Positions 1-64,000 of a DNA stretch of 64,000 nucleotides are shown here, piece by piece (the first letter of the stretch is position 1; every line of letters begins with the position of its first letter). This DNA comes from Oscillospiraceae bacterium (GTDB taxonomy: Bacteria; Bacillota; Clostridia; Oscillospirales; CAG-382). The notes below the pieces were generated by a model, which was not told where the DNA came from, did no database searches, and was given only the letters and a program-made list of their open reading frames with translations. The stretch is taken from NCBI GenBank assembly GCA_015064485.1, contig SVSD01000005.1, positions 42,255 through 106,254 of the forward strand. The letters are read 5' to 3'. The translations under genes and the position numbers were made by a program.

Positions 1-777
1 AACTCTGCCTGGCATATTTTTATTAAGCGTAAGATCCGTCAATGAAGCATCCGCCTCAACCCCGGCAACTCTTTGAACTATTGCAAACAAAGACATAATC
101 AAAAGAGTAAAATACGCACATCTCATAAAACTTTCGAGCATACTTTTTGTGCTTATTCTTCCGCTTACGGAAATTGTAAGTATAAACGAAGTTGCAAAGA
201 AGAACAAAATTCGTATACTGTCCCCTACTGCTCTTGAAATGACGACACTCAAAAGTATTGAAAAAACAAAAAACACAATTGAAAGAGGCAGTTTTTTTGC
301 TTCAGCCGGCAAAATACTTTTTTCATTTCGTGCAAGGCTGAAAACATAAAAAGCAAAAAGCACAAACGATATTATGAGTCCGTATAAGTTATTCCAATAA
401 TCGTGAGGTATTAAAAAAATCGCAGCACAGAAAAGCGCAAAAAGATTTTCAATACCAAAAAATAACGAGTCGGATACATATTTTTCATAAAGCTTTGAAA
501 AAATACCGTCTTTTGAAAGCTTTAAAACAATTCCTGCAATTTTCGTAAACAAATTCATAAAGAACGAAGTAATAACAGAAATTATTCTGCAAAAAAACGA
601 GTCGTCGGTATACTCAGATAAATCACCGAGTTTTATCAAAAATCTTTTGCAAAAGCTGTTATGAAAACCGTCAGCAACAAAATCAAGGATATAAAGCATT
701 ATTGCAAAAACACGGGATGAATGCAACTCCTGCCAAAGCTTTTTCAGCAATGAAAAAGTCAAACTATTTTGCAGCAT
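1..777 (-). CDS. O-antigen ligase/polymerase-like membrane protein (5' part; runs off window edge)
   Basis: Hand translation from ATG at 777 (GGAG RBS upstream) is open to the edge: MLQNSLTFS...IPHDYWNNLYGL...VQRVAGVEADASLTDLTLNKNMPGRV. Multiple TM segments; lies downstream of GT4 and MurJ. Not in the ORF track because it is truncated. Confidence 0.7.
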   Translation of the reverse strand, partial: MLQNSLTFSLLKKLWQELHSSRVFAIMLYILDFVADGFHNSFCKRFLIKLGDLSEYTDDSFFCRIISVITSFFMNLFTKIAGIVLKLSKDGIFSKLYEKYVSDSLFFGIENLFALFCAAIFLIPHDYWNNLYGLIISFVLFAFYVFSLARNEKSILPAEAKKLPLSIVFFVFSILLSVVISRAVGDSIRILFFFATSFILTISVSGRISTKSMLESFMRCAYFTLLIMSLFAIVQRVAGVEADASLTDLTLNKNMPGRV

Positions 778-791
778 AAAGCTCCTCCGAA

Positions 792-1259
792 TCATTCAAT
801 AATCTCGATTTTCGTTATCTCGATATAAACTTTTGAAACGCCTGCGCGAAGCACAACAAAATCTCCGAGAAAATATGTGTGTCCGCCGATATCAACGCCG
901 TTGTCAAGCTTTTTGCCGCTCGCTATACTTGTCAGAACCATAGAGGAATAGTCCGGTTTATCGGTAATTATCCATTCGCCCGAATCCGTGACAATACTCG
1001 AAAGAGAATCGGACACAGTCTTACTTTCAAGTGTTCCAAGATCTGTTTTATTGTTGTCATCAAACATACGGCAACCGACTTCAACTTTATCTACAACAAA
1101 ATCGCTTACTTCTTTTGTGGTAAAAGTAAGTTTTACCTGTTGAGCTTCGGAATTATCAGAAGCAAAAAAGAGCTTATATGCGCCAAAGAAAACAGCCGCA
1201 ATCAGAACAAGCAAAACTATTACATCAAAAAAGTTTATTTTAGTCTTCTTTTCCATCAT
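792..1259 (-). CDS. DUF4330-like protein with N-terminal membrane anchor
   Basis: KINFFDVIVLLVLIA anchor; paralogous to the adjacent ORF; typical of clostridial cell-wall polymer loci. Confidence 0.65.
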   Translation of the reverse strand: MMEKKTKINFFDVIVLLVLIAAVFFGAYKLFFASDNSEAQQVKLTFTTKEVSDFVVDKVEVGCRMFDDNNKTDLGTLESKTVSDSLSSIVTDSGEWIITDKPDYSSMVLTSIASGKKLDNGVDIGGHTYFLGDFVVLRAGVSKVYIEITKIEIIE

Positions 1260-1730
1260 TTAACCCTCCACAACTTCAATATCTTTTACTCTGGCAGTAA
1301 ATCTAGAGTCGCCGACAAGAAGTGTCAAAGTGTGGCCGACACCATAAATGTTATCGTCAAATACTGCACCTATATCGCTGTAAACGGCCTCGGTTTCGCA
1401 CTTGATAGTAATTGAGCGGTAGCCGCTTCTTGTTGTTTTTATATATTCATTTTTATCTGTTGCAATATAAGAAACAGAGTCTGCGATTTCTATATTTGCA
1501 TTACCGAAAACAACTTCTGTCGTACTGTCGGAAACAATATCGCCGTCCTTCATATATTCGGCAATAGATTCGCTGACTTCTTCGGAATAAAATGTGATAA
1601 CCATATTTTTATTTTCGCCGTTTGCAGCCCCTTTATCGGTCAATTTAGAAACGCCGACCACCAAAACTGCAACCAGTACCACAAGGATAACAAGAAGGTC
1701 GATGACATTTATTCTTTTCTTAGACTTCAT
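1260..1730 (-). CDS. DUF4330-like protein with N-terminal membrane anchor
   Basis: RINVIDLLVILVVL anchor; GGAGG RBS; tandem paralog of 792-1259. Confidence 0.65.
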   Translation of the reverse strand: MKSKKRINVIDLLVILVVLVAVLVVGVSKLTDKGAANGENKNMVITFYSEEVSESIAEYMKDGDIVSDSTTEVVFGNANIEIADSVSYIATDKNEYIKTTRSGYRSITIKCETEAVYSDIGAVFDDNIYGVGHTLTLLVGDSRFTARVKDIEVVEG

Positions 1731-1744
1731 AATTTTACCTCCGT

Positions 1745-2830
1745 TTATTTAATCGCTTTTTCATAACAGTCATAAACTTTATTAAATACATTTTGTATAT
1801 CAAAATGCTCTTTTACGCAAGCAAAGGCATTCTGGGAAGATGTTTCGTATTTGTCTTTATCGCACATATATTTTACGATCTCATCTGCGCAAGACTTCAC
1901 ATCGCCGTATTCAACAAGAACACCGCAAGCAGTTTTGTCATTTATAATATCGACCGTTCCTCCAACATTTGTAGCGACAACAGGTATCCCGAAGCTTAAA
2001 GCTTCGATAATTGCAAAACTGAGAGCTTCCGTCGATGAAAGATTTACAAAAAGGTCGGACGCACAAAGGATGTTTTGAGTATCGGTTCGGTAGCCAAGCT
2101 GATATATATTATCTCTTAACCCAAGACTATCAATTTTATCTGAAATTTCATCATACAAAGGGCCGTCGCCTGCGACTACAAACGCAAAATCTTCAATATT
2201 TCTTTTTTTCATCTCATCAACCGTATCAACAAGGAAATGCAGTCCCTTTTCGGCACTGTATCTTGTAAGGGTTGAAATAACATATGTGTTATCAGCTATT
2301 CCAAGTTCATTTCTCAAAGTCGAAGTGTTTTTTTCAGCAATCTTTATGCCGTTAAAGACAACTTCAATCTTTTCCTTCTTTACTCCATTTGATATAAGAA
2401 CATCTTTTCCGCAATTACAAACTGCAAAAACCTTTTCATTAAAGGGAGATATAATTTTATTTATAATCTTCCAAAAAGCCCCCTGAGTCATTATCAGATG
2501 GTTTGTATTAAAGACTTTTATTTTTTTATTAAACAGTTTTGAAAGCACCGCAATTACATTTTCTCTTGGAAACTGTGTGTGGATGATATCAATACCGTTT
2601 TCTTTACAGTATTTTGCAAGCAGTCTTGCGGCTCTCAAATCCAAAACATTCTTCATAGGAAGCCGAAAACAGCTAACGCCCATATCTTCAAGCTGTTCCC
2701 TCAGAAGGCCGTCTTCATTATATGCGAAATAGCAATTCGCTTTTGAGCCATTATATTCAGAAACAAGGTCGCGTACATACTTTTCGGTTCCGCCCTTGCC
2801 GGCGTAATTTAAAAGATATAATATATTCAT
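1745..2830 (-). CDS. GT4 family glycosyltransferase
   Basis: N-terminal GGTEKY motif and C-terminal EALSFAIIEA...PVVATNVGG motif; start moved to MNILY (ATG 2830, AGGAAGG RBS). Confidence 0.9.
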   Translation of the reverse strand: MNILYLLNYAGKGGTEKYVRDLVSEYNGSKANCYFAYNEDGLLREQLEDMGVSCFRLPMKNVLDLRAARLLAKYCKENGIDIIHTQFPRENVIAVLSKLFNKKIKVFNTNHLIMTQGAFWKIINKIISPFNEKVFAVCNCGKDVLISNGVKKEKIEVVFNGIKIAEKNTSTLRNELGIADNTYVISTLTRYSAEKGLHFLVDTVDEMKKRNIEDFAFVVAGDGPLYDEISDKIDSLGLRDNIYQLGYRTDTQNILCASDLFVNLSSTEALSFAIIEALSFGIPVVATNVGGTVDIINDKTACGVLVEYGDVKSCADEIVKYMCDKDKYETSSQNAFACVKEHFDIQNVFNKVYDCYEKAIK

Positions 2831-2831
2831 A

Positions 2832-4388
2832 TCAGCCTTCCTTTTTGTTTGTACGGAATTTTGCAACGAATGACGATACAAATTCCTTTATCTGCTCAAC
2901 TTTAAACAAATACAAAAGCAAACCGTAAACCGCAATACCGCAGCCTGTAGGTACAAAAAGTTTTATGATACGGCTTATAAGAGAATCATCCAAGTAAATT
3001 CCAAACAACTCGGATATTCCGATAACTACCGCCGACATAACAAGAGATGCTGCAAGAGATTTCAATACAACCGATAAAGTTGATTCAAGAAAACCTCCGA
3101 CTTTTTTGTTGAGCACAACAATAAGAATAGCAGCTCCGGTCAAAGATGCACATGAATATGCAAACGGAATTCCGTATGCTCCGATATACTTCATAAGTAA
3201 AAGACTCAGCGTTATGTTTACAAGCATAATGATAAAGCCGTTAATCGCCGAAACAAGTGTCTTTTTAAGAGCATAAAACGCTCTGTCAAGTATCTCTTTA
3301 AGCCCGATACCAACAATTCCGATCGAATATATGGCAATAAGACGGGCTCCGTTTTCAATATCTGAACTATCAATCTTTCCCCATTTTGTAATGAGTTCAA
3401 GAAGTGGAACTCTTACACAGAAAAGCCCGAATGTGATAGGGATAAGAAGCAATAAAACTGAATTCAAAACGCTGTTTAATGTTTTTCTGTATTCGCCCAT
3501 TTGTCCGGTTGCAGCATATTCGGTAAGCTTCGGATAAAGCACTGCAGTGATGGAATAAACAAATGCCAGAACCATATTAAGAATAAGGTTTTGTATGAAT
3601 GTTAAAAGCGTTACCATTCCTTCGTAATTCGCTATCATAGTAACATTATAAAACATATTGAGCTGATAAGATGAAGCGCCGAGAAGAACGGGAAGCGTCA
3701 TTTTACCGGCTTTTATAATATCGGGATCTTTGAGATTGAAAGAAGGGGTAAATCTGTATCCTTTTTTCAAAAGCGGAGGAATAAGAATAAGCGCCTGTAA
3801 AGAAAGACCGATAAAGGTTGCAACCAAAAGACCCTCTACACCGAATTTGTCAGACAAAAAAACCACATAAAGTATAACCGTAAGACTACTCGGAACACTT
3901 ACAAATGCAGGCCAACCAAAAACGCCCTCGGATTGCAGCATTCCCTGAAAAATATAATTAAGTCCGTAGAAAATCATAACGGGCATCATTATCATAAGTG
4001 CTTTTGTGCAGAAAGCTCTTGTTTCTTCAGTTGCGTTAAATCCTGTAAGTCTCGGAAGAACAGGCGACAATGCGATACCTATTATTGCCAAAACAACAGT
4101 AAATACGGTTGCAATCGTAATAATATTGTCGGCAAACTTTTTCGCGCTTTTTCTGTTATTATTTGCAATATAATCGGTATATATCGGAATAACAACAGTA
4201 GAAAGTGCTGTTCCAAAACAATTAAATATAATATTGGGTAAAGAGATTGCGTATGAATAGACTTCAATCTCCGCGCCTCTGACGCCAAAGGTTGACATAT
4301 AAAACTGTGTACTGACAAGCGACAATACTCTTGACAATACCATAATCAGCATAACATAGCTGATAGATCCGAGTAGTTTCTTTTTCAT
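2832..4388 (-). CDS. murJ: MurJ/MviN family lipid-linked sugar flippase
   Basis: 518 aa, about 14 TM segments, SRVLSL and RAFYALK motifs; the context suggests a polysaccharide rather than a lipid II substrate. Confidence 0.8.
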   Translation of the reverse strand: MKKKLLGSISYVMLIMVLSRVLSLVSTQFYMSTFGVRGAEIEVYSYAISLPNIIFNCFGTALSTVVIPIYTDYIANNNRKSAKKFADNIITIATVFTVVLAIIGIALSPVLPRLTGFNATEETRAFCTKALMIMMPVMIFYGLNYIFQGMLQSEGVFGWPAFVSVPSSLTVILYVVFLSDKFGVEGLLVATFIGLSLQALILIPPLLKKGYRFTPSFNLKDPDIIKAGKMTLPVLLGASSYQLNMFYNVTMIANYEGMVTLLTFIQNLILNMVLAFVYSITAVLYPKLTEYAATGQMGEYRKTLNSVLNSVLLLLIPITFGLFCVRVPLLELITKWGKIDSSDIENGARLIAIYSIGIVGIGLKEILDRAFYALKKTLVSAINGFIIMLVNITLSLLLMKYIGAYGIPFAYSCASLTGAAILIVVLNKKVGGFLESTLSVVLKSLAASLVMSAVVIGISELFGIYLDDSLISRIIKLFVPTGCGIAVYGLLLYLFKVEQIKEFVSSFVAKFRTNKKEG

Positions 4389-4484
4389 TATGACTCCGAA
4401 TTCTTTATTTGTTTATAATTTCCAAATAAATATTATACCATAATATTTTATATTTGTCTACAAATAATAGTAAATAAAGGCAAT

Positions 4485-7400
4485 TTATCCTTCAAGTTCG
4501 ATATAATCCGAATGTGCAAAAGAATATATAACGAGTCTTATATCGTTTAAACCTGTCATTTCTTTTACCGCTCTTTTATAGTAATAAAGCTGTAGCGAAT
4601 ATCTTTCGGACAATACTCTTATATCTTTTACTTTATCTGTTTTAAAATCGATGATACAAAACTTTCCGTTTTCATCTCGGAAAAAACAGTCTATTTTACC
4701 TTGGATAAGCATTGTTTCGTTTTCAAAAACCGAATCATCAGCATGTTCGTACATCTCAGAAATCGGAATGTTGATCGTAAACGACGATTCTCTTTTGATA
4801 AATTCAGCCTTTGAAATTTCAGCATAAACGCCGCTTTTAAAAAACTCAGCAAGCTTATCAAAATCAAGCATTTCAAACTGTTCGCCGGTAATGTATCCGT
4901 TTTCAAGAAGCCTTCTCGCCTCATAATAGCAATCGCTTTCGCAATTTTTATAATCAGCATACTGCATAAATGTATGCATAGCGGTTCCGACTTCCTCCGG
5001 TTTTTTTGCAGTATCATCAAGAAAAGCCGGCTGCAAAAGATCGTTTGAAGACGGTGTGATACTGCCGCCCGTTTTAAGCTTTCCGTTTTTAATATCCGAC
5101 ACACTGATTTTCGAAAGAACTTTTGAAAGCTCTCGGTAAGGATAATTAAAAAGCACGCGCTTTTTTATATCTTCGCTTAAAGCTGAAAAGCCGTTGTCAT
5201 CCTCTTTGGTTTCCGCTTTCTGATTTTTATAAACAGCTTTTGACAAAACACTAGTTACGGTAAAACTATTATTTGAATCCGCCTTTATATCGCTTCGTTC
5301 GAAACCTATTTCATCAAATTGGTCATTCATACGGTCGTACAACGATATGACAGGATAAATCCAACCGGCAAAAGAATTTGCGCGGGAAATATAGTTTCTG
5401 CCGCCTCTTCCCTTTTCATAATACGACACAAGCGCCTTTTTATCAACCTTTTCAAGCATAATAACCAGCCTGTCTTTTGCGCGGGTCATAGCTACATATA
5501 AAAGCCTTTTTTGCTCTTCAAGTGCAAGTTTAAGTTCGGAATGTCTGACAGCTGCTCTGAATGGTGTATCAAATTTCACGCTTGAAGTTGCAGATTCCGC
5601 ACTTCTTACAGACGGAAGATCGCAAAGTTTGAAAGTTACGCCAAGGCTGTCGCTGATTATGCAGGAAGACTGTTCATCGCTCTTATTAAATGCAGATGAA
5701 AGTCCGCAAAGGAAGCAAACAGGAAATTCAAGTCCCTTTGAATGGTGAACACTCATAATCCTTACGGCTGAAGCAGTATCAGAAGATGATGCTGAAATAA
5801 TATCCTTAGGATCCTTTGCCTGATCGTTAAGATACTCAAGAAAAGCACAAAGACCTCTGAAAGATGTTTTTTCAAAGTTTCTTGCAAGATTGTAAAGTAT
5901 CATCAGGTTTTCACGGCGTAAAGGTGCTGATTGAGTAAATCTGTTAAAGGATTTTTCCGAAACAACATTCATAAGATGAAGCTCAGAATAAAGCTTCAAC
6001 AAAAGTTTATCTGACGAATTTCCCACAGAATACTTTCTGAATCTTTCGATCGTTTCAACAAATTTTTTGCATTTAAGAGAAATATCATCATCCGAATCGG
6101 AATCTGCAAATGCTTTTACCGATTCCCAAACACTTTCATCACTTCCTGCAATACCGCCACTCAGTCTTCTTATTGTCAAAAGGTCATCATCGGAAAACAT
6201 AAATATCTCCGAACGCATAGCACCGGTTACATAAACATCCCTTAACGGATTGTCAATAGCATTAAGTATGCAAAGACAAAGAAGTATTTCTGCGTTTTCA
6301 AAAAAGTTTTCGCTGACCTCGGAATGGGCAGGAATACCGCAGTTTTCAAAATACTTGGCATATTTTTCCGCTACATTTTTAACCTTAGGCAATAGTACGG
6401 TTATATCTCCGTAATCATACATCTTTCCGTCGGAGCTGATATAGGAGGGATTATTTACTATCTCTAGGATCTTCAAAGCCGTTGCTTTCATTTCGTCTGT
6501 ATAATAATCCTTTTCGTCGGCTTCGTCGGGAGAAAAAAGAACAATTTCCGTTGGTGCATCTACTTTAAACGATTCGTGTTTTGAATAGATGAGTCTGTCC
6601 CCTTCGCCGTATGATTCCCTCATTATTTCGGAAAATATAAGATTTGTGAAGTTTACAACGCCCTCAGAACATCTGAAGTTATCGGCAAGGAATTCCTTAT
6701 GTTCACAACCGCTATCTTCTTCTCCGATTCTTACAAACCTTTGAAGGTATGAGGCGAAAAGCTCGGGGCGCGCACCTCTGAAGCGGTAGATACTTTGCTT
6801 TATATCACCGACCATAAAACGGTTCAATTCATATCCGTTTTCATCATATCTGCATATAGCACGAAAAATAGTATCCTGAATGGGATTGATATCCTGATAC
6901 TCGTCAATATATATTTCCGCAAAGCTGTTTCTGTATTTTTTAGCAACATCCGTTATTTCAAGTTTTCCGGTTTCTTCATCATTTTCTTTAACAAAAAGCC
7001 TATATGTAAGTCTTTCAGCATCCGAAAAATCAATAAATCCTCTTTCGTATTTTTCTTCTTTATATCGTTTATCTATCATAAACACGATATCAAAAACCGT
7101 CGAAAGTATTTTAAGACAATCGCCTGCTGCCAATTTGATTTTTTCTTGATCTGCTCCGAAAAACAACTTTCTGTGGGTATTGAAAGTGTCATATGCATCG
7201 CCACGCAGAGATTTTATAGTTTCAACCTCAAGCTCATCATAATCATATTTCTTTGCCGGGAGAGCCGTAAGCCTTGTTGTGGTTACAGACGAAACGGCGG
7301 CTGAAGTTTTTATATAGTTTTCTATATCAAGTGAAGAAAGCGCACATTTAGCATTATCGAGGTCGGTTGAAAAGATACCTACATATTTTGCATACTTTTC

Positions 7401-8162
7401 TTGATTTTCCATCCTTTCAAGCGCAGAATTTATACCTTCGATATATGCTTCGATGTCGCTTTTTATAATTTCAAAAGCGATCTTTCCGTATTCTGTTCCG
7501 AGAAAATCCTTTTCGCAGATCTCCTGATAAAAACAAAGTGCTTTTTCACACCATTTTTCCGGTTCGGGAAAAGACATAATTTTCTTGTAAAGCTTTTGCA
7601 GAAGCGATATAAAGCCCTCGTCGTTTTTGCTGCCTGAAAAGATCTCTACAGCATCAAAAAAAGCCGCGCCGTCTAAAGACTGAGCATACATATCTTCGAC
7701 AACCCGCTCGGTTACGCGGCGAAGCAATAGTTCCGCTTCCGAACCATCGCATATCCGAAGTTTAGCAGGCAAAGAAAGAAGCTGAAAATGTTTTCTTACA
7801 ACACCAAGACAAAACGAACTGATAGTAGAGATATTAGCGTATTTTATTTTAGAAAGCTGCCGCATCGCCTTGCGGTTTCCTATATCTTTTGAAACCGCTT
7901 CGGAAACGGTGCGCTCTATCTTTTCGGAAAGATCCTTTGCGGATGCATTTGTGAAGGTAACAATAAGAAAATCGTCTATTTCAACCGGGTCGTCGGGATT
8001 TGTTATACGGCTGATTATTCTTTTTGACAAAGTTGATGTTTTTCCGCTTCCCGCACCCGCAGAAACAAGGAGAGTTTTGCCTCTGTGAATAACGGCGTTG
8101 CGCTGTTGTTCCGTAAGGTTTTTGTCATTTACAGCTGATGATACAACTTTTTGATTTTCCAA
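4485..8162 (-). CDS. addA: ATP-dependent helicase/nuclease subunit A
   Basis: SAGAGSGKT Walker A, IDEYQD, VGDIKQSIYRFR, HHSKGLEF, LYVAMTRA, C-terminal GKID...IDFKTD nuclease motif. Confidence 0.95.
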   Translation of the reverse strand: MENQKVVSSAVNDKNLTEQQRNAVIHRGKTLLVSAGAGSGKTSTLSKRIISRITNPDDPVEIDDFLIVTFTNASAKDLSEKIERTVSEAVSKDIGNRKAMRQLSKIKYANISTISSFCLGVVRKHFQLLSLPAKLRICDGSEAELLLRRVTERVVEDMYAQSLDGAAFFDAVEIFSGSKNDEGFISLLQKLYKKIMSFPEPEKWCEKALCFYQEICEKDFLGTEYGKIAFEIIKSDIEAYIEGINSALERMENQEKYAKYVGIFSTDLDNAKCALSSLDIENYIKTSAAVSSVTTTRLTALPAKKYDYDELEVETIKSLRGDAYDTFNTHRKLFFGADQEKIKLAAGDCLKILSTVFDIVFMIDKRYKEEKYERGFIDFSDAERLTYRLFVKENDEETGKLEITDVAKKYRNSFAEIYIDEYQDINPIQDTIFRAICRYDENGYELNRFMVGDIKQSIYRFRGARPELFASYLQRFVRIGEEDSGCEHKEFLADNFRCSEGVVNFTNLIFSEIMRESYGEGDRLIYSKHESFKVDAPTEIVLFSPDEADEKDYYTDEMKATALKILEIVNNPSYISSDGKMYDYGDITVLLPKVKNVAEKYAKYFENCGIPAHSEVSENFFENAEILLCLCILNAIDNPLRDVYVTGAMRSEIFMFSDDDLLTIRRLSGGIAGSDESVWESVKAFADSDSDDDISLKCKKFVETIERFRKYSVGNSSDKLLLKLYSELHLMNVVSEKSFNRFTQSAPLRRENLMILYNLARNFEKTSFRGLCAFLEYLNDQAKDPKDIISASSSDTASAVRIMSVHHSKGLEFPVCFLCGLSSAFNKSDEQSSCIISDSLGVTFKLCDLPSVRSAESATSSVKFDTPFRAAVRHSELKLALEEQKRLLYVAMTRAKDRLVIMLEKVDKKALVSYYEKGRGGRNYISRANSFAGWIYPVISLYDRMNDQFDEIGFERSDIKADSNNSFTVTSVLSKAVYKNQKAETKEDDNGFSALSEDIKKRVLFNYPYRELSKVLSKISVSDIKNGKLKTGGSITPSSNDLLQPAFLDDTAKKPEEVGTAMHTFMQYADYKNCESDCYYEARRLLENGYITGEQFEMLDFDKLAEFFKSGVYAEISKAEFIKRESSFTINIPISEMYEHADDSVFENETMLIQGKIDCFFRDENGKFCIIDFKTDKVKDIRVLSERYSLQLYYYKRAVKEMTGLNDIRLVIYSFAHSDYIELEG

Positions 8163-8164
8163 AT

Positions 8165-11100
8165 CTACACCTCCTCCAGTTCGTATCTTATCGAAGGATT
8201 TTTTCTGTCAAGTCGGCACACCGCGGCATAATCACAATATGAACACGGGCTTGCGACTTGTTTATAAGGGTTTGTATCAATATTTCCCATATACATAAGA
8301 CTTGCAAGCTTTCCCGATACTGACGCCGCTTTTTTTAATAATGCACCCATTTCCTCAAGACTTGTCACCTTTGAGCGTCTTTTATCAAATTCACCGTCTT
8401 TTGTAAGCTTTGCCGGAACATATTTCCCGCTTATTCCTTTATCCATAGCGTCAAGTACATCTTTGTCATCAATAAGGATACCGTCGCCCTTAAATGAAGT
8501 TTCCGCAGTTGAATTATATTTTGATTCCATATCGTCGCCTAAAACGGCATCCTTTATCTCAGGCTTTCTCACAGGTACATACAAAACGCCCGCAGGAACG
8601 ATATTTTCACCGTATTTTTTAGTTTTACTGAGTTCGATACAGTAAAGATACAAAAGCATCTGCAAGTTAAAGCCGTATGCAACATCGTCTTTTCTGAAAT
8701 GCTTTGTTCCTGTTTTGTAGTCAATTATTCTGACATATGTTTTATCGCCGCACTTATATACATCCGCTCTGTCAACTTGTCCGACGATATGAAGTTCTCC
8801 GAGTATACTTCCGTCATCCCCTACAAGCTCAATAGGCGGTGCTTTTATGCAATCGTCTGACATTCCGATATTTACTTCAAAATCCGCAGGTATAAAATCG
8901 GATTGAGCGATATCATCCGTAAGATGTACTGCAAGAGATGTGAGTATTGCAGAAAGTCTGTTATAAAGATACTTGAATCTTTTTGAAACAGCATTATCAT
9001 GACCTTTTGCGTGGGTTATGTTGTCAAAATGCATGCTTAGAAGCTCTTTTATTCTCTTTTTTGACATTTCGTGGGAATAAGAATTACCTTCAAGCTTTGC
9101 ATCAGCGAGTTCTTTAACAAAGATTTCAAGAATTTTATGTGATATAAGACCTGTTTGTATGCTGTCAAGTTCTGCTGTCTTTTCGGGTTTTACTTTGAGT
9201 ACATAACGGTTAAAATAATTAAACCGGCAGCTGCTGTAACATTCAAAGCGCGATGGACTTGAATAAACATTTTTTCCGAAAAGCTCTGCTGTTTTATCGC
9301 ATGAAAGCTTTCCTTTTTCGTTAAGAATCATATCTGCTTTTTCAAATAAAGCTCTGTATTCCTCATTTTCAGACAAGACAGCCTTTGAAGCGTTTACAAA
9401 TTCGTCATCCCCAAAAGAATACATATCATCGACAAGTGATATTGGTGTTGTTATATTTGAAACTTTATCTTCAAATGGATATTTTATGTAAAGCGAGTTT
9501 TCGAAAAGATTCTGCACAGTATCAAGCAAAACCGATTTTCTCAACGGTTTGTTGTCGCAATCCTTTTCGGAATACAGCAAAAACAGCTTGTCGTAAGGGT
9601 CGCAAAAAATATTGTACGCAAGGAAAAACTCATCATAAGCGCAATCTTTTGCAGGCTTTGAAATATTTAATCCGACCTCAGACAAGGCTTTTTTCTCCGC
9701 ATCCGAAAAAATACTGTTTTCTTCGTTTTGCATCGGAAAATATTCGTTATTGCAACCGAGAACAAACATATATTTTATCGTTTCGCTTCTGATAAGGTCG
9801 GCAGAACCGATAAGAACACTGTCAGCAGATTCGGGAATATCTAAAACTCCGTATTCATTAATTACCGCCTTAAAAAGCTCTGCGAAAAATTTCGGCTTCA
9901 TCTCGTCGTACCCGAAAACACGAACGATCTCGTCAAGAGCTTTTATCGTAAGATTCCAGAAACGCACATCATCCTGTTCTCTGAGGTTATCAGCATAATT
10001 TGAGTCTTTCATAAGACGGAAAACAGCGGCGGCAATATCTCTGCAGCAAACAGAATCAGAAATATCCTCGGAAAATTTTGCAACAGCTCCCATAACCGTT
10101 TCCTTGGCAGTATTTATTTCAGAAAGCATCTGTGCATCCTTTTCGGTAAATTCGGAAGAATATCCCGAAGGATTCATAAACCATTCGGAATTGAATCCTT
10201 TTTTTCCGTTTATATTCCATGTTCGTATGTAGCTTTCAAGAAGGGACGCACTCTCAGGCGAAATCCTAAGCAGCCCCGTTTTTAAAAGAGTTATAAAGCT
10301 TTGCATCTTCCAGGAAGAAACAAGCTCGATACAGTTAAGAATGTATGAAATTATAGGTTTAGTCAACAAATCCTCTTTTGAAGAAAAAGTATAGGGAATA
10401 CTTGCCTTTTCGAGAAAGACATCTATTATTCCTTCGTATAAGGATATATTTCTTGCACATATCGCTATATCCCTAAAATGAGTTTTACCGTCAGAAATAA
10501 GTGTATAAATACTTGAGCTTACCGCCTTCGCCTCATCAATCGGAGTATTACAAGTAATTATTTTGATATTATCGCTTGTCCTTTTTTGCATTTCACCGGT
10601 CATATTAAGGCAGGCAGCTTCAGTAAAGTTCTTTTCAAGATAAACAATATCATTATCAAACCCTACAGGAGAAAGACAAATATCTGAAATTATGCACGAT
10701 ACGCTTTCCGCTATTCTTTTTATACTTTCAGCCGCTTCACACGGTCTTTCAAACACCTTATCGGTATCATCTTTGTCGGTGCAAAATGTTATATGTACTT
10801 CTTTTGACTGTTTAACAATATGTCTTATAATGTCAAGCTCCTGAGGAGTAAAGCCGTAAAATGAGTCGATAACAACAACTGCATCGCCGAAAAAGTCATT
10901 TTTGTCAAGCACTTTTGAAAGCATCTCAAGATTTTCGCCGTCTGTGCCAAAACACGCTTTTAGCTCCTGTCTGTATGCAGAAGTAAGCAGCGACATATCC
11001 TTAAGTTTGCCGCACAATGAGGGATTTGCGTTTTCAAGTTCGTTTACCGCCTTATCAATCGTTTCTTGTGTTACATTGTACGCCGAGAATTCGCGGGCAA

Positions 11101-11464
11101 AATGTACAGCCGCGGAGGCAAACGATAAATCTGAAGAAGAAGACGAGTATTCGCAAAGCTCATCCGAAAGCGTATTGATTACCCTCGACATACAAAGCAT
11201 CTTGCCGACATTATCAAGGAAACTTCCGCACACTCCTCCGAAATTGCGAAAAACCCGATTACACAATCGGGTAAAGCTCAAAACTTCCGCATACATATTG
11301 GCACAGTTTCCGATCTTGTCGGCAATTTTCTTTTCACAGGAAAAAGTAAACTGTTCAGGGACAATATAATAGCATTTTTTCTTTTCGGAAACACACTTTT
11401 TTAGTATATCCATACAATAGCTTGTCTTTCCGTATTTTTTTCGTCCGAAGACTCTGTAAACCAT
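8165..11464 (-). CDS. addB: ATP-dependent helicase/nuclease subunit B
   Basis: VPEQFTF, SPSRFECY..C, GQVDRAD...IIDYKTG, CSYCDYAAVC Fe-S cysteines; start at MVYRV (11464) with GGAG RBS. Confidence 0.93.
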   Translation of the reverse strand: MVYRVFGRKKYGKTSYCMDILKKCVSEKKKCYYIVPEQFTFSCEKKIADKIGNCANMYAEVLSFTRLCNRVFRNFGGVCGSFLDNVGKMLCMSRVINTLSDELCEYSSSSSDLSFASAAVHFAREFSAYNVTQETIDKAVNELENANPSLCGKLKDMSLLTSAYRQELKACFGTDGENLEMLSKVLDKNDFFGDAVVVIDSFYGFTPQELDIIRHIVKQSKEVHITFCTDKDDTDKVFERPCEAAESIKRIAESVSCIISDICLSPVGFDNDIVYLEKNFTEAACLNMTGEMQKRTSDNIKIITCNTPIDEAKAVSSSIYTLISDGKTHFRDIAICARNISLYEGIIDVFLEKASIPYTFSSKEDLLTKPIISYILNCIELVSSWKMQSFITLLKTGLLRISPESASLLESYIRTWNINGKKGFNSEWFMNPSGYSSEFTEKDAQMLSEINTAKETVMGAVAKFSEDISDSVCCRDIAAAVFRLMKDSNYADNLREQDDVRFWNLTIKALDEIVRVFGYDEMKPKFFAELFKAVINEYGVLDIPESADSVLIGSADLIRSETIKYMFVLGCNNEYFPMQNEENSIFSDAEKKALSEVGLNISKPAKDCAYDEFFLAYNIFCDPYDKLFLLYSEKDCDNKPLRKSVLLDTVQNLFENSLYIKYPFEDKVSNITTPISLVDDMYSFGDDEFVNASKAVLSENEEYRALFEKADMILNEKGKLSCDKTAELFGKNVYSSPSRFECYSSCRFNYFNRYVLKVKPEKTAELDSIQTGLISHKILEIFVKELADAKLEGNSYSHEMSKKRIKELLSMHFDNITHAKGHDNAVSKRFKYLYNRLSAILTSLAVHLTDDIAQSDFIPADFEVNIGMSDDCIKAPPIELVGDDGSILGELHIVGQVDRADVYKCGDKTYVRIIDYKTGTKHFRKDDVAYGFNLQMLLYLYCIELSKTKKYGENIVPAGVLYVPVRKPEIKDAVLGDDMESKYNSTAETSFKGDGILIDDKDVLDAMDKGISGKYVPAKLTKDGEFDKRRSKVTSLEEMGALLKKAASVSGKLASLMYMGNIDTNPYKQVASPCSYCDYAAVCRLDRKNPSIRYELEEV

Positions 11465-11475
11465 CTTTTCCTCCG

Positions 11476-12096
11476 TTATTTTTTTCGTTTGAAAAGTTCG
11501 AGTATATACAAACCATATTCGTATTCTTTGCTTTCGGAACAAATCATTTTGGCTGTGTTTTCGCTTATTCCGGCACTTTTAAGCTTTTTGTCAACATCTG
11601 TCGCCATTGAATTGCAGACTGTGGGATATAACACACACCACCAGTTTTTCCCTTCCCCGCTTCCAAGTGTGATTTTTAAAGACTTATAATCTCCGGACGG
11701 AAAAGCAAATCCTTCGTAATACCTTACGGGATAGTATTCGTTTTCAAAGAAAACTTGGGTTTTATAAGTATATCCGAGTTCTGAAACAGTATCTTTTACT
11801 TTGTTTTCAATGTTTTGAAGATTGTTTTTGATAATAATATCTGCCTCATCCTTATTTTCGGCTTCTGATACAAGAGTATAAATATAATCTTTTACGCCGT
11901 CGCGAACTGCAAGCTTTGCTTTTTGGTCTTTTTCGCTGTCCGAATCTGCAAGTATATGAAGTCTTATCACATTATCATACAATTCACTGTCAAAAGAATT
12001 TTGCATATTCTGAAGAGTGACAGCGTAAGTAAAAACAAACGCAGAAACAAGTGAAACTGTGATATAAACCGATATTTTAATAAATTTTCTTTTCAT
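11476..12096 (-). CDS. spoIIR: Stage II sporulation protein R
   Basis: IRLHILADSDSEKDQKAKLAVRD and GEGKNWWCVLYP motifs; signal peptide; GGAGG RBS before ATG 12096. Confidence 0.93.
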   Translation of the reverse strand: MKRKFIKISVYITVSLVSAFVFTYAVTLQNMQNSFDSELYDNVIRLHILADSDSEKDQKAKLAVRDGVKDYIYTLVSEAENKDEADIIIKNNLQNIENKVKDTVSELGYTYKTQVFFENEYYPVRYYEGFAFPSGDYKSLKITLGSGEGKNWWCVLYPTVCNSMATDVDKKLKSAGISENTAKMICSESKEYEYGLYILELFKRKK

Positions 12097-12149
12097 TTTT
12101 GTCCTCCGACATTTTGTAGTTACATCGGTTATGGACAAAAAAACAGATT

Positions 12150-13016
12150 TTATTCAATTACGGTTGCACATTTATAACACTTTTTGAATTTTTCAGACAA
12201 TTCAGCGAAGCACAAGTTGAGATCATCCTCGTTTTCAAAAATTCCGTATACAGACGATCCGCTTCCCGACATCTGCGATGCAAGAGCACCGGATTTTTTC
12301 ATTGTATCCTTAATTAAAGTTATATCGGGACAAGCCTTTTCGCAAATAGGTGCAAAGGAATTCACAGTAAAATCATAAATATTTTCCTGCTTATTATTAT
12401 TTAAAAGATTTTTCACTTGTTCCGAAGGATTTCCGTCATAAAGAATCGGCGAATCATCAAAGGCTCTGTAAATTTCCGATGTTTTCATACCGTGATCCGG
12501 TACACAGATAAGAATATATTTACCGTCAAAAGGGGCGCATTTTTCAAGAACTATTCCTCTGTCGGTACAAAGCGCACAAATATACTTCCCAAGACAGAAG
12601 TTTATGTCAGATCCAAGCGATGCCGCGATCTCCTCTACCTTTTCGTATCCTATCCCGCCGTAGGTTTCATACAAATAATCAAGAACACATGCGCAGTCGG
12701 CGCTTCCGCCGGCAAGTCCTGCTTTATCGGGAATATGTTTGTCTATATGTATCTTGACACCAAAGGATTTTCCCTGCTCTTTTTTATACATATCAAGATA
12801 CTTCACAGCCGCCTTATATGCAAGATTATCCTCGGGGGCACATACATCAACATTACAGGTAAGTACAATTTTATCGTCCTCGTTTTTTTCGAAGTTCAAA
12901 CTATCGCAAAGAGTAACCTTTTGCATAACAGATCGGATATTATGATATCCGTCTTCCCTTTTTTCTCTGATTTCAAGGGTGAGATTGATTTTTGCGTATG
13001 CATTTTTTGTAGTCAT
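12150..13016 (-). CDS. ispE: 4-diphosphocytidyl-2-C-methyl-D-erythritol kinase
   Basis: AYAKINLTL, AGLAGGSAD, MSGSGSS GHMP kinase motifs. Confidence 0.95.
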   Translation of the reverse strand: MTTKNAYAKINLTLEIREKREDGYHNIRSVMQKVTLCDSLNFEKNEDDKIVLTCNVDVCAPEDNLAYKAAVKYLDMYKKEQGKSFGVKIHIDKHIPDKAGLAGGSADCACVLDYLYETYGGIGYEKVEEIAASLGSDINFCLGKYICALCTDRGIVLEKCAPFDGKYILICVPDHGMKTSEIYRAFDDSPILYDGNPSEQVKNLLNNNKQENIYDFTVNSFAPICEKACPDITLIKDTMKKSGALASQMSGSGSSVYGIFENEDDLNLCFAELSEKFKKCYKCATVIE

Positions 13017-13025
13017 ATCAGTTCC

Positions 13026-14171
13026 TCATAATTTCATAACAAGATTTTGTTTTATACTTACCGCCTTCATAGGGCAAAGTTCCTGACAGCAATAACATTT
13101 TATACATTTATCATAGTTTATAACGGCTTTTTTGTTGACTATATCAATAGTTTCCTGCGGACAGCATCTTGCACATTCGCCGCATCCTATGCATTTTTTC
13201 TTGATAATAACAGGTCTTGGTTCAAGCCATTTACGAAGTCTTCCACCGAAAAGATTGGGAAGCTGCTTTATGACGCCTCCTGCACTGCTGTCGGGCCTTT
13301 TGAAATTTGATACATAGCTTTCGATATTTTCACCGACAATTTTAATTTCTGTAATATCCTCCGGGCAAAGCCCCATATCGATACAATTTTTTACTGTCAA
13401 AACTTCTTCTTTTCTGAAGCCCATTATGTGGCAGGCAACTCTGTCGAGAACATAGGGATTCGAAGAAGACATAACAAGCCCCACTTTTTTAAGTGTTCCG
13501 CCGGCAGGTCCGTTTCCTTCCATAGCGATTATTGCGTCAATTATGCTGACACACGGTTTTACTGTTTTACACAAATCTATAAGATATCTGGAAAAGTCCT
13601 TTTGATCGGGGAATCTTGCATGTTGCTCCGCTTTCATAAGTCCGGGAATTGAACCGTACATATTCTTTACGGCAGCCGACATATTGCAGAGTGAATGAGT
13701 TTTTAATCGGCAGAGATTTACTATAAAATCAGCCTTGGCAAGCGGATTTATTATCGAAAACGATTTTGACATAACACCTTCCGAATTAAACATTTCGGTA
13801 TGCCCCATATCAAAGTTTACGGAAGCACCCGTCATATCCGCAGCATCCTTCATACCGCAGACCGAATATATTCCGTTTATTGAAGATGTATTATATACTC
13901 CTCCGGGACTGTCACATATTATAACTTTTGCGCCCTTCCCTATAAAATACTCAGCACAAGATCTTACAAAAACAGGGTTTGTTGTAATTCCAGCATCCGG
14001 ACTTCTTTTAGCAAGAAGATTGGGTTTAAGAACAACATTTTTATCTGTGAAATCAAACTCATCATAGCAATCAGAAATAATCATATCAAGATGCTCAAAA
14101 ATCACATTTTTAACATTTTCATATTCATAGCTTTCGCATTTTGAAGAATAAACCTTATAGTTTCCCGACAT
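13026..14171 (-). CDS. DUF362 protein with C-terminal 2x[4Fe-4S] ferredoxin domain
   Basis: VLKPNL, LKTH, KNMYG, MEGNGP motifs; two CxxCxxCxxxCP motifs. Confidence 0.88.
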   Translation of the reverse strand: MSGNYKVYSSKCESYEYENVKNVIFEHLDMIISDCYDEFDFTDKNVVLKPNLLAKRSPDAGITTNPVFVRSCAEYFIGKGAKVIICDSPGGVYNTSSINGIYSVCGMKDAADMTGASVNFDMGHTEMFNSEGVMSKSFSIINPLAKADFIVNLCRLKTHSLCNMSAAVKNMYGSIPGLMKAEQHARFPDQKDFSRYLIDLCKTVKPCVSIIDAIIAMEGNGPAGGTLKKVGLVMSSSNPYVLDRVACHIMGFRKEEVLTVKNCIDMGLCPEDITEIKIVGENIESYVSNFKRPDSSAGGVIKQLPNLFGGRLRKWLEPRPVIIKKKCIGCGECARCCPQETIDIVNKKAVINYDKCIKCYCCQELCPMKAVSIKQNLVMKL

Positions 14172-14268
14172 AAAAGAACTCCCAAATGTGTTTTTTATTA
14201 TTTTAACACATTTGAGAGAAAAAAGAAAGTATATTACCTAAAATATTATATAATTATTTGAGAAGAAG

Positions 14269-14442
14269 TCAAAGATCGTCCGCATCCTGTACCGGCTTTT
14301 CGTTTTTTTCGACCGCAACTCCGGTATAGCTTCCAAGCGGATCTGAAATTATGCCGTCATTTTTATTTGTATCTTTGTCATCTAAAATATATTCGGTTTT
14401 TTTCAGGCACTTTTTTGAACATTTTCTATTTTCGTTTCGCAT
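14269..14442 (-). CDS. 57-aa small protein with C-terminal DPLGSYTG...PVQDADDL motif
   Basis: AAAGGAG RBS; MRNENRKCSKKCLKKTEYILDDKDTNKNDGIISDPLGSYTGVAVEKNEKPVQDADDL; below the ORF-track cutoff. Confidence 0.75.
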   Translation of the reverse strand: MRNENRKCSKKCLKKTEYILDDKDTNKNDGIISDPLGSYTGVAVEKNEKPVQDADDL

Positions 14443-14508
14443 ATATTATCTCCTTTCAATAACTATTGTTTCTTGAAAGAAAAAAATAATACAAAACCTG
14501 CAAAAACC

Positions 14509-15000
14509 TCATCTGTTTTTAAAAAATAGCTTTTTGAAAACAGATTTTACTCTTAAAAACAGGCATCTTAACGGAAACAGTCTGCAATAAAAGAAAACAT
14601 AGACCTTATACGAAAAAGATCTTTTGACATCTATTGTCTTACCGTTTCTGATTATTTTTGAAACGACTGCTATGATATCGCCGTCATTTATTCCCGATTC
14701 TTTTATAAACTGATTGTCACCGCACAAAACATATCCGTTTTTATCAAATGAAACGACTCTGTGAAGAACGAATTTACCGTCTTTCCTTTTGTATAACGGT
14801 ATATCAAATCGTTTAAGAGGAATATCAGCCTTTACAAGAACAACCGTATCTTTGCGGTTTCTCAAAAGCGGCTTCATACTTGTCCCCGCGGTTATAAGAC
14901 TGAATTGCCCTCCGCTGTTGACAGTTTCTCTAATAATATCCTCGGTTTCCGAAAGAGCTGCTACGATTTTTTTCTTATTATCGTTTGAATTGTTACTCAA
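14509..15000 (-). CDS. S24/S26 family peptidase
   Basis: GTSMKPLL catalytic Ser motif, VLHRV, GDNQ motifs. Confidence 0.85.
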   Translation of the reverse strand: MSNNSNDNKKKIVAALSETEDIIRETVNSGGQFSLITAGTSMKPLLRNRKDTVVLVKADIPLKRFDIPLYKRKDGKFVLHRVVSFDKNGYVLCGDNQFIKESGINDGDIIAVVSKIIRNGKTIDVKRSFSYKVYVFFYCRLFPLRCLFLRVKSVFKKLFFKNR

Positions 15001-15256
15001 TTATACCGGCACTCCTTGCTTTATCAAGAAAAGCTTCGATATCGCGTCTTGCTGTTTCTTCATCAATATCATATTTTTCGATCATTGCACAAACAAGCTC
15101 CTCGGGAGTTGTTTCTTTTTCAAGAAGCGACCACAAAAACGAAGCCGAACCGTTCAAAGTTATCATTGCGTTAAAATTCAATGATGCTTCGCCGACAGCA
15201 ACAACTATATCAACACCGCCAACATTCTTTTTCAAAAAACCTTCTTTGATTTTCAT
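14993..15256 (-). CDS. PqqD family / RiPP recognition element protein
   Basis: 87 aa; LNGSASFLWSLL...EKYDIDEETARRDIEAFL PqqD pattern. Confidence 0.88.
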   Translation of the reverse strand: MKIKEGFLKKNVGGVDIVVAVGEASLNFNAMITLNGSASFLWSLLEKETTPEELVCAMIEKYDIDEETARRDIEAFLDKARSAGIIE

Positions 15257-15275
15257 AAAATCTCTCCTTTGAAAG

Positions 15276-15986
15276 TCAGTTTACATCGTTCATTCCGTTA
15301 TAGGAAGTAATAACCGCATCGTCTTCCATATTGCAGTACAAGGAATATACATTCACATTTGCGAAAATCTTGTCAAGCAATTCAAGTACCTTTATCATCT
15401 GTTCCTTATTACGAGGTCTGAAAGTCTGGTTTAAAATCTTAGGTAAAGCCTGTGCCGCTTCCATTTTATGTATGTGATTTTTTGTATCTCTCGATAAAAT
15501 ACATATTCCCTTTACAGGTACACAAACATCAGAATTAAGGTCGGTTTTTCCTGAAAAAGGGGTTCCGCAGGCATATACCTTGCCGTCAATTATGCGAAGA
15601 GCGGGTTTGTCATCGTTTATAAAAGTAAGCCTGTCCCCGAAATGTTTTTTCCAAAGAGAAGTGTGTGTACTTTTACCGGTGCCGCAGGGGGCGGAAAACA
15701 AGTATGCATATCCATCTACCGCAACACACGAAGAATGAAGCAAAATAGCATCAAAATCCGGCAATTTCTGATAAAAATCAAGCCCGAACAAAAGGTATTC
15801 ACATTCATCTATTGTAAGATGCGGATTTTGTTTTTTCAACAATCCGATCATTTCATCCGAAACCTGAATTGTTATATCGGGTTCTTTTTCGCTGTCTGTA
15901 AGATAATTCTCACTTCTGCTTTTCAGAAGTTCGAAATTTGGCTGCATTTCGACAATAAGTCCTGCGATTTTATATTTATTCATCAT
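15276..15986 (-). CDS. HPr kinase-like P-loop protein
   Basis: LHSSCV, APCGTGKSTH Walker A, INDDKPAL, GTPFSGK. Confidence 0.82.
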   Translation of the reverse strand: MMNKYKIAGLIVEMQPNFELLKSRSENYLTDSEKEPDITIQVSDEMIGLLKKQNPHLTIDECEYLLFGLDFYQKLPDFDAILLHSSCVAVDGYAYLFSAPCGTGKSTHTSLWKKHFGDRLTFINDDKPALRIIDGKVYACGTPFSGKTDLNSDVCVPVKGICILSRDTKNHIHKMEAAQALPKILNQTFRPRNKEQMIKVLELLDKIFANVNVYSLYCNMEDDAVITSYNGMNDVN

Positions 15987-16485
15987 TACCTCTTATGCTT
16001 TTGATTTTTAAGAAAATAAGTTTTAACGATACCACAACAATAATAAGAAAAACTGCTCCGCCGGTATCAATTAAAACATCCGTAAAACGGCACGCCCGAC
16101 CGGGTACAAAATACTGTATTATCTCGTCGGTACAGGCAACAAAGAAAGCTGCTGTCACCGGCAAAAAATATCTCAAAAAGCTTTTCAGATTCCAAGCCCA
16201 AAACGAAAGAAATGCAAAAAGCGAAAGAACCGCAAATTCCGAAAAATGGGCCAGCTTCCGTATAAAATTATTTATTATGCTGATTTCAGCTTTGCTTTTA
16301 CTTTCTAAATCTTCCCTCAGGACTTTTTCGATTATTATTTCAACAACATCATAACTTTTATCGTTGGATTCACTTGCGGTTTCGGCAGAATTTGAAAAGA
16401 TGAAAAAAATCCAGAAGACCGACAGAAGACTTAATACCACTGCCAGAACTTTTCTGTTTAATGTCATAATATGACCTCTTGGCAA
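15976..16485 (-). CDS. VanZ family membrane protein
   Basis: RKLAHFSEF, DEIIQYFVPGR, DVLIDT motifs. Confidence 0.9.
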   Translation of the reverse strand: MPRGHIMTLNRKVLAVVLSLLSVFWIFFIFSNSAETASESNDKSYDVVEIIIEKVLREDLESKSKAEISIINNFIRKLAHFSEFAVLSLFAFLSFWAWNLKSFLRYFLPVTAAFFVACTDEIIQYFVPGRACRFTDVLIDTGGAVFLIIVVVSLKLIFLKIKSIRGNDE

Positions 16486-17192
16486 TGCATCATTCTTTCA
16501 AAAACAACAGGTAGCAATGCTTTTTCAAGATATTTTATACCCTTTTCGGAATGAAAAAGCCTTATATCGGGTTCGTGAATATCTGTACCGAAAATAACAT
16601 TAACTCCGTTATCAAGCAGTCTTCTGAGAAAAAGCTTTGTTTTCAAATGAGTTAATGAATACAGATTAATCTGGAACATTATGTCATCGATATTTGACAG
16701 CTCCCTAAATTCCCGGAAAGTCATATACGGCAGATACCTTTCCGCATGAGCAAGAATTATCTTTACACCGTGCCGGTGGCCTATATCATAAAACTCTTCA
16801 ACAGTTTTCATTGAGAACCTTTTCATCGGAAGCTCTATGAGTACCTTGTCTGTTCCCGAAATTGTAAGCTTTGAAAGGTCGCATCTTTTTGATATTCCCG
16901 TTTCATATGCAATTTCTGCGCCGGGGAAAACTTTAAATCCGTCGGGAAAAGGCGTATTAAAAAAGGAAATATCCCGTCGGGATATGAAATCTTCAACAGT
17001 TTCTTCGTAAAAGTAAAAATGAGGTGTCGCATAGCAGGATGAAAACCCCAAGGCTTTTAAAGACTCGGCTATACCAAACGCAGTTGCAGCATCTTTTGCC
17101 CCGTGATCTACTCCGGGCAAAATATGACAATGCGCATCAATATATTCAGTTTTCTTAATAAAAGCAGTTTGATTATTCATTAAACCGATCAC
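16464..17192 (-). CDS. CpsB/CapC-like PHP-family protein tyrosine phosphatase
   Basis: DAHCHILPGVDHGA, ATPHF, AHAERY, GTDIH motifs. Confidence 0.85.
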   Translation of the reverse strand: MIGLMNNQTAFIKKTEYIDAHCHILPGVDHGAKDAATAFGIAESLKALGFSSCYATPHFYFYEETVEDFISRRDISFFNTPFPDGFKVFPGAEIAYETGISKRCDLSKLTISGTDKVLIELPMKRFSMKTVEEFYDIGHRHGVKIILAHAERYLPYMTFREFRELSNIDDIMFQINLYSLTHLKTKLFLRRLLDNGVNVIFGTDIHEPDIRLFHSEKGIKYLEKALLPVVFERMMHCQEVIL

Positions 17193-17323
17193 TTTCTTAT
17201 TTACTTTTAATCAGAAATACCCTAATTTAATGCATATATATTATATATTACATATAATATGCACAAAAGTCAAGTTATTTTGCTTTCTGTTTACAATTTA
17301 ATTATAAATAGTGTCAAAAAAGC

Positions 17324-17352
17324 TTGACAAAGAAAACTTTTGGTGTTATAAT
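17324..17352 (+). promoter_or_regulatory. sigmaA promoter
   Basis: TTGACA-17 bp-TATAAT, exact consensus. Confidence 0.85.
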
Positions 17353-17361
17353 AGTAATGTT

Positions 17362-17628
17362 TTTTAAAGGCGTTGACGAAGAGTAAATGTAATCGAAGCC
17401 TCAAGAGAAATGGCGGTTGGTGCGAGCCATAGGTATAATTTACATTTTTGTAGCTTCCGAGCCGGGAGGAAGAAAAGATTTTTGAGTAGACCCTCCCCGA
17501 GACAACTGCGTTAGTGTTAAAGGGATTGCTTGATCCTGAAGAGGCAGACTTTTCTGCAATTTGAGTGGTACCGCGGGTATTATGTACTCGTCTCAAAGTA
17601 AATTACACTTTGGGACGATATTTTTTTG
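17362..17628 (+). ncRNA. T-box leader, predicted Val (GUA) specifier
   Basis: AGAGA and GGTGnnA stem I motifs; AATTTGAGTGGTACCGCGG T-box at 17558-17576; terminator with T-run; GTA at 17450-17452 in the specifier position. Confidence 0.85.
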
Positions 17629-17647
17629 TCCCGCAACGGAGGTTATT

Positions 17648-19942
17648 ATGAATAATTTCAACGATCTTGATCAAAAGATCAGAGAGATGGCGGAGCGTAT
17701 TCGAGAGCTCCGTGAAATCGAAGGGATCTCTCCCCTTTCAATGGCAAAAAGCACAGGCGTTTCCGTTGAAGAATACCTTGCTTGCGAAGAAGGCAAAAAC
17801 GATTTGAACTTCGCCTTCATTTACCGCTGTGCAAGTGCTCTCGGCGTAAATGTTACCGATATCATTGAGGGCTACAGCCCTAATCTTAAATCTTATACCG
17901 TAACAAGAGCAGGTTCCGGTCAGCAGATAGCCAAGGCGCACGGTATGACCTATTTTAACCTTGCCTACGCTTTTAAAAACAGAATTGCCGAACCGCTTTA
18001 TGTTGTCAGCACATACGACGAAACAAAGACTGCCGACAATATCGAGCTTACAACCCATGCGGGTCAGGAATGCGACATCGTCATCGAGGGTAACCTTATG
18101 GTTCAGGTCGGCGAACACAAGGAAGTTCTCGGCCCTGGCGACAGTATTTATTACGATAGTGATACCCCTCACGGTATGATCGCGGCAAACGGAAAAGACT
18201 GTAAGTTCTACGCTATCGTTTTAAAAGCCGATGAAGACGATATTGAAGATGCGGCTACACCCGATATGATAACAAAGAAGATTATCGGTTCGCTCCATAA
18301 AGACGAAAAGGACCGCATTTACCGTCAATTTATCGATATAGTCGAAGATGAAGACGGAACTCCCACTTCGATAACATTCAAGAATACCGATAAATTCAAT
18401 TTTGCTTTTGACCTTGTGGACAAGCTTGCAGAAAAAGAACCCGACAAGCTTGCAATGCTTCACATTTCAAAAGATAAAACAGAACGCCGCATAACTTTCT
18501 CTGAAATGAAGAAGGTTTCATCTCAGTATGCAAACTACTTTATGTCGCTCGGTATTAAGAAGGGCGACAAGGTTATGCTTGTTTTGAAGCGCCATTATCA
18601 GTTCTGGTTTGCAATGATAGCTCTTAACAAGATCGGTGCAATTGCAATTCCTGCTGTAAATCAGCTCCAGGAACACGATTTTGAATACCGCTTTAAGGCA
18701 GCCGGTGTTTCGACCGTTATCTGTACTTCCGACGGAGATACAGCAAACCAGATCGACATTGCGGCAAAAACCTGCCCCGGACTTGTAAATAAGCTTATTG
18801 TAAACGGCGAAAAAGACGGTTGGAGAAGCCTTGATGAAGAATACAAGCGTTTCAGCACTCATTTTTACCGTTCGGACGAATCCCCCTGCGGCGACGACCT
18901 TATGCTTATGTATTTTACATCAGGAACATCCGGTTATCCCAAGATTGCGGCTCATAACCACAAATACCCTCTCGGTCATTTCCATACCGCAAAATACTGG
19001 CATTATGTAGATCCCGACGGACTCCATTTCACAATTTCCGATACGGGTTGGGCCAAGGCTATGTGGGGTAAGCTTTACGGTCAGTGGCTCTGCGAAGCTG
19101 CAACCTTTGTATATGACTTTGACAGATTTGATGCTGCAGATATTCTTCCTATGTTTGAAAAATATCATATAACCACATTCTGCGCTCCTCCCACAATGCT
19201 CAGAATGATGATAAAACAGGATATATCACAATACGATTTTTCATCTGTGCGCCATATGACAACTGCGGGCGAAGCTTTGAACCCTGAAGTTTACCGCCAA
19301 TTTGAAAAAGCAACGGGGCTTCAGATTCTCGAAGGCTTCGGTCAGTCCGAAAGCACAATGATCATCGGTAATATGATCGGTAAACCTCACAAGATAGGCT
19401 CTATGGGTAAACCAGCACCGATTTATGATGTTCATCTCCTCGATGCCGACGGCAACGAAGTTAAAACAAGTGAATCCGGCGAAATCTGTATCAATATCAA
19501 AGACGGTGCTCCCTGCGGTCTTTTCACTGGCTACTACGGCGATGAAGAAAAGACAAAGGAAGTATGGTACGACGGTTATTATCACACAGGCGATGTTGCG
19601 TGGCGTGATGAAGACGGATTCTATTGGTATGTCGGCAGAAGCGACGATGTTATTAAATCCTCCGGCTACCGCATAGGCCCGTTTGAAATCGAAAGCGTTA
19701 TTATGGAGCTTCCCTATGTTCTTGAATGTGGCGTATCTGCTGTTCCCGACGAGGTAAGAGGACAAATAGTTAAGGCAAGCATCGTTCTTGTAAACGGCAC
19801 TCCCCCCTCAGAAGAGCTTAAGAAAGAAATTCAGAACTATGTCAAGGAAAAAACTGCTCCTTACAAATATCCTCGAATCGTTGAATTCCGCGATAGTCTT
19901 CCCAAGACTGTAAGCGGTAAGATTATGAGAAATAAACTTTAA
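17648..19942 (+). CDS. XRE-HTH/cupin domain fused to acyl-CoA synthetase (AMP-binding)
   Basis: N-terminal HTH and cupin (HAGQE...PHGM); YFTSGTSGYPK, EGFGQSE, YHTGD, GRSDD, LPKTVSGK motifs; GGAGG RBS before ATG 17648. Confidence 0.92.
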   Translation: MNNFNDLDQKIREMAERIRELREIEGISPLSMAKSTGVSVEEYLACEEGKNDLNFAFIYRCASALGVNVTDIIEGYSPNLKSYTVTRAGSGQQIAKAHGMTYFNLAYAFKNRIAEPLYVVSTYDETKTADNIELTTHAGQECDIVIEGNLMVQVGEHKEVLGPGDSIYYDSDTPHGMIAANGKDCKFYAIVLKADEDDIEDAATPDMITKKIIGSLHKDEKDRIYRQFIDIVEDEDGTPTSITFKNTDKFNFAFDLVDKLAEKEPDKLAMLHISKDKTERRITFSEMKKVSSQYANYFMSLGIKKGDKVMLVLKRHYQFWFAMIALNKIGAIAIPAVNQLQEHDFEYRFKAAGVSTVICTSDGDTANQIDIAAKTCPGLVNKLIVNGEKDGWRSLDEEYKRFSTHFYRSDESPCGDDLMLMYFTSGTSGYPKIAAHNHKYPLGHFHTAKYWHYVDPDGLHFTISDTGWAKAMWGKLYGQWLCEAATFVYDFDRFDAADILPMFEKYHITTFCAPPTMLRMMIKQDISQYDFSSVRHMTTAGEALNPEVYRQFEKATGLQILEGFGQSESTMIIGNMIGKPHKIGSMGKPAPIYDVHLLDADGNEVKTSESGEICINIKDGAPCGLFTGYYGDEEKTKEVWYDGYYHTGDVAWRDEDGFYWYVGRSDDVIKSSGYRIGPFEIESVIMELPYVLECGVSAVPDEVRGQIVKASIVLVNGTPPSEELKKEIQNYVKEKTAPYKYPRIVEFRDSLPKTVSGKIMRNKL

Positions 19943-19950
19943 TAGTATAA

Positions 19951-19980
19951 AAAAATATCCACCCGAGGGTGGATATTTTT
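19951..19980. terminator. Bidirectional intrinsic terminator
   Basis: aaaaatatccaccc-ga-gggtggatattttt between convergent genes. Confidence 0.8.
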
Positions 19981-20009
19981 GTTATAGATAAAACAACTCT
20001 CATCTTTTG

Positions 20010-21560
20010 TTATTCAATATATTCAAAAAAGATACTATATGTTGGAACTGATGATGAAATATCCGGAATTCTGTATTCCACATATATATTTTGTTTTCCG
20101 GAGTTGATAACTAATGTTTCAAGCGTTGTTTTATAAGATTTAAATCTGTTTACAACATTTAAACCATATTCTGATGCTTGTTTATCAGATATTGGGTCTA
20201 AAGGATCTGCTAACATTAATGTAGTTCCTGGCTGGCATTTTGTCCATTCTGTGTTAGGATTTACATAAAAAGCTCCTTCTAATGTGTAATAATCATTCAT
20301 CATTTTCCAAATTCTTTGACCGGTTTCACCTAAAAATTCATTTGACATTAAAAGTGAATTATGAACACCTGCATCAATACCGAAGCCATTAGTTAATTTT
20401 GATCCATATTGAAGATCATTAGAAATTGTGTTATGCATAAAATATTTTGAAAAATCGTATTTTGTGAAATATACATCAATTCCATAATATTTTTTATTGC
20501 CAATATAATTTATAGCTTCTTGATCATAATAAAGTTCATATAAAACTTGATATGGTGCATATTTAAGGTATATTGCATCATTAATTGTTGAATAAGTTGG
20601 ATTTAATCCAATACCACCATTATCATATTTTTCAACTTTTACTTCATCATGAACTTTATCTTCATAGAATTTTTTGAAAGTTTCAAGATTTTCTTCAGGT
20701 GTTTTATCATTAGAAAGATCGTACTCTTTTTCATCAGATTCGATGATATAATTGTTTTGGATAAACTTATATGGTACAAGGTTTACCATTTTACCATTTT
20801 CGTATTTTCCAATACTTGTATCAATAATAACAATATCTTCATATCCTTTTCTTGAAGGATAATCTTTATCATATACTGTTGTTATATCCGGATACTTTTC
20901 TTTATCATATTCGTAATCAAGTATAGGAGTATTATCTTCGTTTTCCTGTATATCAAAATCTATAGTTTGTCTTTCGATATACTTGTAATCAACTCTTCTG
21001 AGCTCGTCATTCCAGGAAACATCATATCCAAGTGCATATCCTACAAATCTTGCAGGGATAAATGTCCTTCCGTCTACAATTACAGCTGTGACATCCATTT
21101 CCCTTGCTTCTGAATATACAGCTGTTGATGAGAGAATCGGTCCTCCGGTATAATCAATTACTCTATCAAGACCAATTTTGATTTCGTTGTTACCGATTAT
21201 CAATTCTGCTACCATATTTACATTATTTGTCATACCTGTTCCATAAATAGGTTCAATTGTACCATCTTCTTTAACCCAGTTGTGAACAATTGTTTTGTAC
21301 GAAGCTTTTTGTGCAAACTTTTTAAGGGAAACTGTTTGTGTTTCCTGATTCCATAATACTTCTGCACCCATTGCTTCTGCAACAGCTCTTACTGGCACAA
21401 GAGTTCGTCCATTTTCAATAAATGGTTTAACATCCATGTTTTGAACAGCAACTCCATCAACATAAATTTCAATATTATTTGAATTGGCTGCAAGGACAGA
21501 TGGAACGGATGAAATAATCATAACGATAACGAAAATTAAACTAAAAATTTTCTTTTTCAT
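20010..21560 (-). CDS. Secreted protein with copper amine oxidase N-terminal (stalk) domain and unknown C-terminal region
   Basis: Signal peptide MKKKIFSL; PFIENGRTLVPVRAVAEAMGAEVLWN and GRTFIPARFV motifs; very AT-rich codon usage. Confidence 0.85.
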   Translation of the reverse strand: MKKKIFSLIFVIVMIISSVPSVLAANSNNIEIYVDGVAVQNMDVKPFIENGRTLVPVRAVAEAMGAEVLWNQETQTVSLKKFAQKASYKTIVHNWVKEDGTIEPIYGTGMTNNVNMVAELIIGNNEIKIGLDRVIDYTGGPILSSTAVYSEAREMDVTAVIVDGRTFIPARFVGYALGYDVSWNDELRRVDYKYIERQTIDFDIQENEDNTPILDYEYDKEKYPDITTVYDKDYPSRKGYEDIVIIDTSIGKYENGKMVNLVPYKFIQNNYIIESDEKEYDLSNDKTPEENLETFKKFYEDKVHDEVKVEKYDNGGIGLNPTYSTINDAIYLKYAPYQVLYELYYDQEAINYIGNKKYYGIDVYFTKYDFSKYFMHNTISNDLQYGSKLTNGFGIDAGVHNSLLMSNEFLGETGQRIWKMMNDYYTLEGAFYVNPNTEWTKCQPGTTLMLADPLDPISDKQASEYGLNVVNRFKSYKTTLETLVINSGKQNIYVEYRIPDISSSVPTYSIFFEYIE

Positions 21561-21806
21561 AAAAATCTTCCTTCCTGCCATTCGTTCAGCTTGCGCTTTT
21601 GCTTCGAAATCAAACGACACATATATTATACTACAATCAACTCACATAGTCAATGTTATATGCAAACAAATGAGTTTAACAACGGAACATTGATAATAGG
21701 CTTGACAATCTGACGAGGCTTTTCTCATTAATAGTTTCTACTAAATTATCATTTGTTAGGTAATAAGTAAAATCGACAAAATTCCAATTGGAACCTTGTC
21801 GATTTT

Positions 21807-21900
21807 TGGCGGAGAAGGGGAGATTTGAACTCCCGCGCCGGTTAAATCCGACCTACACCCTTAGCAGGGGCGCCTCTTCGGCCAACTTGAGTACTTCTCC
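21807..21900 (-). tRNA. tRNA-Ser (GCT)
   Basis: GGAGAAG acceptor stem, anticodon loop CT-GCT-AA, long variable arm, GTTCAAATC T loop, GCCA end. Confidence 0.95.
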
Positions 21901-21929
21901 GAATATAACGATATTTACTTAAAAAAGCC

Positions 21930-22018
21930 TGGCGGAGAGGAAGGGATTCGAACCCTTGTGCCCTCGCGGACAAACGGTTTTCAAGACCGCCTCGTTATGA
22001 CCACTTCGATACCTCTCC
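21930..22018 (-). tRNA. tRNA-Ser (TGA)
   Basis: GGAGAGG acceptor stem, anticodon loop CT-TGA-AA, long variable arm, GTTCGAATC, GCCA end. Confidence 0.95.
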
Positions 22019-22048
22019 GTGTTTTCCGCTCTAACCACGGCAAGAGAT

Positions 22049-22077
22049 ATCATAACACATTTTAAGTCGGTTGTCAA
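22049..22077 (-). promoter_or_regulatory. sigmaA promoter of the tRNA-Ser pair
   Basis: TTGACA-17 bp-TATGAT with TG extension. Confidence 0.75.
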
Positions 22078-22365
22078 GTCTTTTTTTACATTTTCTTGAA
22101 AATAACAGCAGTTAAAAATATTCATACATTATCTTAACCACAGCTCATATTTTATTGACTTTTCAAACTCAATATAGTATAATTAATATATCATATAATG
22201 TATATGAGTTTATGCAATTTAACAGTATTGAGCCTGTACATATATACATATTTTACAAAAATATTTTGAACTATTGACAGCATAGGATAATTATAGTAGA
22301 ATATATAAGATATGAATAGTATGTACTCAGATTCAATTCACTTATTTCACGGAGGAACTTCAAAA

Positions 22366-24891
22366 ATGAAAATGAAAAGGCTTTTAGGCGGATTTCTTGC
22401 CCTTTGTATGACTCTCCCTCTCGCTTTGACAGGATGTCAGAAAGAGGCTGATGACCTTGATTCCAACACAAGTATTCGCCGCAATGTAGTTCTTAACATG
22501 TACATTCTTACCGACAAGGAGACTAAGCCCGAACAGGCTGAAGCCGTTGAACTTGCGCTCAACGAAATTCTCCTTCCCGATTACAGAACTGTTGTAAAGC
22601 TCAACTACATAACTTCCGACGGTGCTGACGAAGCTTTATATTGGGACACAATCGACGCTGTCGAAGAAGAAGCTGTTGCATATATCGAAAAGCTCGAAGC
22701 TGAAGCTGAAGCTAAAAAGCAGGCTGAAAAAGAAGCTAACAAAAACAAGAATTCATCTGAGAATAAAAAATCAGACGAAGAAGCTTCCCAGGAAGATCTT
22801 AAAAAGATCGTTGAAAGCGAATATGACCGTCTTGTAAATATGATTTACGGCAAGCCTGATACTGATCCCGATCCCGATGTTGACAACTCCGTAACTCCCG
22901 GCATCGTTCTTGAAGATCCTCAGCTTGATATTTTCGTTGTAAATAACCCCGAAAAATACAGAGAACTTATTGATGCAGGAAGACTCGCTCCGCTTGATAT
23001 GTATTTCAATACAACAGCAAAAGTTCTTAAGTCTTATATGCATCCCGCCTTCCTTGAAGCTGCGAAGCTCGGCGGAAATATCACATACGGTATACCTACA
23101 AACAAAGCTATAGGACAGTATGAATATATCGTATTTAACAAGGCTCTTCTTGACAAATACGGTTATTCTGCCGAAAATATGACAACTCTTGATGACCTTC
23201 GCCCCTACCTTGCAACTATCAAGGCAAACGAACCCGGTGTTGTTCCTCTTGCACTCAGCGAAGGAGTAGGCCCTCAGTTCTTTGATTATCTCGGCGAAGA
23301 CGGAAATGCTCTCGGTACATATTACGACACAAACGGACATACAGTATTCCTTAAGTCTGCATACGATCCCAAGGTTACTGTTGTAAAAGATCACTTTAAC
23401 AAAGTCCGTGAATACAGACTTGCAGGTTATATCCCCGCAACTTATACAGAAGGAACTCCTTTTGCAGTTGATATCCGCAAGGGATACGCTTACTCCCCTG
23501 CTCAGTGGTCCGAAGCAGATGGCGTTGAATATGATTACAGCATATACAAGATGCCGATAGCTGAAAACGAAAACACTCTTGACTCCGTATTCGTTGTAAG
23601 CTCTGCATCAAGAAACCCCGACAGAGCCGCTGAAATAATTACACTTTTCAGCACAAACCCCGTTCTTGCAAATATGCTCCAGTACGGTATTGAAGAAGTT
23701 AACTATTATGAAATCGACGATAACGGTGAAAAGAAAGTTAAGCTTCCCGACAGCAATGCCGGTGCCGGATATTATATGAATAACGATTACACAGGCAATC
23801 ACTATATCAAGATGCCTCTTCTCGGCGAAGACAATCATATTGATGATTATATAAAGCAGAACAATGATTCTGTTTACAGCCTGGCTTTCGCATACCAGCC
23901 TACCCTTTGGCTCAGAAAAGAAGTTCTTGTCGCACAGGCAAACAATATTTCTCAGCAGTATTACGCAGGACTTTCAAGAGGCGATTATGATGTAAATTCA
24001 GTATTCGCACAAATCAATGCGCAACTTTCCCAAATCCAAAATGTGGACGAAGCGGATATTCTTGCTTGGCTCGAAGAAAATCCCGGTAGAATGAGCAAGT
24101 ACAATGCAGAAATAAAGGCAGCAACACTTCTTAAAGATGAAGCAAAAGAAGCTGTAGAAACAGCAAAGAAAGCTCTTGAAACAGTTACTGCAAACGCAGA
24201 AAACTTTAATGCGGCAAAAAAAGAGGCCGACAAGAAAAACAGAGAATACACAGATGCAGAAGCGGCAGTCACAAAGGCAAAGGACGCCTATAACAAGGCA
24301 GACAGCGGCAAGGAAGCTTTGAAGGAAGCATATAACGAAGCAAAAGCGGCTTCTACAGAAGCTAAAAAGGCGGCTCAGGCAGCGACCAAGGCTTACGAAG
24401 ATATGATAACTTCTACAAAGAGAGCTGTTGATGATGCAAAAGCGGCGGCTAAGAAAGCTGCAGAAAATGCAGAAACAATAGTTATATATGCTACAGATAC
24501 CCTTCCCGCAGAAACTGAAATGTATGCTGTAGAAGCTGCAAATCTTGCTGCTGAAGTTGAGCAAAAAGCTACAAAGGTTCTCGGCAAGGATGAAGAACAG
24601 GCATCCGAAGAAACATCGGTTACTCCCCCCGTTCGTGAAGATACAACAGTTGCCGGAAATGCTTTCGAAGAGATAGTTAAATATCTTGACGATGATTACT
24701 ACACAAACTTCTTTGCAGCAAGAGAAGCAACAGAAAGTTACTCTGCGGCAGTAGAATATTTTGATATCCGCAACAAGCACATCATCGAAAAGAACGAGGT
24801 TGTTGACCAGAACAAGATGCTTGTCGGCGATACTGAAAATGTAACGGTAGATATTCCCACAGTGTCTATTGACGGTACAATAATAAGTTAA
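22366..24891 (+). CDS. Solute-binding lipoprotein (carbohydrate ABC type) with Ala/Lys-rich coiled-coil extension
   Basis: Lipobox LTGC; YGIP...FNKALLDKYG and SRNPDRAAEII...LQYGIEEVNY solute-binding protein motifs; GGAGG RBS. Confidence 0.75.
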   Translation: MKMKRLLGGFLALCMTLPLALTGCQKEADDLDSNTSIRRNVVLNMYILTDKETKPEQAEAVELALNEILLPDYRTVVKLNYITSDGADEALYWDTIDAVEEEAVAYIEKLEAEAEAKKQAEKEANKNKNSSENKKSDEEASQEDLKKIVESEYDRLVNMIYGKPDTDPDPDVDNSVTPGIVLEDPQLDIFVVNNPEKYRELIDAGRLAPLDMYFNTTAKVLKSYMHPAFLEAAKLGGNITYGIPTNKAIGQYEYIVFNKALLDKYGYSAENMTTLDDLRPYLATIKANEPGVVPLALSEGVGPQFFDYLGEDGNALGTYYDTNGHTVFLKSAYDPKVTVVKDHFNKVREYRLAGYIPATYTEGTPFAVDIRKGYAYSPAQWSEADGVEYDYSIYKMPIAENENTLDSVFVVSSASRNPDRAAEIITLFSTNPVLANMLQYGIEEVNYYEIDDNGEKKVKLPDSNAGAGYYMNNDYTGNHYIKMPLLGEDNHIDDYIKQNNDSVYSLAFAYQPTLWLRKEVLVAQANNISQQYYAGLSRGDYDVNSVFAQINAQLSQIQNVDEADILAWLEENPGRMSKYNAEIKAATLLKDEAKEAVETAKKALETVTANAENFNAAKKEADKKNREYTDAEAAVTKAKDAYNKADSGKEALKEAYNEAKAASTEAKKAAQAATKAYEDMITSTKRAVDDAKAAAKKAAENAETIVIYATDTLPAETEMYAVEAANLAAEVEQKATKVLGKDEEQASEETSVTPPVREDTTVAGNAFEEIVKYLDDDYYTNFFAAREATESYSAAVEYFDIRNKHIIEKNEVVDQNKMLVGDTENVTVDIPTVSIDGTIIS

Positions 24892-25085
24892 AATAAACAC
24901 TACAAACACAGACAGTCATAATTTGGCAGTCTGTGTTTTTTTATATAAATTTATATAAAACTGTTAAAACTGCCAAACAGTTTGCAATAATAATACAAAT
25001 CGCTTTGATAAAATTCATAATTCCCCCTTGCATTATCTATATATAAATGTTATAATATAATGATAATAAATATAATGAGGTAATT

Positions 25086-25859
25086 ATGAGAATCGTAATA
25101 AAAGTAGGCACTTCTACCCTTGCACACAAAACAGGTAGATTGAACATCAGACGAATAGAAGATTTGTGCAAGGTATTGAGTGATTTAAAAAATGCCGGAA
25201 ATGAGATAATTCTTGTTTCATCAGGCGCAATCGGAATGGGTGTCGGGAAATTAAGTCTTGATAAGCGTCCTGACGATATTCCTACAAAGCAGGCAGCGGC
25301 TGCTGTCGGACAGTGTGAACTTATGTATACCTACGACAAACTTTTCACAGAATACAATCACAATGTTGCACAGATACTCATAACAGCCCCGGATATCGAA
25401 AGCGAAACAAGAAAGAAAAATTTCCACAACACACTTGAGCGTCTCCTTGAGCTCGGTACTTTGCCGATCATAAACGAAAATGACACAGTCTCGACCGAAG
25501 AAATTGAAATCGGCGATAATGATACTCTTTCGGCTATAGTTACAGCAAATATCGGCGCCGATCTTTTGATCCTTCTGTCTGATATCGACGGTCTTTATGA
25601 TAAAGACCCCCATAAAAATAATGACGCAGTTTTGATAAGCCGCGTTGATGAAATCAATGATAAAATACTTGCTCTTGCCGGCGGAAAAGGCTCAACGCTC
25701 GGAACCGGCGGTATGGTTACAAAGCTTACGGCGGCTCAGATTGCAACCGAAGCCGGTTGCGATATGATAATTGCAAACGGTGCTGATCCTCATTTGCTTT
25801 ACGATATTGTCGACGGCAAAAATATCGGCACAAGATTTATTAAAAGGAACATTAAATGA
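25086..25859 (+). CDS. proB: Glutamate 5-kinase
   Basis: VIKVGTS, VSSGAI, INEND, GDNDTLSA, GTGGMVTK. Confidence 0.96.
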   Translation: MRIVIKVGTSTLAHKTGRLNIRRIEDLCKVLSDLKNAGNEIILVSSGAIGMGVGKLSLDKRPDDIPTKQAAAAVGQCELMYTYDKLFTEYNHNVAQILITAPDIESETRKKNFHNTLERLLELGTLPIINENDTVSTEEIEIGDNDTLSAIVTANIGADLLILLSDIDGLYDKDPHKNNDAVLISRVDEINDKILALAGGKGSTLGTGGMVTKLTAAQIATEAGCDMIIANGADPHLLYDIVDGKNIGTRFIKRNIK

Positions 25860-27112
25860 ACACTCTCGAACTTATAAAGTTAACAAAAAGCAAAGCTCAT
25901 ATTGCAGCATCTCTTTCGGAAAATGAAAAAAACGAGCTTATTCTTTCAATGGCGCAAAGCCTTATTAATTCAAAAAATGAGATTCTAAAGGCAAACTCTG
26001 TTGATCTTGAAAATGTCAAAGGCTCAATTTCAGATGTAATGACCGACAGGCTTCTGCTTAACGAACAAAGAATCGAAGCTATGGCAAACGGTATGAAAGA
26101 TATCGCAAACCTTCACTGCACAGTTGGAGAAGACATTACGGAAACCGTTCGCCCGAATGGGCTTGTTATAAAAAAACGAAGAGTACCGTTAGGACTTATT
26201 TCTATAATTTACGAAAGCCGGCCGAATGTAACATCAGACGCAGCGTGTCTCTCGATAAAAAGCGGAAATGCCTGTCTTCTTCGCTGCGGAAAAGAAGCTT
26301 ATAACTCCTGTAAAGCTATTGTAGATGCACTCAAACAAGGTATCAAAAATGTAGGTGCGGACGATAATATTCTTAATCTCGTTTCAGAGCCGGGCCGCGA
26401 AAGCGCAAATATCCTTATGACAGCAACCGGTCTTGTAGATTTACTTATCCCCAGAGGCGGCAAAGGTCTTATTGACGCTTGTGTTAAAAATGCTACTGTT
26501 CCCTGTATTCAAACCGGAACAGGCATATGCCACATTTATGTGGATTCCGAAGCAGATCTTGATATGGCGCTTAACATAATAAATAATGCAAAAACAAGCC
26601 GTCCTTCGGTTTGCAATGCGCAAGAAGTACTTTTGGTACACGAAAATATTGCTGAAGCTTTTCTTCCCCGTTTAAAAGAGTTGCTTGTTGACATACGAAA
26701 CGCTGACGGAAAAATCCCGGTCGAACTTCGTCTTTGCGAAAAATCAGCTTCTCTTATAACCGGCACTCCGGCAGGAGAAAATGATTTTGATACCGAATTT
26801 TTAGACTATATTTTAGCTGTTAAAATCGTAAGCGGAGTGGACGAAGCTATATCTCACATCCTTACACATTCCACAGGTCACAGCGAAGCTATCATTACAA
26901 ATAACAAAGCAAATGCAGATACATTTGTTTCAAAAACAGACAGTGCGGCAGTTTATGTAAATGCTTCAACAAGATTCACCGACGGAGGTGAATTCGGTCT
27001 TGGATGCGAGATGGGTATATCTACTCAAAAGCTTCATGCAAGAGGGCCTATGGGTCTTGAAGAACTTACAACTTACAAATACATTATAGAAGGCGGCGGA
27101 CAGATACGCTGA
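25856..27112 (+). CDS. proA: Gamma-glutamyl phosphate reductase
   Basis: IYESRPNVT, IPRGG, RPSVCNA, NASTRFTDG, STQKLHARGPMGL. Confidence 0.96.
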   Translation: MNTLELIKLTKSKAHIAASLSENEKNELILSMAQSLINSKNEILKANSVDLENVKGSISDVMTDRLLLNEQRIEAMANGMKDIANLHCTVGEDITETVRPNGLVIKKRRVPLGLISIIYESRPNVTSDAACLSIKSGNACLLRCGKEAYNSCKAIVDALKQGIKNVGADDNILNLVSEPGRESANILMTATGLVDLLIPRGGKGLIDACVKNATVPCIQTGTGICHIYVDSEADLDMALNIINNAKTSRPSVCNAQEVLLVHENIAEAFLPRLKELLVDIRNADGKIPVELRLCEKSASLITGTPAGENDFDTEFLDYILAVKIVSGVDEAISHILTHSTGHSEAIITNNKANADTFVSKTDSAAVYVNASTRFTDGGEFGLGCEMGISTQKLHARGPMGLEELTTYKYIIEGGGQIR

Positions 27113-27129
27113 CCTTTAAAAGGAGTATT

Positions 27130-27936
27130 ATGAAAAAATATATCGCCGGTTTTATCGGCGCCGGCAATATGGGCGGAATTTTTGCAAAAGCAGCAGCTGT
27201 AAAATGCTCAGGCACAAAGGTTGCAGTTTCCTGTTCATCAGAAAAGTCAACCCTTGAAGCCGCCGAAAAGTACGGTTGCACAGCTTCAACATCCGAAGAA
27301 ATTGCAAAAAGCAGCCACTTCGTATTCTTAGGAATTAAGCCTCAGATTTCAAACGAAGTGCTCGGTAGAATCAAGTCGATACTTTCAGCTCAGAATGATG
27401 TTATTGCCGTATCAATGATGGCGGGAATCGATCTTTCTTCACTAAAGCAGATGTGCGGACTTGATAAGGTAATAAGAATAATGCCAAACACTCCCTGTTC
27501 TGTCGGCAAAGGAATGACGCAAGTCTGCCATACCGACGCAGTTTCAAGCGAAGAACTTAGGCAGTTCTGCGATCTTATTTCTTCGACCGGTCGAATAGAT
27601 ATTGTTGAAGAAAAATATATAGACTGTGCGTGCGCAGTTTCGGGTTGCGGACCCGCATTTGCTTACATCTTCATCGAAGCTCTTTCTGACGGTGCGGTAA
27701 AATGCGGTCTTCCCAGAAACAAAGCATACGAATACGCATCACAAATGCTCATCGGTGCCGCAAGTCTTGCTCTTGAAAGCGGTAAAAACCCCGGAGAACT
27801 AAAAGATGCTGTTTGCAGCCCCGGCGGAAGTACGATTGCCGGTGTTTCAGCTCTTGAAAAAGGCAATTTCAGAGCAAGCGTTATTGACGCTGTCTGCAGT
27901 TCCTTTGAAAAAACAAAAGAACTTGGCAAAAAATAA
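27130..27936 (+). CDS. proC: Pyrroline-5-carboxylate reductase
   Basis: GAGNMG, RIMPNTP, SGCGPAF, VCSPGGSTI. Confidence 0.95.
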   Translation: MKKYIAGFIGAGNMGGIFAKAAAVKCSGTKVAVSCSSEKSTLEAAEKYGCTASTSEEIAKSSHFVFLGIKPQISNEVLGRIKSILSAQNDVIAVSMMAGIDLSSLKQMCGLDKVIRIMPNTPCSVGKGMTQVCHTDAVSSEELRQFCDLISSTGRIDIVEEKYIDCACAVSGCGPAFAYIFIEALSDGAVKCGLPRNKAYEYASQMLIGAASLALESGKNPGELKDAVCSPGGSTIAGVSALEKGNFRASVIDAVCSSFEKTKELGKK

Positions 27937-27998
27937 ATTTCCCTGAACCTTAAATAAAAAATATATGCTGTTAGCATATAGGATTTGGAGATATTTAA

Positions 27999-29903
27999 AT
28001 GAAAAAAAGAAGATTGCTACTGTTTTGTATTGATACTGCATTTTATCTTGCAATATGTTTTGTTATGATGTTTATTCTTTTTGGATCAAACTATTCAAAC
28101 GAAACCAAATTGTGGGAAAAGTTTCTGCATATCGCTTTAGGCTTTACTTGCCTTTTGATATCGAGATTATCTTTTGCCGCATACAACCGTGTATGGCGAT
28201 TTGCAGGTTATAATGATTATTTCAGGCTGCTTTTTTCTGACGCTGTTGCGGGAGTAGCATATGCATTCATTAACAGAGTTGTTTTTCTCAACCCATATTT
28301 CATCGAACTTTTAGGAAGAAATGTAGCTCTGACTTTCTTGCAGGTACTCTCAATATTTGCTTGTAATTGCGTTGTATGCCTTGCCGCAAGATTTTTGTAT
28401 CAGCATTACCGCAACAAAACTAAAGAAAATATAATTGCCAGCAAAATAAATATTGCAATTGTTGGCGCCGGCAGTGTTGGTGTTTCTCTTGCAAAAGACC
28501 TGAAAGCAAACAGATACTCAAAATATAATCCCATATACTTTATCGATAAAGATAAAGACAAGTCAGGAAATGCGATATTGGAAATCCCGGTAATCAGAGA
28601 AGACAATTCTATAATCGAAAGAATAAAGGAGCTTCCCATACAGGAAATCGTAATTGCGCTTCCAAGACTTTCTCCCGAAGAAAAGGCGCAAAAATACGCC
28701 TTGTATCAGGAAACAGGCCTTACAGTTAAGCTTTACGATTATCCTCTTGATTACACATCCGGAGACAAAAGAACACTCAGAGAAGTTAAAATCGAGGACC
28801 TTCTTTTCCGCAGTTCTGTTGAATTTGAAAGCTCAAAGGCAAAGTTCTTTTATGCCGGCAAAACCGTTATGATAACAGGAGGCGGAGGCTCTATCGGAAG
28901 CGAGCTTTGCCGTCAGATAGCAAGAGTTTCTCCCAAAAAACTCATTGTACTCGATATTTATGAAAACAACGCATATGATATCCAGCAGACCCTCAAACGA
29001 AACTTTGGCGATACGCTTGACCTTGTAATTGAAATAGCATCAATCAGAGATGCCGAAAAAATTGATGAATTATTTGCAAAACACCGTCCTGACATTGTTT
29101 TACATGCCGCAGCTCACAAGCATGTCCCCCTTATGGAAGATTGCCCCAGCGAAGCTGTCAAAAACAATGTATTCGGAACATATAACCTTGTTGAAGCAGC
29201 CGAAAAATACGGTGTTAAAAAGTTTATTATGATTTCCACAGACAAAGCCGTAAATCCTACAAATGTTATGGGTGCAACAAAGCGTATGTGCGAAATGATA
29301 ATTCAATCAAAGAAAAACAGCACAACCGATTTTGTTGCTGTAAGATTCGGAAATGTTCTTGGTTCAAACGGTTCTGTTATTCCCCTTTTCCGCAAACAGA
29401 TTGAAAGCGGCGGGCCTGTTACCATTACTGACAAACGAATTATCCGATACTTTATGACTATTCCTGAAGCGGCACAGCTTGTACTTGAAGCAGGAGCTAT
29501 GGCTGCGAAAGCTGAAATTTATGTTCTTGATATGGGAAAACCCGTAAAAATCATCGATCTTGCAGAAAATATGATAAGACTTTCGGGATTTACCCCTTAT
29601 GTTGACATAGACATTCATGTTATCGGATTAAGACCCGGCGAAAAGCTTTATGAAGAGCTTCTTATCAAAACCGAAGAACTTGATAAAACCGAAAATTCAC
29701 TCATCTTCATTGAAAGAGATAAGAATATTACAGCTGAAGAATTGCAAGACAAGCTTGATATGCTTTGTGATGCACTTGAAACAACAGATAATGCTGTAAT
29801 TAAAAACACTCTTAAAAAGGTTGTACCAACCTATCTTAATGCCGACGAAGTAAATAAAGTTGCTGACATTTCTCAGGAAATGATGATTGCAGAAAAAAAT
29901 TAG
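27999..29903 (+). CDS. CapD/PglF-like nucleoside-diphosphate sugar 4,6-dehydratase
   Basis: N-terminal TMs, TGGGGSIGSE, HAAAHKHVP, STDKAVNP, RFGNVLGS, GLRPGEKLYEE. Confidence 0.93.
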   Translation: MKKRRLLLFCIDTAFYLAICFVMMFILFGSNYSNETKLWEKFLHIALGFTCLLISRLSFAAYNRVWRFAGYNDYFRLLFSDAVAGVAYAFINRVVFLNPYFIELLGRNVALTFLQVLSIFACNCVVCLAARFLYQHYRNKTKENIIASKINIAIVGAGSVGVSLAKDLKANRYSKYNPIYFIDKDKDKSGNAILEIPVIREDNSIIERIKELPIQEIVIALPRLSPEEKAQKYALYQETGLTVKLYDYPLDYTSGDKRTLREVKIEDLLFRSSVEFESSKAKFFYAGKTVMITGGGGSIGSELCRQIARVSPKKLIVLDIYENNAYDIQQTLKRNFGDTLDLVIEIASIRDAEKIDELFAKHRPDIVLHAAAHKHVPLMEDCPSEAVKNNVFGTYNLVEAAEKYGVKKFIMISTDKAVNPTNVMGATKRMCEMIIQSKKNSTTDFVAVRFGNVLGSNGSVIPLFRKQIESGGPVTITDKRIIRYFMTIPEAAQLVLEAGAMAAKAEIYVLDMGKPVKIIDLAENMIRLSGFTPYVDIDIHVIGLRPGEKLYEELLIKTEELDKTENSLIFIERDKNITAEELQDKLDMLCDALETTDNAVIKNTLKKVVPTYLNADEVNKVADISQEMMIAEKN

Positions 29904-29942
29904 GATTATACACTTTAGCGTATTGCGAAACGGAGACACATT

Positions 29943-31409
29943 TTGAACACCAAAAAAATAGCATCAACCCTTATGGTTATTTCATTAACCGCCACTTCAC
30001 TTTTCTTCTCTTCTTGTGCACACACACATAAATACGGAGAGGAAAAGGTTTCAGAACCCACCTGCCTTGCTCAAGGCTTTAATTACCATCTTTGCGAGTA
30101 CTGCGGATATCTTGAATGTACAAGCGAAATACCACCGGTAGGCCATTCGTTTACTGTATGGAAAGACGATATAAGAAAGCTTAAAAAAGTTTCCGCTTGT
30201 GATCACTGCGGATTTTTGACAGAGGATTCAAATTATTCCGAACCCGCAAGCATTCCAAAACTTTATGCTTACGGAACTCCGAACGGAGATGAAGTCCGTA
30301 TAGAGTGCAGATATGCCACCACCATCGAATCAAAATTCCACGGATTGGTAAAACTTGATTCTAATCTTTCCAACTCATTTTACAAGAAAAATTACGATTT
30401 ATTCATTTTTACAAATGATACCAATCAAATCCCTATGAATATAACATTTGCAGACTCTATGGGAAGCAATTCTGCTTATGCTTTAAAAGCAGAATACATT
30501 GACAAGACTTCTGTAAGAAATCTGTCCGCATCAAGACTTTGGTACGAAGCAATAAAAACAAGAAATAATCTTTCTCCCACTTTAAAAACTCTTCCTTTTT
30601 TGGGTGCTGACGGCGGATTTCCGATTATATTCTATACAAACGATAATTTCAACGGAATTTATAATCTTTGTCTTCCTAACAATAAACTTATGTTTAATCT
30701 TTCAAGCGAAAAATCTGCTTTTGTATACACATATACAGCATTCGGAGAAATGGATTTCAGATATAGCGCCGGGGTTGATACATATGTCCCCTGTACAGTT
30801 ATATACCCCGAATCAAAAAGCGGAAAAGAATCAGCCAAGACAAAGTTTGAAAACTTTATGGATTTTGTAAACAACAGCTCTGATTTGGATTTCAAAGAGA
30901 ACATTCATAAACATATGGATATTGACGCGGCAATCGACTATCTTTTGTGCGTATATATGTTTGGTGCGGACAGTAATATAGTTGAATGTTGTAACTGGGT
31001 TTCATATGACGGCAATGTTTTTATACCTTCATTGTATAACCTTACTTTGAGCTTCGGAATTGACAGCAGCGGTTATTTAAAAGAAGCGGAAAATACTCTT
31101 ACTCCCCGTTTTGAAAACGGATTGTTGCGCTCAGGCACAAAATATATATTATGGGAAAAACTTTGTGCAGCCTTTCCGGACGAAATTTTTGAAAGATATG
31201 ACTATTTAAGAAATAATGTCCTCACAGAAGATAAGGTTGAAGAAGTTTTTCAAAATAATCTTTCAGCTATCAAAGCAGAGATTTATGAAGCGGAGTTTGA
31301 TGAATACCGCGACAAAAAGATTATGAACTGTCCCGAAACAGCAGAACAAATAAGAAACTGGTATTCTGAAAAATGTGCAATACTTGATAATGTTTTATTA
31401 AATAAATAA
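29943..31409 (+). CDS. CotH kinase-like lipoprotein
   Basis: Lipobox FSSC; Cys/His-rich N-terminal repeat; KKNY, LKAEYIDK..RN, NGIYNL, YNLTLSFG CotH-like motifs (catalytic motifs appear degenerate). Confidence 0.65.
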   Translation: MNTKKIASTLMVISLTATSLFFSSCAHTHKYGEEKVSEPTCLAQGFNYHLCEYCGYLECTSEIPPVGHSFTVWKDDIRKLKKVSACDHCGFLTEDSNYSEPASIPKLYAYGTPNGDEVRIECRYATTIESKFHGLVKLDSNLSNSFYKKNYDLFIFTNDTNQIPMNITFADSMGSNSAYALKAEYIDKTSVRNLSASRLWYEAIKTRNNLSPTLKTLPFLGADGGFPIIFYTNDNFNGIYNLCLPNNKLMFNLSSEKSAFVYTYTAFGEMDFRYSAGVDTYVPCTVIYPESKSGKESAKTKFENFMDFVNNSSDLDFKENIHKHMDIDAAIDYLLCVYMFGADSNIVECCNWVSYDGNVFIPSLYNLTLSFGIDSSGYLKEAENTLTPRFENGLLRSGTKYILWEKLCAAFPDEIFERYDYLRNNVLTEDKVEEVFQNNLSAIKAEIYEAEFDEYRDKKIMNCPETAEQIRNWYSEKCAILDNVLLNK

Positions 31410-31473
31410 TCCCCCCGAATAAAACTCTGAAGAAATGAAATAATACATATATCTTCAGAAAGGGGAAATTTAT

Positions 31474-31797
31474 ATGCCAGAAATCACCTGTAGTGCAGTT
31501 AAATGCACATATAACGCAAAAGGCTATTGCAGCCGTGAATATATAAGAATCGATGTGGATGATTGTGAAAGCGAAAACTGTTGTACTTGCTGCGACAGCT
31601 TTGCAGAAGAACATCACGGTTCAAACAGTTCGTATATCAATTCTATTGGCGAAGATGCCGGCGTTGAATGTTATGCTACAAGCTGTATATACAACGAAAA
31701 TTGTGAATGTGTTGCCGATTCCATAAATGTTGAAGGCGACGAAGCAGTTTGTTGTACAGATACTTTTTGCGACACTTATAAACCTGCAACTCATTAA
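31474..31797 (+). CDS. DUF1540-like Cys-rich small protein (two repeats)
   Basis: Two C-x4-C-x-YN-x3-C...CDS/TF repeats. Confidence 0.8.
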   Translation: MPEITCSAVKCTYNAKGYCSREYIRIDVDDCESENCCTCCDSFAEEHHGSNSSYINSIGEDAGVECYATSCIYNENCECVADSINVEGDEAVCCTDTFCDTYKPATH

Positions 31798-31844
31798 AGA
31801 TCAAATAACGGCGGCATTAATATATGCCGCCGTTATTTATTTCC

Positions 31845-31873
31845 TTGACAAATACATTTTGCTGTGATATAAT
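31845..31873 (+). promoter_or_regulatory. sigmaA promoter of tRNA-Pro
   Basis: TTGACA-17 bp-TATAAT with TG extension. Confidence 0.85.
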
Positions 31874-31898
31874 AACTGAGTGCAAAAAATAAATATTG

Positions 31899-31974
31899 CG
31901 GGGTGTAGCGCAGATGGTAGCGCGCTTGGTTTGGGACCAAGATGCCGCAGGTTCGAATCCTGTCACTCCGACCA
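31899..31974 (+). tRNA. tRNA-Pro (TGG)
   Basis: CGGGGTG acceptor stem, CTTGG-TT-TGG-GA-CCAAG anticodon arm, GTTCGAATC, ACCA end. Confidence 0.96.
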
Positions 31975-32269
31975 CTCAAAAGCCTCAACACGCATTATCG
32001 CGCGCTGAGGTTCTTTTTTATTTATATTTTGATTCTTGGTCTTGAAACTTAAAATGATATATTAAGAAAACTGCGAGACAGGCATGCAAATTAAAAGAAG
32101 TTAAGCGATAAGAAAAAAATATCTAATCTGTTATAACGCAAAACACCTACGGTCAAACATAAAAACATATGATGGTTTATCAATGTAAAATGTAATCGCA
32201 GAAAATGATAGTTTGCAAACACAAAGCGGTATACAAGTTATTCCCCCATGTGAGTTTCGTCATTACAGG

Positions 32270-32298
32270 TTGCAATATTAGCTTGTTTATGATATAAT
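32270..32298 (+). promoter_or_regulatory. sigmaA-like promoter of the GNAT gene
   Basis: TTGCAA-17 bp-TATAAT with TG extension. Confidence 0.65.
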
Positions 32299-32450
32299 AT
32301 CTTTACGGTGAAAACCGAATTTAATTTTTGGAGAACGCTGTTTGAAGAAAAACAACACCTTGGAAATTGTATTGTAAACGAGAGGTTTGCAAATACATTT
32401 CAGCAATCCTCTCGTATTTTGAGCGTCACAATATATGAAAGGATTTAAAA

Positions 32451-33104
32451 ATGAAAAATTTGACGATACGACAAGAGACTGAAAAAGACTTTAGAGCAGT
32501 AGAAGAATTGACACGCGAGGCGTTTTGGAATGTCTACAAGCCGGGTGCGGACGAACATTACTTTGTGCATATGATGAGAAATCATCCCGATTTCATTCCG
32601 GAGCTTGCTTTTGTGCTTGAAAAGGACGGCAAGATCATCGGCAACATTATGTATACAAAGGCTTGGCTTGAGGATGAAAACGGAGAACGCAAAGAGATAC
32701 TTTCTTTCGGTCCGCTTTGCGTGGCGCCCGAATACCAAAGGCAAAAGCTTGGCAAATTGCTGATTGAACACTCTTTTGAGGTGGCACGCAAGATGGGCTA
32801 CGATGTGAACATCAACTTCGGCAATCCCGGCAACTACACAAGCCGTGGATTTGTAAGCTGCAAAAAGAAAAATGTCAGCTTTATAGCCAACGGCAATTTC
32901 CCAACAGCACTTCTTGTTTGTGAGCTTATCCCCGGTGTGCTTGACGGAAAAAAGTGGATGTATATTCCCTCCTCTGCCGCCGATTGCTGCGAAGACATTT
33001 CCGCCATTGAAGCCTTTGATGCCACATTCACGCCGAAGGAAAAGAAGTGGATGCCCAGCCAAGAGGAGTTCTATATCTATAGCCATTCGTCTGTCGTAAG
33101 ATAA
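32451..33104 (+). CDS. GNAT family N-acetyltransferase (YhbS-like)
   Basis: TREAFWNVYKPG, FGPLCVAPEYQRQKLGK, GNPGNY..RGF. Confidence 0.9.
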   Translation: MKNLTIRQETEKDFRAVEELTREAFWNVYKPGADEHYFVHMMRNHPDFIPELAFVLEKDGKIIGNIMYTKAWLEDENGERKEILSFGPLCVAPEYQRQKLGKLLIEHSFEVARKMGYDVNINFGNPGNYTSRGFVSCKKKNVSFIANGNFPTALLVCELIPGVLDGKKWMYIPSSAADCCEDISAIEAFDATFTPKEKKWMPSQEEFYIYSHSSVVR

Positions 33105-33159
33105 ACGCAAGAGCCGATGAAGAATCATACTATTCTTCATCGGCTTTTTTATGCATATT

Positions 33160-33924
33160 TTATCTTTTCTTATAAATTACAAGCTCGGGATTTGCACCGT
33201 TTTCTTCGTAGGTACAGATAAGGATGAAATCCATATTGGCGACAACGCCGAAACATCGGTCACCGCCGAATTCGCACTCCAATTGATTGCCGAGATAGGT
33301 AGCGTTATCATCAAGGAATTTTACGGTTTTTCCGTTCGGAAGGCGGTATTCCAAATTGACATAACCTCCAACAAGAGCATTTAGCTTGTCAGCCTTGGGC
33401 ATTCCCTCCGCGCCGAGAGCATTGATCTCGTCGATCAACTTATGCTTAAACTCCTCAAATTTACCGCCGTCATCAAGGCTTTTATATTTCTTCCAATAGT
33501 CAAGGCTGTTAAGCTTTTCCTTCATATACTCACGAACCTGCTCGGAGGAAAACTGTTCGCTTGACATTGTTTTGACACAGACCTCAATCAGATCGTCCAT
33601 GTTGTGATACATATACTCGCCGTCGGCATAACACCATTTACAATATTCCTCGTTAAAAAATCCGTCTTTTTCTGTGCTGATGTTGGTATCTTTCAATGGC
33701 ATACCGCAGCATTGACAAACAAGTTCCCGCGGAGAGCCGAGAAGAGTATTGATCGACACACCAAAGAGTTTTGACAGTAGCTTCAGAGTTTCGGTATTGG
33801 GTATAGTCTCGCCGGTTTCCCAACGGCTGACCGCCTGACGAGTGACAAACACCTTTTCCGCAAGCTCTTCCTGCGAGAGTCCGTTTTTCGTTCTAAGTTC
33901 ACGAATAATATCTTTTGTTTCCAT
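33160..33924 (-). CDS. XRE-family regulator with zinc-ribbon domain
   Basis: LSQEELAEKVFVTRQAVSRWETG HTH; CQCCGMP...EYCKWCY zinc ribbon. Confidence 0.88.
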   Translation of the reverse strand: METKDIIRELRTKNGLSQEELAEKVFVTRQAVSRWETGETIPNTETLKLLSKLFGVSINTLLGSPRELVCQCCGMPLKDTNISTEKDGFFNEEYCKWCYADGEYMYHNMDDLIEVCVKTMSSEQFSSEQVREYMKEKLNSLDYWKKYKSLDDGGKFEEFKHKLIDEINALGAEGMPKADKLNALVGGYVNLEYRLPNGKTVKFLDDNATYLGNQLECEFGGDRCFGVVANMDFILICTYEENGANPELVIYKKR

Positions 33925-34083
33925 ATATTTTACCGCCTTTATTTACTGCGGTTTTATTATAGCAGACAATAATATAAAAAACAAGCAACAGGCTGTTGCT
34001 GTCATTTTCATTTATCTTCTGCGGGGAAAATTCATTAAGGAAAAAATTCACTTTTGCCATAGATATTTCATCCCATAAACAGT

Positions 34084-34281
34084 TTAAATCAGATAATCTG
34101 TTTTATCATATGAAACGATGCTGCTGACATATCTGTTCATCTCTTCTTTAGACCTTACAGTATGTGTACCTGCGATTATTTTCTGCTTCTTATCTTCACT
34201 GAGCATCGCGAATTTCTGCATAGCCTCGGGATTCATTGCAAGTGCCATAGAAAAGCCTATCGGCATTTCTTCTCGATCCAT
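34084..34281 (-). CDS. Small hypothetical protein
   Basis: GGAGGTG RBS; MPIGFSMALAMNPEAM...SKEEM pattern familiar from clostridial small proteins. Confidence 0.7.
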   Translation of the reverse strand: MDREEMPIGFSMALAMNPEAMQKFAMLSEDKKQKIIAGTHTVRSKEEMNRYVSSIVSYDKTDYLI

Positions 34282-34399
34282 ATTTTCACCTCCTGTTTAA
34301 TATATCTTGTTTTTTTAATTATAAAATATGCATCAAAATTCACGGATAAACTCATATTGTGATGTTAAAAATAAAACTGTACTTATCGGAGGTGAATTT

Positions 34400-36340
34400 A
34401 TGAGCAATCATTTAAAAAATGAAACAAGTCCATACTTGCTTCAGCACAAGGATAACCCTGTCGATTGGTATCCTTGGAGCAACGAAGCTTTTGAAATGGC
34501 AAAAACACAAGATAAACCGGTGTTTTTAAGTATCGGATACAGTGCATGTCATTGGTGCCATGTTTTTTCCCGTGAAAGCTTTGAAGACGAAGAAATCGCA
34601 GATATTTTAAATAAACACTTTATTTCGATCAAAGTAGATAAAGAAGAAAGACCCGATATTGACAGTGTATATATGTCAGTCTGCCAGGCGTTTACAGGAA
34701 GCGGCGGCTGGCCGACAAGTATATTTATGACATGTGAACAAATGCCGTTTTTTGCCGGAACTTATTTCCCAAGAATTTCACACGCAGGGATGATCGGCTT
34801 TCGCGAGCTTCTTCTTGCAATACACGAAAAATGGGTTTCAGACCGTGAATCGCTGTTAAATCAATCGTATAAGATAGTAAAATATCTTAATACTCCCCAA
34901 CCTACTACAGATAAGGATAAACTTAACCTGCCCGATCTTGCTGTTTCTCACTACGAACAGCTATTTGATGAAAAATACGGAGGGTTCGGAAGAGCTCCTA
35001 AATTTCCTACGCCCCACAATATATTGTTTTTATTTGATTATTATGTTCGGTACAAAAAATCATCCTGTCTTTTTATGGCCAAAAAAACCCTTCTTGCAAT
35101 GTACCGGGGAGGTCTGTTTGACCATATAGGTTTTGGCTTTTGCCGCTATTCCACCGACAATAAATTTTTAGTTCCGCATTTCGAAAAAATGCTGTATGAT
35201 AATGCTCTTTTGATACTTGCATATTGCAAAGCATACACTGTAACCAAAAACAAATTATATCTTGAAACAGCAAAAAAAACAGCAGGTTTTATTATTCGCA
35301 ATATGACATCGACATACGGTGGATATTTCAGCTCATATGATGCTGACAGCGAAGGTGAAGAAGGAAAATATTATACTTTTGCTCCCGACGAGATCAATAA
35401 GCTGTTGGGTAAAGAAAAGGGCGAGCTTTTTAACCGCAGATATGATATATCTCAAACAGGTAATTTCGAAGGAAAAAGCATTCCCAATCTTTTAAAAAGC
35501 GATCCCGGCGATAACTCGTTTGATACAATTCTTCCAATAATAGAGAATTACAGAAAAAGACGCTCTGCACTTCATCGTGACGAGAAAATACTAACATCCT
35601 GGAACAGCCTTATGATTGCCGCTATGTGTAAACTCTTTCTTATCAGCAAAAATGATAAATACCTGGATTCAGCGAAATTTGCGGATGATTTTTTACAAAA
35701 AAATCTTTTTAACGGCGATGAACTTTATGTAAGCTATCATTCAGGGAAATTGGGTGTTCGCGGGTTTCTTGACGACTATGCTTCATACATTTTTGCACAG
35801 CTTTCGCTTTACCGCACAACTTTGGAACAAAAGTATTTTGAAAGAGCAAAAGCATTATGCGATAAAGTTATATCCGATTTCGGTGACGCAGATGGCGGAT
35901 TTTATTTATACAGCAACAAACACGAAAATTTGATCCTTTGCCAGAAAGAAACTTATGACGGTGCTATTCCAAGCGGAAACTCACTTATGTTTTTTAATCT
36001 TGTGCGCTTATCACTTATGACCGATGATAATAAATATAAAGATGCTATGCAGTTACAGCTTGAATTTCTCACTCCGTATGCTTCTCAAACCCCGACAGGC
36101 TATGGTATGTTTTTAAAAGGATATCTCGAGCATATAAAACCTCCGTTGAAAATCACGGTTGTTGCGGATGGAAATACTGAAGAAAGTAATATTGCACTTT
36201 CTCTCCCTTCGGATGCAATAATTATTTTTATTGAAAAGGCAAGTGAAAAATATCCTTTAAAAAACGGTATGACAACATATTATGCCTGTCACGGAAACAG
36301 ATGTCTTCCTCCCACAAATTCTCCGGAAGAAGTATTTTAA
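34400..36340 (+). CDS. YyaL/SSP411-like thioredoxin-domain protein
   Basis: [43 protein letters not shown]; GGAGG RBS before ATG 34400. Confidence 0.92.
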
Positions 36341-36402
36341 AAATTATAAAGCCGATATTACTATATATTTCTGTAATATCGGCTTTTGATCTATACGAAT
36401 CT

Positions 36403-37710
36403 TTATTCTCCTATTTCCGGTTTATCATCCGTTGCAGGATTATCAATAAGTTCTCCCATTTCAGTAAAACGAGAGCCGTGACAAGGACAGTCCCAGGAAT
36501 GCTCGGCACTGTTATATACAAGAGCACAACCAAGATGAGGGCATCTTGGTGTTGTCGGTCTTAAAATCCCCGAAACCGACTCAAAGGCGTTTAAAGCAAG
36601 CTGGGGATGTAACATAGTTCTATACGGTAAAAAAGATTTTGCATAAATATTCGTTTTTCCGCACACAAGATCACATAATATACCTGCGGATACCATTGCG
36701 TTTGTCATTCCCCATTTATTAAATCCAGTTGCTACAAAAACATTGGGAGTTGATTTAGAATACCGACCTATATATGGAATACCGTCAAGAGTCATACAGT
36801 CCTGCGTCGCCCATTTTGAAACGATTTGAGCTTTGGGATAGTGTTCTTTTGCAAATTTTTCAAGCTCCTGCCAGCAGCCGCCTTTTTTGCCTGTGCGGTG
36901 TGCACCGCCTCCGAGAAGCAAAAGATTTTCAAAGCTTCGGAAAGACAGTCCTGTATCCGACTCATCCACATACATTCCTTTAATTTCCTGTGCATCCTTT
37001 AAAGCAAGGACATACGAACGGTGTTGGTATAGTTTAAAAAAATATCCGCCGTGTTTATTCAAAATCGGGAAATGCGTTGCAATAATAAGCTTTTTATAAT
37101 TTATAACACCTTTATCGGTAACTGCTTTTCCGGGCTTTAGCTCTATAACTTTAGTATTCTCATAAATCGGCAAATCTTTTGATATGGAATATAAAAATTT
37201 CAATGGATGAAACTGTGCCTGATTTTTAACACAAACAGCACCTGCAACATTAAACGGAAGCTCTTTTACATCAGAGTTTAACGCTTTTACTCCAAGTAGG
37301 TTTAGCGCTTCCTTTTCTCTTTCTGTCTTTTTTCTGTCATTCAACGAATATACATACGAATCTCTTACTTCATAGTTACAATCAATTTTGCTACAAAGGT
37401 TTTCATATTCTTTACAAGCAATAATCTGCGCATCTAAATAAAGCTTTGCTTTTTCTTTACCATATTCTTTGATTATTTTGTCATAAATCAGTCCATGCTG
37501 CAAAGTTATCTTTGCAGTTGTATTTTTTGTTATACCTTGACATACTTCCGATGCTTCCGCCAGCAAACAATCGACGCCGGCCTTTTTTAGTTTATAAGCA
37601 CATAATATTCCCGCAATTCCTCCGCCGATTATCAGAACTTCTGTTTTTTTGTTGCCGTTTAGCGGATCAAATCTTACAAACTTCGCGTTTTGCTGCCAAA
37701 CCGATTCCAT
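36403..37710 (-). CDS. FAD-dependent oxidoreductase with C-terminal Rieske domain (YhfW-like)
   Basis: IIGGGIAG, TGFNKWGMT, CPHLGC...WDCPCHGSRF. Confidence 0.9.
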   Translation of the reverse strand: MESVWQQNAKFVRFDPLNGNKKTEVLIIGGGIAGILCAYKLKKAGVDCLLAEASEVCQGITKNTTAKITLQHGLIYDKIIKEYGKEKAKLYLDAQIIACKEYENLCSKIDCNYEVRDSYVYSLNDRKKTEREKEALNLLGVKALNSDVKELPFNVAGAVCVKNQAQFHPLKFLYSISKDLPIYENTKVIELKPGKAVTDKGVINYKKLIIATHFPILNKHGGYFFKLYQHRSYVLALKDAQEIKGMYVDESDTGLSFRSFENLLLLGGGAHRTGKKGGCWQELEKFAKEHYPKAQIVSKWATQDCMTLDGIPYIGRYSKSTPNVFVATGFNKWGMTNAMVSAGILCDLVCGKTNIYAKSFLPYRTMLHPQLALNAFESVSGILRPTTPRCPHLGCALVYNSAEHSWDCPCHGSRFTEMGELIDNPATDDKPEIGE

Positions 37711-37875
37711 TATATTCCCTCCGTACTTTAATATTATAAGTGTTTGTCTTAACAGGCAAAATATACACATTATATTATTTGATAAAAAACTGAATTTCTT
37801 AACAGCAATATAAATTGCGAATATTATTTGATAAAAAAGAAAAAATAAATATCAGAAACAGTCGGAGGTAATAAT

Positions 37876-38541
37876 ATGTTTAAACACGAAAAAATGCTTT
37901 TTCATCCTGTAGCGGTAGAAAAACCCAACCCTCAGTACGCTGTACTTTTACAAGAACAGCTCGGCGGCGGTAACGGTGAATTGAAAGCTGCGATGCAGTA
38001 TATGTCACAAAGCTTCAGAATAAAAGACCCTGAGATCAAGGATCTGTTCCTTGATATTGCGGCAGAGGAGCTCGGTCATATGGAAATGGTGGCACAAACC
38101 ATCAATCTTTTAAACGGCCACGATGTAGATGCTGGGAAGGTTGCCGCAGGAGAAATACAGACGCATGTAATTCTCGGGCTCAATCCCGGTCTTATAAATT
38201 CTTCGGGATATTCCTGGACTGCCGATTATGTTACGGTCACAGGCGATCTTTGTGCGGATCTGCTAAGCAATATCGCATCCGAACAACGCGCAAAGGTTGT
38301 ATACGAATACCTTTACAGACAGATAGAAGATAAAAAAGTAAGGGAAACTATCGATTTTCTCTTGAACCGAGAAGAAGCTCATAATCAGATGTTCCGTGAT
38401 GCATTTAACAAAGTGCAGAATTCCGGTTCTAACCGCGATTTCGGCACAACTCAAGCGGCAAAAATGTACTTTTCGATGTCAGATCCCGGTCCTAACGCCT
38501 TTGCTACAGGCGAAACCAAGCCTGTTTCCTTCAACAAATAA
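37876..38541 (+). CDS. Manganese catalase family protein
   Basis: LQEQLGGGNGEL, DIAAEELGHMEM, NIASEQRA, REEAH. Confidence 0.92.
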   Translation: MFKHEKMLFHPVAVEKPNPQYAVLLQEQLGGGNGELKAAMQYMSQSFRIKDPEIKDLFLDIAAEELGHMEMVAQTINLLNGHDVDAGKVAAGEIQTHVILGLNPGLINSSGYSWTADYVTVTGDLCADLLSNIASEQRAKVVYEYLYRQIEDKKVRETIDFLLNREEAHNQMFRDAFNKVQNSGSNRDFGTTQAAKMYFSMSDPGPNAFATGETKPVSFNK

Positions 38542-38650
38542 AAATTTAACCTCTCGGTCTTTTGTTCCGGGAGGTTAAATTTTTAAATTGTACTAACACA
38601 GTTTTTATGTGCATACAATTAAAAAAACACATAGACAGGCGGTATAAAAT

Positions 38651-39181
38651 ATGAAACGAAATCTGTCGCTTTGGCAATTTGCAGGTTTTGCATTTACTTC
38701 ACTATTCGGAACAATACTTCATTTTCTCTATGACTGGACAAATAAGAGTATTCTTATTGCACCTTTTTCGGGGGTCAACGAATCCACATGGGAACATATG
38801 AAGCTACTGTATTTTCCGATATTTGTCTTTGCACTCATACAAAGCCGTTCCTTTAAAGACTGTAAAAAATTCTGGTGCGTAAAACTATCGGGTATTATAA
38901 CCGGTCTTTCACTTATACCTATGTTGTTTTATACTTATAACGGGGCTGTAGGAAGATCACCCGATTGGCTTAATATTGCAATATTTTTTATATCTGCAGC
39001 AATAGCTTTCTATATAGAAACACGCCTTTTTAAGAATTGTAGTTTGGAATGTTATAGTCCCAGATTTTCATTGTTGATGTTGTGTGTGATCGGGGTTTTA
39101 TTTATAGTTTTTACATTTCAAACACCGAAAATACCCTTTTTTCAAGATCCGCTGACCGGAACATACGGATTGCAGTTTTAA
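38651..39181 (+). CDS. Membrane protein (DUF6512-like)
   Basis: GTILHFLYDW...NESTWEHMKL motif; several TM segments. Confidence 0.7.
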   Translation: MKRNLSLWQFAGFAFTSLFGTILHFLYDWTNKSILIAPFSGVNESTWEHMKLLYFPIFVFALIQSRSFKDCKKFWCVKLSGIITGLSLIPMLFYTYNGAVGRSPDWLNIAIFFISAAIAFYIETRLFKNCSLECYSPRFSLLMLCVIGVLFIVFTFQTPKIPFFQDPLTGTYGLQF

Positions 39182-39232
39182 GCTGAAATTGCGGGATTGC
39201 CTCAAACAGCAATCCCGCAATTTACTTTTTTC

Positions 39233-39883
39233 TTAATTCATTTTAGAAAGCTTTGCAGTATCTGCAATAACAATAAGTGACATATCAGCAGTTAAGACAG
39301 TCGAAGGGTCAACTACAACATTGACGCTTTCGCCAACCTTAATAGCCACAATATTAAAACCGTATTTCTTACGAAAATTCAAATCAATTATACTTTTACC
39401 GATCCATTCTTCTCTGATCTCGATTTCCACAATAGAAACATTTTTTGACAAGGATAGCATATCCATAAAACCCGAACTGAGCATATTTCTTGCCAGGCGT
39501 ATACCGGATTCGTTTTCGGGGAAAACAACTTTATCAGCACCGACACGAAGCAGTATTTTTTGATGCATTTCGTTAGCACATTTTGCTATTACTGTTTTGA
39601 CGCCTACTTCCTTACAAAGAGTAACCGTCATAACCCCTGCCTCAAGATTACTTGCCATACAAACAATTACAGTATCAATATCAGCAATTCCCAAACGGCG
39701 AATAACCTCAATATCTGTTACATCGGCGCATTTACATATAGGTAAAAAGGCGGCAGCATCATTAACAATATCTTGATCGGAATCAACAGCTATAACTTCC
39801 ATTCCGTTTTCAACAAGCTCTCTTGCGACAGCCACACCGTATCTTCCAAGTCCAAAAACAGCGTATGTATTCTTTTTTCGCAT
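39233..39883 (-). CDS. ktrA: KtrA/TrkA potassium uptake regulatory subunit
   Basis: VFGLGRYG RCK_N motif, GADKVVFPE, RCK_C domain. Confidence 0.88.
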   Translation of the reverse strand: MRKKNTYAVFGLGRYGVAVARELVENGMEVIAVDSDQDIVNDAAAFLPICKCADVTDIEVIRRLGIADIDTVIVCMASNLEAGVMTVTLCKEVGVKTVIAKCANEMHQKILLRVGADKVVFPENESGIRLARNMLSSGFMDMLSLSKNVSIVEIEIREEWIGKSIIDLNFRKKYGFNIVAIKVGESVNVVVDPSTVLTADMSLIVIADTAKLSKMN

Positions 39884-39895
39884 TTTAAATCTCCT

Positions 39896-41263
39896 TTATC
39901 CTATGCTAATATCCTCAATCGGATCTGAAATCACATTTTGCGTTTCTCCTCTTTTTCCAAGAGCAACTACAAGAGAAATCGGGCCTACTCTTCCAAAATA
40001 CATAGTAAAAGCAATTATGATCTTGCCGTACATGTTCAGGTTTTGAGTCATATTTCTCGAAAGTCCGACTGTTGCAGTAGCACTCACTGACTCATAAATG
40101 ATATCAATAAGAGATGCATCCGAACACGCCGCCAAAGCAACAACTGATGATAATACAATAGCAGCAAATGTAATCACAACAGCAACCGCTTTTGAAATTG
40201 ATGCGGCTGATATAGTCCGATTGAAAAGTGCAGCTTGATTTTTGTTTCTGACAGTTGCAAGTGCGGAGCATAACAGCACAATTACAGTTACGGTTTTAAT
40301 TCCTCCCGCTGTTCCGACGGGTGAACCGCCGATAAGCATCAGAACGATTGAAACAACACAAGATGCATTGGTAAGGTTTTCCTGTGCAACAGATGCAAAT
40401 CCCGCAGTCCTTGTTGTAACCGACTGGAAAAATGCCACTTGTATCTTATCTTTCAACGGCAAAGCGCCGATGGTAAGCGGATTATTATATTCAAAAATAA
40501 AAATCAGCACAGCACCTGTTAATATAAACAGCAATGTAGCAACAATTGCAATTTTTGAATGAAGAGTTAAGTGAGTAAACAGCCTTTTATCTTTGCAGGA
40601 GCGTTTTTTCATCACACGAATCACATCCCACCAAACTATATAACCTATACCGCCGAGGATAATTAAAGCAGATGTAACAGCATTTATTATCGGGTTCGCC
40701 GCATATTCACAAAGGCTGGTTTCTCCTATAATATCAATTCCTGCGTTACAAAAAGCAGAAACCGAGTTGAAAACAGATATAAATATTCCCTTAGCACCAA
40801 ATCGGGGAACAAATACCGTCATATACAGTAATGCTCCTATCCCCTCAACCGCAAAAGTACCGATAAGGACTTTTTTTATAAATCGAGCAAGACCGGAAAG
40901 TGAATTAAGATTAAAGGAATCCTGAATCAAAAGCCTGTCTGAAACTGTCATTTTTTTATTGATCATAATCATAAAGCCCGACATAACAGTAACGACACCC
41001 AGTCCGCCTATCTGTATGAGCAAAAGAATTACGAACTGTCCGAATACGCTCCATGTAGTTGCTGTAGTAACGGTAACAAGTCCGGTAACGCATGTAGCCG
41101 TTGTGGCTGTAAACAATGCATCTATGTATGGAACGGAAACACCGCTTTTTGTACTTATCGGAAGCGATAACAAAGCACTTCCGAGCAAAATCGTTGTTAA
41201 AAAGCCAAGCAAAATAATTTGCGTCGTCGATAATGAAAATTTGATCTTATTCTTCATAAACAA
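39896..41263 (-). CDS. ktrB: KtrB/TrkH potassium uptake membrane subunit
   Basis: TCVTGL, SAFCNAG, TRTAGF, TAGGIK, ATVGLS pore motifs. Confidence 0.9.
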   Translation of the reverse strand: MFMKNKIKFSLSTTQIILLGFLTTILLGSALLSLPISTKSGVSVPYIDALFTATTATCVTGLVTVTTATTWSVFGQFVILLLIQIGGLGVVTVMSGFMIMINKKMTVSDRLLIQDSFNLNSLSGLARFIKKVLIGTFAVEGIGALLYMTVFVPRFGAKGIFISVFNSVSAFCNAGIDIIGETSLCEYAANPIINAVTSALIILGGIGYIVWWDVIRVMKKRSCKDKRLFTHLTLHSKIAIVATLLFILTGAVLIFIFEYNNPLTIGALPLKDKIQVAFFQSVTTRTAGFASVAQENLTNASCVVSIVLMLIGGSPVGTAGGIKTVTVIVLLCSALATVRNKNQAALFNRTISAASISKAVAVVITFAAIVLSSVVALAACSDASLIDIIYESVSATATVGLSRNMTQNLNMYGKIIIAFTMYFGRVGPISLVVALGKRGETQNVISDPIEDISIG

Positions 41264-41443
41264 TTACCTAAAATATTTAATACCAATATACAACAATTGT
41301 AACACTTCTTTGTGAATAATTCAATGTTTAATTTAATTAAAATAAAAAAGCTTTAAAATAGAGTATATTTATTGATTTTATTGTCGAATTGATTTATAAT
41401 AATATATAGATTATGCCGAAACAAAAAAGAAAGGATTAACAGT

Positions 41444-43294
41444 ATGACTAAAAGACTCAGTATATTTTTAATTTTATTTTCTTTGATCGTTTCCCTTGCT
41501 GTTCCTTGTATAACAGCTGAAGAAAAAGACGATCCGACATTTTATGTTAGCCAAGGAGCAATATCCGGTATCGGTACGCAAGATTCCCCTTTCGGCTCAA
41601 TTGAAGAAGCTCTGAAGGTCATAGGAGGCCTTGATGCTGAAATTGTGATAAATGGCGAGTATGATATATCTCAATCGGATTTAAGTGCTTGGAACGGCCT
41701 TATAACCTTGTCAGGCGTTGGAGACGCTGTTATCACAAGCGATCCCGGCGTAAAACTTAGTATTCCCGGAAAAATTTCCTTCAAAAATATAAAATTTGAT
41801 CTCGGAGAAAATTCAGCCTTTCTTTGCAACGGAAAAAGCATTTCTTTTGATATTGGAAACAATTCCTTTGACGGCGCAATTTATCTTTCGTCATCAAATT
41901 TTGCAAACTATGCAATATGCAGCGATATTACCGTAATAAGCGGAAATATCGATAAAGTAATTCTCGGCAATTCTCAATCCGAACTTGAAAAGTATACTGC
42001 ATCAGGAACCGTCGATATAAATGTTAAAGGCGGCAGAATAAAAGAGTTATATCTTTCACCGGAAATTGTGCCTGCAAAAAAATATACTATTTCAGGCGGC
42101 ATAAATGTAATATGCTCTGCAGGCGGTAAGATCGATAACATTTCGTATAATAAAGATTCGTTATATACAATCAAAGGCGGATTTACTTTAATTTTTAATG
42201 AAGGAGTAGGTCTCCCCGAGAAATTCGAATATCCCGATTCTTATGAAGATACCTATATATTAACAACAGGAAAAGGCGGCAGCCTCCTCCCGACAAACGA
42301 TATCGGTATTTTCGAAATAAAAACAGATTCAAGCAAAGCACTCGCATTAAACGGCAAAGCGATGAATGTAAAGGACACTTTAGCAATAGACTCGGGAAGT
42401 TATAATTTTGAATGGGTAGATAAAACAAGTAAAGATTCGGACGACGATTACATACCTGCGATTAACGATATTCCGGTTACGGTTTATTATAATCCCAACG
42501 GCGGTTTAAATCCTCCTGCGGCAAAAGAAGCTTTAAAAGGCTCTTCCATAACAATAAGCTCAAAAATACCGACAAATGACGGCTACAGATTTTTAGGATG
42601 GTCTTTGGACAAGGACGCAAAAGAAGCAGCATATCAGGCGGGCGATAAATTTGTTTGCAAAGATAATGTTTCACTATATGCAGTTTGGGAAAAGATAACT
42701 GAATTTACCCTCACTTACTCTGCGCAAGGAGCATATTATGTTCCCGAAAAAGTAAGTGTTACGGTCGGCGAGGAAGTGAAGCTTTCAACCATCATTCCAA
42801 GTAAAAAAGGATATGTTTTCCTCGGATGGGCGTTAAAAAACGATGCTGAAACACCGAAATTTACCGCAGGCGAAAAAATCACCCTTCAAAATGATACAAC
42901 ACTTTATGCTGTATGGAAGCAAGGTGTTGAAATAGTCCTTACAATCAATTCAAATATAGCAAAGGTATCGGGTGTGAGCATCGAAAACGATGTAGCTCCG
43001 ATCATTGAAAATGACAGAACAATGCTCCCCGCAAGATTTGTAGCTGAAAACCTTGATGCAGAAGTCAAATGGGATGACAGCAACAGAACTGTTATCATAA
43101 AAACCGAAGATACGGAAATACTTATTCCGATAGACTCGGATACAGCCAAAATAAACGGAAAAGAAGTAAAGCTTGATTCCCCTGCTTTTATACGCAACGA
43201 CAGAACTTATACCCCTGTACGATTCATATGCGAAGCCCTCGGCGCTGAGGTTGGCTGGAACGATGCAGAAAGAAAAGTTACGATAACAAAATAA
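41444..43294 (+). CDS. Secreted protein with two InlB B-type repeats and a C-terminal copper amine oxidase stalk domain
   Basis: Signal peptide; two GY.FLGW...LYAVW repeats; APIIENDRTMLPARFVAE domain. Confidence 0.85.
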   Translation: MTKRLSIFLILFSLIVSLAVPCITAEEKDDPTFYVSQGAISGIGTQDSPFGSIEEALKVIGGLDAEIVINGEYDISQSDLSAWNGLITLSGVGDAVITSDPGVKLSIPGKISFKNIKFDLGENSAFLCNGKSISFDIGNNSFDGAIYLSSSNFANYAICSDITVISGNIDKVILGNSQSELEKYTASGTVDINVKGGRIKELYLSPEIVPAKKYTISGGINVICSAGGKIDNISYNKDSLYTIKGGFTLIFNEGVGLPEKFEYPDSYEDTYILTTGKGGSLLPTNDIGIFEIKTDSSKALALNGKAMNVKDTLAIDSGSYNFEWVDKTSKDSDDDYIPAINDIPVTVYYNPNGGLNPPAAKEALKGSSITISSKIPTNDGYRFLGWSLDKDAKEAAYQAGDKFVCKDNVSLYAVWEKITEFTLTYSAQGAYYVPEKVSVTVGEEVKLSTIIPSKKGYVFLGWALKNDAETPKFTAGEKITLQNDTTLYAVWKQGVEIVLTINSNIAKVSGVSIENDVAPIIENDRTMLPARFVAENLDAEVKWDDSNRTVIIKTEDTEILIPIDSDTAKINGKEVKLDSPAFIRNDRTYTPVRFICEALGAEVGWNDAERKVTITK

Positions 43295-43329
43295 AAGCAT
43301 TGATATATAAAAAGAGCTGTTATTTTGAT

Positions 43330-43372
43330 ATGCACCACAAAAGTCGAACACTTTTGGTGGTGCATATTTTTT
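43330..43372 (+). terminator. Intrinsic terminator-like hairpin
   Basis: atgcacca-c-aaaagt...acttttggtggtgcat followed by a T-run. Confidence 0.65.
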
Positions 43373-43440
43373 ATGATATAACAATACGGCGAATAATGAA
43401 CTGCTCTTTATTATGTCTATTACAGCCTCGTTTATCACAA

Positions 43441-43478
43441 AAAGCGGAGTGTCCAAAAGGACACTCCGCCGTTTTTTA
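43441..43478. terminator. Intrinsic terminator
   Basis: gcggagtgtcc-aaaa-ggacactccgc between convergent genes. Confidence 0.75.
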
Positions 43479-43488
43479 TTTGGGAATA

Positions 43489-46400
43489 TCAGCCGTTTGC
43501 GTTTTCTACAGCATTAATTACATTTTCTGTAAGATATGTCTTTGTGTATACAGATTCAGTAGAATCTTCTGCACAAGCAAGTTTTGCGATATCATATACA
43601 TTTGCTGCAACCATTTCGCCGTAGTAAGTTACTTCTTTACCGTTTTCAATTACTGTTACATAAGGAACGACACAATAGTTTGTTGTATAGTTCTTCTTAG
43701 CGATATCAGTAAGACATACAGTAAACTTAACTGTTTCATCATCCATAGAGAAGAGTTTTACAGCAGGAACCACAACAGCATTTTCGGTATTCTTTGTAAG
43801 CTCACCATCAAGCATTGCTTCAGGAATTATTATAGAACCGAAGCCTACAGCTGTATCTGCATAGGTATCAGGATGGTCAAGTGTATCATAAAGCGATCTC
43901 GGAATAGCGCTGATGAAACGAAGTCCCTGTTTAATGTCTGTGTCTTCTTCTGTAGGTATACGGATCTGAACACCGACAAAAGACAATCTGTCGTCAACAT
44001 TGGAAATCTGAGGAACAAGAATCATACCGGGTATAATTTCTGTATCACCAGAATATATGTCGCCGCTTTCATCTGCCCATCCGGCAAATATGCCTACTCC
44101 GTCATAATCGGGAAGATCGGAAATTGTATTGATATCGAGATACTTCACATCATAGCTGCCTGCAGGAAGATTGAAGGTATAGTTGGAGTAATCTGTATAT
44201 GCAAAAGTTGCATCTTTTTGAGTAGACTTAGTTGTATCAAGAGTAAACAACGAACGGATTGTAAGACGCTTGCTGTCATCTTTAATTTTAATCTTTATTA
44301 CATGTTTGCCGGAATCAAGTCCTTCAACAAGTTTAACAGGTGCATGAGAAGAGCTTTCCTTCTCAACATATTCAGAACCGTCAACAGATATCATAAAATA
44401 GTTGCCTGTGTAGTAATCGCTCCACAAAGCAAGTTCTGTACCTTCGAATTCGAATGCAAAGATGTCGCTTGTGCTGTCGAGGATAAACTTACCAACAGAA
44501 TCAGATACTGCGGAGTAAGAAAGTCCGCTGTCGCGTGTAACACCTGTACCGCCGAGAGTTTCGGATTTCGCAAGGAGTTCTTCTGTGGGCTGGTAGTGGG
44601 TTCTGTTACCGTCCATAAGTGCATTTGCACTTACTGCGGGAAGATCATCATTTCTTTCTCTCAAGCCTGTATAATCTGTGCAGAAGAGGCTGTTATACAT
44701 ATACTCTTCGACTACATCATAATAAAGTCTGTAACCGGAATCCTTGAGATGAACCTTATCAATAGAATACTTATCCCATTCGGATGTGCTGTAATTTACA
44801 TATTCAGCAAGTCTTCTTCCGACATGGAGTGTTGTGCAGTTATACTTTGCTGCAACATCTTCATGCGCCTGACCCTGTTCGTGAAGCTTACCTTCAGAGT
44901 TTATCGAAAGGAGATCTCTGTCGGTTACGATAACAAATACGATATCGGTTTCAGGAAGAGCCTGTTTCACTTCACGCACTATTGTTTCTACCTGAGAATA
45001 TGCACTGTCATAAGATGACTTGAAGTACTTATCGTTAATTGCATATTCAAGGAACAAGAGGTCGGGCTTTCTTGCAATAATGTCTGTTTCCAAGCGGTAA
45101 GTACCGAGGAATGAACCGGATTCGCCGCAAGCTCTGTTAATATTAGAAATATTAGCTTCGGGGAAATTGTCTACAAGCCACTGGCTTATAAGGCCTCTCC
45201 ATGAGAGCTTATCAGGATCAGACGAACCGTATCCGTCTGTCATAGAACCGCCGAAATAAAGTACTGTAAGTTCTTCATCATTCTTGATCTTATTATATGT
45301 GTTTGTAAGAGGCTTACGGTAGTTGATGAATTCTTCGAATTCATTTCTCTCGTGCCATGTAATGGGAGTAACATCTGTTGAAGAATACTCATCAGCAACA
45401 TAAATTGTACCATCATCAGCAACAGCAATAGGTGTCTTACCGTAAGGAGCCTTAACTCCGAAAGTACCCGCTGTTTCTGTCTGATCAATATATGCTGTTT
45501 TATCGGAAGAGCTTACATACCATGTGTTATCGGTTGTAATAGCATTGTCAATTGTATTACCGTTTGAAATAATTTCAAGAGATGCGAATTCATTTCCTTC
45601 GGTTGTGATATTTGTAATGTCAGAGTTGTCAGCTGTAATCTTAATTACTGAAGAAGAAGCTGTGTCACCGATATTAATATCAAGCTGTGAATTTTCAGCG
45701 ATAACATATGTGTTTTCGCCGGAACCTATATTGATAGAAGCGCCAATGCCGTTTATTGCAACCTTATCGTCTGCAGTTGCATTGCCTGTTGCAATATTTA
45801 TATTGTTGCAAACAACATTTTCACCGATTTCAAAAATATGTCCGTTTGTATTGACAACTGATGTACCAATAGAAATTGTTATATCAGAAATTTTTGTATT
45901 GCCGAGAATTTCCGTATCATTTACAAATTCAAGAGTGGAATCGGAAGAAACGCCCTTGATTGTAACGAGGCTTTCAAATTCTTCAGAAACATCATAAACA
46001 GCATTTTCAATAACATAAATACAACCTGTTTTTCCGGAAAGTTCCTTAACAGCCTTGTCTATTGTCTTGAAAGGAGCATCTTCAGAACCGTTGCCGGAGT
46101 CATCACCTGTAGAATCAACATAGAAGAAGTTAGGATTTACAAGTTTTGCGGTAAGCATACCACATCCGTCATCGTCCCATCCAAGGAATTCGAAGCCGTT
46201 GGGAAGCTCAGGAGTAGGCATATCGTCTGCTGAGAACTTTTCGGTCCACTGAACATCAACGGCGCCGGGAATAAGCTTAATATTACCGTTTGTACCGTAG
46301 TAAATGTTAAGACCTGTATCACTGATGTAATAAGGAGTAAGATCACCGCTGTATGCGAAAGTGCCGGCAGTATCGGTATGTGCCAGGAAGTTATCTTCAT

Positions 46401-49400
46401 TTTCGGATCTTACGATATACTTGCCGCCCTGATACTGAACCTTAACAAAGCCGTCAACACCGTTTTCGGAATCATCATACCATTCTGTTATGGAGTTGCC
46501 GTCGAGATCTTTAGCTTCGTCAAAGTAGTATGTGCCGCCGTTTGCAATAAGTTCAAACGAACCCTGTGCTTTCTGAGCAGAATTATCAGTATGTGAATAG
46601 CTCCAGAATTCACCGCCGTTTACGGTAATTCTTACGCTGTCTACCCAATATGTACCTGTTTCGGCACCTGTGAGAAGCTGACGAACAATACCGCCGTTTA
46701 CGGTAAAGTTGAAATCGCCTTCCATCTGATTTTCTGCGTGTGTAACGATCTTATGAACATATTTACCGCTGACAGTAACATTTTCGCTGTTACCCGCATA
46801 AATAACATTCTGCTGAGTCATATCAACAGTGCCGCCGAGTTCAAAATCGAAGCCGTTTGTAATGATTGTCTGAGCTTCCTTGAAATCAGCTTTCATTACA
46901 ACAGGACCGTTGAGGGTTATTGTATTGTCAGAGCCCGAAATTGTACCGCCGTTATAGGATTCATAGAATATTGTCTGAGTATGTGCGGTTTCATCAAATG
47001 TATAATCACCGTCAACATAGATAAGACCGTATGCATCGCTTGCTTCGATCTTTTCAATCGCAGATGCGAGTGTCAAAAGTGCATTCTCATAAGAACGACC
47101 ATCGTTATCATCAGAACCGTTTACTGAAACATAATATTTCGGAATTACATTTATATATTTAGGAGTCATAGTACCGTTATCGTTAACAACCCATTCGTCA
47201 AATTGATTATATTTGTCAAGATCGTCGGGCCTTGCAACGCTTTGCTTTATGCTTTCGAGACTGTCAGCAAATCTGATTGTATACTCGCCTGCACAAGGTA
47301 CGCTTATAGTTTCATCACCAAAATATACAGTATTCTTATCTTCAGACTGTACAAATGCATATGCCATACCTGTAGGAACAGTAACTGTATATGTACCTGC
47401 TACATCTGTTGTATCAAGAGCGCCGTCTTCTTCAACTACGATGTCATATCTGGGAAGTGCTGTGAATGTATCGTTCACAATAGTAGCACCATTGTTATAG
47501 ATAATCTGAACAGCCTTACCTTCAGCTATAGACATAAGCGTTGAGCTTGTCTTGAAGTTGTTGATTGTTGTACCGTTAAGAACGATATTTACATTATCTT
47601 CAAATGTAACTCCGTTTTCAACTCTACCGCCGACAAAGCTGAAATTAAAGTTATTAAGAACACCTGTCGGTAAAATCAACTTTACTTCATCTGTGAAGAA
47701 GTGGTTACCTTCAACAACACCGGGAACAGGATCGTAAGTGTTCCAGCTCTGAATATCTGTTGCCCAACCAAGAGGAGAAAGTGTTCCTACTCTTGCAAGA
47801 GTTGCAGCGTCAAATTTAATTGTTCCACCGCCGCCCTGAGCTGTTCCGTAGTTTGCCTGGAACATACCTGCGTAAATTTCAACCATGGAAGCTTGAGCTT
47901 CTGTATTTCCTTCATTGTTGTATCTGAATTTTACATTCTTGAATTCAACATCGTGACCTGTTGCAAATACGGGTACTGCATATGCTGAACGGTTGATACC
48001 GATGTCAACACCGTTGAATACTACAGGACCGCCAAGTCTCATGACAACGAAACGATTCTGAGTCGCATTTGCAGACCAGATGATAGGTCTTGCGGACGCA
48101 TCAGCACTTTCGAAAACAATAGTCGCTTTGTGCTGAACAACCTTGGACATATCCTTGTTTGCTTCAACTGCGTTGTATTCGTCAACGCTTGTAGGTGTCC
48201 AGTTGTAAGGATTGAAGTAAATAGCCTGGTCGCCACCGTAGTTGCCGTTTTCACCTTCAGCGGGAGTGATAATTTTGACTGTTATCTCTTTACCTTCAAC
48301 ATTAAGTCCTGCCGCATCAAGAGCCGCTACGATTTCAGCAACCGTTCCAAACGGAGCAGCTTCTGAACCGTCACCGTCTACAGCGCCGCCCTTAATGTAG
48401 TACACACCATCAAAATCTTCATTTTGTTCGATGAAGGTTACATTGTATGTACCTGCCATATTTACTGTAAGTGTATTTCCAACACTTGTAAATGTACCGT
48501 TATCACCTGTCGCTACAGCAACATTCTTTCCTTCGGGGAATGTTACGCTGTATACACCGGTTTCGGAAGTTGTATCAAGCTTACCGCCCTGTTCAACATA
48601 GATGTCGTATCTCGAAAGCTTATCATAGCCAAAAGTATCGCTTGAAATGTAAGCGCCGTCATTATAGATGATCTGTACAGCCTTGCCTTCTGCCATAGAC
48701 ATCTGTGTTGAGCTTGTATAGAAGCTCTTGATATTTGTACCGTTAAGAACGATGTTTACATTATCTTCAAATGTAACGCCATTTTCTGTTCTGCCGCCAA
48801 CAAAGCTGAATGCAAAGTCAGCAAGTGTGCCAGCGTCTAAAACAAGCTTAACTTCATCTGTGAAGTAGTGGTTGGCCTGAACGACTCCGGGAACAGGATC
48901 CCAGCCGTTCCAGTTCTGGATATCAACCGCCCATCCCAAGGGAGAGAGGTACTTTATTCTGCCAAGAGTTGCAGCGTCCATCTTGATTGTTCCGCCGCCA
49001 CCGTTACCGGCACCGTTCGAGTTTGCCTGGAAGATACCGGAATAAATTTCAACATAACCTGCCGGGGCTTCTGTATTGCCTTCGTTGTTATATCTGAACT
49101 TTACATCGATAAATTCAAGATCATAACCGGATGCAAATACAGGAACTGCATAGTTAGAACGGTTGATACCAAGGTCGATACCGTTGAATACTGTAGGACC
49201 GCCAAGTCTCAAAGCCTTGAAACGATCCTGCTCTGTGTGAGCCATCCAAATGATGGGTCTTACATCTTCAGCAGCACTTTCAAAAACGAGCGTTGCCTTG
49301 TGTCCGGTAACATTAACCATTGTCTTGCCGCTTTCAATAGCGTTCCATTCGTCAACACTACTAGGACACCAGTCGGAAGCATAGTTGAAATAAAGAGCCT

Positions 49401-49668
49401 GATCGCCGCCGTAGTTACCGTTTTCACCGTCTGCGGGTGCGATAACCTTGACTGTTACCTCATTACCTGCAACATTAAGGCCTGCCGCATCAAGAGCCGC
49501 TACGATTTCCGCAACCGTTCCAAACGGAGCAGCTTCGGAGCCGTCACCGCCTGTAGCGCCGCCTTTGAGGTAGTAAACTGTTGATTCTTCCGCCATTACA
49601 CCAAACGACACCGGAACAGATGCACATATGATGCACAGCGTAAGAATTAATGATAAAAATTTTTTCAT
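43489..49668 (-). CDS. Giant secreted multi-repeat protein with SGNH/GDSL hydrolase domain
   Basis: Signal peptide MKKFLSL (ATG 49668); four repeated modules; SGNH blocks FGGSMTDG, NRACG, EYAIND, DKVH; about 2,060 aa. Confidence 0.85.
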   Translation of the reverse strand: MKKFLSLILTLCIICASVPVSFGVMAEESTVYYLKGGATGGDGSEAAPFGTVAEIVAALDAAGLNVAGNEVTVKVIAPADGENGNYGGDQALYFNYASDWCPSSVDEWNAIESGKTMVNVTGHKATLVFESAAEDVRPIIWMAHTEQDRFKALRLGGPTVFNGIDLGINRSNYAVPVFASGYDLEFIDVKFRYNNEGNTEAPAGYVEIYSGIFQANSNGAGNGGGGTIKMDAATLGRIKYLSPLGWAVDIQNWNGWDPVPGVVQANHYFTDEVKLVLDAGTLADFAFSFVGGRTENGVTFEDNVNIVLNGTNIKSFYTSSTQMSMAEGKAVQIIYNDGAYISSDTFGYDKLSRYDIYVEQGGKLDTTSETGVYSVTFPEGKNVAVATGDNGTFTSVGNTLTVNMAGTYNVTFIEQNEDFDGVYYIKGGAVDGDGSEAAPFGTVAEIVAALDAAGLNVEGKEITVKIITPAEGENGNYGGDQAIYFNPYNWTPTSVDEYNAVEANKDMSKVVQHKATIVFESADASARPIIWSANATQNRFVVMRLGGPVVFNGVDIGINRSAYAVPVFATGHDVEFKNVKFRYNNEGNTEAQASMVEIYAGMFQANYGTAQGGGGTIKFDAATLARVGTLSPLGWATDIQSWNTYDPVPGVVEGNHFFTDEVKLILPTGVLNNFNFSFVGGRVENGVTFEDNVNIVLNGTTINNFKTSSTLMSIAEGKAVQIIYNNGATIVNDTFTALPRYDIVVEEDGALDTTDVAGTYTVTVPTGMAYAFVQSEDKNTVYFGDETISVPCAGEYTIRFADSLESIKQSVARPDDLDKYNQFDEWVVNDNGTMTPKYINVIPKYYVSVNGSDDNDGRSYENALLTLASAIEKIEASDAYGLIYVDGDYTFDETAHTQTIFYESYNGGTISGSDNTITLNGPVVMKADFKEAQTIITNGFDFELGGTVDMTQQNVIYAGNSENVTVSGKYVHKIVTHAENQMEGDFNFTVNGGIVRQLLTGAETGTYWVDSVRITVNGGEFWSYSHTDNSAQKAQGSFELIANGGTYYFDEAKDLDGNSITEWYDDSENGVDGFVKVQYQGGKYIVRSENEDNFLAHTDTAGTFAYSGDLTPYYISDTGLNIYYGTNGNIKLIPGAVDVQWTEKFSADDMPTPELPNGFEFLGWDDDGCGMLTAKLVNPNFFYVDSTGDDSGNGSEDAPFKTIDKAVKELSGKTGCIYVIENAVYDVSEEFESLVTIKGVSSDSTLEFVNDTEILGNTKISDITISIGTSVVNTNGHIFEIGENVVCNNINIATGNATADDKVAINGIGASINIGSGENTYVIAENSQLDINIGDTASSSVIKITADNSDITNITTEGNEFASLEIISNGNTIDNAITTDNTWYVSSSDKTAYIDQTETAGTFGVKAPYGKTPIAVADDGTIYVADEYSSTDVTPITWHERNEFEEFINYRKPLTNTYNKIKNDEELTVLYFGGSMTDGYGSSDPDKLSWRGLISQWLVDNFPEANISNINRACGESGSFLGTYRLETDIIARKPDLLFLEYAINDKYFKSSYDSAYSQVETIVREVKQALPETDIVFVIVTDRDLLSINSEGKLHEQGQAHEDVAAKYNCTTLHVGRRLAEYVNYSTSEWDKYSIDKVHLKDSGYRLYYDVVEEYMYNSLFCTDYTGLRERNDDLPAVSANALMDGNRTHYQPTEELLAKSETLGGTGVTRDSGLSYSAVSDSVGKFILDSTSDIFAFEFEGTELALWSDYYTGNYFMISVDGSEYVEKESSSHAPVKLVEGLDSGKHVIKIKIKDDSKRLTIRSLFTLDTTKSTQKDATFAYTDYSNYTFNLPAGSYDVKYLDINTISDLPDYDGVGIFAGWADESGDIYSGDTEIIPGMILVPQISNVDDRLSFVGVQIRIPTEEDTDIKQGLRFISAIPRSLYDTLDHPDTYADTAVGFGSIIIPEAMLDGELTKNTENAVVVPAVKLFSMDDETVKFTVCLTDIAKKNYTTNYCVVPYVTVIENGKEVTYYGEMVAANVYDIAKLACAEDSTESVYTKTYLTENVINAVENANG
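47250..49580 (-). repeat. Intragenic tandem duplication, period 1,173 bp (391 codons)
   Basis: gccgcatcaagagccgctacgatttc occurs at 48311 and 49484; peptide blocks GDGSEAAPFGTVAEIVAALDAAGLNV and ENGVTFEDNVNIVLNGT are repeated; outer limits approximate. Confidence 0.85.
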
Positions 49669-49946
49669 ACTGTATATTCCCCTTTCGAATATATATACAA
49701 TATAATTATAATACAATAATACAATTTTTGCAATACTATTGTGCAATTTTACTACATATTTTTGCACTATAAATATAGAATTTTGTTCGAAAGATTATAA
49801 ATGTTGTATAAAACACAGCAAATTTCACCTAAAAATGTTAAATCGATCCTGTAAATGCGTTATATAATTAAAGAACTCATTATTTTTAAACAGAAAACGA
49901 CCCGTGCAAAAAGCACGGGCCGTTAAATTTTTATAGGACAGAATTA

Positions 49947-51314
49947 TTACTTAGTAATAGTAACAGTCTTTGTAGCATCGTCCCAGGCAACTGCGCAGCC
50001 ATAAGCTTCAGCAACAGCACGAACAGGAACGAGAGTTCTGGATTCAACGATCTGAGCAGCTACATCGAGAGCCTTATCTGTTCCGTTAACATTGATTGCA
50101 GGAACACCGATTGTAAGCTTAACAGTTGTGCCATCCTTTGTGGATGTAACTGTCTTTGTAGCATCATCCCATTCAACAGTAGCGCCAAGAGCTTCAAAGA
50201 TAGCTCTCAAGGGTACCATTGTTCTGGAGTCGATAATCTGAGCAGGAACATCAAGAGCTTTAGCAACACCGTTTGTAACGATTTCAGCCTTACCGATAAC
50301 GAGCTTGATTTCTGTAGATGCTACAGCACCCTGTTCGCCATCAGTCCAAGTAACATAATGTTCACCGGGTTCAAGTGTAACTTTACCGTTATTAACTGTT
50401 TCGCCGTCGATATTAGCAATCTTGCCGTTTGCAGCCATAACTTCAAATACACCGGGTTCGTCAGTAGGAGTTACCATACCACCCATTTCAGATCTAACAA
50501 CATATGTACCGGCAGCTGCAACATCGGGGTATACGAAATGTTCAGGATTAATGCCGTTATTCAATACGATATTGAGAGCACTCATAAGATCCGGAACTGT
50601 CTGTTCGCTGTATGCGATCTTTTTAACGGAACCGGAGTTAACGATAATGTTGAGATTGCCCGCGATAGCAATACCAACCTGATCGCCCATCCAGTAGTCA
50701 GCAGAAATCAAAATGCTGTCAACAGATGCGCCGTCGATGATAACTGTGGAGTTGCCTTCGCAACCGTTGGAGTAAGAGTCGGAATAACCACCTGCTGCGT
50801 GAAGAGTTCCGATAGTACCGCTCTTGAATTCTGCATATGCTTCAGAAACAATTGCATTTTCAAGAGTTGTAAGGTGGAACATTTCAGTAAATTCAGAATT
50901 CTTACCGCCGTCCATAATGAGTTTGCCGTAAGGATTTATGTGAGAATACTTGCCGGCAGCAAATTTGATATCTTTAAATGTTGCATCGCCTCTGAGTCTT
51001 ACAGCAAAACCGTCAGCAACAGCAATGGTTGAGTTTTTGTCAACGCCTGTGAATGTGATCATGCCATTCCATTCAACTTCATTAAAGTTCTGGCCATCAT
51101 TAATGCTGTATGTGCCATAAATCTTAATTGTACCGTCGTTGTTTCCGATAGCTTCGATAGCTTCATTGATAGTACCGAAAGGAGCGTCTTCTGTACCGTC
51201 GCCCGAGCCGCCTTCTTCAACGAAATATACATTTTCTTCAGCAGATACTGTGAAAGCAACACAAGAAACTGCGAGAAGAACTGCGAGAAGAACTGATAAA
51301 ATCTTCTTAGTCAT
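49947..51314 (-). CDS. Secreted protein with C-terminal copper amine oxidase stalk domain
   Basis: Signal peptide; PAQIIDSRTMVPLRAIFEALGATVEWD; strongly biased codon usage suggesting high expression. Confidence 0.88.
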   Translation of the reverse strand: MTKKILSVLLAVLLAVSCVAFTVSAEENVYFVEEGGSGDGTEDAPFGTINEAIEAIGNNDGTIKIYGTYSINDGQNFNEVEWNGMITFTGVDKNSTIAVADGFAVRLRGDATFKDIKFAAGKYSHINPYGKLIMDGGKNSEFTEMFHLTTLENAIVSEAYAEFKSGTIGTLHAAGGYSDSYSNGCEGNSTVIIDGASVDSILISADYWMGDQVGIAIAGNLNIIVNSGSVKKIAYSEQTVPDLMSALNIVLNNGINPEHFVYPDVAAAGTYVVRSEMGGMVTPTDEPGVFEVMAANGKIANIDGETVNNGKVTLEPGEHYVTWTDGEQGAVASTEIKLVIGKAEIVTNGVAKALDVPAQIIDSRTMVPLRAIFEALGATVEWDDATKTVTSTKDGTTVKLTIGVPAINVNGTDKALDVAAQIVESRTLVPVRAVAEAYGCAVAWDDATKTVTITK

Positions 51315-51457
51315 TTTGAAATACCTCCTAATAGTATTGTTTAGATTTTAACACAGATATACCGAAAAGTCTACATCTTTTTTGCAATTTTTGTTGTAAA
51401 AAAACATTTTTGTAACAAACAACAATCCATCAGCTCTAAAATTGTGCATTTTGACAT

Positions 51458-51973
51458 TCAGCTTCTTGAAGAAATGATATCAGTTTTTGCTATATCAACA
51501 ATTTTAAGTGCATTTTCCGTAATTTCACCGCCGTCGCAATCTATAATATAATCAGCATATTCCTCATATAAAGGTCTTCTTTCCTCAAACAGCTGAGCGA
51601 GAGTTTTATCTTTTGCTCCTGCTACTCCGCGGCTCGCAAGATTAAAAAGACGCTTTTCAAGTTCAGAAACACCGATTCTTAAATAAACGACCTTACCCAT
51701 CTTTTTCAGATGATTCATACCTCTTTTTGAGTATATCGCACTTCCGCCCGTTGCAATAACGGTATCTTCGCAATATGTAGCGCAAAGCGCCTTTTCTTCA
51801 GCCGTCATAAAATCAGAAAGTCCGTCTTCATCAATTATGTCCTGTAAAACTTTGCCTTCCATATTCTGGATTATAAGATCTGTATCAAGAAATCTATATC
51901 CGATAAGCTTTGCAAGCACATTTCCCACAGTACTTTTTCCGCTTCCGGGCATTCCTATAAGAATCAAATTCAT
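51458..51973 (-). CDS. aroK: Shikimate kinase
   Basis: IGMPGSGKST, DTD, ATGGS, ERRPLY. Confidence 0.92.
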   Translation of the reverse strand: MNLILIGMPGSGKSTVGNVLAKLIGYRFLDTDLIIQNMEGKVLQDIIDEDGLSDFMTAEEKALCATYCEDTVIATGGSAIYSKRGMNHLKKMGKVVYLRIGVSELEKRLFNLASRGVAGAKDKTLAQLFEERRPLYEEYADYIIDCDGGEITENALKIVDIAKTDIISSRS

Positions 51974-52138
51974 TAAAAAGCTCCTTTCGTTCTGAGCTAT
52001 ATAGAATTATATATCTTTATCTTTCTCAATTGGTGAACTTCCCGTAAACATTGGATTTATTTCCCGATTTTGATTGACACATACAAATATGAGTGTTAAA
52101 ATATAACAAAAACCGCAGTATATACGAAAGGAAATATA

Positions 52139-53302
52139 ATGATAAAACTACTTTCAAAGCTCTTCATAAAAAACAATCAAAACACAGATGATCCAAATGT
52201 CAGACTAGCATACGGAACCTTATGTTCCGCAGTCGGAATAATTCTTAATCTCTTGCTTTTTGCCATAAAAGCCTTTGCGGGAATTATAAGCGGTTCTGTT
52301 GCAATAATTGCTGATGCATCCAACAACCTCTCGGATTCCGGCTCTTCCATCGTTACCCTTATCGGCTTTAAGCTTTCTGCAAAAAAGCCTGATGCTTCAC
52401 ATCCTTTCGGTCACGGACGAAGCGAGCATATTGCGGGACTCATAGTTTCGTTTCTAATAATTCATATGGGATTTGATATTGCAAAAAGTTCATTTTTGAA
52501 AATACTCGATCCGGGGCTTTCCGAATTTTCGGTAACAGCTGTAATTATTCTTGCAGTATCCATACTCATAAAGCTTTATATGTCGTTTTATAACAGCCGT
52601 GTCGGCAAAAAGATCAATTCGTCTTCAATGGCGGCAACCGCAACTGACAGCCTTTGCGACTGCATTTCAACAACCGTTGTTCTCATATCTCTTTTTATAA
52701 CAAAGTTTACAAATTTTAACACAGACGGCTACTGCGGACTTGCAGTTTCAATATTTATAATTTTTTCCGGCATCAAAACCGCGAAAGAAACCATCTCTCC
52801 CCTCCTTGGAAATGCCGCTCCCAAAGAAATCGTAGATACGGTCGAAAAAATCGTTTTATCTTATCCGGAAGTTTTGGGTATCCACGATTTTATCGCCCAC
52901 GATTACGGCAACGGCAGCCTTATAATTTCTTTACACGCAGAAGTAGATGCCTGCGGAGACATTCTTAAAATTCACGATACCATCGACAACATTGAACGAC
53001 ATATCGGAACCGAGCTTAACTGTCTTGTTACAATACATATGGATCCTATAGTTACCGACGACCCCTGTATTGATGAAGTCAAAGCGGTTGTAACACGATA
53101 CCTTTCCAAGAACCACTGCGATGTTACAGTACACGATTTCAGAGTGGTTCACGGTGAAACCCATACAAATGTTATATTTGACATCGTTGTTCCTTTCGAA
53201 TCGAAACATCCGGAAAGAATAGCGGATGAGCTTAAAGAAGCTGTGAATAACTACAACAAAAATATGTATGCTGTAATAAATATTGATTCAAAATATATTT
53301 AA
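52139..53302 (+). CDS. Cation diffusion facilitator family transporter
   Basis: ADASNNLSD, PDASHPFGHGR, HDFIAHDYG, IHMDP. Confidence 0.92.
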   Translation: MIKLLSKLFIKNNQNTDDPNVRLAYGTLCSAVGIILNLLLFAIKAFAGIISGSVAIIADASNNLSDSGSSIVTLIGFKLSAKKPDASHPFGHGRSEHIAGLIVSFLIIHMGFDIAKSSFLKILDPGLSEFSVTAVIILAVSILIKLYMSFYNSRVGKKINSSSMAATATDSLCDCISTTVVLISLFITKFTNFNTDGYCGLAVSIFIIFSGIKTAKETISPLLGNAAPKEIVDTVEKIVLSYPEVLGIHDFIAHDYGNGSLIISLHAEVDACGDILKIHDTIDNIERHIGTELNCLVTIHMDPIVTDDPCIDEVKAVVTRYLSKNHCDVTVHDFRVVHGETHTNVIFDIVVPFESKHPERIADELKEAVNNYNKNMYAVINIDSKYI

Positions 53303-53338
53303 AAAAAGGAGCTGTAAAATTTTTACAGCTCCTTTTTT
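53301..53338. terminator. Bidirectional intrinsic terminator
   Basis: aaaaaaggagctgtaaaa-t-ttttacagctcctttttt. Confidence 0.85.
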
Positions 53339-53403
53339 GCGGAATAGCTAAGTTTCTTTCATTTAAGTTTTTAACTAAGATTGATTTTTGATTCCGGACT
53401 TTC

Positions 53404-53985
53404 TCAGATAATTATATATTTAATTTCATCCTCTTTTTCAAGGGCAAAAGAAAGTCCGATTTCACCAACGATACTAAACTTCGAAAAATATAAATTTGTA
53501 TCTGTATTTTTCGGAATAAAAGTTTTTTCCGAAAGCATTTTAAATATGCTTTCTTTTTTTGTCCACATTTCTAAAGTGAAAACAGCCCTTTTGTCTTCCT
53601 GCAGTTCGCCATAAATTTTGTATTCTCTGCAATTCATAATCTTTTTTGCAAGTTTTTCAGAGAATCTTTTCGGATCATATGCTTCAATATCAATACCGCA
53701 CGGAATATCCGAAACAATAACCGCAACAAATTTTTTTGTATGTGACAAAGAAAAGAAAAAATCGGGGCAATTCCATTTTCCGTTTTCTGACCTTGAAAAG
53801 GAAAAAGAATCAAAGCTCTCGGAAAAATTTTCGCAAACCGCTTTTTCGAGAAGCTTCCAAGCAAAATATTTTTGTTCTTTGTGTTCGGCAATTTTCGTAT
53901 TCTTTATTTGAAACGCACGGTTTTCAGGTCTTATTTCCTTATTTTCAACTTCAAACGGAAAAGAAGATACATATATATATGTCAA
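53404..53985 (-). CDS. 4'-phosphopantetheinyl transferase (Sfp-like)
   Basis: FSLSHT, GIDIE, WTKKESIFK motifs. Confidence 0.85.
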   Translation of the reverse strand: MTYIYVSSFPFEVENKEIRPENRAFQIKNTKIAEHKEQKYFAWKLLEKAVCENFSESFDSFSFSRSENGKWNCPDFFFSLSHTKKFVAVIVSDIPCGIDIEAYDPKRFSEKLAKKIMNCREYKIYGELQEDKRAVFTLEMWTKKESIFKMLSEKTFIPKNTDTNLYFSKFSIVGEIGLSFALEKEDEIKYIII

Positions 53986-54482
53986 ATCATCTCACCCGTC
54001 TTAAACTTTCCGTAATCTACAAGTCCTTCAAAATTGCCCTGTCTTAAAACTTCATAAACCGCAATTGCCGCCGCGTTTGAAAGATTAAGACTGCGAAGGT
54101 TTTCAAGCATCGGTATTCTTACGGCATGATCAAGGTTTTTTTCTATAAGGTCCTCAGGAAGGCCTTTTGTTTCTTTGCCGAAAATCAAAAAACTGTTTTC
54201 GGGATATTCGACTTCCGTATAGGCTCTCGGTGCTTTTGTGCTGAAATAATAGAAATGTCCGCCTTTATTCTTTTCAAAGAAATCGTCGATATCTTTATAG
54301 TAATGTATATCCAGATATTGCCAGTAATCAAGACCAGCTCTTTTAAGCTTCGCATCGGTTATAGTAAAACCAAGCGGCTCGATAAGATGAAGAGATGCTC
54401 CCGTTGCCGCACAGGTTCTTGAAATATTACCTGTATTTTGCGGAATTTCGGGTTCGTGTAATACTATATTTATCTTACCCAT
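53982..54482 (-). CDS. trmL: tRNA (cytidine/uridine-34-2'-O)-methyltransferase
   Basis: PEIPQNTGNI, LKRAGLDYW, FGKETKGLP, RSLNLSN. Confidence 0.93.
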   Translation of the reverse strand: MGKINIVLHEPEIPQNTGNISRTCAATGASLHLIEPLGFTITDAKLKRAGLDYWQYLDIHYYKDIDDFFEKNKGGHFYYFSTKAPRAYTEVEYPENSFLIFGKETKGLPEDLIEKNLDHAVRIPMLENLRSLNLSNAAAIAVYEVLRQGNFEGLVDYGKFKTGEMI

Positions 54483-54483
54483 A

Positions 54484-55125
54484 TCAATATCCAAGCTCCT
54501 CGCCGACAAGAATAACCTTTACTCTGTCCTTTTCAAGCTGCCTTCCCATAATAACGATATCAGAGCATATTCTTGTATCGCTCTTGCAGTCTGAACACTT
54601 GCCGCTTAAAGTACATGGGGTTTTGCAATTCAAACGAATCGCATTCGCAGGAGCTGAAACTTCCTTTATTCTGCGGTATGCGGCATCTATATCTTTTACT
54701 ATTTTATTGTAACCGGCAACAACGATAACAGATTCAGGTCCGTATATCATTGCAGCAACGCGGTTGCCCCTTGCATCTATATTTATCAATTCTCCGTTTT
54801 CGGTAAGTGCGTTTGTGCTCGTAAGGTAACAATCGCACAAAAAAGCTTTTTTATGTACATCGTTTATCTGTTCCTTGGTAAGACCTTCTTCGTATCTGTC
54901 ATAAAACATATATCTTCCCGAACGCAAAATGTCTATAATGCCAGTTTCAAACAAAGTCATCGACCCGCCTACTGCCACAGTGGCATTTTCATCCATAAGG
55001 TTTTCAATTATTTCAAGAGCCTCTTCGCAATTGTCAGCACATACCGCATAATAATTATTTCTGCGCAATGCTTCGGCGGTACGCTCCATACAAAGGCGTA
55101 TGATTTCATATTTATTTCTGTCCAT
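54484..55125 (-). CDS. LUD domain (lactate utilization) protein
   Basis: VGGSMTL, STNALTENG..NIDARGNRVA, GYNKIV, C-terminal Cys cluster. Confidence 0.85.
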   Translation of the reverse strand: MDRNKYEIIRLCMERTAEALRRNNYYAVCADNCEEALEIIENLMDENATVAVGGSMTLFETGIIDILRSGRYMFYDRYEEGLTKEQINDVHKKAFLCDCYLTSTNALTENGELINIDARGNRVAAMIYGPESVIVVAGYNKIVKDIDAAYRRIKEVSAPANAIRLNCKTPCTLSGKCSDCKSDTRICSDIVIMGRQLEKDRVKVILVGEELGY

Positions 55126-55213
55126 ATAAACCTCCCCGCTATTCTTTTTTAGATATTATAACTTATAGTTTCGACGATTTCAAGTACGAACGGCTAAATC
55201 CCACCCGACGCTT

Positions 55214-55230
55214 TTCGACATTATTCGTCA
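55214..55230 (-). promoter_or_regulatory. Tandem Spo0A boxes
   Basis: TTCGACA-tta-TTCGTCA, i.e. two TGNCGAA boxes 10 bp apart in a divergent intergenic region. Confidence 0.55.
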
Positions 55231-55391
55231 AAATTTTCAAGCAAAAGGTGAAATTTGTTTACATTCTCCAAATTCTTTTTCAAATTAATAAAGTTTTTTG
55301 TGAATTATTTCCCAAAAAGTCTTGATTTATTTTGAATAAAGTGGTATTCTATTTCTGCCGTGAAAAACCTCATCGGCAAAAGGAGATTTAA

Positions 55392-55670
55392 ATGAAAAAC
55401 TCAAATGAAGAAACTGTGGCAAACATTTTGTCCTCGCAGCAATACCTTCCGGAAATTACAGAAAAAGAAATCGTATGCGGTAAAGATGTTTTTACATCTT
55501 ACGGCTTGAAGATAAAACGAAACGACGGTACTGTTGATGTGTACGAAGATATTTCGCTGACAAGAACAAAAATAACAGAATTATATGATTTGTTTTGCAA
55601 CTACGATATAGATGAGTCACATATCGAAGAGGTGATATGTGATTTTGTTGACAGTCTGCACAGTATATAA
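55392..55670 (+). CDS. Small acidic protein (DUF6514-like)
   Basis: AAAGGAG RBS; YGLKI...EDIS...HIEEVICDF pattern. Confidence 0.7.
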   Translation: MKNSNEETVANILSSQQYLPEITEKEIVCGKDVFTSYGLKIKRNDGTVDVYEDISLTRTKITELYDLFCNYDIDESHIEEVICDFVDSLHSI

Positions 55671-55674
55671 TTCA

Positions 55675-55703
55675 GTCAAAACAGGCCTTTCGTGCATACT
55701 ATA
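55675..55703 (+). promoter_or_regulatory. Possible mother-cell (sigmaK/sigmaE-type) promoter of spoVFA
   Basis: CATACTATA at 55695-55703 matches CATAnnnTA; TCA lies 16 bp upstream; the -35 match is weak. Confidence 0.45.
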
Positions 55704-55733
55704 ATGTATAATCATGCGAAAGGAATAAAGACA

Positions 55734-56528
55734 ATGCTATTAAAAAAAATCGCTGTCATAGGCGGCGATGCCCGTTTTGCGGTATGTGCAGAACTTTTTG
55801 CAAAAAAAGGCTGCGAATGTGCGGTTTTCGGACTTGAAAAAGCCGAAAATCTCTTGATGGCAACCAAAAGTGCAACAATATACGATGCTGTTTCGGGTTG
55901 TGATGCTATAATTCTTCCGATACCTGTGTCGAAAGACAATGATCAGGCTTTCTCGCCTCTATCGGATTTTAAAATAAGTTTGACCGATATTTTAGAAAAT
56001 ATAAAGGGCGATCCGATCATTTTTATCGGTCAAAGCAAGGAATCCGTTCAAAATTCACAATTGTCAGAATTTGATATTATAACATATACAGCATCAAAAA
56101 CTTTTGCATTGCTCGGAAGCGTTCCGACTGCCGAATGTGCCATATCAACCGCTACTTATCACAGCCGTAAATGCTGCTGCAATTCAAGATACCTTATCGT
56201 AGGATGCGGTAATGTCGGTAAACGCTTAGGTCTGCTTTCAAAGAATATGGGTGCGGATGTTTTTATATCCGCAAGAAAAAAAGAAGATCTCGCGTGGATA
56301 GAAGCTCACGGAATGATCCCTTTGAAAACATACGATCTTTCGTCAGAAAAGGTTGAATTTGATGTAATATTCAATACAGTCCCCCACATGGTTCTGGGAG
56401 AACAAGTTCTTAAAAATCTTAAAGGTTATCCTTTGATTATAGAACTTGCTTCAAAACCCTACGGGGCGGGTTTTAAACAAAAAAGGGAATATAAAAAAGT
56501 CCGGAGTGCAAAGAAAAAAGATAACTGA
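55734..56528 (+). CDS. spoVFA: Dipicolinate synthase subunit A, 5' fragment (interrupted after codon 243; the rest of the ORF is element-derived read-through)
   Basis: IAVIGGDAR, ILPIP, VPTAE, GCGNVG, VIFNTVP, IIELASKPYG; homology stops there and the conserved GLPGK C-terminus is found at 61711-61857. Confidence 0.92.
   Translation: MLLKKIAVIGGDARFAVCAELFAKKGCECAVFGLEKAENLLMATKSATIYDAVSGCDAIILPIPVSKDNDQAFSPLSDFKISLTDILENIKGDPIIFIGQSKESVQNSQLSEFDIITYTASKTFALLGSVPTAECAISTATYHSRKCCCNSRYLIVGCGNVGKRLGLLSKNMGADVFISARKKEDLAWIEAHGMIPLKTYDLSSEKVEFDVIFNTVPHMVLGEQVLKNLKGYPLIIELASKPYGAGFKQKREYKKVRSAKKKDN
56453..56477 (+). repeat. Left recombination site (attL-like)
   Basis: aaaaccc-tacGGggc-gggttttaaa; imperfect direct repeat of 61701-61725; dyad centred on GG 56463-56464. 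Confidence 0.85.
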
Positions 56529-56615
56529 AAGAAAAATCAAGATAAAAATCCGATAAAATGAAAGAAAAACTCAAAAACTGAGTTTTTTTAAATAATTATT
56601 TTTTTGCTATCCCCT

Positions 56616-56652
56616 AAAAAAGGAGCTGTAAAAAACTACAGCTCCTTCTTTA
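56616..56652. terminator. Intrinsic terminator of the symporter gene (likely bidirectional)
   Basis: aaaaaaggagctgta-aaaaac-tacagctccttcttt. Confidence 0.8.
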
Positions 56653-56659
56653 TTGATTT

Positions 56660-58264
56660 TTATTTACTTCCGAGATTTTGTTTTGCGTCAACTAAAACTT
56701 TTCTGTCATAGCAAGCAAACATTTTATCAACCTCATCCTTGTCGGGCTTTTTAGTAATAAGGCTCACAACAGGAACGAGTATAAGTCCGCCCACCATAGC
56801 AAAAACACCGGAGTAAAGTGAGTTTGTAAATACAAAGCTCAAGAATCCTTCGGGGAAGGAAAGTCCGCAAATATCCTTTACAAGCTGAACGATTTCAACA
56901 CCGGTACCGAAAATGAAGCTCACAACAACTGCGCTCTTTGTAACGCCCTTCCAGTACAAACCGTAAAGGAAAGGAGCAAGGAATGCACCGGCAAGCGCGC
57001 CCCATGATACACCCATCATCTGAGCTATAAAAGTAGCTCCCGGGAAGCTGTCTTTAACTATTGCAATTACAGCAGATACAACCACAAAGAAAAGAACGAA
57101 AAGTCTGAGTATCAAAAGTTTCTGTTTCTCAGAAACCTTCTTATCTCTTTTTTTCATAACAGGAACTATAACATCGAGTGTCAAAGTCGAGCTTGAAGTA
57201 AGGACAAGAGACGAAAGCGTAGACATAGATGCAGCAAGAACAAGTACAATGACCGTTGCGACAATTACAGGATTAAGTTCAGAAAGCATTGCGGGAACAA
57301 TATTATCCTTCAAAAGTTTCGAACCCACTTCGCCGTTTGCCCATATTGCGCTGTTGTTTGCGTAAAGTCTTCCGAAGCCACCGAGAAAATAACAGCCGCC
57401 CGCTACGATTATAGCAAATATCGTAGAAATTACTGTGCCTTTTTTGATTGAATCTTCGCTGTCTATTGAATAGAATTTGCCGACCATCTGAGGAAGTCCC
57501 CATGTGCCGAGAGATGTAAGTATTACAACAAACAATAAAAATACAGGGTTAGGTCCGAGGAATGACGAATAAGCACCCATAAGTCCGCTCGATCCGTTTT
57601 CGATTACGGAAAGACCTCTGTATGCTTCCATAAATCCGCCGTTGTCAACAAGAACCGCCGCAATTACCGCAACTATACCGACAAGCATAATAATGCCCTG
57701 AATAAAATCGTTTATCGCAGTTGCCATATATCCGCCGAATATTACATAAACACCTGTAAGTGCCGCCATAATGATAATAACGAGCCAGTACGGAATATTG
57801 AAAGCTGAATTGAAAAGGCTCGAAAGTCCGTTATATAACGACGCTGTATAAGGAATAAGAAAAAGAAAAACTATAACAGAAGCTATTGTTTTCAAACTGC
57901 CGGACTGATATCTTTTACCAAAAAAGTCAGGCATTGTTTTCGAGCCCAGATGCTGTGTCATAACTCTTGTTCTTCTTCCGAGAATTACCCAGGGAAGAAG
58001 CGATCCGATAAATGCATTTCCAAGACCTATCCAAGTAGATGCAAGACCGAATTCCCATCCGAACTGACCCGCATATCCGACAAAAATAACTGCCGAAAAA
58101 TACGAAGTACCGAAAGCAAAAGCCGTAAGCCAAGGACCTACCGAGCGTCCGCCAAGAACAAATCCGTCAACATTTGTTGAATGTTTTCTGCAGTATAAGC
58201 CAACGCCTATCATAATTGCAAAAAACGCTGTAAGCATTACGATCGTGATAACCGCCTTTACCAT
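56660..58264 (-). CDS. Sodium:solute symporter (SSS/PutP superfamily)
   Basis: FVLGGRSVGPW, YFSAVIFVG, GGYMATAINDFIQG, WGLPQM, AASMSTLSS; about 13 TM segments. Confidence 0.92.
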   Translation of the reverse strand: MVKAVITIVMLTAFFAIMIGVGLYCRKHSTNVDGFVLGGRSVGPWLTAFAFGTSYFSAVIFVGYAGQFGWEFGLASTWIGLGNAFIGSLLPWVILGRRTRVMTQHLGSKTMPDFFGKRYQSGSLKTIASVIVFLFLIPYTASLYNGLSSLFNSAFNIPYWLVIIIMAALTGVYVIFGGYMATAINDFIQGIIMLVGIVAVIAAVLVDNGGFMEAYRGLSVIENGSSGLMGAYSSFLGPNPVFLLFVVILTSLGTWGLPQMVGKFYSIDSEDSIKKGTVISTIFAIIVAGGCYFLGGFGRLYANNSAIWANGEVGSKLLKDNIVPAMLSELNPVIVATVIVLVLAASMSTLSSLVLTSSSTLTLDVIVPVMKKRDKKVSEKQKLLILRLFVLFFVVVSAVIAIVKDSFPGATFIAQMMGVSWGALAGAFLAPFLYGLYWKGVTKSAVVVSFIFGTGVEIVQLVKDICGLSFPEGFLSFVFTNSLYSGVFAMVGGLILVPVVSLITKKPDKDEVDKMFACYDRKVLVDAKQNLGSK

Positions 58265-58314
58265 TTTAATACCTTCTTTCATTTTTTATTTTTTATGGAA
58301 AACGGTAAAATGGT

Positions 58315-58578
58315 AAAAAAATAACCGTCCTCCAACAAAAGAGGACGGAAAAATCCGTGGTACCACCTCAATTTACCGATATGTTACCATATCAGCCTCA
58401 TCAGGCACATTCTATGCCTTATTGCTGTAACGGGCAAACCCGGCGCAGCCTACTCTTCGCATTTCGGTGCGCAGCTCACAAGATGTATTCGCCAAGTTCT
58501 TTCTTACTGTCTCTCACCGCCCGACAGCTCTCTTAAAAGGTAAGAAAAAGGCTACTTCTTCTCGGTCATCGCTTCTAT
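58315..58578 (-). ncRNA. T-box leader, predicted Tyr (UAC) specifier
   Basis: AGAGAG and GGTGAGA stem I motifs; GAA-TAC-A specifier loop (58485-58490); AAATTGAGGTGGTACCACGG T-box (58355-58374); terminator 58325-58348. Confidence 0.88.
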
Positions 58579-58585
58579 ATCGTGT

Positions 58586-58614
58586 ATTCTACTACAAAAA
58601 ACTAACCTTGTCAA
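58586..58614 (-). promoter_or_regulatory. sigmaA promoter of the Tyr T-box/symporter unit
   Basis: TTGACA-17 bp-TAGAAT; the -35 hexamer overlaps the recombinase stop codon. Confidence 0.75.
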
Positions 58615-59510
58615 GTGTTTTTTGCATTTTTATTAAATCTTTTATTTACCTCCGAAAAAGTTATTTCGTCAACAATAGCTTCGTGTGTTCCGCATACTGT
58701 TATCAGATCGTTTTTTGAGTTTTTATATCTCTTTTCAGTCTTATAATTTATCTTTTTTTCAAATCCTTGGGTAATATCTCCTTTGTATGTAGGATTAGTA
58801 AGAATTCTTTTTATCATCACACTGTTCCAGGCATTGCTTTTTCTTCGATTATCCCTTTTCAAAGACGAAGGCGTAGCAATACCTTCTGCCGTAAGCTCTT
58901 TTGCAATCAACAGCATACTTTTTCCTTCAAGAAATCCTCTATAAATTCTTAAGACCGTATCTTTTGTATTTTTATCGGGAACAAGCTTTGATGGGTCCTT
59001 TTCATCTTTTGTGTAACCGTACGGCGCTGAACTTCCTATAAACTTTCCCGCTCTGCGCCTTGAATCAAGTGCACATCGAACCTTTCTGCTTATATCTTTT
59101 GCATACATATCATTGAAAACAGCTCTGAAAGGTATCATATCGTTTCCGCCGGATTCTGACATAGTATCAACGCCGTCATTGACAGCTATATACCGTATGC
59201 CGTTTTCGGGGAAAAACCTTTCTATATACTCCCCTGTTTCGATATAATCTCTGCCAAGGCGGGACATATCTTTTGTTATTATACATAAAAACTTCTTTGA
59301 AAGAGCATCATTAATCATTTTTTCAAATGACGGACGCCTGAAATTTGTGCCGCTGTAACCGTCGTCAACATATTCTGCAATTATTGTAAAATTGTTTTTG
59401 TTACAATAGTTTTCAAGGAACATTCTTTGAGAAGCGATGCTGTCAGACTCCCCTTTTACTCCGTCATCTTTTGAAAGCCTTAGATATATCGCACAAGCCT
59501 CGTTTTCCAT
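58611..59510 (-). CDS. Serine site-specific recombinase (resolvase catalytic domain + recombinase domain), SpoIVCA-like but short
   Basis: IYLRLS catalytic Ser, YVDDGYSGTNF.RP, KDMSRLGRD, APYGY, ILTNPTYKG, HEAIV; ends at 299 aa with no Cys zinc ribbon. Confidence 0.93.
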   Translation of the reverse strand: MENEACAIYLRLSKDDGVKGESDSIASQRMFLENYCNKNNFTIIAEYVDDGYSGTNFRRPSFEKMINDALSKKFLCIITKDMSRLGRDYIETGEYIERFFPENGIRYIAVNDGVDTMSESGGNDMIPFRAVFNDMYAKDISRKVRCALDSRRRAGKFIGSSAPYGYTKDEKDPSKLVPDKNTKDTVLRIYRGFLEGKSMLLIAKELTAEGIATPSSLKRDNRRKSNAWNSVMIKRILTNPTYKGDITQGFEKKINYKTEKRYKNSKNDLITVCGTHEAIVDEITFSEVNKRFNKNAKNT

Positions 59511-59569
59511 ACAAAAAACCTCACGAACACACTGTAAAACAGTATATTCGCAAGGTCTTAATTATTTTA

Positions 59570-59995
59570 CTATTTGTTGTTTTTATTTTCTTTTTTATCT
59601 TTTCGCTTTGCTTTTATTATTTTTATATCAGATTTTGCTTTTTGATAGAGATCTCTTAATATTCCGAGAGTTTTTTCGTCATTCGGAAACAGGAATTTCA
59701 AAAGCCCGAGTGCGATTGCAACAGTCACTATTTTTTCCGGCGAAAACGGGAACCATAAGATCGTAAGATATGCGCCTGATACCGCAACCATCCACTCAAT
59801 GCCAAAATATACGCCGAACGCCATAAAAACATATGCCCAGCCGTTTGTTATAAGCCAGCCTATCCCAAAGCACAGCAAAAACCTCGGATTAAAAATAAGA
59901 AAAAACAGCTTTATGATGAAGTTTTTTATAAATACTGCAGCTTTTGAATGAGATAGCTTCAAAAAAAACTCTTTGATACTTCTTTTGTCTTTCAA
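59570..59995 (-). CDS. Hypothetical membrane protein
   Basis: 141 aa, 2-3 TM segments, Lys-rich tail; has its own sigmaA-like promoter. Confidence 0.75.
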   Translation of the reverse strand: MKDKRSIKEFFLKLSHSKAAVFIKNFIIKLFFLIFNPRFLLCFGIGWLITNGWAYVFMAFGVYFGIEWMVAVSGAYLTILWFPFSPEKIVTVAIALGLLKFLFPNDEKTLGILRDLYQKAKSDIKIIKAKRKDKKENKNNK

Positions 59996-60039
59996 TAATA
60001 TGTCTTCCTTTTAGAAATTACGGCAAAGCCGACGGAAAT

Positions 60040-60068
60040 ATTATACTTTAAAATGCGCAAAATTTCAA
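60040..60068 (-). promoter_or_regulatory. sigmaA-like promoter of the membrane-protein gene
   Basis: TTGAAA-17 bp-TATAAT. Confidence 0.6.
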
Positions 60069-60076
60069 TAGAAAAC

Positions 60077-60111
60077 AAAAAAGTCCTCCCCTTTTCGTAA
60101 ATAAGGGGAGG
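60077..60111 (-). terminator. serS terminator
   Basis: cctcccctt...aaggggagg hairpin with a T-run on the minus strand. Confidence 0.75.
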
Positions 60112-60117
60112 GAAATT

Positions 60118-61404
60118 TTATTTCTTGGGAACTATCTTTTCAGCGCCGCCCATATAAGGACGAAGAGCGACAGGAATATTTACACTTCCGTCAGCATTAA
60201 GATTGTTTTCAAGGAAGGCTATAAGCATTCTGGGAGGAGCGACAACTGTGTTGTTAAGGGTATGAGCAAGATATTTGGAATCTTTTCCGTTTACTCTTAT
60301 CTTAAGTCTTCTTGCCTGTGCATCGCCAAGGTTAGAACAGCTGCCTACTTCAAAATATTTCTGCTGTCTGGGAGACCACGCCTCAACATCAACAGATTTT
60401 ACCTTAAGATCTGCAAGGTCACCCGAGCAACATTCAAGAGTTCTTACCGGAATATCCATCGAACGGAAAAGATCAACGGTATTCTGCCAGAGCTTGTCAA
60501 ACCACATCGGGCTTTCTTCGGGCTTACATACAACGATCATTTCCTGTTTTTCAAACTGATGGATGCGGTATACACCTCGCTCTTCGATACCGTGAGCGCC
60601 CTTTTCCTTGCGGAAACAGGGAGAATAGCTTGTAAGAGTCTGAGGAAGCTGTTCTTCGGGGATTATCTGGTCGATAAACTTACCGATCATAGAGTGTTCG
60701 GAAGTACCTATAAGATAAAGATCCTCTCCTTCGATCTTATACATCATAGCTTCCATTTCCGCAAAGCTCATAACTCCGGTTACAACATCTGAACGGATCA
60801 TAAAAGGAGGTACACAATATGTGAATCCGCGGTCGATCATAAAATCACGAGCATAAGAAATTACCGCAGAATGAAGACGGGCAATATCACCCATAAGATA
60901 ATAAAAGCCGTTGCCTGCAACTCTTCTTGCGCTGTCAAGGTCGATACCGTTAAAGCTTTCCATAATATCTGTGTGATAAGGAATCTCGTAATCGGGAGTT
61001 ACGGGTTCACCGTATCTCTGAACTTCAACATTTTCGCTGTCATCTTTACCGATGGGAACTGTAGGGTCGATGATCTGAGGAATTATCATCATAATCTTTT
61101 TGATTTTTTCCTCGTATTCGGCTTCAAGAGCTTCGCACTCAGCAAGTCTTGCTGCCTGCTGACCGACAATTTTTTTCATTTCTTCAGCTTCGTCTTTTTT
61201 GCCCTGTCCCATAAGAGCACCGATCATCTTGGAGCACTTGTTTCGTTCAGCTCTGAGTCCGTCAGCTTCAAGCTTTACGGCTCTTGAGTTTTTATCGAGC
61301 TCTATTACCTCGTCAACAAGTTCCAGCTTATGATCCTGAAACTTGTTTTTGATATTTTGCTTTACCACATCAGGGTTTTCACGCAAAAACTTAATATCAA
61401 TCAT
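60118..61404 (-). CDS. serS: Seryl-tRNA synthetase
   Basis: MIDIKFLREN N-terminal coiled coil, LIGTSEH, CFRKEKG..RIHQFEKQE, EVGSCSN, HTLNNT..PPR; full length, 428 aa. Confidence 0.97.
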   Translation of the reverse strand: MIDIKFLRENPDVVKQNIKNKFQDHKLELVDEVIELDKNSRAVKLEADGLRAERNKCSKMIGALMGQGKKDEAEEMKKIVGQQAARLAECEALEAEYEEKIKKIMMIIPQIIDPTVPIGKDDSENVEVQRYGEPVTPDYEIPYHTDIMESFNGIDLDSARRVAGNGFYYLMGDIARLHSAVISYARDFMIDRGFTYCVPPFMIRSDVVTGVMSFAEMEAMMYKIEGEDLYLIGTSEHSMIGKFIDQIIPEEQLPQTLTSYSPCFRKEKGAHGIEERGVYRIHQFEKQEMIVVCKPEESPMWFDKLWQNTVDLFRSMDIPVRTLECCSGDLADLKVKSVDVEAWSPRQQKYFEVGSCSNLGDAQARRLKIRVNGKDSKYLAHTLNNTVVAPPRMLIAFLENNLNADGSVNIPVALRPYMGGAEKIVPKK

Positions 61405-61433
61405 TTTTTCTTCCTCCGAAAATAGTTTTTATA

Positions 61434-61648
61434 AAAAAAGAGTTCTTCCCCACAAATATGGGACGAAGAACTCCGTGTTGCCACCCAAATTGCCGTATAT
61501 ACGGCCACTCAAAAAAGCTGTAAGGGGCTTATCCCCAAGACTCATCGTCTTATGCTCCGAAAGCGGAAAAGCAAAAAACCGACAGCCGATCACACCTTCC
61601 TCGGCCTCTCTTTCGAACAGTCAATTGCCGTTTCTTTCATCATAGCTT
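61434..61648 (-). ncRNA. T-box leader of serS, predicted Ser (UCC) specifier
   Basis: AGAGAG/GGTGTGA motifs; TCC at 61565-61567; AATTTGGGTGGCAACACGG (61473-61491), whose UGGC matches the GCCA end of tRNA-Ser; terminator present. Confidence 0.88.
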
Positions 61649-61652
61649 TAAT

Positions 61653-61681
61653 ATTATACACCAAAAAACCACAAAATGCAA
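61653..61681 (-). promoter_or_regulatory. sigmaA promoter of serS
   Basis: TTGCAT-17 bp-TATAAT, lying just inside the right recombination site. Confidence 0.75.
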
Positions 61682-61697
61682 GATAAATTTTCAACAA

Positions 61698-61722
61698 TTT
61701 AAAACCCGGCGGGGTGGATTTT
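61698..61722 (+). repeat. Right recombination site (attR-like)
   Basis: tttaaaaccc-ggcGGggt-ggatttt; dyad centred on GG 61711-61712. Confidence 0.85.
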
Positions 61723-61857
61723 GAGTGTGCAGAAAAAATAGGACTGAAAACTGTTATAGCCTCAGGACTTCCGGGAAAATATACACCGGTAACTGCAGGA
61801 GAAATAGTTTACAGGTGCATATGTGATGCTCTTGAAGAAAGGGGTTTTGAAATATGA
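61711..61857 (+). CDS. spoVFA: Dipicolinate synthase subunit A, 3' fragment (48 codons, no start of its own)
   Basis: GVDFECAEKIGLKTVIASGLPGKYTPVTAGEIVYRCICDALEERGFEI*, matching the conserved SpoVFA C-terminus; the stop overlaps the spoVFB start (ATGA). Confidence 0.9.
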   Translation, partial: GVDFECAEKIGLKTVIASGLPGKYTPVTAGEIVYRCICDALEERGFEI

Positions 61858-62414
61858 TAGGTTTTTGCCTCACAGGCTCGTTTTGCTCATTTGAGAAAAG
61901 TATAAATGTTATGAAAAATCTTTCTCAAAAGTATGAAATCTTACCGATCATGTCGCAGAATGCATATAATTTGGATACAAAATTCGGAAAAGCAGAAGAT
62001 TTCAGAAGCAAAATAAAGGAAATATGTAATAAAGATATAATCCATACCATAACAGAGGCAGAACCGATAGGACCAGCCGTAAAACTCGACTGTCTTGTAG
62101 TCTGTCCGTGTACGGGAAATACATTATCAAAAATAGCCTGCGGCATTACAGATACAAGCGCCACAATGGCAATAAAAGCACAGCTCAGAAACGAAAGACC
62201 GGTGCTTCTTGCAATTGCATCAAACGACGGACTTTCCGGTTCTTCGGTTTCTGTGTCAAAGCTTTTGCAAAGGGAAAATATTTACTTTGTCCCCTTCTCG
62301 CAGGACTCCCCTTTTAAAAAGCCCCGTTCTGTTGTATGCGATTTTGATAAAACCGGAGAAGCTCTGTCCCTTGCCCTTGAAGGCAAACAAATTCAGCCTA
62401 TACTTTACAGTTGA
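61854..62414 (+). CDS. spoVFB: Dipicolinate synthase subunit B
   Basis: GFCLTGSFC, AEPIGP, PCTGNTLSK, NDGL, YFVPFSQD..KKPRS, QIQP. Confidence 0.95.
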   Translation: MIGFCLTGSFCSFEKSINVMKNLSQKYEILPIMSQNAYNLDTKFGKAEDFRSKIKEICNKDIIHTITEAEPIGPAVKLDCLVVCPCTGNTLSKIACGITDTSATMAIKAQLRNERPVLLAIASNDGLSGSSVSVSKLLQRENIYFVPFSQDSPFKKPRSVVCDFDKTGEALSLALEGKQIQPILYS

Positions 62415-62445
62415 AAAAACATTTAAATTTATTAAAAAATCAGAT

Positions 62446-62480
62446 AAAAAGCGGAGAAGCCGTATGCTTCTCCGTTTTAT
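62446..62480 (+). terminator. spoVFB terminator
   Basis: cggagaagc-cgtat-gcttctccg-tttt. Confidence 0.8.
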
Positions 62481-62618
62481 TTGATAAAATAATATCATAA
62501 TTTACAAAATGTTAATAGTTGGATATGAAAAACTCTTGCATTTTTTTATAAAAAGTATTAAAATATATATTCGAACAATTATTGTGAAATAATATTATAT
62601 TTTCCAAGAGGTATAGAT

Positions 62619-63689
62619 ATGGCAGACAAAAAATTTAGAAGAATAGGTGTGTTGACATCCGGCGGCGATGCTCCCGGTATGAACGCTGCTGTAAGAAGCG
62701 TAGTAAGAACCGCCGCACAGAACGGTCTTGAAATTATGGGCGTTTTCGGCGGTTACAGAGGCCTTGTTGACAACGATATGAAGCTCCTCGGCTCAAGAGA
62801 TGTTTCCAATATAATAAGTATGGGCGGTACTATGCTCTTTACAGACCGCTGCGATGAATTCAAAGAAGAAGCCGGACTTCAGAAAGCAATGAAAACTTGT
62901 CAGGAAAATAAAATCGACGGACTTGTATGCATCGGCGGCGACGGAACTTTCAGAGGAGCCCAGGATCTTACAAGAAGAGGTATCCCCTGCATCGCTATCC
63001 CCGGTACTATTGACAACGATATTTCAGCAACAGATTATACTATCGGTTATGATACAGCTATGAATACAGTAGTTGATCTCGTTGACAAGCTCCGCGACAC
63101 CTGCGAATCACACGCAAGATGTAATGTTGTTGAAGTTATGGGCAGAAATGCCGGTTACATTGCTATAAACACAGGTATTGCTACCGGTGCTGTCGGCATT
63201 GCTATCGAAGAATTCCCCTTTGATGCTGACGGAATGATCGAAAAGATGAAGGAACTCAAGAAGGCTAAAAAGAGAAACTTTATCGTAATCGTATCCGAAG
63301 CATTCGGCGCTGAATTTTCCGAAAATCTTGCAAAGAGAATCGACGAAGAAACAGGTATTGAAACTAAATTTGCCCGCCTTGCTCATGTTCAGAGAGGCGG
63401 AAGACCTACTCTTCGCGACAGAGAACTCGCAAGTCTTATGGGCTATAAAGCTGTTGAACTTCTTCTCGAAGGTAAATCAAATCTTATAGTTAATATACGC
63501 AACGAAGTTATCGGATGCGAAGATATTGAATATGCTCTTTGCTATGACAAGCTTTGCAAGGGCAAAATCAAGGTTGAAGATATCAAAGGCTTTACAGACG
63601 AACAGATCGCAAAAATGGTTGCGGATGCCGAAATCAGACGACAGAGAATGCTATCGTCTTATGAAATTGCGTCTAAAATTTCAATATAA
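62619..63689 (+). CDS. pfkA: 6-phosphofructokinase
   Basis: LTSGGDAPGMNAA, IGGDGTF, PGTIDND, EVMGR, HVQRGG. Confidence 0.96.
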   Translation: MADKKFRRIGVLTSGGDAPGMNAAVRSVVRTAAQNGLEIMGVFGGYRGLVDNDMKLLGSRDVSNIISMGGTMLFTDRCDEFKEEAGLQKAMKTCQENKIDGLVCIGGDGTFRGAQDLTRRGIPCIAIPGTIDNDISATDYTIGYDTAMNTVVDLVDKLRDTCESHARCNVVEVMGRNAGYIAINTGIATGAVGIAIEEFPFDADGMIEKMKELKKAKKRNFIVIVSEAFGAEFSENLAKRIDEETGIETKFARLAHVQRGGRPTLRDRELASLMGYKAVELLLEGKSNLIVNIRNEVIGCEDIEYALCYDKLCKGKIKVEDIKGFTDEQIAKMVADAEIRRQRMLSSYEIASKISI

Positions 63690-63695
63690 CCAGGT

Positions 63696-63735
63696 AGAAG
63701 TGCAGCATCTCTGATGTTGCACTTCTGATTTTTTT
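63696..63735 (+). terminator. pfkA terminator
   Basis: agaagtgcagcatc-tct-gatgttgcacttct followed by a T-run. Confidence 0.8.
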
Positions 63736-63945
63736 ACATTTATAAAAACATTTCAATGAAATTTCGGCATAATACAGATAGATTTTGAGTAAAAATACAT
63801 ATAAGATACTTATTTATGCCCCCAAATAGTCATAATTTGGTAAAAAAATGTAAACTTATTATCAAAATCTATTGCTTTTTTGCTAAAAAAGTGGTACAAT
63901 TGATATATCATATTTGTATAATATATCGAAAAGTGGTGAAAAAAA

Positions 63946-64000
63946 GTGAATATTATCGAAAACAATGAGATGGCAGCATATTTTTTCCACCAAGGAACAA
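63946..64000 (+). CDS. Start of a CDS, possibly glycogen branching enzyme GlgB (runs off window)
   Basis: GTG...NNEMAAYFFHQGT resembles the YLFHQGT N-terminal motif of clostridial GlgB; only 18 codons are visible. Confidence 0.45.
   Translation, partial: MNIIENNEMAAYFFHQGT

Follow-up and report, generated by a model that had tools for sequence, protein, structure and literature searches.

A serine recombinase element splits the dipicolinate synthase gene dpaA in an Oscillospiraceae bacterium and probably serves as a sporulation gene-intervening element

The dipicolinate synthase gene dpaA (spoVFA) of an Oscillospiraceae bacterium is divided by an intervening element of 5,248 bp (56466..61713; positions are those of the 64-kb window, i.e. 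the whole stretch of 64,000 nucleotides analysed). This insert is probably a domesticated, vertically inherited gene-intervening element, which its own recombinase would excise in the mother cell, thereby rebuilding dpaA. The anatomy of the locus, its conservation, the selection acting on it and the structure of its recombination sites were observed directly, and excision rebuilding a mother-cell gene is supported as the only reading that would fit the comparative data.

The 5′ piece of dpaA (55734..56465, plus strand) comprises 244 codons ending in ...ELASKPYG, and matches the NCBIfam model for dipicolinate synthase subunit A, NF006162, over positions 5-256 of 297 (2.5e-52) as well as Pfam DpaA_N (3.6e-23). 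The 3′ piece (61714..61857, plus strand) has 47 codons and a stop, and matches positions 249-291 of NF006162 (2.9e-11), so that the two pieces combined cover positions 5-291 of 297. The identity of the gene was obtained from three profiles, NF006162, TIGR02853 and DpaA_N. Scored separately against NF006162 the pieces reach 178 and 43 bits (cut-off 261); the TIGR02853 cut-off is reached by none of 301 genomes of the order, those with intact dpaA genes included. The end of the 3′ piece overlaps by ATGA the start of dpaB (spoVFB; 61854..62414, plus strand), which is intact with 186 aa (NF006161, 241 bits, above cut-off). The break lies at 56465/61714, with 5,248 bp between two pieces that are both open, and a core CGGGG is common to the two borders (56462-56466 and 61710-61714, again 5,248 bp apart), within which the exact ends of the element are ambiguous. 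Joining the pieces gives 244 + 47 = 291 codons with the junction ...SKPYG-VDFE..., as in the intact genes of three congeners (G002, G004, G009). The preliminary description of this locus had proposed a spoVFA split by 5,248 bp with both halves open, an in-frame join at CGGGG into a protein of 291 aa, and an ATGA overlap with an intact spoVFB. All of this was borne out by the profiles and coordinates, by the congeners, which read the same across the join, and by the above-cut-off match of dpaB to its model. Another intact spoVFA, which that description had named as an observation that would count against it, was sought elsewhere in the 94%-complete genome, where no second dpaA was found.

Could the split be an artefact of assembly or binning? 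That the genome (1.6 Mb) was binned from a metagenome, in 28 contigs, lends this idea what weight it has. Nevertheless, the split region is interior to a 116-kb contig, independent contigs from public runs cross the left border (4 runs) and the right border (3 runs) in the integrated form, and the same architecture is present in assemblies of other species. Contigs of 3-4 runs crossing both borders indicate that the assembly is sound here, and the chance of an artefact is practically negligible. Exact junction probes had no match in metagenome contigs, and the low-depth assembled contigs from public runs showed no junction either; since no excised form was seen, the evidence for excision is all comparative, though strong.

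The split recurs. A survey of related genomes for split spoVFA, suggested at the outset, found dpaA interrupted at the same profile position in 7 of 10 genomes of the genus (G000, the present genome, and G001, G003, G005, G006, G007 and G008), with gaps of 3.0 to 18.5 kb, and intact in the other three (G002, G004, G009). Of the 22 database entries closest to the 5′ piece (51-86% identity), 9 were retrieved, and all 9 end in ...SKPYG with an unrelated tail after it. The 3′ piece has exactly 47 codons, no stop and no indel in all seven split species. Among these its non-synonymous difference (pN) is 0.276 and its synonymous difference (pS) 0.687 (21 pairs), against 0.290 and 0.676 for the same region among the intact genes (3 pairs); the corresponding values are 0.340 and 0.714 for the 5′ piece, and 0.283 and 0.766 for the recombinase (21 pairs), the closest pair of which has a dN/dS of 0.12. 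By these measures, both dpaA pieces and the recombinase are under purifying selection, with synonymous sites saturated.

These observations bear on two alternatives. The pieces might never be rejoined, being made as two polypeptides or with the 5′ piece working alone, and the recombinase being kept for some other reason. Both pieces are indeed open, and the 3′ piece of G000 happens to start with GTG. Yet in G001 it starts with GTC and so is not translatable alone, in G000 stops close the reading frame ahead of it, and it has no preceding ribosome-binding site. The read-through tails of the 5′ pieces, for their part, diverge fully past four residues encoded by the element-side half-site, and it would be left unexplained why the four half-sites of each species, described below, are conserved in register. 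We consider this alternative quite improbable. Still less probable is that dpaA is dead and the element immobilised by truncation of its recombinase, in a lineage that no longer sporulates or makes dipicolinate otherwise. The recombinase is truncated relative to relatives of ~500 aa, the genome is small (1.6 Mb), and EtfA replaces DpaAB in some clostridia, according to passages of bioRxiv 2022.02.25.481979. Against this, both pieces, the recombinase and dpaB are open and constrained in seven species with synonymous sites saturated, the 3′ piece is as constrained as the intact genes are, and the truncation is clean, at a domain boundary, and common to a whole sub-clade. Moreover, core sporulation genes are intact in the host, namely Spo0A (270 bits), SpoIVA (690 bits), two SigK/SigE-like factors and SpoVAD, the last a dipicolinate-channel gene; since every genome of this genus comes from a metagenome bin, spore formation in these organisms is a prediction from gene content.

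Rejoining of dpaA by excision, the preferred reading, is also what the border sequences suggest. Each border carries a site of 28 bp: attL (56450..56477) consists of a gene-side half-site, a central GG (56463-56464) and an element-side half-site, and attR (61698..61725) of an element-side half-site, a central GG (61711-61712) and a gene-side half-site. The motif AAAACCCNNCGGGG has exactly two matches in the 64-kb window, both at the borders (expected count 0.14; at least two matches in 0 of 100 shuffles). All 28 half-sites from the 14 border sites of the seven species (four per species) align in a single register around CG|GG, and every one has A at -10 and C at -6. The non-coding, element-side arms retain the inverted repeat, and their outer letters vary between species. 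The central GG reads along the same strand in attL and attR, and in this direct orientation recombination would delete the segment between them.

The serine recombinase that the preliminary description had placed inside the element was found at 58611..59510 (minus strand), and is a short enzyme of 299 aa with Resolvase and Recombinase domains. Its N-terminal catalytic domain matches Pfam Resolvase (9e-24), and the remainder matches the Recombinase domain PF07508 over positions 3-102 of 102 (1.8e-20); a small serine resolvase or invertase was rejected, since the C-terminal half is PF07508 and not a helix-turn-helix. The zinc-ribbon domain PF13408, with its embedded coiled coil, gave no match in the protein, which ends at a domain boundary when aligned with relatives of ~500 aa, and which matches only positions 6-282 of 542 in the CcrB model. 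Among solved structures the TnpX catalytic domain is the nearest (1.3e-30), the NCBIfam XisF model also matches (1.7e-17), and the nearest relatives are large serine recombinases (44-56% identity). The short form is conserved across the genus, with 115 of 304 alignment columns invariant, the YLRLS and SRLGRD motifs among them. In a tree of 78 N-terminal regions it falls in a clade of 25 (SH-aLRT 98), of which 22 adjoin dpaA pieces, among them the enzyme of Clostridium viride DSM 6836, whose dpaA is broken into three. The seven short enzymes group in a single sub-clade (SH-aLRT 99), as would be expected if the truncation happened once, before the species diverged. In long-form relatives the crossover is at the same dpaA codon, and the sites have an outer inverted repeat that is absent from short-form sites, which fits loss of the zinc-ribbon domain.

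In large serine recombinases that have been studied, the zinc-ribbon domain aids site binding and the coiled coil aids synapsis, and we know of no enzyme lacking both that has been shown to recombine. It is conceivable that dpaA is rebuilt by excision with the 299-aa protein insufficient or not responsible, a host factor or a full-length recombinase helping, or that excision is stochastic or reversible and not tied to the mother cell. The short enzyme is without the domains for outer-site binding and synapsis, and G000 encodes two full-length serine recombinase paralogues (552 and 556 aa) elsewhere. In addition, nothing resembling a sporulation promoter could be recognised for the recombinase gene, and its start codon lies directly behind a strong terminator-like hairpin (59516..59558, minus strand) that ends 5 nt before the ATG and whose 3′ arm includes the GAGG ribosome-binding site; the same hairpin-before-recombinase design is present in G005-G008, with different stem sequences. 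However, the paralogues are just 35-37% identical to the short enzyme and located in other mobile-element contexts, no separate zinc-ribbon, coiled-coil or C-terminal ORF was found in G000, selection on the short enzyme is strong, and what the sites have lost is precisely the outer repeats to which a zinc-ribbon domain would be expected to bind. Random vegetative excision, moreover, would remove the only serS (see below). On balance such an arrangement seems unlikely. The excision itself, its timing and the sufficiency of the short enzyme are predictions from comparative sequence data, which favour the element's own recombinase.

The cargo of the element is host-type rather than phage-type, and its GC content (0.37-0.42) equals that of the flanks. 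From left to right it holds a terminator-like hairpin (56620..56647, plus strand) ~155 nt inside the left border, separating the dpaA 5′ piece from the symporter gene's end; a sodium:solute symporter of the SSF family (56660..58282, minus strand; 540 aa, Pfam SSF 1.2e-55), preceded by a T-box leader (58338..58578, minus strand; 130.6 bits, gathering score 93); and the recombinase. Beyond the latter are a predicted membrane ORF of 141 aa without a family match (59570..59995, minus strand), preceded by a sigma-70-like promoter with 11 of 12 positions (60040..60068, minus strand), and the seryl-tRNA synthetase gene serS (60118..61404, minus strand; 428 aa, TIGR00414, 401 bits, above cut-off), with a T-box leader before it (61456..61652, minus strand; 93.6 bits, gathering score 93) and a terminator-like hairpin after it (60089..60112, minus strand). 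Homologues of the 141-aa ORF are present in G005-G008 and absent from the minimal elements of G003, which has the recombinase and symporter only, and of G001, which has both plus a glycoside hydrolase. No candidate accessory gene or directionality factor was found in these two minimal elements, such factors sharing no sequence family. The serS gene in the element is the sole serS found in the genome, and serS is the only copy in each of five species whose element carries it. A vegetative cell losing the element would then lose its only serS and die, so that the element would be locked in. The preliminary description had mentioned neither this cargo nor the shortness of the recombinase, nor how widespread the split is.

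Upstream of dpaA lies a candidate sigma-K-type promoter (55672..55703, plus strand), with a -35-like TCAGT, a 17-nt spacer and the -10 motif GCATACTATA at 55694-55703, compared with the consensus in Table 4 of PMC3416734. A CATAnnnTA motif occupies the corresponding position in 6 of the 8 congeners for which sequence upstream of dpaA is available. Because TATAAT overlaps the -10 motif, the assignment of a sigma factor to this promoter is provisional. Expression of dpaA in the mother cell is described in passages of bioRxiv 2022.02.25.481979.

The locus shares with sporulation gene-intervening elements (skin, SPbeta, vfbin, vrin, gin, yin) an interrupted mother-cell gene, a recombinase of its own and a short core with inverted repeats, at which joining restores the frame. 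Closest in target is vfbin in spoVFB of Bacillus weihenstephanensis KBAB4 (Abe et al. 2013, as cited in PMC4191935, PMC10747680 and PMC6957869). It likewise disrupts the operon for dipicolinate synthase, whose role is late and in the mother cell, and during sporulation it is removed by a recombinase that it encodes itself. That element splits subunit B, in Bacillus, and is described as prophage-like, whereas here subunit A is split and the cargo is host-type; furthermore, neither zinc ribbon nor coiled coil is present in the recombinase described here, and many species have the split in common. The gin element in gerE of Bacillus cereus ATCC 10987, where gerE is rebuilt during sporulation, is likewise not a prophage and has short inverted repeats around a common core (PMC5595907); the dpaA element differs in encoding a single short recombinase, and no candidate for an accessory gene is present in its minimal versions. 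In skin, a serine recombinase, SpoIVCA, excises an element from the mother-cell gene sigK, as proposed here (PMC5025042, bioRxiv 2022.02.25.481979); skin elements similarly vary widely in size (2.6-48 kb), with the recombinase the only shared part. They differ in having a sigma factor as target, a full-length recombinase (~500 aa) and, in Clostridioides difficile, a directionality factor that controls the cell type of excision. SPbeta, in spsM with SprA and SprB, restores a mother-cell gene by developmentally timed excision, but it is an active phage, its integrase is of full length and it has a directionality factor (PMC4191935, PMC5499854). Cyanobacterial heterocyst elements, e.g. fdxN with XisF, offer a more distant parallel, in which excision in a terminally differentiated cell rebuilds a gene needed only there; phylum, target genes and recombinase length are different (PMC4874684). 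A Listeria integrase engineered without its coiled coil recombines attL x attR like attP x attB, the wild type doing nothing on attL x attR, so that loss of a directionality device gives attL x attR activity without an accessory factor (PMC5499577). This construct is artificial and inefficient, and it retains the zinc-ribbon core. The dpaA recombinase, by contrast, naturally lacks its entire C-terminal domain, and its sites have changed along with it. No published element interrupting dpaA was found in the literature searched.

The suggestion in the preliminary description of an excision element rebuilding a mother-cell gene thus gains support from recurrence, selection, sites and recombinase. 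In a spore-forming cell, most likely the terminal mother cell, the 299-aa recombinase would pair attL with attR, cut both at the central GG and exchange strands. The element would be released as a circle, leaving an in-frame 291-codon dpaA joined directly to dpaB, and the rebuilt dpaA-dpaB under the upstream sigma-K-type promoter would allow dipicolinate synthase to be made, the integrated copy being retained in the forespore. Excision may be confined to sporulation, with dpaB presumably silent beforehand. The zinc-ribbon and coiled-coil domains, lost here, are the source of attP-by-attB directionality in large serine recombinases, and the short enzyme may now carry out excision without accessory factors, at sites that are short and almost symmetric, the timing being set only by its expression.

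Dipicolinic acid is a hallmark chemical of bacterial spores, and the gene split here is needed for making it. It is tempting, if more tentative than excision as such, to combine these elements into one picture. A naturally minimised serine recombinase, with catalytic and recombinase domains only, might work without zinc ribbon, coiled coil or directionality factor on symmetric sites of ~28 bp, a mobile-element integrase having become a one-way developmental excisionase. Its element, immobile and heritable with the only seryl-tRNA synthetase gene, would be cut out by the mother cell to switch on dipicolinate synthesis, and the C-terminal domain may have been lost more than once in a dpaA-dedicated recombinase clade widespread in gut Oscillospiraceae-like Clostridia.

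The dipicolinate synthase subunit A gene dpaA (spoVFA) of the source genome G000, a metagenome bin of 1.6 Mb and 94% completeness, lies on contig C24, to which the window belongs, in two pieces separated by an element of 5,248 bp, and the split locus recognised in the preliminary description is thus confirmed. The 5′ piece (55734, an ATG, to 56465, forward strand; Pfam DpaA_N) comprises 244 codons ending in ELASKPYG and matches positions 5–256 of the 297 positions of model NF006162. The 3′ piece, 47 codons from 61714 on the same strand, matches positions 249–291, and its end overlaps, by ATGA, the start of an intact dpaB (spoVFB; 61854–62414, forward strand). The sequence CGGGG is common to both borders (56462–56466 and 61710–61714), at a spacing of 5,248 bp, and the motif AAAACCCNNCGGGG occurs twice in the 64 kb, at the two borders alone (0.14 expected; at least two occurrences in 0 of 100 shuffles). 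Another intact spoVFA was searched for in the G000 genome, and no second dpaA was found. Public sequencing data for the locus came as assembled contigs from 15 runs of 12 studies, and the assembly is backed at both borders by contigs from 4 gut or faecal metagenome runs at the left and 3 at the right, all of the integrated form. Exact probes for the circle and restored-gene junctions matched 0 stretches in metagenome contigs that could hardly have shown one, and a joint from 56465 to 61714 was not among the 15 joints listed for the four runs compared, at a depth of about 3–6; neither result speaks for or against excision.

The same arrangement recurs in related genomes. Among 41 genomes searched for dpaA (G000 and 40 relatives, 10 of the genus in all), the gene is split at the same profile position in 7 of the 10 congeners (G000, G001, G003 and G005–G008). 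Inserts measure about 3.0 kb in G003, 4.4 kb in G001, 5.2–5.9 kb in G000, G005 and G006, and 18.5 kb in G008, and the G007 pieces are on separate contigs. The gene is intact in G002, G004 and G009, where the site reads SKPYG-V/I-D. Of the 22 database sequences closest to the 5′ piece, nine were followed to their ends, and 9/9 end in SKPYG in split form, continuing with four residues from the element half-site and then with unrelated tails.

In all seven split species the 3′ piece is exactly 47 codons long, with no stop or indel, and its divergence between split species (pN 0.276, pS 0.687; 21 pairs) can be set beside that between intact genes (pN 0.290, pS 0.676; 3 pairs) and that of the 5′ piece between split species (pN 0.340, pS 0.714; 21 pairs). 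With synonymous sites saturated, a dead fragment would not remain open and constrained. Independent translation of the 3′ piece is ruled out in G001 by its GTC start. Rejoining at the RNA level was also considered and rejected, as Rfam gave two T-box leaders alone and no intron family.

The border sites point to recombination at the DNA level. Each of the left and right borders (attL and attR) is made up of a gene-side and an element-side half-site, and all 28 half-sites from the seven species align in one register, with the centre falling between CG and GG and the consensus nTTYAAAAYCCnnC; A at −10 and C at −6 are found in 28/28 and C at −2 in 27/28. The central GG lies on the same strand at attL and attR, an arrangement for deletion and not inversion. 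Once joined, the element-side arms of G000 form an 11-bp perfect inverted repeat, and in G001 and G003 the outer letters differ, in step on both arms. Crossover falls at the same codon for long-form relatives of the recombinase, whose sites possess a further, outer inverted repeat not present in the sites of the short form.

All genes of the G000 element lie on the minus strand, beginning with a T-box leader and serS (60118–61404), followed by a terminator, a sigma-70-like promoter and a 141-aa membrane ORF, then by a hairpin and a serine recombinase of 299 aa (58611–59510), and finally by a second T-box leader (58338–58578, minus strand) and a sodium:solute symporter (56660–58282). Read tentatively by eye from the cmscan alignment, the specifier of the symporter T-box, judged by its position after the GAA of the specifier loop, appears to be UAC (tyrosine), and that of the serS T-box UCC (serine). 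The recombinase is the sole phage-type function in the element (PHROGs), whose GC content is that of its flanks, and when one of the enzyme's full-length relatives was used to search viral contigs, a method that detects close relatives only, no match was obtained.

The G000 serS is a single genomic copy (tblastn and the TIGR00414 model), and the sole serS also lies inside the element in G005, G006, G007 and G008, so that vegetative loss of the element would be lethal. Two types of serS were distinguished by their TIGR00414 scores: type 1 (401–407 bits) is element-borne in G000 and G005–G008 and also present in G002, and type 2 (567–572 bits) lies elsewhere in G001, G003 and G009. The element-borne SerS proteins of G006 and G007 are 94–95% identical to the G000 copy, and the recombinases of these elements 63–67%. 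Host-type cargo was found in all elements scanned, i.e. those of G001, G005 and G008, those of the recombinase loci L048 and L050, and the first element of locus L040, and includes AdhE, hydrogenase, a tRNA-editing protein, a GlmS-like enzyme, sugar-acid enzymes and rubrerythrin. L048 (7350–11520) has a dpaA element of 4.2 kb that carries a 509-aa recombinase and a single GlmS-like gene with glutamine amidotransferase and SIS domains, which may be another essential gene inside an excisable element.

The 299-aa recombinase has the catalytic Resolvase domain and PF07508, and lacks both the zinc ribbon (PF13408) and the coiled coil. Its matches to the CcrB, CcrC and XisF models are confined to their first half, and when it is aligned with relatives of about 500 aa, its sequence finishes where the recombinase domain gives way to the zinc-ribbon domain. 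No leftover of the missing half is present downstream, because the T-box occupies that place, and no orphan C-terminal recombinase ORF was found elsewhere in the G000 genome. The two other serine recombinases of G000 are full length (552 and 556 aa) and 35–37% identical to the short one. They sit outside the window, at C24:459–2117 and within 8000–16000 of contig C5, the latter next to ORFs that by eye resemble plasmid or conjugative-element genes. The short recombinase is under purifying constraint (pN 0.283 against pS 0.766; dN/dS 0.12 for the closest pair; 115 of 304 columns invariant), as measured on an alignment for which three rows were cut back at the N-terminal side, where their ORFs reached beyond the aligned start.

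Relatives of the recombinase were scanned in one genome per species, giving 80 loci; at 20 of these the recombinase has pieces of dpaA or dpaB next to it. A tree was built from 78 N-terminal regions (approximately the first 300 residues, the row of G034 being cut to ORF residues 81–380; 7 of the 80 loci were left out as partial matches), and one clade of 25 (SH-aLRT 98) includes 22 rows that adjoin dpaA pieces; the contigs of its other three members are 1.4, 3.1 and 8.7 kb long. Within this clade the seven short enzymes from the genus group together as a single sub-clade (SH-aLRT 99), and most of the remaining enzymes are 498–539 aa long. The enzyme of L039 (297 aa) is sister to a 500-aa enzyme, and its truncation is therefore independent. 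The 284-aa enzyme of L051 is weakly placed in the tree; its element, 3.7 kb long, also carries two transporter genes, and the dpaA pieces there are intact. One metagenome bin has two contigs (L042 and L045) that each carry a recombinase of the dpaA clade beside a dpaA 3′ piece and dpaB, and that may represent two strains binned together.

More elaborate arrangements were found in two genomes. In Clostridium viride DSM 6836 (L040, 6056–11518, together with L113–L115), dpaA is in three pieces, matching profile positions 3–134, 130–250 and 244–287; the first insert (2.7 kb) holds a 542-aa serine recombinase and a rubrerythrin gene, and the second (about 17 kb) begins with a 505-aa recombinase of the dpaA clade. 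The second three-piece dpaA (L050, 4572–17132) is interrupted first by a 509-aa recombinase with a flavodiiron-like protein, and then by a 539-aa recombinase with sugar-acid enzymes, a GDSL lipase and an AraC regulator. The dpaA of L029 (genome G034, from another family of the order) is interrupted at the same codon; the element here measures 14.7 kb and has a 538-aa recombinase beside the 5′ piece, and the rest of it appears by eye to consist of sugar-utilisation-type genes. G034 was the one genome inspected in detail among the 31 non-congeners, of which G022, G025, G027, G036 and G039 also gave partial dpaA matches. Order-wide, dpaA is matched in 263 of 301 genomes, and among the 150 matches listed, four (G212, G237, G255 and G064) end at profile positions 250–265.

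Judged by its gene content, the G000 host looks like a spore-former: it has intact Spo0A (270 bits) and SpoIVA (690 bits), both over cut-off, together with an intact SpoVAD and two intact SigK/SigE-like sigma factors. Of the 8 congeners with upstream sequence, 6 have a CATAnnnTA motif some 55 nt ahead of dpaA (55694–55703 in G000), which is the sigma-K −10 consensus as printed in PMC3416734. A 92-aa ORF just upstream of dpaA (55392–55670, forward strand) gives a borderline match to DUF6514 (23.6 bits, cut-off 23.9). Upstream regions of the recombinase gave no convincing match to the sigma-E and sigma-K consensus printed in PMC3416734. The recombinase of G000 is preceded by a strong hairpin (59516–59558, minus strand) that contains its ribosome-binding site and ends 5 nt before the start codon. 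The same design, with differing stem sequences, is found in G000 and G005–G008, and this hairpin and its equivalents at L024, L025, L026 and L033 have predicted energies of −30 to −45 kcal/mol, with a T run behind them. The design resembles a terminator and a translational lock in one, and its recurrence with different stems suggests that the recombinase is silenced tightly outside sporulation.

We propose that dpaA is most probably rejoined at the DNA level, the obvious agent being the element's own recombinase. Among the large serine recombinases studied, directionality (attP by attB) is imposed by the coiled coil. An integrase that lost its entire C-terminal domain may here have become an excision enzyme independent of accessory factors, with excision presumably controlled solely by when the recombinase is made. 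Such accessory-free excision fits the minimal elements of G003 (recombinase and symporter) and G001 (the same plus a glycoside hydrolase), which have no candidate accessory gene, as well as the sites without outer repeats, and the consideration that re-integration is never required of an element passed on through the forespore. A Listeria integrase without its coiled coil recombines attL × attR much like attP × attB, though weakly, according to PMC5499577. The timing of excision, the silence of dpaB before it and the sufficiency of the short enzyme are inferences.

Established cases of programmed excision in mother-cell genes are sigK, spsM, spoVFB, spoVR, gerE and yabG, and split cotJC and spoIIID are noted as well. 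The novelty of a spoVFA element had been left to a literature check, which found no description of a split spoVFA/dpaA, although supplementary tables and Abe et al. 2013 may list one. New here are dpaA as the target gene, a recombinase clade dedicated to it, the natural truncation of the enzyme with a corresponding simplification of its sites, and the presence of an essential gene in the cargo. If the proposal is true, dpaA becomes one more of the few sporulation genes that are restored by excision of DNA, across a large and mostly uncultured group of gut anaerobes rather than in a single strain, and the cultured type strain C. viride DSM 6836 is at hand for testing excision. Automated annotation calls these genomes dpaA-defective, so that spore-formers can be wrongly marked as non-sporulating. 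The short recombinase is a natural experiment on the roles of the zinc-ribbon and coiled-coil domains of serine integrases and, if active, would be a compact, factor-independent excision enzyme with short sites. An essential housekeeping gene in a segment subject to programmed excision would be one route to an element that is impossible to lose.

Follow-up and report, generated by a model that had tools for sequence, protein, structure and literature searches.

A window of 64,000 nucleotides from an Oscillospiraceae bacterium (contig SVSD01000005.1, positions 42,255 to 106,254) was analyzed. It contains a dpaA gene (spoVFA), encoding dipicolinate synthase subunit A, that is split by an insert of 5,248 bp. 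The insert separates the Gly codon from the Val codon in the stretch that encodes S-K-P-Y-G-V-D-F. The Gly codon begins at 56463 at the left junction and at 61711 at the right one, in the same phase, and precise deletion of the insert restores the reading frame; as the gene stands, the 5' frame reads on into the insert and meets a stop at 56528. The joined protein was compared with the intact dpaA products of the same genus and agrees with them: the genes of G002, G004 and G009 encode S-K-P-Y-G-V/I-D and continue ...LASKPYG-V/I-DFE. SpoIVA, Spo0A and SpoVAC/SpoVAEB are retained in the genome. dpaA is expressed under the control of sigma-K (dpaAB section of bioRxiv 10.1101/2022.02.25.481979), and the insert, like skin-like elements, interrupts a sporulation gene that is expressed in the mother cell. 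The features of the locus are collected in Table 1.

Table 1. Features of the split dpaA locus, in window positions.
Feature	Position	Strand	Details
dpaA (spoVFA), 5' part	55692..56465	+	Up to Gly codon GGG 56463-65; translation, Pfam DpaA_N E 4e-23
Putative attL, 28 bp	56450..56477	+	Chromosome-side arm 56450-56462, central GG 56463-64, insert-side arm 56465-56477
Sodium:solute symporter, 540 aa (cargo)	56660..58282	-	PF00474 E 1e-55; PutP and PanF models match below cut-offs
T-box leader preceding the symporter gene	58338..58578	-	RF00230, 130.6 bits
Short serine recombinase, 299 aa	58611..59510	-	PF00239 at residues 7-156 (E 9e-24), PF07508 at 182-295
Strong hairpin with an adjoining downstream T run	59516..59558	-	Immediately before the recombinase start, spanning its GAGG ribosome-binding site; -28.1 kcal/mol, z -7.2
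Hydrophobic ORF, 141 aa	59570..59995	-	No family match; kept in related elements
Seryl-tRNA synthetase, serS (cargo)	60118..61404	-	TIGR00414 401 bits, above cut-off
T-box leader of serS	61456..61652	-	93.6 bits, cut-off 93
Putative attR, 28 bp	61698..61725	+	Insert-side arm 61698-61710, central GG 61711-12, chromosome-side arm 61713-61725
dpaA, 3' part	61711..61857	+	G-VDFECAEK...GFEI, stop 61855-57; codon phase that of the 5' part; alignment to intact relatives
dpaB (spoVFB)	61854..62414	+	Intact; overlaps the dpaA stop

The serS in the insert is the sole serS found in this genome. Up to 3 kb around serS was examined in the intact-dpaA genomes G002 and G004, and no att-like motif was present there. 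The hairpin upstream of the recombinase gene is terminator-like, and hairpins resembling it also occur in G005-G008. When the seven upstream regions of the recombinase gene were aligned, no convincing sigma-E or sigma-K motif was found in them, and the hairpin was the only conserved feature. Two other kinds of mobility were considered and rejected for the insert: it encodes no tyrosine recombinase, and a transposase target-site duplication does not fit junctions with an identity of only 5 bp and imperfect flanks, with no transposase present.

The match of the serine recombinase to PF07508 spans positions 3-102 of the 102 in the profile, and the protein terminates where this Recombinase domain does. 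No zinc-ribbon (PF13408) match was obtained in a Pfam search; aligned with relatives of 489-491 aa, the protein stops about 10 residues before their Zn-ribbon Cys motif. It also has no coiled coil, as the 190-195 residues that the long relatives possess beyond this point are all absent. No zinc-ribbon remnant is found downstream of the gene, where the T-box begins 32 nt past the stop, and no stand-alone Zn-ribbon ORF was found in the genome. Large serine recombinases owe their site discrimination to domains that this recombinase does not have. Models of resolvases, invertases and IS607 match the catalytic part only, below their cut-offs, and the protein is not of the small serine recombinase type (~180-200 aa with a short C-terminal HTH), being 299 aa long with PF07508 in its C-terminal half. 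The closest solved structure is the TnpX N-terminal domain (E 1e-30), and there are weak, sub-threshold matches to the CcrB, CcrC and XisF models. To our knowledge, no active large serine recombinase without a zinc ribbon has been described.

The short form is maintained. All seven elements of the genus carry a serine-recombinase gene encoding ~300 aa (295-300 aa, counted from the aligned start to the stop), and 25 short forms show no variation at Y9, at the catalytic residues R11 and S13 or in the SRLGRD motif. The dN/dS ratio of the recombinase is 0.12-0.14 in three unsaturated pairs, similar to that of dpaB (0.11-0.125). The enzyme has been cut back to one and the same domain border at least twice, in separate lineages, among dpaA-associated relatives of ~490 aa; dpaA-associated forms of intermediate length (397-449 aa) are present in L054, L062 and G034, and the shortest forms have 284-306 aa.

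The sites at the two ends of the insert had been described in the initial annotation as imperfect direct repeats, each a dyad centered on GG, and the sequence agrees with this letter for letter. The left site (56453-56474) reads AAAACCC / TAC / GG / GGC / GGGTTTT and the right site (61701-61722) AAAACCC / GGC / GG / GGT / GGATTTT; the two 22-mers are identical at 18/22 positions, a value reached at a rate of 1e-5 among 1,000,000 random 22-mer pairs from the window. The element-side arms TTTAAAACCCG (61698-61708) and CGGGTTTTAAA (56467-56477) are, as had been claimed, exact reverse complements. Over the 13 positions from the GG outward, the insert-side arms mismatch at position 2 only (12/13 complementary), and complementarity of at least 12/13 was obtained in 3 of 1,000,000 random joints from the window. 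The circle junction had further been called perfectly palindromic; this holds for the 11-bp arms but not for the 6 bp between them, which include the GG and form no palindrome. All four half-sites carry one motif, AAAA-Y-CC-NN-C, read toward the center.

The position of the dyad was also examined across elements. Summed over 14 elements, the insert-side dyad score is 130/182 at the first GG of the core and at most 59 at ten shifted centers, with 12/13 per arm in the element described here. In 12 of the 14 elements the dyad is centered on the first GG (L045 is tied and L062 is off center), and the dyad of the chromosome-side site scores 102/182 at the first GG versus at most 79 at other centers. 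Perfect 11-bp arm pairs, differing in sequence, occur in this element, G001, L080 and L051. The arms vary between elements, and within any one element the left arm changes in step with the right: symmetry is 9.29/13 within an element versus 6.47 in 150 pairs of unrelated elements, and the outer six arm positions account for 4.57 and 2.31, respectively. The non-coding arms on the insert side are conserved while their flanks are scrambled; in the genus, conservation of the insert-side site ends at about -14/+15, and the symmetry stops at ~+/-14. In attP half-sites, the Recombinase domain is described as binding positions 1-12, and the Zn-ribbon motif lies at 16-24 (PMC3783163, in part). The size of the site in the dpaA element fits the Recombinase-domain part of a half-site and not the Zn-ribbon motif.

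The same dpaA codon is split in 15 further genomes, 16 with the present one. Seven of ten genomes in the genus have the split (this genome, G001, G003, G005, G006, G007 and G008), as does G034 from another family, and so do 8 of the 80 loci taken with the recombinase alignment (L045, L049, L051, L054, L062, L068, L080 and L108); these eight public records include the type strain Clostridium leptum DSM 753. The core GGGG is found at attL in 16/16 genomes and at attR in 15/15 for which that junction was available, and in G008 it is all that the two junctions have in common. TAC at attL is kept in 7/7 genus genomes, and the aligned triplet at attR drifts (GGC, GCG, GCC, GAC); the intact dpaA genes of the genus have TAC or TAT at that codon. 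Since these intact genes read S-K-P-Y-G-V/I-D, the chromosome owns the TAC to the left of the core and the GTG to its right, which confines the exchange to C-GGGG (56462-56466).

These sites are probably the attL and attR of an intervening element that splits dpaA, each a dyad of 13 bp, GG and 13 bp, between which the element's own serine recombinase would delete a circle and so rejoin dpaA in frame. In the proposed mechanism, a recombinase dimer would bind each 28-bp dyad and make a cut with 2-nt overhangs at the central GG, and the exchange would restore the sequence ...S-K-P-Y-G-V-D-F... while the element leaves as a circle. Deletion of a circle is expected because the GG is non-palindromic and the sites are direct repeats. 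The enzyme would be a natural minimal large serine recombinase, comprised of a catalytic and a Recombinase domain, with sites that are correspondingly short and alike. Such an enzyme would have no built-in discrimination between attP/attB and attL/attR and would need no directionality factor; direction could be set by the intramolecular nature of the deletion and by the time and place of enzyme production, presumably the terminal mother cell. The earlier suggestion that the sites are still under selection fits these data, as sites and recombinase persist where synonymous sites are saturated, and the arms co-vary. dpaA should not be annotated as a pseudogene in the split-gene genomes.

How this enzyme arose can be proposed only tentatively. 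It is possible that the recombinase lineage of the dpaA elements repeatedly shed the coiled coil (397-449 aa) and then the zinc ribbon (284-306 aa, with at least two independent losses), giving a minimal enzyme that may need neither a partner nor a directionality factor at its near-symmetric 28-bp sites, developmentally timed and for excision only. In the genus, the element may also have acquired the only serS of the cell, so that the germ line could not lose it.

The excised form was sought in Logan contigs from 4 of 16 metagenome runs, in which the organism is present at ~3-6x depth and from which rare variants are dropped. The contigs span attL (e.g. 56089-56577) and attR (61457-62000) without differences, i.e. 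the integrated form was seen; the predicted joint of 56464 to 61713 was absent among the 15 of 45 joints listed for the contigs of these four low-depth runs. For the empty site, metagenome contigs were scanned with the left flank and core (25 nt), and no match was obtained. For the circle junction, a 17-nt query composed of the core and the insert-side arm gave at least 119 matches in genome contigs; among the matches listed none was a circle junction, one was a real junction (an attL) and the rest were unrelated hairpin repeats.

The exchange could be placed differently within the sites. With element and enzyme otherwise as proposed, the overlap might be the second or third GG of the core (56464-65 or 56465-66). 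The three GG registers inside GGGG yield identical products and are for that reason not separable by junction sequences, so that the assignment of the exact dinucleotide rests on symmetry. The Gly codon is GGG in 15/15 occupied right junctions versus 4/21 intact dpaA genes, and an overlap covering this third G of the core would require a G there. Symmetry nevertheless makes the shifted registers unlikely: the dyad score is 57/182 (+1) and 55/182 (+2) versus 130/182 at the first GG, and the G at +1 mirrors the C at -1 that is present in 13/14 chromosome-side left arms. Cleavage by serine recombinases is symmetric with respect to the dyad on which the dimer sits, which counts against the second and third GG. 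An exchange within the 7-bp identity AAAACCC, which would give S-K-P-G-G-V-D-F, was also considered, as this identity is common to both junctions in the present genome and P-G-G is the commonest motif of intact dpaA outside the genus. It is extremely improbable, however: the identity is not common to both junctions in G005, G006, G007, G008 and L045, the triplet that the gene would then receive varies among genus members (codons for Gly, Ala and Asp) while TAC at attL is invariant, the intact genes of the genus have Tyr, and the dyad center lies at least 6 bp away. The crossover predicted in the initial annotation, at GG 56463-64 and GG 61711-12, is thus well supported by the bases that the chromosome owns, the core of G008, the dyad center and the co-variation of the arms.

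Other explanations concern the enzyme. The insert might be a fossil in which the recombinase is dead and dpaA permanently split, with dipicolinate made otherwise or normal spores lost. The zinc ribbon and coiled coil, which serve site recognition and synapsis in large serine recombinases, are missing, phiC31 integrase without its coiled coil is reported as inactive (PMC10754689, in part), and no excised junction was found in the contigs of the four low-depth metagenome runs or in the empty-site and circle scans. That the insert is dead is improbable all the same: seven species between which synonymous divergence is saturated keep both halves of dpaA open, and dpaB with them; the ~300-aa ORF keeps its catalytic residues under the low dN/dS given above; the insert-side arms are conserved and co-vary amid scrambled flanks; truncation is at one domain border in at least two lineages; and Spo0A, SpoIVA and the SpoVA channel are present. 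Excision might also be performed in trans by a full-length large serine recombinase, the short protein being an accessory or a regulator. Two open frames in the genome, C5:13954 and C24:486 (560 and 552 aa), could provide it, as both products have a zinc ribbon, and the Bacillus cereus gin element is reported to have three recombinase genes, of which GirC and GirX are the required pair (PMC5595907, in part). This arrangement is very unlikely here: the two long recombinases share just 36-37% identity with the short protein and lie outside the clade of dpaA-associated enzymes, related recombinases in the family sample share a contig with dpaB only as the short form (in the seven genus genomes), and the positions that a zinc ribbon would contact are not conserved in the sites.

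SpoIVCA-type enzymes are full-length, at ~500 aa. The skin elements on which they act, in sigK of Bacillus subtilis and Clostridioides difficile, resemble the proposed dpaA element in being inserts in a mother-cell sporulation gene with a serine recombinase, direct-repeat att sites and precise excision, here predicted (10.1101/2022.02.25.481979 and PMC4191935, each in part); the target is sigK in one case and dpaA in the other. Excision of the C. difficile skin is reported to need a directionality factor (PMC5025042, in part), whereas the enzyme of the dpaA element lacks the domains on which such a factor acts. To the same class belong vfbin of Bacillus weihenstephanensis KBAB4, which interrupts spoVFB (dpaB) and so strikes the partner subunit of dipicolinate synthase (PMC4191935, in part), and vrin in spoVR, SPbeta/SprA-SprB in spsM and gin/GirC-GirX in gerE (PMC4191935 and PMC5595907, each in part). 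The dpaA element differs in carrying housekeeping cargo, the only serS and a T-box-controlled symporter, and not phage genes. Intervening elements are known, then, for sigK, spsM, spoVFB, spoVR and gerE; the terms spoVFA and dpaA are not present in the text of PMC4191935 or PMC5595907 that was consulted, and no report of a family of dpaA-splitting elements, which is present here in 16 genomes, was found in the literature searched.

The large serine recombinases LI/A118, phiC31, Bxb1, TnpX, CcrB/CcrC and XisF have an Arg-x-Ser catalytic domain, a Recombinase domain and a 2-bp, non-palindromic crossover at the dyad center, as is proposed for the dpaA element. They differ from the short recombinase in their zinc ribbon and coiled coil, and their sites are 40-50 bp long (PMC10754689, in part) versus ~28 bp here. 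Their attP- and attB-type half-sites differ in the position of the zinc-ribbon motif, whereas those of the dpaA element are alike. Deletion of the coiled coil from the Listeria (LI) integrase gave a protein that recombines attP x attB as well as attL x attR in the absence of a directionality factor, though inefficiently (PMC10754689, in part). The 397-449 aa forms of L054, L062 and G034 look like natural versions of this deletion; the engineered LI variant retains its zinc ribbon, whereas the natural forms of 284-306 aa lack the zinc ribbon too. Full-length, coiled-coil-less and zinc-ribbon-less enzymes form a natural series at one target codon, and this series offers a natural test of the directionality model of serine integrases, i.e. 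of what site choice and direction are left without the coiled coil and the zinc ribbon. Should the 299-aa enzyme prove active on sites of 28 bp, few integrase-type recombinases would be as compact or use sites as short, and it would be of practical interest for genome engineering.

Small serine recombinases have crossover sites of ~28 bp. Resolvases and invertases (res site I, hix) are alike in principle to the system proposed here, with a dimer on a short, near-symmetric site and a single HTH-containing domain per subunit. They differ in that their HTH has ~60 aa, against the larger PF07508 DNA-binding domain of the dpaA-element enzyme, and no accessory sites or extra half-sites lie near the junctions described here. 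Ten matches to the half-site pattern AAAAYCCNNC are present in the window versus 6.4 expected; four of the ten are exactly the four half-sites, and the remaining six lie at 8193-37929, so that neither the element nor its surroundings contain further copies. The combined pattern of half-site and core has a third copy in the genome, at C28:27994, which is about chance level (~0.4 expected, by a rough estimate).

The two recombination sites proposed in the initial annotation were confirmed, in position and in letters, exactly as described. They proved to be the junctions of one insert within dpaA (spoVFA) rather than stand-alone repeats. In the open frame carrying the 5' part of dpaA, ...IIELASKPYG is followed by unrelated residues (AGFKQKREYKK...) as far as the stop codon. 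The 3' frame begins in the right site, has the sequence G-VDFECAEKIGLKTVIASGLPGK...GFEI, and ends at a stop codon that overlaps the start of dpaB. The Gly codon GGG starts at 56463 at the left junction and at 61711 at the right, in identical phase, and exchange within the common core would therefore join the two dpaA parts in frame. The predicted excised piece is 5,248 bp, and all features between the junctions are on the minus strand.

Features of the insert and its flanks, with two recombinase genes located outside the window (on C5 and C24 of the same genome, G000)
Feature	Position	Strand	Remark
dpaA 5' part, open frame	55692-56528		matches Pfam DpaA_N
left site (attL)	56450-56477		
sodium:solute symporter	56660-58282	-	
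T-box leader of symporter	58338-58578	-	
serine recombinase	58611-59510	-	299 aa
hairpin	59516-59558	-	20 pairs and T run
hydrophobic ORF	59570-59995	-	141 aa
serS	60118-61404	-	
T-box leader of serS	61456-61652	-	
right site (attR)	61698-61725		
dpaA stop codon	61855-61857		
dpaB	61854-62414		
full-length large serine recombinase	G000:C5:13954-14856		open frame 560 aa
full-length large serine recombinase	G000:C24:486-1358		open frame 552 aa

The distribution of the split gene was examined by searching 41 genomes (this one and 40 relatives, numbered G001 onwards) for the N-terminal part of dpaA, which was matched in 39. Reading past the LASKP motif covered the loci of 29 relatives; among the nine matched genomes without a locus, G003 alone was inspected. 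dpaA was intact at 23 of the 29 loci, and the remaining six entered foreign sequence at the identical codon (G001, G005, G006, G007, G008 and G034, the last from another family). The gene was likewise split in G003, and within the genus it is split in seven of ten genomes and intact in three (G002, G004 and G009). Public genomes were also scanned, with 25 aligned short recombinases as the query, and eight of the 80 loci returned had a recombinase gene between dpaA halves split at the identical codon (L045, which is Clostridium leptum DSM 753, L049, L051, L054, L062, L068, L080 and L108). Among 151 sampled genomes of the family, dpaB was present in 137, and a close recombinase match (E 1e-62 or better) shared a contig with dpaB only in the seven genus genomes; in 11 other family genomes the close matches were on other contigs, in open frames of 535-583 aa. 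The distribution of split dpaA is therefore patchy, comprising one genus of the family and scattered members of the order's other families.

The position of the exchange was sought by comparing junctions. GGGG was found at the aligned place in 16/16 left and 15/15 right junctions, and the core common to both junctions is C-GGGG in this genome and GGGG only in G008. On the left side of the core, all seven split genus genomes have TAC (Tyr) at attL, where the intact genes of the genus have TAC or TAT; the aligned attR triplet drifts (GGC, GCG, GCC, GAC) in the manner of non-coding DNA. On the right side it is attR that resembles intact genes, with GTG or GTC (Val), and attL has GCG or GAG. Left-hand TAC and right-hand GT thus belong to the chromosome, and the exchange is therefore confined to the core. 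An exchange further left, in the AAAACCC identity, was ruled out by the chromosomal ownership of TAC.

Insert-side (attP-type) and chromosome-side (attB-type) sites were then rebuilt by script for the 14 elements having both junctions, and arm complementarity over 13 positions was scored for eleven candidate central dinucleotides. The first GG of the core scored 130/182 for the attP type (best other offset, 59) and 102/182 for the attB type (best other offset, 79), and was the peak in 12 of the 14 elements; L045 was tied and L062 peaked at +2. Cleavage by serine recombinases is symmetric with respect to the dyad of the dimer on its site, and a dyad centred on the first GG would accordingly place the 2-bp overlap at 56463-56464 and 61711-61712. 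The introduction of PMC10754689 also describes symmetric cleavage. The dyad scores and the comparison of 16 genomes thus support the crossover that had been proposed between these dinucleotides. An overlap moved by one base would also fit: the three GG registers within GGGG yield identical products, and the third core base is G in 15/15 occupied right junctions vs 4/21 intact genes. With the overlap at the first GG, as the dyad scores favor, the constancy of this third G is consistent with a C/G pair being recognised at half-site position 1.

The likeness of the sites exceeds that of random sequence. The left and right 22-mers are identical at 18 of 22 positions, which random pairs of 22-mers from the window reach at a rate of 1e-5, and, counted outward from GG, 12 of the 13 positions in the two insert-side arms are complementary, a level reached by 3 of one million random joints. 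Ten matches to the half-site pattern exist in the window, the four half-sites among them. The circle junction had been described as perfectly palindromic; this is true of its 11-bp arms, but not of the six bases between them.

Genus members share a conserved insert-side site from about -14 to +15, beyond which their DNA is unalignable; synonymous sites of the element genes are saturated in most species pairs. Arm sequences vary among elements, and pairing is maintained within each, with perfect 11-bp arm pairs in this genome (TTTAAAACCCG), G001 (TGCAAAACCCG), L080 (TTCAAAATCAG) and, at positions 4-14, L051 (ATCCGAAGCCA). Mean symmetry was 9.29/13 within elements vs 6.47 for 150 pairs from unrelated elements, and 4.57 vs 2.31 over the outer six positions. 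The insert-side arms also vary in step with the chromosome-side right arm at their own locus, and in G008, G001, G007 and L080 they share its outer six positions exactly. One motif is thus present on all four half-sites of a genome. The conservation and the paired arms support the earlier suggestion that the sites are still under selection.

The recombinase of the insert consists of a catalytic domain (PF00239) and a Recombinase domain (PF07508, with the profile matched along its length). It ends about 10 residues ahead of the Cys-rich zinc ribbon of its 489-491 aa relatives, which extend 190-195 residues further. No remnant of the missing part was found downstream of the gene, and no separate zinc-ribbon ORF was found in the genome. 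The enzyme is roughly 300 aa in 7/7 genus elements (295-300 aa when counted between the aligned start and the stop), 36 of the best 120 database clusters are 215-327 aa without a zinc-ribbon domain, and the catalytic residues are invariant across 25 short forms. Its dN/dS was 0.12, 0.13 and 0.14 in the three unsaturated pairs, like that of dpaB (0.11-0.125). The short form is not an accident of a single genome. Elsewhere in this genome, outside the window, there are two full-length large serine recombinases with a zinc ribbon.

The dpaA-associated enzymes are of several lengths: 489-491 aa (L045, L068 and L108), 397-449 aa with a zinc ribbon and little or no coiled coil (L054, L062 and G034), 361 aa (L051) and 284-306 aa (the short forms). 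In a quick maximum likelihood tree (89 rows, SH-aLRT support, several long branches), the 15 of these enzymes that were included all fell in one 18-row clade (support 94), the remaining three rows of which come from short contigs. The short forms of the genus form a clade (support 99), that of L049 is sister to the 433-aa enzyme of L062 (support 97), and that of L080 is on a long branch of unsettled position. By these positions, the zinc ribbon was lost at least twice. The 361-aa frame of the Anaerotruncus-labelled locus L051 (L051:10001-11083, plus strand) crosses attR and continues in the 3' part of dpaA, and the recombinase C-terminus would therefore change on excision; in G001 and G003 the recombinase gene adjoins attR, and excision would alter its upstream region.

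In the solved complex of a Listeria integrase with attP, the Recombinase domain is described as spanning half-site positions 1-12 and the zinc ribbon motif as lying at 16-24 in attP and 11-19 in attB, this shift and the coiled coil being the source of directionality (PMC3783163). With the Recombinase domain alone, the inner 12-14 bp should suffice and attP-type and attB-type half-sites should be indistinguishable, both of which match the appearance of the sites. Without its coiled coil, the Listeria integrase is reported to recombine attP x attB and attL x attR weakly with no directionality factor; the phiC31 enzyme so truncated was inactive (PMC10754689). The domain loss, the appearance of the sites and the Listeria deletion precedent suggest a domesticated element for which integration would no longer be needed: a single self-deletion in the terminal mother cell would be enough, and its recombinase would have shed the parts serving integration and the control of integration. 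The intramolecular nature of the reaction, together with its presumed timing, would set the direction.

Because the organism retains Spo0A, SpoIVA and the dipicolinate channel SpoVA, it should depend on a functional dpaA to some degree. No sporulation promoter was recognisable upstream of the recombinase gene, where a strong hairpin (-28.1 kcal/mol, z -7.2) ends 8 nt ahead of the start codon and covers the GAGG ribosome-binding site. A hairpin is at the equivalent place in G005-G008. The structure could serve to terminate transcription of the upstream ORF, to hold back translation of the recombinase, or to do both. Contigs of four metagenome runs at 3-6x depth, which drop rare variants, contained integrated junctions, with no excised form among the joints listed; a scan of metagenome contigs with the left flank and core found no empty site, and a scan of genome contigs found no circle junction among the matches listed. 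The 17-mer used in the latter scan is also part of an unrelated GC-rich hairpin repeat with arms joined by TTTAAA (e.g., L141 and L176), common in Desulfobacterota and other environmental MAGs.

Known elements in sporulation genes include skin, SPbeta, vfbin (spoVFB), vrin (spoVR) and gin (gerE) (Abe 2014, PMC4191935; PMC5595907). Neither 'spoVFA' nor 'dpaA' is present in these two papers, the dpaAB section of the preprint 10.1101/2022.02.25.481979 does not mention a split dpaA, and no earlier description of split dpaA with a serine recombinase was found in the literature searched, with subscription journals and supplements outside its scope. This is a variant within a known class: a dpaA-intervening element with a conserved recombinase that lacks zinc ribbon and coiled coil and, if it works, would act on 28-bp sites.

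No seryl-tRNA synthetase gene other than the serS of the insert was found in this genome, which is 94% complete. An essential gene on an element discarded in the mother cell would prevent the germ line from ever losing that element. serS is 93-94% identical and inside the elements in G008 and G007, and 92-94% identical and located elsewhere in G002 and G004, where dpaA is intact; G003 and G009 have another serS type (35% identity). The specifier of the symporter T-box leader is tentatively UAC (Tyr), after the conserved GAA in the Rfam alignment, and that of the serS leader, which aligned poorly there, is possibly UCC. Four related elements (L040:3822-4361, minus strand, and equivalents in G006, G007 and G008) have a YbaK/EbsC-like (aminoacyl-tRNA deacylase) ORF of 179-182 aa, with a weak match to TIGR00011, flanked by the recombinase on one side and the small membrane ORF on the other; it is absent from the element studied here. 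The element of G003 is just 3.05 kb, with symporter and recombinase, and that of G008 (L039, G008:C16:9500-29100) is 18.5 kb, with about ten extra ORFs of 250-900 aa beside the common genes.

Follow-up and report, generated by a model that had tools for sequence, protein, structure and literature searches.

The window analyzed here is a 64,000-nucleotide stretch of contig SVSD01000005.1 from the genome of an Oscillospiraceae bacterium (G000). Within it, dpaA (spoVFA), the gene for the A subunit of dipicolinate synthase, is split at codon 258 by a 5,248-bp element, and the neighboring dpaB (spoVFB) is intact (Table 1). The element carries four genes, all on the minus strand, for a symporter, a serine recombinase, a 141-aa membrane protein and seryl-tRNA synthetase (SerRS). 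The recombinase is the only one within these 5,248 bp, and a sporulation gene divided by DNA that encodes a recombinase is the arrangement that defines a sporulation-gene intervening element. SpoIVA, SpoVAC/EB and Spo0A are also encoded in the genome. The 1.60-Mb assembly (94% complete) contains a single match to DpaA_N, and a genome search with PF02403 likewise gives one match above the cut-off, that of serS.

Table 1. Features of the split dpaA locus, in positions of the window.
Feature	Position	Strand	Basis and remarks
dpaA (spoVFA), 5' part	55692..56463	+	Pfam DpaA_N, E 4.2e-23; ends at the crossover
attL	56450..56477	+	28-bp site, axis between G56463 and G56464 (central GG); seven-species junction alignment
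Intervening element	56464..61711	.	5,248 bp
Sodium:solute symporter (SSF), cargo	56660..58282	-	Pfam SSF, E 1.2e-55; immediately 3' of the recombinase in 7/7 species
T-box leader of symporter	58338..58578	-	Rfam RF00230, 130.6 bits; specifier GAA-UAC-A (Tyr)
Sigma-70-type promoter of symporter T-box unit	58586..58614	-	TTGACA 58614-58609, 17 nt, TAGAAT ending 58586; 11/12 matches
Serine recombinase	58611..59510	-	299 aa; catalytic domain, helix E and recombinase domain, without zinc ribbon or coiled coil
Terminator-like hairpin and U-run	59516..59558	-	Just 5' of the recombinase start; Shine-Dalgarno sequence in 3' arm
141-aa predicted membrane protein	59570..59995	-	No Pfam family; in 5/7 species, missing in G128 and G130
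Seryl-tRNA synthetase (serS)	60118..61404	-	Pfam; sole copy found in the genome
T-box leader of serS	61456..61652	-	Rfam RF00230, 93.6 bits
attR	61698..61725	+	28-bp site, axis between G61711 and G61712
dpaA, 3' part	61712..61857	+	In frame with the 5' part after GG crossover; overlaps dpaB start
dpaB (spoVFB), intact	61854..62414	+	Pfam Flavoprotein, E 1.2e-27; 67-75% identical in congeners

The 5' open reading frame of dpaA reads on into element DNA and stops at 56528, and inspection of the 3' piece reveals no evident start codon with a ribosome-binding site. Joining the two parts at the central GG yields ...ELASKPYG·VDFECAEK... in a continuous frame (the point marks the crossover). Intact dpaA genes in three congeners (G124, G126 and G127) read ELASKPYG(V/I)D(F/L), and those of other genera KPGGVDF. 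The reading KPYG(V/I)D(F/L) in the intact congeners fixes the crossover at the GG after TAC, such that excision restores the frame typical of the genus. The available DNA represents the integrated state: the assembly carries attL and attR and no rejoined dpaA site, and four of 17 sequencing runs, examined as Logan contigs (~3-6x on long pieces, a depth too low to speak for or against excision), contain integrated junctions only and no joint of 56463 to 61712. Contigs of run X1 span attL (56200-56577) and attR (61457-62000) with 0 differences, and similar pieces are present in X2 and X4.

The original prediction described the recombinase as a minimal enzyme with intact catalytic and recombinase domains, and Pfam analysis of the 299-aa protein bears this out. 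Resolvase (PF00239) occupies residues 7-156 (E 9e-24), and Recombinase (PF07508) occupies residues 182-295 (E 1.8e-20) and is complete, covering positions 3-102 of the 102-position profile. The C-terminus reads ...GTHEAIVDEITFSEVNKRFNKNAKNT and extends 19 residues beyond HEAIV, in keeping with the figure of about 20 given there. The protein has no match to the zinc ribbon PF13408 at E<=0.01, none of its five cysteines forms the CxxC arrangement that had been reported absent, and no coiled-coil motif occurs before the chain stops. In the alignment, the C-termini of the short proteins coincide with the boundary at which the zinc ribbon of long relatives (HLLSGL..C..CG) begins. The stop codon (TGA, 58613-58611) falls inside the TTGACA -35 hexamer (58614-58609) of the next promoter, as had also been pointed out.

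With a catalytic domain followed, after helix E, by PF07508, this protein has the core of a large serine recombinase and lacks the zinc ribbon, the coiled coil and the long, unlike attP and attB sites of that group. Nor does it have the make-up of the small serine recombinases, which consist of about 180-200 aa and end in HTH_7: this C-terminal domain finds no match at E<=0.01, and the corresponding part of the protein is PF07508. Residues R11, S13, S83, R84 and R87 are invariant among 108 aligned relatives, as is G86 of the SRLGR motif (S83, R84, G86, R87), and we take R11/S13 and SRLGR to be the candidate catalytic residues. An AlphaFold model built from the 108 aligned relatives has a mean pLDDT of 86.8, and its last element is a single helix (residues 282-297). 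Structurally, the model best matches solved large serine integrases over their first ~300 residues, with the SPbeta type leading (TM 0.72-0.75 on the query) and the N-terminal halves of Bxb1 and phiC31 integrases following. By sequence, the nearest solved chain is the catalytic domain of TnpX (E 1.3e-30).

Recombinase matches at E<=1e-40 are present in 61 of 164 genomes of the family. The short type occurs among them only in G000 and six other species of the genus, whose proteins are 54-68% identical to the 299-aa recombinase in this search, and the next best match in the family is 46% identical and longer than 530 aa. In all seven species the recombinase sits between dpaA pieces at the same dpaA codon, and these genus members share the layout dpaA_N, symporter, short recombinase ... 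dpaA_C-dpaB. Five of them (G000, G122, G123, G125 and G129) also carry the membrane ORF and serS, which G128 and G130 lack. Element lengths could be read in six species (the two ends of the G125 element lie on different contigs) and are 3,055 bp in G130, 4,459 bp in G128, 5,248 bp in G000, 5,689 bp in G123, 5,953 bp in G122 and 18,542 bp in G129. The shortest holds the symporter and recombinase only; the longest contains about a dozen ordinary metabolic and regulatory genes and no second recombinase.

Database relatives extend this picture. The top 22 of the best 120 (58-92% identity) are all 294-306 aa long and lack PF13408, with full-length proteins of ~500 aa starting at 44-56% identity. 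The outcome that was named as contradicting a minimal enzyme, namely that close homologs are all about 500 aa, is thus not what is found. In two trees, the second of which retained 138 of 139 sequences, the short genus type forms one clade of 33 leaves (26 database representatives and 7 genomes). A 516-aa protein, P0023, which is sister to this clade in the first tree, was set aside owing to its odd architecture, in which residues 299 onward match a catalytic domain. Because these proteins are kin and not independent, the seven species and the 33-leaf clade are counted as one persisting loss event. The recombinase, serS, pfk and the LUD-domain gene all rank the species alike by divergence (G122/G123 first, G125 second, G000 third and G128 far behind), which fits vertical descent. 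We infer that the element is probably domesticated and vertically inherited, with the 299-aa protein as its developmental excisase.

The ends of the element are 28-bp sites, attL and attR, each built of 14-bp half-sites, in line with the symmetric sites of about 28 bp that had been predicted. Between the P and P' arms, 11 of the 13 positions from 2 to 14 match in 5-7 of 7 species, the exceptions being position 3 (3/7) and position 7 (4/7), and agreement drops to 0-2 of 7 species at positions 15-23. All four half-sites are alike and share AAAAYCC at positions 6-12, a core that the host-side arms also carry. In G128 and G130, TGCAAAA replaces TTTAAAA on both P and P', and (T/C)GCAAAA is found on B', so that the arms change together. 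The seven-species junction alignment contains no conserved or symmetric motif outside position 14, and attL and attR aside, no further copy of the 28-bp site occurs in the 1.6-Mb assembly at <=6 mismatches. For comparison, a study of LI integrase (PMC3783163) assigns positions 1-12 of the half-site to the recombinase domain and places the zinc-ribbon motif at positions 16-24 in attP and 11-19 in attB. With symmetry ending at position 14 and the LI zinc-ribbon motif beginning at 16, the sites appear to stop where a zinc ribbon would begin reading.

These features lead us to conclude that the 299-aa protein is probably a working, autonomous and direction-free excisase of the dpaA-splitting element, and a naturally shortened large serine recombinase. 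It may be active by itself, with the timing of its expression as the only control.

The main alternative grants the short protein catalytic competence but has it rely on a partner encoded elsewhere, which could be a host protein that bends or binds DNA or a further recombinase standing in for the lost zinc ribbon. There is precedent for such dependence. DNA binding by phiC31 integrase depends on the zinc ribbon, and small serine recombinases use accessory sites or proteins. Model large serine integrases need their C-terminal domain for tight dimerization and efficient product formation; without its coiled coil, LI integrase forms dimers that are >100-fold weaker, and only a small share of the substrate becomes deletion product (PMC5499577). 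The G000 genome does encode two full-length serine recombinases, but these are only 36-37% identical to the short one and are DUF4368-type integrases, and one of them (on contig C5) adjoins genes for a relaxase, NikA and ParB. We therefore judged both unlikely as helpers. Moreover, no second serine recombinase is found at E<=1e-40 in G123 (80% complete) or G130 (75% complete), and G000 encodes no stand-alone zinc-ribbon ORF. Searches of 12 short loci, including the DNA beyond the symporter, with 80 C-terminal queries detected no zinc-ribbon remnant (best real E-value 0.007).

Within the element itself, no small ORF resembling a recombination directionality factor (RDF) is present, as the original prediction had maintained. 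Besides the symporter, recombinase and SerRS, the 5,248 bp encode only the 141-aa membrane protein, the sole ORF that is not cargo. Its lack in G128 and G130 makes this ORF dispensable, and it was rejected both as an RDF and as a partner. The 3,055-bp version of the element leaves no room for an RDF. Taken together, these observations make dependence on an outside partner unlikely, though it is the rival that fares best and an unrelated host factor may be involved.

A much less probable explanation sees in the recombinase a relic in decay and in dpaA a gene that stays split for good, in which case dipicolinate would come from a different pathway or from a DpaA made in two pieces. Dipicolinate formation in some Clostridia proceeds without DpaAB, and no excision product appears in the assembly or the four runs of ~3-6x. 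However, selection appears to have maintained the gene. Nei-Gojobori dN/dS values for the recombinase are 0.12 for G122-G123 (dS 0.89) and 0.14 and 0.13 for G125 versus each, and these values rest on three related unsaturated pairs, synonymous sites being saturated in most others. The corresponding values are 0.115-0.125 for dpaB in these three pairs and 0.27 for the dpaA 5' part in G122-G123. Judged by these ratios, the 299-aa recombinase is under purifying selection much like that on the flanking dpaB, which answers the dN/dS check proposed at the outset. A relic is also difficult to reconcile with the invariant candidate catalytic residues, with reading frames that in all seven species terminate no more than a few residues apart, with att arms that stay symmetric and covary, with an intact and conserved dpaB, and with a 3' dpaA piece that has no evident means of being translated separately.

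The least credible proposal, that the T-box-symporter unit was recently inserted into a full-length integrase gene in this strain, draws on the overlap of the stop codon with the promoter of that unit and on the constant position of the symporter directly downstream, but it conflicts with the recurrence of the same end point and neighbor in seven species whose proteins are 53-64% identical to this one and with the lack of any zinc-ribbon coding remnant beyond the symporter or elsewhere in the loci. On its distribution, the short form is old and conserved and is not a recent truncation. The original prediction had raised truncation by the symporter unit, with a partner encoded elsewhere, as its own alternative. 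This idea may still describe how the short form arose, given the symporter directly downstream in all seven species, but the gene was not disabled in recent times, and the genome has no separate gene for a zinc-ribbon partner. If insertion of the symporter did cause loss of the zinc ribbon, this would have happened in a common ancestor and the product was kept.

Relatives of the short recombinase also reside in dpaA outside this genus. Nine of 80 listed genome loci with relatives of 41-53% identity adjoin dpaA pieces; locus flanks covered 3 kb and some loci end at contig edges, and some dpaA links may therefore be missed in this count. A metagenome search for close relatives gave a best match of only 50% identity, too distant to refine the dN/dS estimates, and added two full-length loci of the dpaA type (L047 and L054). 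In all nine dpaA loci and in both metagenome loci, the insertion point is one and the same, CGG·GG. The dpaA-resident relatives in the wider Clostridia span 284-506 aa. Five are full-length (L169 from Clostridium leptum DSM 753, 490 aa, in an element of ~3.5 kb; L213, 489 aa; L229, 499 aa; L047, 506 aa; L054, 501 aa), two retain the zinc ribbon and have a shortened C-terminus (L191, 401 aa; L205, 433 aa), and four have no zinc ribbon (L180, 361 aa; L170, 299 aa; L223, 288 aa; L177, 284 aa). Among the listed loci that are not beside dpaA, 69 of 71 encode proteins of 506-550 aa, the exceptions being L225 (408 aa) and L208, which runs off its contig. The four forms without a zinc ribbon fall at several separate positions in the tree, and the zinc ribbon thus appears to have been lost more than once among dpaA-resident recombinases. 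There is also a hint of higher positive charge in the recombinase domains of short forms, the net charge being +11.3 for the 33 proteins of the genus clade, +9.1 for the 12 remaining short proteins and +7.1 for the 80 long ones, although kin among these proteins are not independent.

Expression of the recombinase may be controlled by the structure just upstream of it. A hairpin lies 4-10 nt 5' of the recombinase start in five species, which are those with an upstream gene, and it is followed by a U-run and includes the Shine-Dalgarno sequence of the recombinase in its 3' arm. The G000 hairpin has a predicted energy of -27.7 kcal/mol (z -8.1), and across the five species single-sequence folds give energies between -23 and -32.5 kcal/mol and z scores between -4.5 and -8.4, a stability that none of 200 shuffles reached. 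An ATA-N2-3-TA box is present in all seven upstream regions of the recombinase, and resembles the -10 element of mother-cell sigma factors. As a terminator directly upstream, the hairpin would bury the ribosome-binding site of the recombinase. The CATA-type box within it may be a mother-cell promoter, a role and timing suggested by resemblance to the consensus, from which transcripts would start past the 5' arm. Lacking that arm, such transcripts would have a free ribosome site.

We envision the following course for the reaction. Dimers of the 299-aa protein would bind the two 28-bp end sites, each 14-bp half-site representing the reach of the catalytic and recombinase domains. The dimers on attL and attR would then synapse, cut at the central GG and exchange strands by subunit rotation. 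The 5,248-bp element would leave as a circle and dpaA codon 258 would be rejoined in frame as KPYG·VDF, allowing dipicolinate synthase to be made in the mother cell. We propose that loss of the coiled coil also removes the block on attL x attR recombination that a directionality factor would otherwise have to relieve, which makes such a factor unneeded. In LI integrase, deletion of the coiled coil yields some attL x attR deletion without an RDF (PMC5499577). Deletion might be favored by two circumstances, an intramolecular reaction and a mother cell that leaves no descendants. With the only serS gene on the element, growing cells might be forced to keep the recombinase tightly silent.

A broader scenario can be put forward tentatively, at somewhat less than even likelihood. 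Excision-only serine integrases that settled in dpaA may have repeatedly shed their control of direction, losing the coiled coil first (the 401-433-aa forms) and then the zinc ribbon (284-299 aa) as their att sites became 28-bp palindromes. The result would be a natural third architecture, consisting of the catalytic and recombinase domains only, that needs neither RDF nor accessory sites and whose att sites have half the usual length. The only serS would have locked this state in for the present genus: once the excisable segment had captured the sole seryl-tRNA synthetase gene, germ-line excision would be lethal.

Several known systems share parts of this arrangement. The gin element in gerE of Bacillus cereus ATCC 10987, which encodes the recombinase GirC and the RDF GirX, is likewise a non-phage element that splits a mother-cell sporulation gene, in which a serine recombinase reseals the gene inside a short shared core that has inverted repeats on either side. 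GirC, in contrast, is described (PMC5595907) as a full-length protein of 58 kDa that integrates alone and needs the 6.5-kDa GirX for excision, whereas the enzyme considered here has 299 aa, its element contains no RDF candidate, and the target is dpaA. The skin elements in sigK (SpoIVCA in B. subtilis; CD1231 with the RDF CD1234 in C. difficile) also restore a late mother-cell gene by developmental excision. Their recombinases are described as SpoIVCA-like large serine recombinases (bioRxiv 10.1101/2022.02.25.481979), with an RDF in use in C. difficile, unlike the short symmetric sites and lack of a detected RDF seen here. Closest in target is vfbin, which lies in spoVFB (dpaB) of Bacillus weihenstephanensis KBAB4 and also interrupts the dipicolinate synthase operon. 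It is a prophage-like element (PMC4191935, PMC10747680) in the B subunit gene of a member of the Bacilli, whereas the elements described here occupy the A subunit gene in gut Clostridia and comprise 3-18 kb of ordinary metabolic genes.

Other serine recombinases offer further comparisons. The protein shares with the phage large serine integrases (LI/A118, Bxb1, phiC31 and SPbeta SprA) the fold and order of the catalytic domain, helix E and recombinase domain, as well as a non-palindromic central dinucleotide. In the phage enzymes, however, a zinc ribbon with an embedded coiled coil reads outer att motifs and sets direction together with an RDF; the present enzyme has no such module, and its site extends no further than position 14. 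An engineered LI integrase without its coiled coil similarly loses the block on attL x attR, but this laboratory deletion keeps the zinc ribbon and gives a poor yield (PMC5499577), whereas here both parts are naturally gone and the product is under selection. With the small serine recombinases (gamma-delta and Tn3 resolvases, Hin and Gin), the likeness lies in crossover sites of ~26-28 bp with two alike half-sites, all sites being equivalent for binding. Those proteins have ~180-200 aa, a small C-terminal helix-turn-helix, and accessory sites or Fis for direction; in the present case, a recombinase domain of ~140 aa from the large family is predicted to bind the DNA. The open-access literature searched contains no description of an element that splits dpaA/spoVFA or of a natural family member without a zinc ribbon.

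Large serine integrases use sites that are unlike one another, with an attP of ~50 bp, an attB of ~40 bp and shifted outer motifs. Structural and biochemical work on these enzymes has made the zinc ribbon and coiled coil the module for reading outer att sequences and setting direction, and this module has been thought essential. A lineage that lacks it, is under selection and has sites that end where the module would start amounts to nature's own test of how far the catalytic and recombinase domains suffice alone. If it works, the 299-aa protein would be a naturally minimal site-specific recombinase. An active enzyme encoded by a 0.9-kb gene and acting on 28-bp sites would be unusually compact for the large family, and could suit reversible or excision-only uses. 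For the biology of sporulation, the locus extends intervening elements to dpaA and to uncultured gut Clostridia. It also provides an element filled with housekeeping genes, one of them essential, that bears on how selfish insertions become fixed in a developmental program.

The 299-aa serine recombinase is immediately preceded by a strong terminator-like hairpin, whose 3' arm contains the ribosome-binding site of the recombinase gene. The hairpin is retained in five species despite divergence of its sequence from one to another. A predicted membrane protein that adjoins the recombinase likewise recurs in five species, with 55-67% identity across them.

Features of the dpaA element and of genome G000, the genome of the window
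Feature	Location	Strand	Remarks
Terminator-like hairpin before recombinase	window 59516-59558	-	strong
Equivalent hairpins in congeners	L041:8977-9037; L042:8238-8303; L043:9106-9171; L044:8842-8907		
Predicted membrane protein	window 59570-59995	-	141 aa; lysine-rich tail; no Pfam family
serS (seryl-tRNA synthetase)	window 60118-61404		
T-box of serS	window 61456-61652		serS's own
Full-length serine recombinase	G000:C5:13921-15591 (L249:4422-6092)		556 aa; DUF4368 C-terminus
Full-length serine recombinase	G000:C24:459-2117 (L250)		552 aa; DUF4368 C-terminus

Two full-length serine recombinases are encoded elsewhere in G000. The larger adjoins NikA-like, relaxase and ParB genes, and therefore probably belongs to a mobilisable element. 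Other relatives differ in how much of the C-terminal region they carry. Those of 372-449 aa (L191, L205 and proteins P0068, P0069, P0074, P0078, P0090, P0112 and P0113) retain the zinc ribbon and have a coiled-coil segment that is small or missing; two of them, L191 and L205, adjoin pieces of dpaA. The dpaA element of an Anaerotruncus sp. MAG encodes a 361-aa recombinase (L180:3001-4086) that has no zinc ribbon and ends in a tail of ∼70 aa dissimilar to the family, and the arms of this element have an outer CAGAAT motif in common, with unequal spacing. In the 516-aa relative P0023, the match to the catalytic domain of the short recombinases starts only at residue 299, which means either an N-terminal extension or an architecture that is duplicated or fused. 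Among cultured strains, the type strain Clostridium leptum DSM 753 has a dpaA split by a ∼3.5 kb element (L169, DS480347.1:16793-23665) carrying a full-length 490-aa recombinase and ORFs of 219 and 195 aa, and would serve as a convenient experimental comparator.

The cargo of the short-recombinase elements includes a sodium:solute symporter. The specifier of its T-box leader (window 58338-58578) reads GAA-UAC-A; because UAC is a tyrosine codon, the sequence suggests an amino-acid transporter under tRNA-Tyr control. The three congeners without the element yielded no symporter ortholog of >47% identity. In congener G129 the element reaches 18.5 kb (G129:C16:9831-28373; L041 and L168), with serS, the one gene among them scanned for domains, and roughly twelve ordinary ORFs that range from 182 to 902 aa; phage genes, transfer genes and a second recombinase are all absent.

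The sole seryl-tRNA synthetase gene found in G000 lies within the excisable element, and serS is likewise element-borne in G122, G123, G125 and G129 (94% identity for the three compared). Because the only serS found resides there, excision in the germ line would delete an essential gene, a loss that would lock the element in place.

Follow-up and report, generated by a model that had tools for sequence, protein, structure and literature searches.

The dpaA gene (spoVFA, dipicolinate synthase subunit A) of the gut bacterium studied here was interrupted by a 5,248-bp element (length between two CGGGG cores), located at ...SKPY|GVDF... of the product. No serS was found in the assembly other than the one inside this element. 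We consider it probable from the sequence that this is a domesticated non-phage gene-intervening element of the skin, vfbin and gin kind, predicted to be excised in the mother cell and carrying the sole serS, its lock-in being a by-product. The assembly (G000) is a metagenome-assembled genome of 28 contigs, 94.25% complete. It was compared within its genus (10 species, one genome each) and with 141 genomes from 14 other genera of the family. Positions are those of the window, the whole 64,000-nucleotide stretch analysed.

The interrupted dpaA gene and its att sites

As shown in Table 1, the element contains four genes, encoding an SSF transporter with a Tyr T-box leader, a 299-aa serine recombinase, a 141-aa membrane ORF and SerRS, all on the strand opposite to dpaA. 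Past the crossover, the interrupted dpaA frame stays open in the element until a stop codon at 56528. The CGGGG core has the same codon phase at both ends and the 5' and 3' parts of dpaA are in phase, which bears out the two recombination sites of the preliminary description. The junction predicted from attL and attR reads SKPYGVDF, identical to the uninterrupted dpaA of the relative G002; dpaA is also uninterrupted in G004 and G009. Like other sporulation gene-intervening elements, this one has a split frame, a shared att core at which recombination would restore the frame, and a recombinase of its own.

Table 1. Features of the split dpaA gene and of the element within it (window positions)
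Feature	Position	Strand	Description
dpaA (spoVFA) 5' part	55734–56465	+	244 codons to crossover; Pfam DpaA_N, translation, tblastn
attL	56450–56479		gene-side arm, core CGGGG 56462–56466, element-side arm CGGGTTTTAAA 56467–56477
Stem-loop, terminator-like	56620–56647		between attL and transporter gene 3' end
SSF transporter	56660–58282	−	540 aa; Pfam SSF, sodium:solute symporter family
Transporter T-box leader	58338–58578	−	Rfam 130.6 bits; specifier UAC (Tyr); promoter-like site 58614–58586
Serine recombinase, short	58611–59510	−	299 aa; Resolvase catalytic domain and Recombinase domain
Hairpin over recombinase RBS	59516–59558	−	20 pairs; GAGG ribosome-binding site in 3' arm; then T-run, ATG
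Predicted membrane ORF	59570–59995	−	141 aa, Lys-rich tail; promoter-like TTGAAA-17-TATAAT 60068–60040
serS terminator stem-loop and T-run	60089–60112	−	directly after serS stop codon
serS	60118–61404	−	428 aa, type-A SerRS
serS T-box leader (RF00230)	61456–61652	−	specifier UCC (Ser)
serS promoter	61653–61681	−	-35 TTGCAT 61681–61676, 17-nt spacer, -10 TATAAT 61658–61653; read from sequence
attR	61698–61725		element-side arm TTTAAAACCCG 61698–61708, core CGGGG 61710–61714, gene-side arm
dpaA 3' part	61714–61857	+	47 codons plus stop; dpaB (61854–62414) directly after

The source being a metagenome-assembled genome, a chimeric contig might have put serS between the dpaA halves. Such an artefact is hardly credible, since the same gene order is found again in G005, G006 and G008, each assembled separately, and in G007, where it extends over two contigs. 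Contigs of public sequencing runs also span attL (four runs) and attR (three runs) with 0 to 3 differences; one of these runs may be the source sample. No core-to-core joint was among the 15 joints listed, of 45 in all, from the low-depth assembled contigs of four runs, and such contigs drop rare forms.

The transporter matched NCBIfam models (best PutP) below their equivalog cut-offs. The UAC specifier of its leader is invariant in the seven species that have the element, and a tRNA-Tyr(GTA) gene is present in the genome. The promoter-like site of this leader begins at the recombinase stop codon. The 141-aa ORF has homologues in G005–G008 (55–67% identity) and matched no family in Pfam, NCBIfam or PHROGs. 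That the element lacks phage, replication and toxin-antitoxin genes, as had been stated, agrees with the same three libraries: none of the four ORFs matched such a family, nor any toxin or antidote of an addiction module, except that the recombinase matches integrase families.

The short recombinase and predicted excision

The recombinase has the catalytic domain PF00239 at residues 7–156 and the Recombinase domain PF07508 at residues 182–295. The motifs YLRLS and SRLGRD, which we take to be the catalytic motifs of the N-terminal domain with the serine nucleophile, are kept in all seven recombinases. The protein ends at residue 299 without the PF13408 zinc ribbon or coiled coil, the C-terminal part of large serine recombinases. 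Its nearest full-length relatives are about 500 aa long, 50–56% identical, and have PF13408 at about residues 312–368; in one of 509 aa the alignment covers residues 7–289 and PF13408 lies at 312–368. The large serine recombinases studied so far depend on the zinc-ribbon/coiled-coil domain to recognize att sites, to form the synapse and to set directionality. No candidate for a directionality factor is present in the minimal elements of G001 and G003.

A protein that stops right after its Recombinase domain could mean that the insertion is a fossil: the recombinase would have lost its C-terminal half, dpaA would be permanently split, and serS would be an ordinary gene in dead DNA. Loss of dpaA need not be fatal to such a reading, some clostridia being described as making dipicolinate without DpaAB (10.1101/2022.02.25.481979). 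We nevertheless regard it as unlikely. The truncated form is kept at 297–304 aa in seven species, with dN/dS of 0.08–0.22 in the 8 of 21 pairs that could be computed and of 0.12–0.14 in the three least-saturated pairs (dS 0.88–1.57); by these ratios the recombinase is under purifying selection. Both dpaA parts, traced in the relatives by tblastn, are open in all seven species despite saturated dS, and dpaB is open as well, in phase. Stops or frameshifts would be expected in a dpaA that had been dead since before the species split. The element-side att arms are conserved in the seven species, whereas the adjacent non-coding DNA has diverged.

From the intact and conserved dpaA halves, the conserved att arms and the selection on the recombinase, we infer that the element excises. 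Spo0A, SpoIVA and SpoVAC/Eb are present in the genome. In the sporulating mother cell, the element's own recombinase would join attL to attR and restore an in-frame 291-codon dpaA beside dpaB, so that dipicolinate could be made, and the forespore chromosome would retain the element.

Upstream of the recombinase, comparison with consensus sequences gave no confident call of a sporulation-sigma promoter; CATA- and AATA-like motifs occur there. The hairpin over its ribosome binding site (-28.1 kcal/mol, z -7.2) is terminator-like and has equivalents in G005–G008; it is present in the five elements that carry serS and absent from the two that do not. This is consistent with a hairpin that silences the recombinase against read-through.

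serS copy number, lock-in and history

The serS product contains the Seryl_tRNA_N (PF02403) and class-II core (PF00587) domains and scored 401.3 bits against TIGR00414 (cut-off 301.65) over positions 1–418 of 418, as a bacterial-type SerRS. The score of its T-box leader is marginal (93.6 bits against a gathering score of 93). The UCC specifier and the purine following it are kept in all eight aligned serS leaders, and a tRNA-Ser(GGA) gene is located on contig C15. The promoter is conserved throughout the eight aligned serS-A leaders, whether or not they lie in the element. It does not appear in the promoter scan, which required at least 9/12 matches to the TTGACA/TATAAT consensus; its 8/12 would fall below this rule. 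Between the -35 box and the element-side attR arm, which starts at 61698, lie 16 bases. The mapped parts thus agree with the earlier account, in which full-length serS with its own promoter (ending 16 bp inside the right site), Ser T-box and terminator lies wholly between the att sites.

The preliminary description also called SerRS usually single copy, and the genome search it proposed returned one gene only. A type-A query found one serS in the whole assembly; five type-B SerRS queries matched only this gene and no second copy or remnant in the 94.25%-complete assembly. Exactly one serS was found in each of 41 related genomes. The native slot adjacent to parB is empty in 7 of 7 clade genomes and holds a type-B serS in G001 and G009. 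In G000 this slot (parB to a 215-aa gene) is assembled and empty, the two bordering ORFs overlapping. The assembly is in 28 contigs, and a second serS in its unassembled 6% would make the element dispensable. We judge this very unlikely: the ancestral slot is not missing from the assembly, the type-B queries left no trace of another copy, and the four other species with element-borne serS (assemblies 80–97% complete) have no second copy either.

SerRS being essential, the loss of an element holding the sole copy should be lethal to a dividing cell, and vegetative cells probably cannot lose it; germ-line loss would be counter-selected unless serS had moved first. For the terminal mother cell, excision should be tolerable, since serS would remain on the excised circle together with its promoter and leader.

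The same element occupies the same codon in 7 of the 10 genus genomes (G000, G001, G003 and G005–G008) and was found in none of the 141 genomes from the other genera. The transporter is cargo of all seven elements, and the two that lack serS, in the basal G001 and G003, share both transporter and recombinase. In the cargo comparison proposed earlier, serS is thus present in the elements of five species and absent from those of two; basal species with a serS-less element keep the type-B serS at the native locus. By this distribution, the core element (transporter with Tyr T-box, and recombinase) predates serS, which is a late addition. Judged by the same comparison, the space between recombinase and attR was filled in one clade by a type-A serS that has a promoter, T-box and terminator of its own; the ancestral type-B serS beside parB was lost from that clade.

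These results leave standing one part of the claim that the element is locked in by an essential gene: the sole serS is inside an element of a mother-cell sporulation gene, the native slot is empty in seven genomes, and the arrangement is kept in five species. As the reason for retention the lock is not supported, since elements without serS are kept at the same codon in G001 and G003. Neither is the lock absolute, as dpaA is intact in the G002/G004 lineage, whose serS, of the same type, is located elsewhere in the genome. The lock is thus neither necessary nor irreversible, and it looks like a by-product of gene displacement, not the cause of persistence. As to the unusual mode of domestication suggested earlier, the data do not indicate an evolved device; they fit a ratchet, in which a second serS would have been captured and the native copy lost afterwards.

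Other cargo bears on a further possibility, that the element is an adaptive mother-cell switch of aminoacyl-tRNA-related genes (serS, the transporter with the Tyr T-box and, in relatives, a YbaK-like deacylase), whose excision would change dosage, topology or expression late in sporulation, with selection maintaining the effect. All identifiable small cargo is related to tRNA charging and T-box controlled, and the four genes share one strand opposite dpaA. We find this quite unlikely, however, because the cargo differs between species (GH39 in G001; in G008 adhE, hydrogenase-like genes and an ORF judged by eye to be LysR-like) and in G002, G004 and G012 serS-A functions outside such an element. 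No remnant att site was seen upstream of serS in these three genomes, where homology extends barely past the -35 box.

The species tree is based on a single gene (MnmG) and has a polytomy at the clade base. In the proposed comparison with it, the SerRS tree repeats the MnmG groupings; the nodes that make the element-borne state ancestral have SH-aLRT values of only 85–90. GC3 of serS was 0.40 in G000, 0.67 in G006, 0.65 in G005 and 0.61 in G007, against 0.38, 0.65, 0.64 and 0.63 for pfk. Within G005–G007, serS dS equals pfk dS, and synonymous divergence of serS is saturated. Because of this saturation and a GC3 that matches each host, we read the residence of serS in the element as old and vertically inherited.

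A recent horizontal transfer of serS into G000 had been suspected from the 95% identity of SerRS against 53% for DpaA, and was rejected on the saturated dS and host-like GC3. The high identity reflects the slow evolution of SerRS (dN 0.04 against 0.10 for pfk). One old serS transfer involving G012, a member of another genus, remains likely: its SerRS is 93% identical against 72% for MnmG, and the SerRS tree places it as sister to the clade. A phage origin of serS was considered because SerRS-A matches phrog_16140 (553 bits), and was also rejected. SerRS-A is 81–84% identical to three faecal contigs labelled 'UNVERIFIED Bacteriophage sp.' and less than 60% identical to the other 109 phage records. 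We treat these contigs as bacterial DNA in virome data because the neighbours in the one inspected resemble chromosomal genes of G000.

Related elements

Like vfbin, the spoVFB-intervening element of Bacillus weihenstephanensis KBAB4, this element lies in the dipicolinate synthase operon, a late mother-cell target, and vfbin is rearranged during sporulation by its own recombinase (PMC4191935). Vfbin differs in lying in subunit B and in being described with phage-related genes (PMC4191935), whereas the present element lies in subunit A, is 5.2 kb long, has no phage genes, and has a 299-aa recombinase and the only serS. The gin element of gerE in Bacillus cereus ATCC 10987 is likewise gene-intervening and non-phage, and encodes a serine recombinase; an imperfect inverted repeat flanks the short core of its att site, a feature shared here (PMC5595907). 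However, gin comprises 31 genes, has three recombinases, depends on the directionality factor GirX and has spread recently, being identical between strains, while the element here appears old and vertical; no essential housekeeping gene is reported for gin (PMC5595907). Skin elements interrupt sigK in B. subtilis, C. difficile and 13 others, with sizes down to 2.6 kb and two proteins and with cargo not common to any elements (10.1101/2022.02.25.481979). They differ in target gene and in their full-length SpoIVCA-type recombinases, and growth-essential cargo is not mentioned in the accessible part of that source (10.1101/2022.02.25.481979).

Our literature search turned up no description of a divided spoVFA/dpaA, nor of any such element holding an essential gene; split dpaA genes might be listed in supplementary tables. 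It is possible, and we put it forward tentatively, that this is an excised element made obligatory in the germ line by capture of the sole serS, the first such element known with an essential housekeeping gene, cut by a 'half' recombinase on near-symmetrical sites of about 28 bp and silenced in growth by the RBS hairpin.

In heterocyst-specific elements of cyanobacteria (XisF, fdxN element), a serine-recombinase element is likewise removed from its gene exclusively in cells that have terminally differentiated. Those elements differ in phylum, gene and cell type, and the present recombinase does not qualify as an XisF equivalog (63.6 bits against an NCBIfam cut-off of 375 bits). In post-segregational addiction, by toxin-antitoxin modules or by essential genes on chromids, a line that loses the DNA dies. 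In contrast, the present element has no toxin, death would come through dilution of an essential enzyme, and the 'addiction' would have arisen through loss of the chromosomal copy.

If the favoured reading is true, the soma/germ-line split of sporulation lets an excisable element hold a growth-essential gene. The element would then be a natural case of mobile DNA made irreversible by gene displacement, a second copy being captured and the native one lost, and dpaA/spoVFA would join the sporulation genes rebuilt through DNA rearrangement. Annotators of gut Clostridia genomes should not take a split dpaA by itself as a sign that sporulation has been lost. The compact 299-aa recombinase, if active on short sites, would be of interest for the study and use of serine integrases.

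Two full-length serine recombinases, considered as possible helpers in trans, occur elsewhere in G000, one of 556 aa on contig C5 and one of 552 aa at C24:459. They are 36–37% identical to that of the element and have no linkage to sporulation genes; the former adjoins ORFs judged by eye, from their N-terminal sequence, to be relaxase-like and ParB-like. A metagenome scan for close relatives of the short recombinase gave 80 loci, none of which exceeded 54% identity or held serS or the transporter. At two of these loci, a full-length relative of the recombinase lies beside a dpaA 3' fragment.

Structure and distribution of the dpaA element

The dpaA gene (spoVFA, dipicolinate synthase subunit A) was split by an element bounded by attL and attR, whose CGGGG cores lie 5,248 bp apart in the same codon phase. 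Recombination within the core is predicted to give a dpaA of 291 codons reading ...KPYGVDFE..., and the uninterrupted dpaA of the congeneric genome G002 reads SKPYGVDF at the crossover point. The element-side arms form a perfect inverted repeat of 11 bp, and all four half-sites of attL and attR resemble one another. The window spans C24:42255-106254 of the genome under study, and public runs containing this stretch came from faeces and gut metagenomes.

Features of the split dpaA locus (window positions)
Feature	Position	Strand	Remarks
dpaA/spoVFA 5' part	55734-56465	+	leftmost, before attL
attL	core CGGGG 56462-56466; element-side arm 56467-56477		
Terminator-like stem-loop	56620-56647		between attL and transporter gene
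SSF transporter	56660-58282	-	540 aa
T-box of SSF transporter	58338-58578	-	
Serine recombinase	58611-59510	-	299 aa
Hairpin	59516-59558	-	directly 5' of recombinase start codon
Membrane ORF	59570-59995	-	141 aa
serS	60118-61404	-	with own terminator, T-box and promoter
serS T-box	61456-61652	-	
serS promoter	61653-61681	-	
attR	element-side arm 61698-61708; core CGGGG 61710-61714		
dpaA 3' part	61714-61857	+	followed by dpaB, pfk
dpaB	61854-62414		directly after dpaA 3' part, before pfk

In line with the preliminary description, Pfam, NCBIfam and PHROGs searches of the element's four ORFs gave no match to families of phage structure, replication or toxin-antitoxin systems; the membrane ORF had no match at all in these collections. 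The element interrupts the identical dpaA codon in 7 of the 10 genomes of the genus, and dpaA is intact in G002, G004 and G009. The G003 element (~3 kb) carries the transporter and recombinase only, and that of G001 has a GH39-like gene in addition. Transporter, recombinase, membrane ORF and serS make up the elements of G000 (the genome under study) and G007, the latter split across two contigs. To these G005 and G006 add a YbaK-like tRNA_edit ORF, and G008 has the same set with ~12 kb of metabolic genes of ordinary appearance (AdhE, two Fe-hydrogenase-like proteins resembling sensors, a PP2C phosphatase, an FAD oxidoreductase and an APH-like kinase) and a LysR-like ORF, assigned by eye without a family scan, between serS and attR (L036:6900-18000 and L043:362-1306 for this G008 cargo). 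Cargo seems to build up in the interval from recombinase to attR.

The transporter is the invariant cargo, and its T-box specifier UAC (Tyr) is constant in 7/7 species, which suggests a tyrosine-responsive transporter; its best NCBIfam matches were PutP models, with scores far under the cut-offs. The YbaK/ProX-like aminoacyl-tRNA editing-domain ORF (PF04073) of G005, G006 and G008 is located between the recombinase and the membrane ORF (L034:6183-6722, minus strand; matching ORFs in L035 and L036). It is not in the G000 element, and a 32%-identical homologue is found on G000 contig C8.

Gene-intervening elements are described in sigK, spoVFB, spoVR, spsM, gerE and yabG (PMC4191935 among other sources). 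Gin is also a non-phage element (PMC5595907), and very small forms of skin exist, of 2.6 kb with two proteins (10.1101/2022.02.25.481979). In the literature searched, supplementary tables apart, there was no published case of a split spoVFA/dpaA, nor of such an element carrying an essential housekeeping gene.

Copy number and history of the element-borne serS

The details given for serS in the preliminary description were borne out. The serS product is a bacterial SerRS (401 bits on TIGR00414, cut-off 301.65). Its T-box scored 93.6 bits, barely at the Rfam gathering score of 93, and aligned with seven homologous leaders, in which a specifier-loop UCC followed by a purine and the same -35 and -10 boxes are kept; a tRNA-Ser(GGA) gene is present in G000. 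Between the end of the -35 box and the attR element-side arm are 16 nt. The SerRS also has a full-length match to phrog_16140 (PHROGs, function unknown), whose 553 bits exceed the score on the bacterial model. A phage origin was rejected, as the phage-collection matches checked resemble bacterial DNA.

Exactly one serS match was found in each of the 41 genomes of the relatives set (G000 counted), encoding type A in 24 (71-100% identity to G000) and type B in 17 (31-37%). In G000, a metagenome-assembled genome of 1.60 Mb (28 contigs, completeness 94.25%, contamination 0.43%), a type-A query matched one place only, and five type-B proteins from relatives recovered the same serS as sole match, with no remnant elsewhere.

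A parB-like gene adjoins serS in 14 of 29 serS loci (1.5-kb flanks), eight of them type A and six type B, the latter being every type-B locus of the set. The order parB, type-B serS, 215-aa gene is found in G001 and G009; in G003 the type-B serS lies beside the same downstream genes, with parB on a different contig. In G000, G002 and G004-G008 (7/7) the 215-aa gene directly follows parB with no serS between, which indicates that this clade lost the native copy. Across the order the parB-adjacent slot is held by either SerRS type (31-37% identical) in different genera, with one per genome in 41/41 (G000 C25:5086-6656, equal to L057 and L089; serS loci L012-L033), a pattern that suggests repeated in-place displacement.

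The MnmG tree, a single-gene species tree, grouped G000, G008, (G002, G004) and (G005, G006, G007) at 97 SH-aLRT, with G001/G003 and G009 outside and G012, of another genus, distant. The SerRS tree recovered the same clade, as (G008, (G002, G004)) and (G000, (G005, G006, G007)) with support of 85-90, and placed G012 as sister (96). Between G000 and the others dS was 1.2-2.5 for serS and 1.5-1.7 for pfk; within G005-G007 serS dS (0.36-0.60) equalled that of pfk (0.33-0.66), and serS GC3 tracks that of each host. We read the core element as older than the clade, with a type-A serS, kin to that of the G012 lineage, entering at the base of the clade and the native type-B copy being lost thereafter. 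On weakly supported nodes and the single-gene species tree, the element-borne position is probably ancestral, and G002 and G004 would later have lost the element with serS relocated. The G002 serS adjoins a 222-aa ORF and mnmG, and that of G004 is in yet another context. The G012 SerRS (L040, G012:C12) is 93% identical to that of G000, compared with 72% for MnmG and 29% for DpaA, and in G012 serS occupies a site other than the parB slot. Transfer between lineages long ago is likely.

The preliminary description had proposed that an essential serS locks the element in and thereby domesticates it. The observation is confirmed, and this interpretation is partly supported. The sole serS found is inside the element and has been carried there while at least five species diverged, so a dividing cell that lost the element should die. 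Lock-in as the mechanism of domestication does not stand, however, and is best seen as a ratchet that gene displacement produced on an element domesticated beforehand.

Recombinase and predicted excision

Several observations indirectly support that the element is still excised. Both dpaA parts are open and in phase, with dpaB kept, in seven species across saturated synonymous divergence, and att arms are conserved among element-bearing relatives. The recombinase has retained its catalytic motifs and stays at 297-304 aa; dN/dS was 0.08-0.22 for the 8 computable pairs out of 21, the remaining 13 being saturated. Sporulation genes of G000 include Spo0A, SpoIVA and SpoVAC/Eb. Weighing against excision, the G000 recombinase amounts to no more than the N-terminal 60% of a large serine recombinase: its alignment to a 509-aa relative, at 56% identity, spans residues 7-289 of that protein, which has its zinc ribbon at 312-368.

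This unusually short recombinase is a second noteworthy feature of the element. Among the best 120 database relatives listed, 36 have 215-327 aa without PF13408 and 84 have 372-524 aa with it; a conserved clade of enzymes of about 283-327 aa, lacking the zinc-ribbon/coiled-coil domain, is nested among ~500-aa relatives at 50-56% identity. Judging from structural work, sites as short as ~28 bp, in which the four half-sites are alike, would be suited to an enzyme that has no outer DNA-binding domain. A search of 151 family genomes at E <= 1e-70 recovered the short recombinase in 7, every one of this genus (0/141 in 14 other genera). On two metagenome contigs (L100:9699-11521, L107:1523-4172), full-length relatives of 506 and 501 aa (50% and 47% identity) adjoin a 3' fragment of dpaA, with the break again at the GVDF codon, indicating that dpaA-targeting elements extend beyond the genus. 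The L100 recombinase is at the edge of a stretch of >10 kb whose genes look metabolic (by eye, GH42- and hydrogenase-like, without a family scan); the dpaA 5' part was not found within this locus.

The hairpin before the G000 recombinase has 20 pairs (-28.1 kcal/mol, z -7.2), with a GAGG ribosome-binding site in its 3' arm and a T-run next. Equivalent hairpins of -20 to -37 kcal/mol, differing in stem sequence between species, were found in G005-G008 (L034, L035, L036, L038), and none in G001 and G003, where the recombinase has no upstream gene. Such a terminator-like hairpin over the ribosome-binding site is present in 5/5 serS-bearing and 0/2 serS-less elements. It is possibly a safeguard that, during growth, stops and silences transcripts reading through from serS and the membrane ORF; more speculatively, transcription from a sporulation promoter within the hairpin would leave the ribosome-binding site accessible.

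Other features of the window and genome

G000 has two more full-length serine recombinases, of 556 aa (C5:13921-15591) and 552 aa (C24:459-2117). The former adjoins relaxase-like and ParB-like ORFs (by eye from N-termini, without a family scan), a setting that would point to an integrative mobilisable element. A 2092-aa open frame on the minus strand (window 43489-49767) and two ORFs on the plus strand, of 616 and 572 aa (41444-45018), overlap. Another T-box leader (98.3 bits) precedes a 793-aa ORF with HTH, cupin and AMP-binding domains (window 17364-19942, plus strand), which is neither an aminoacyl-tRNA synthetase nor a transporter.
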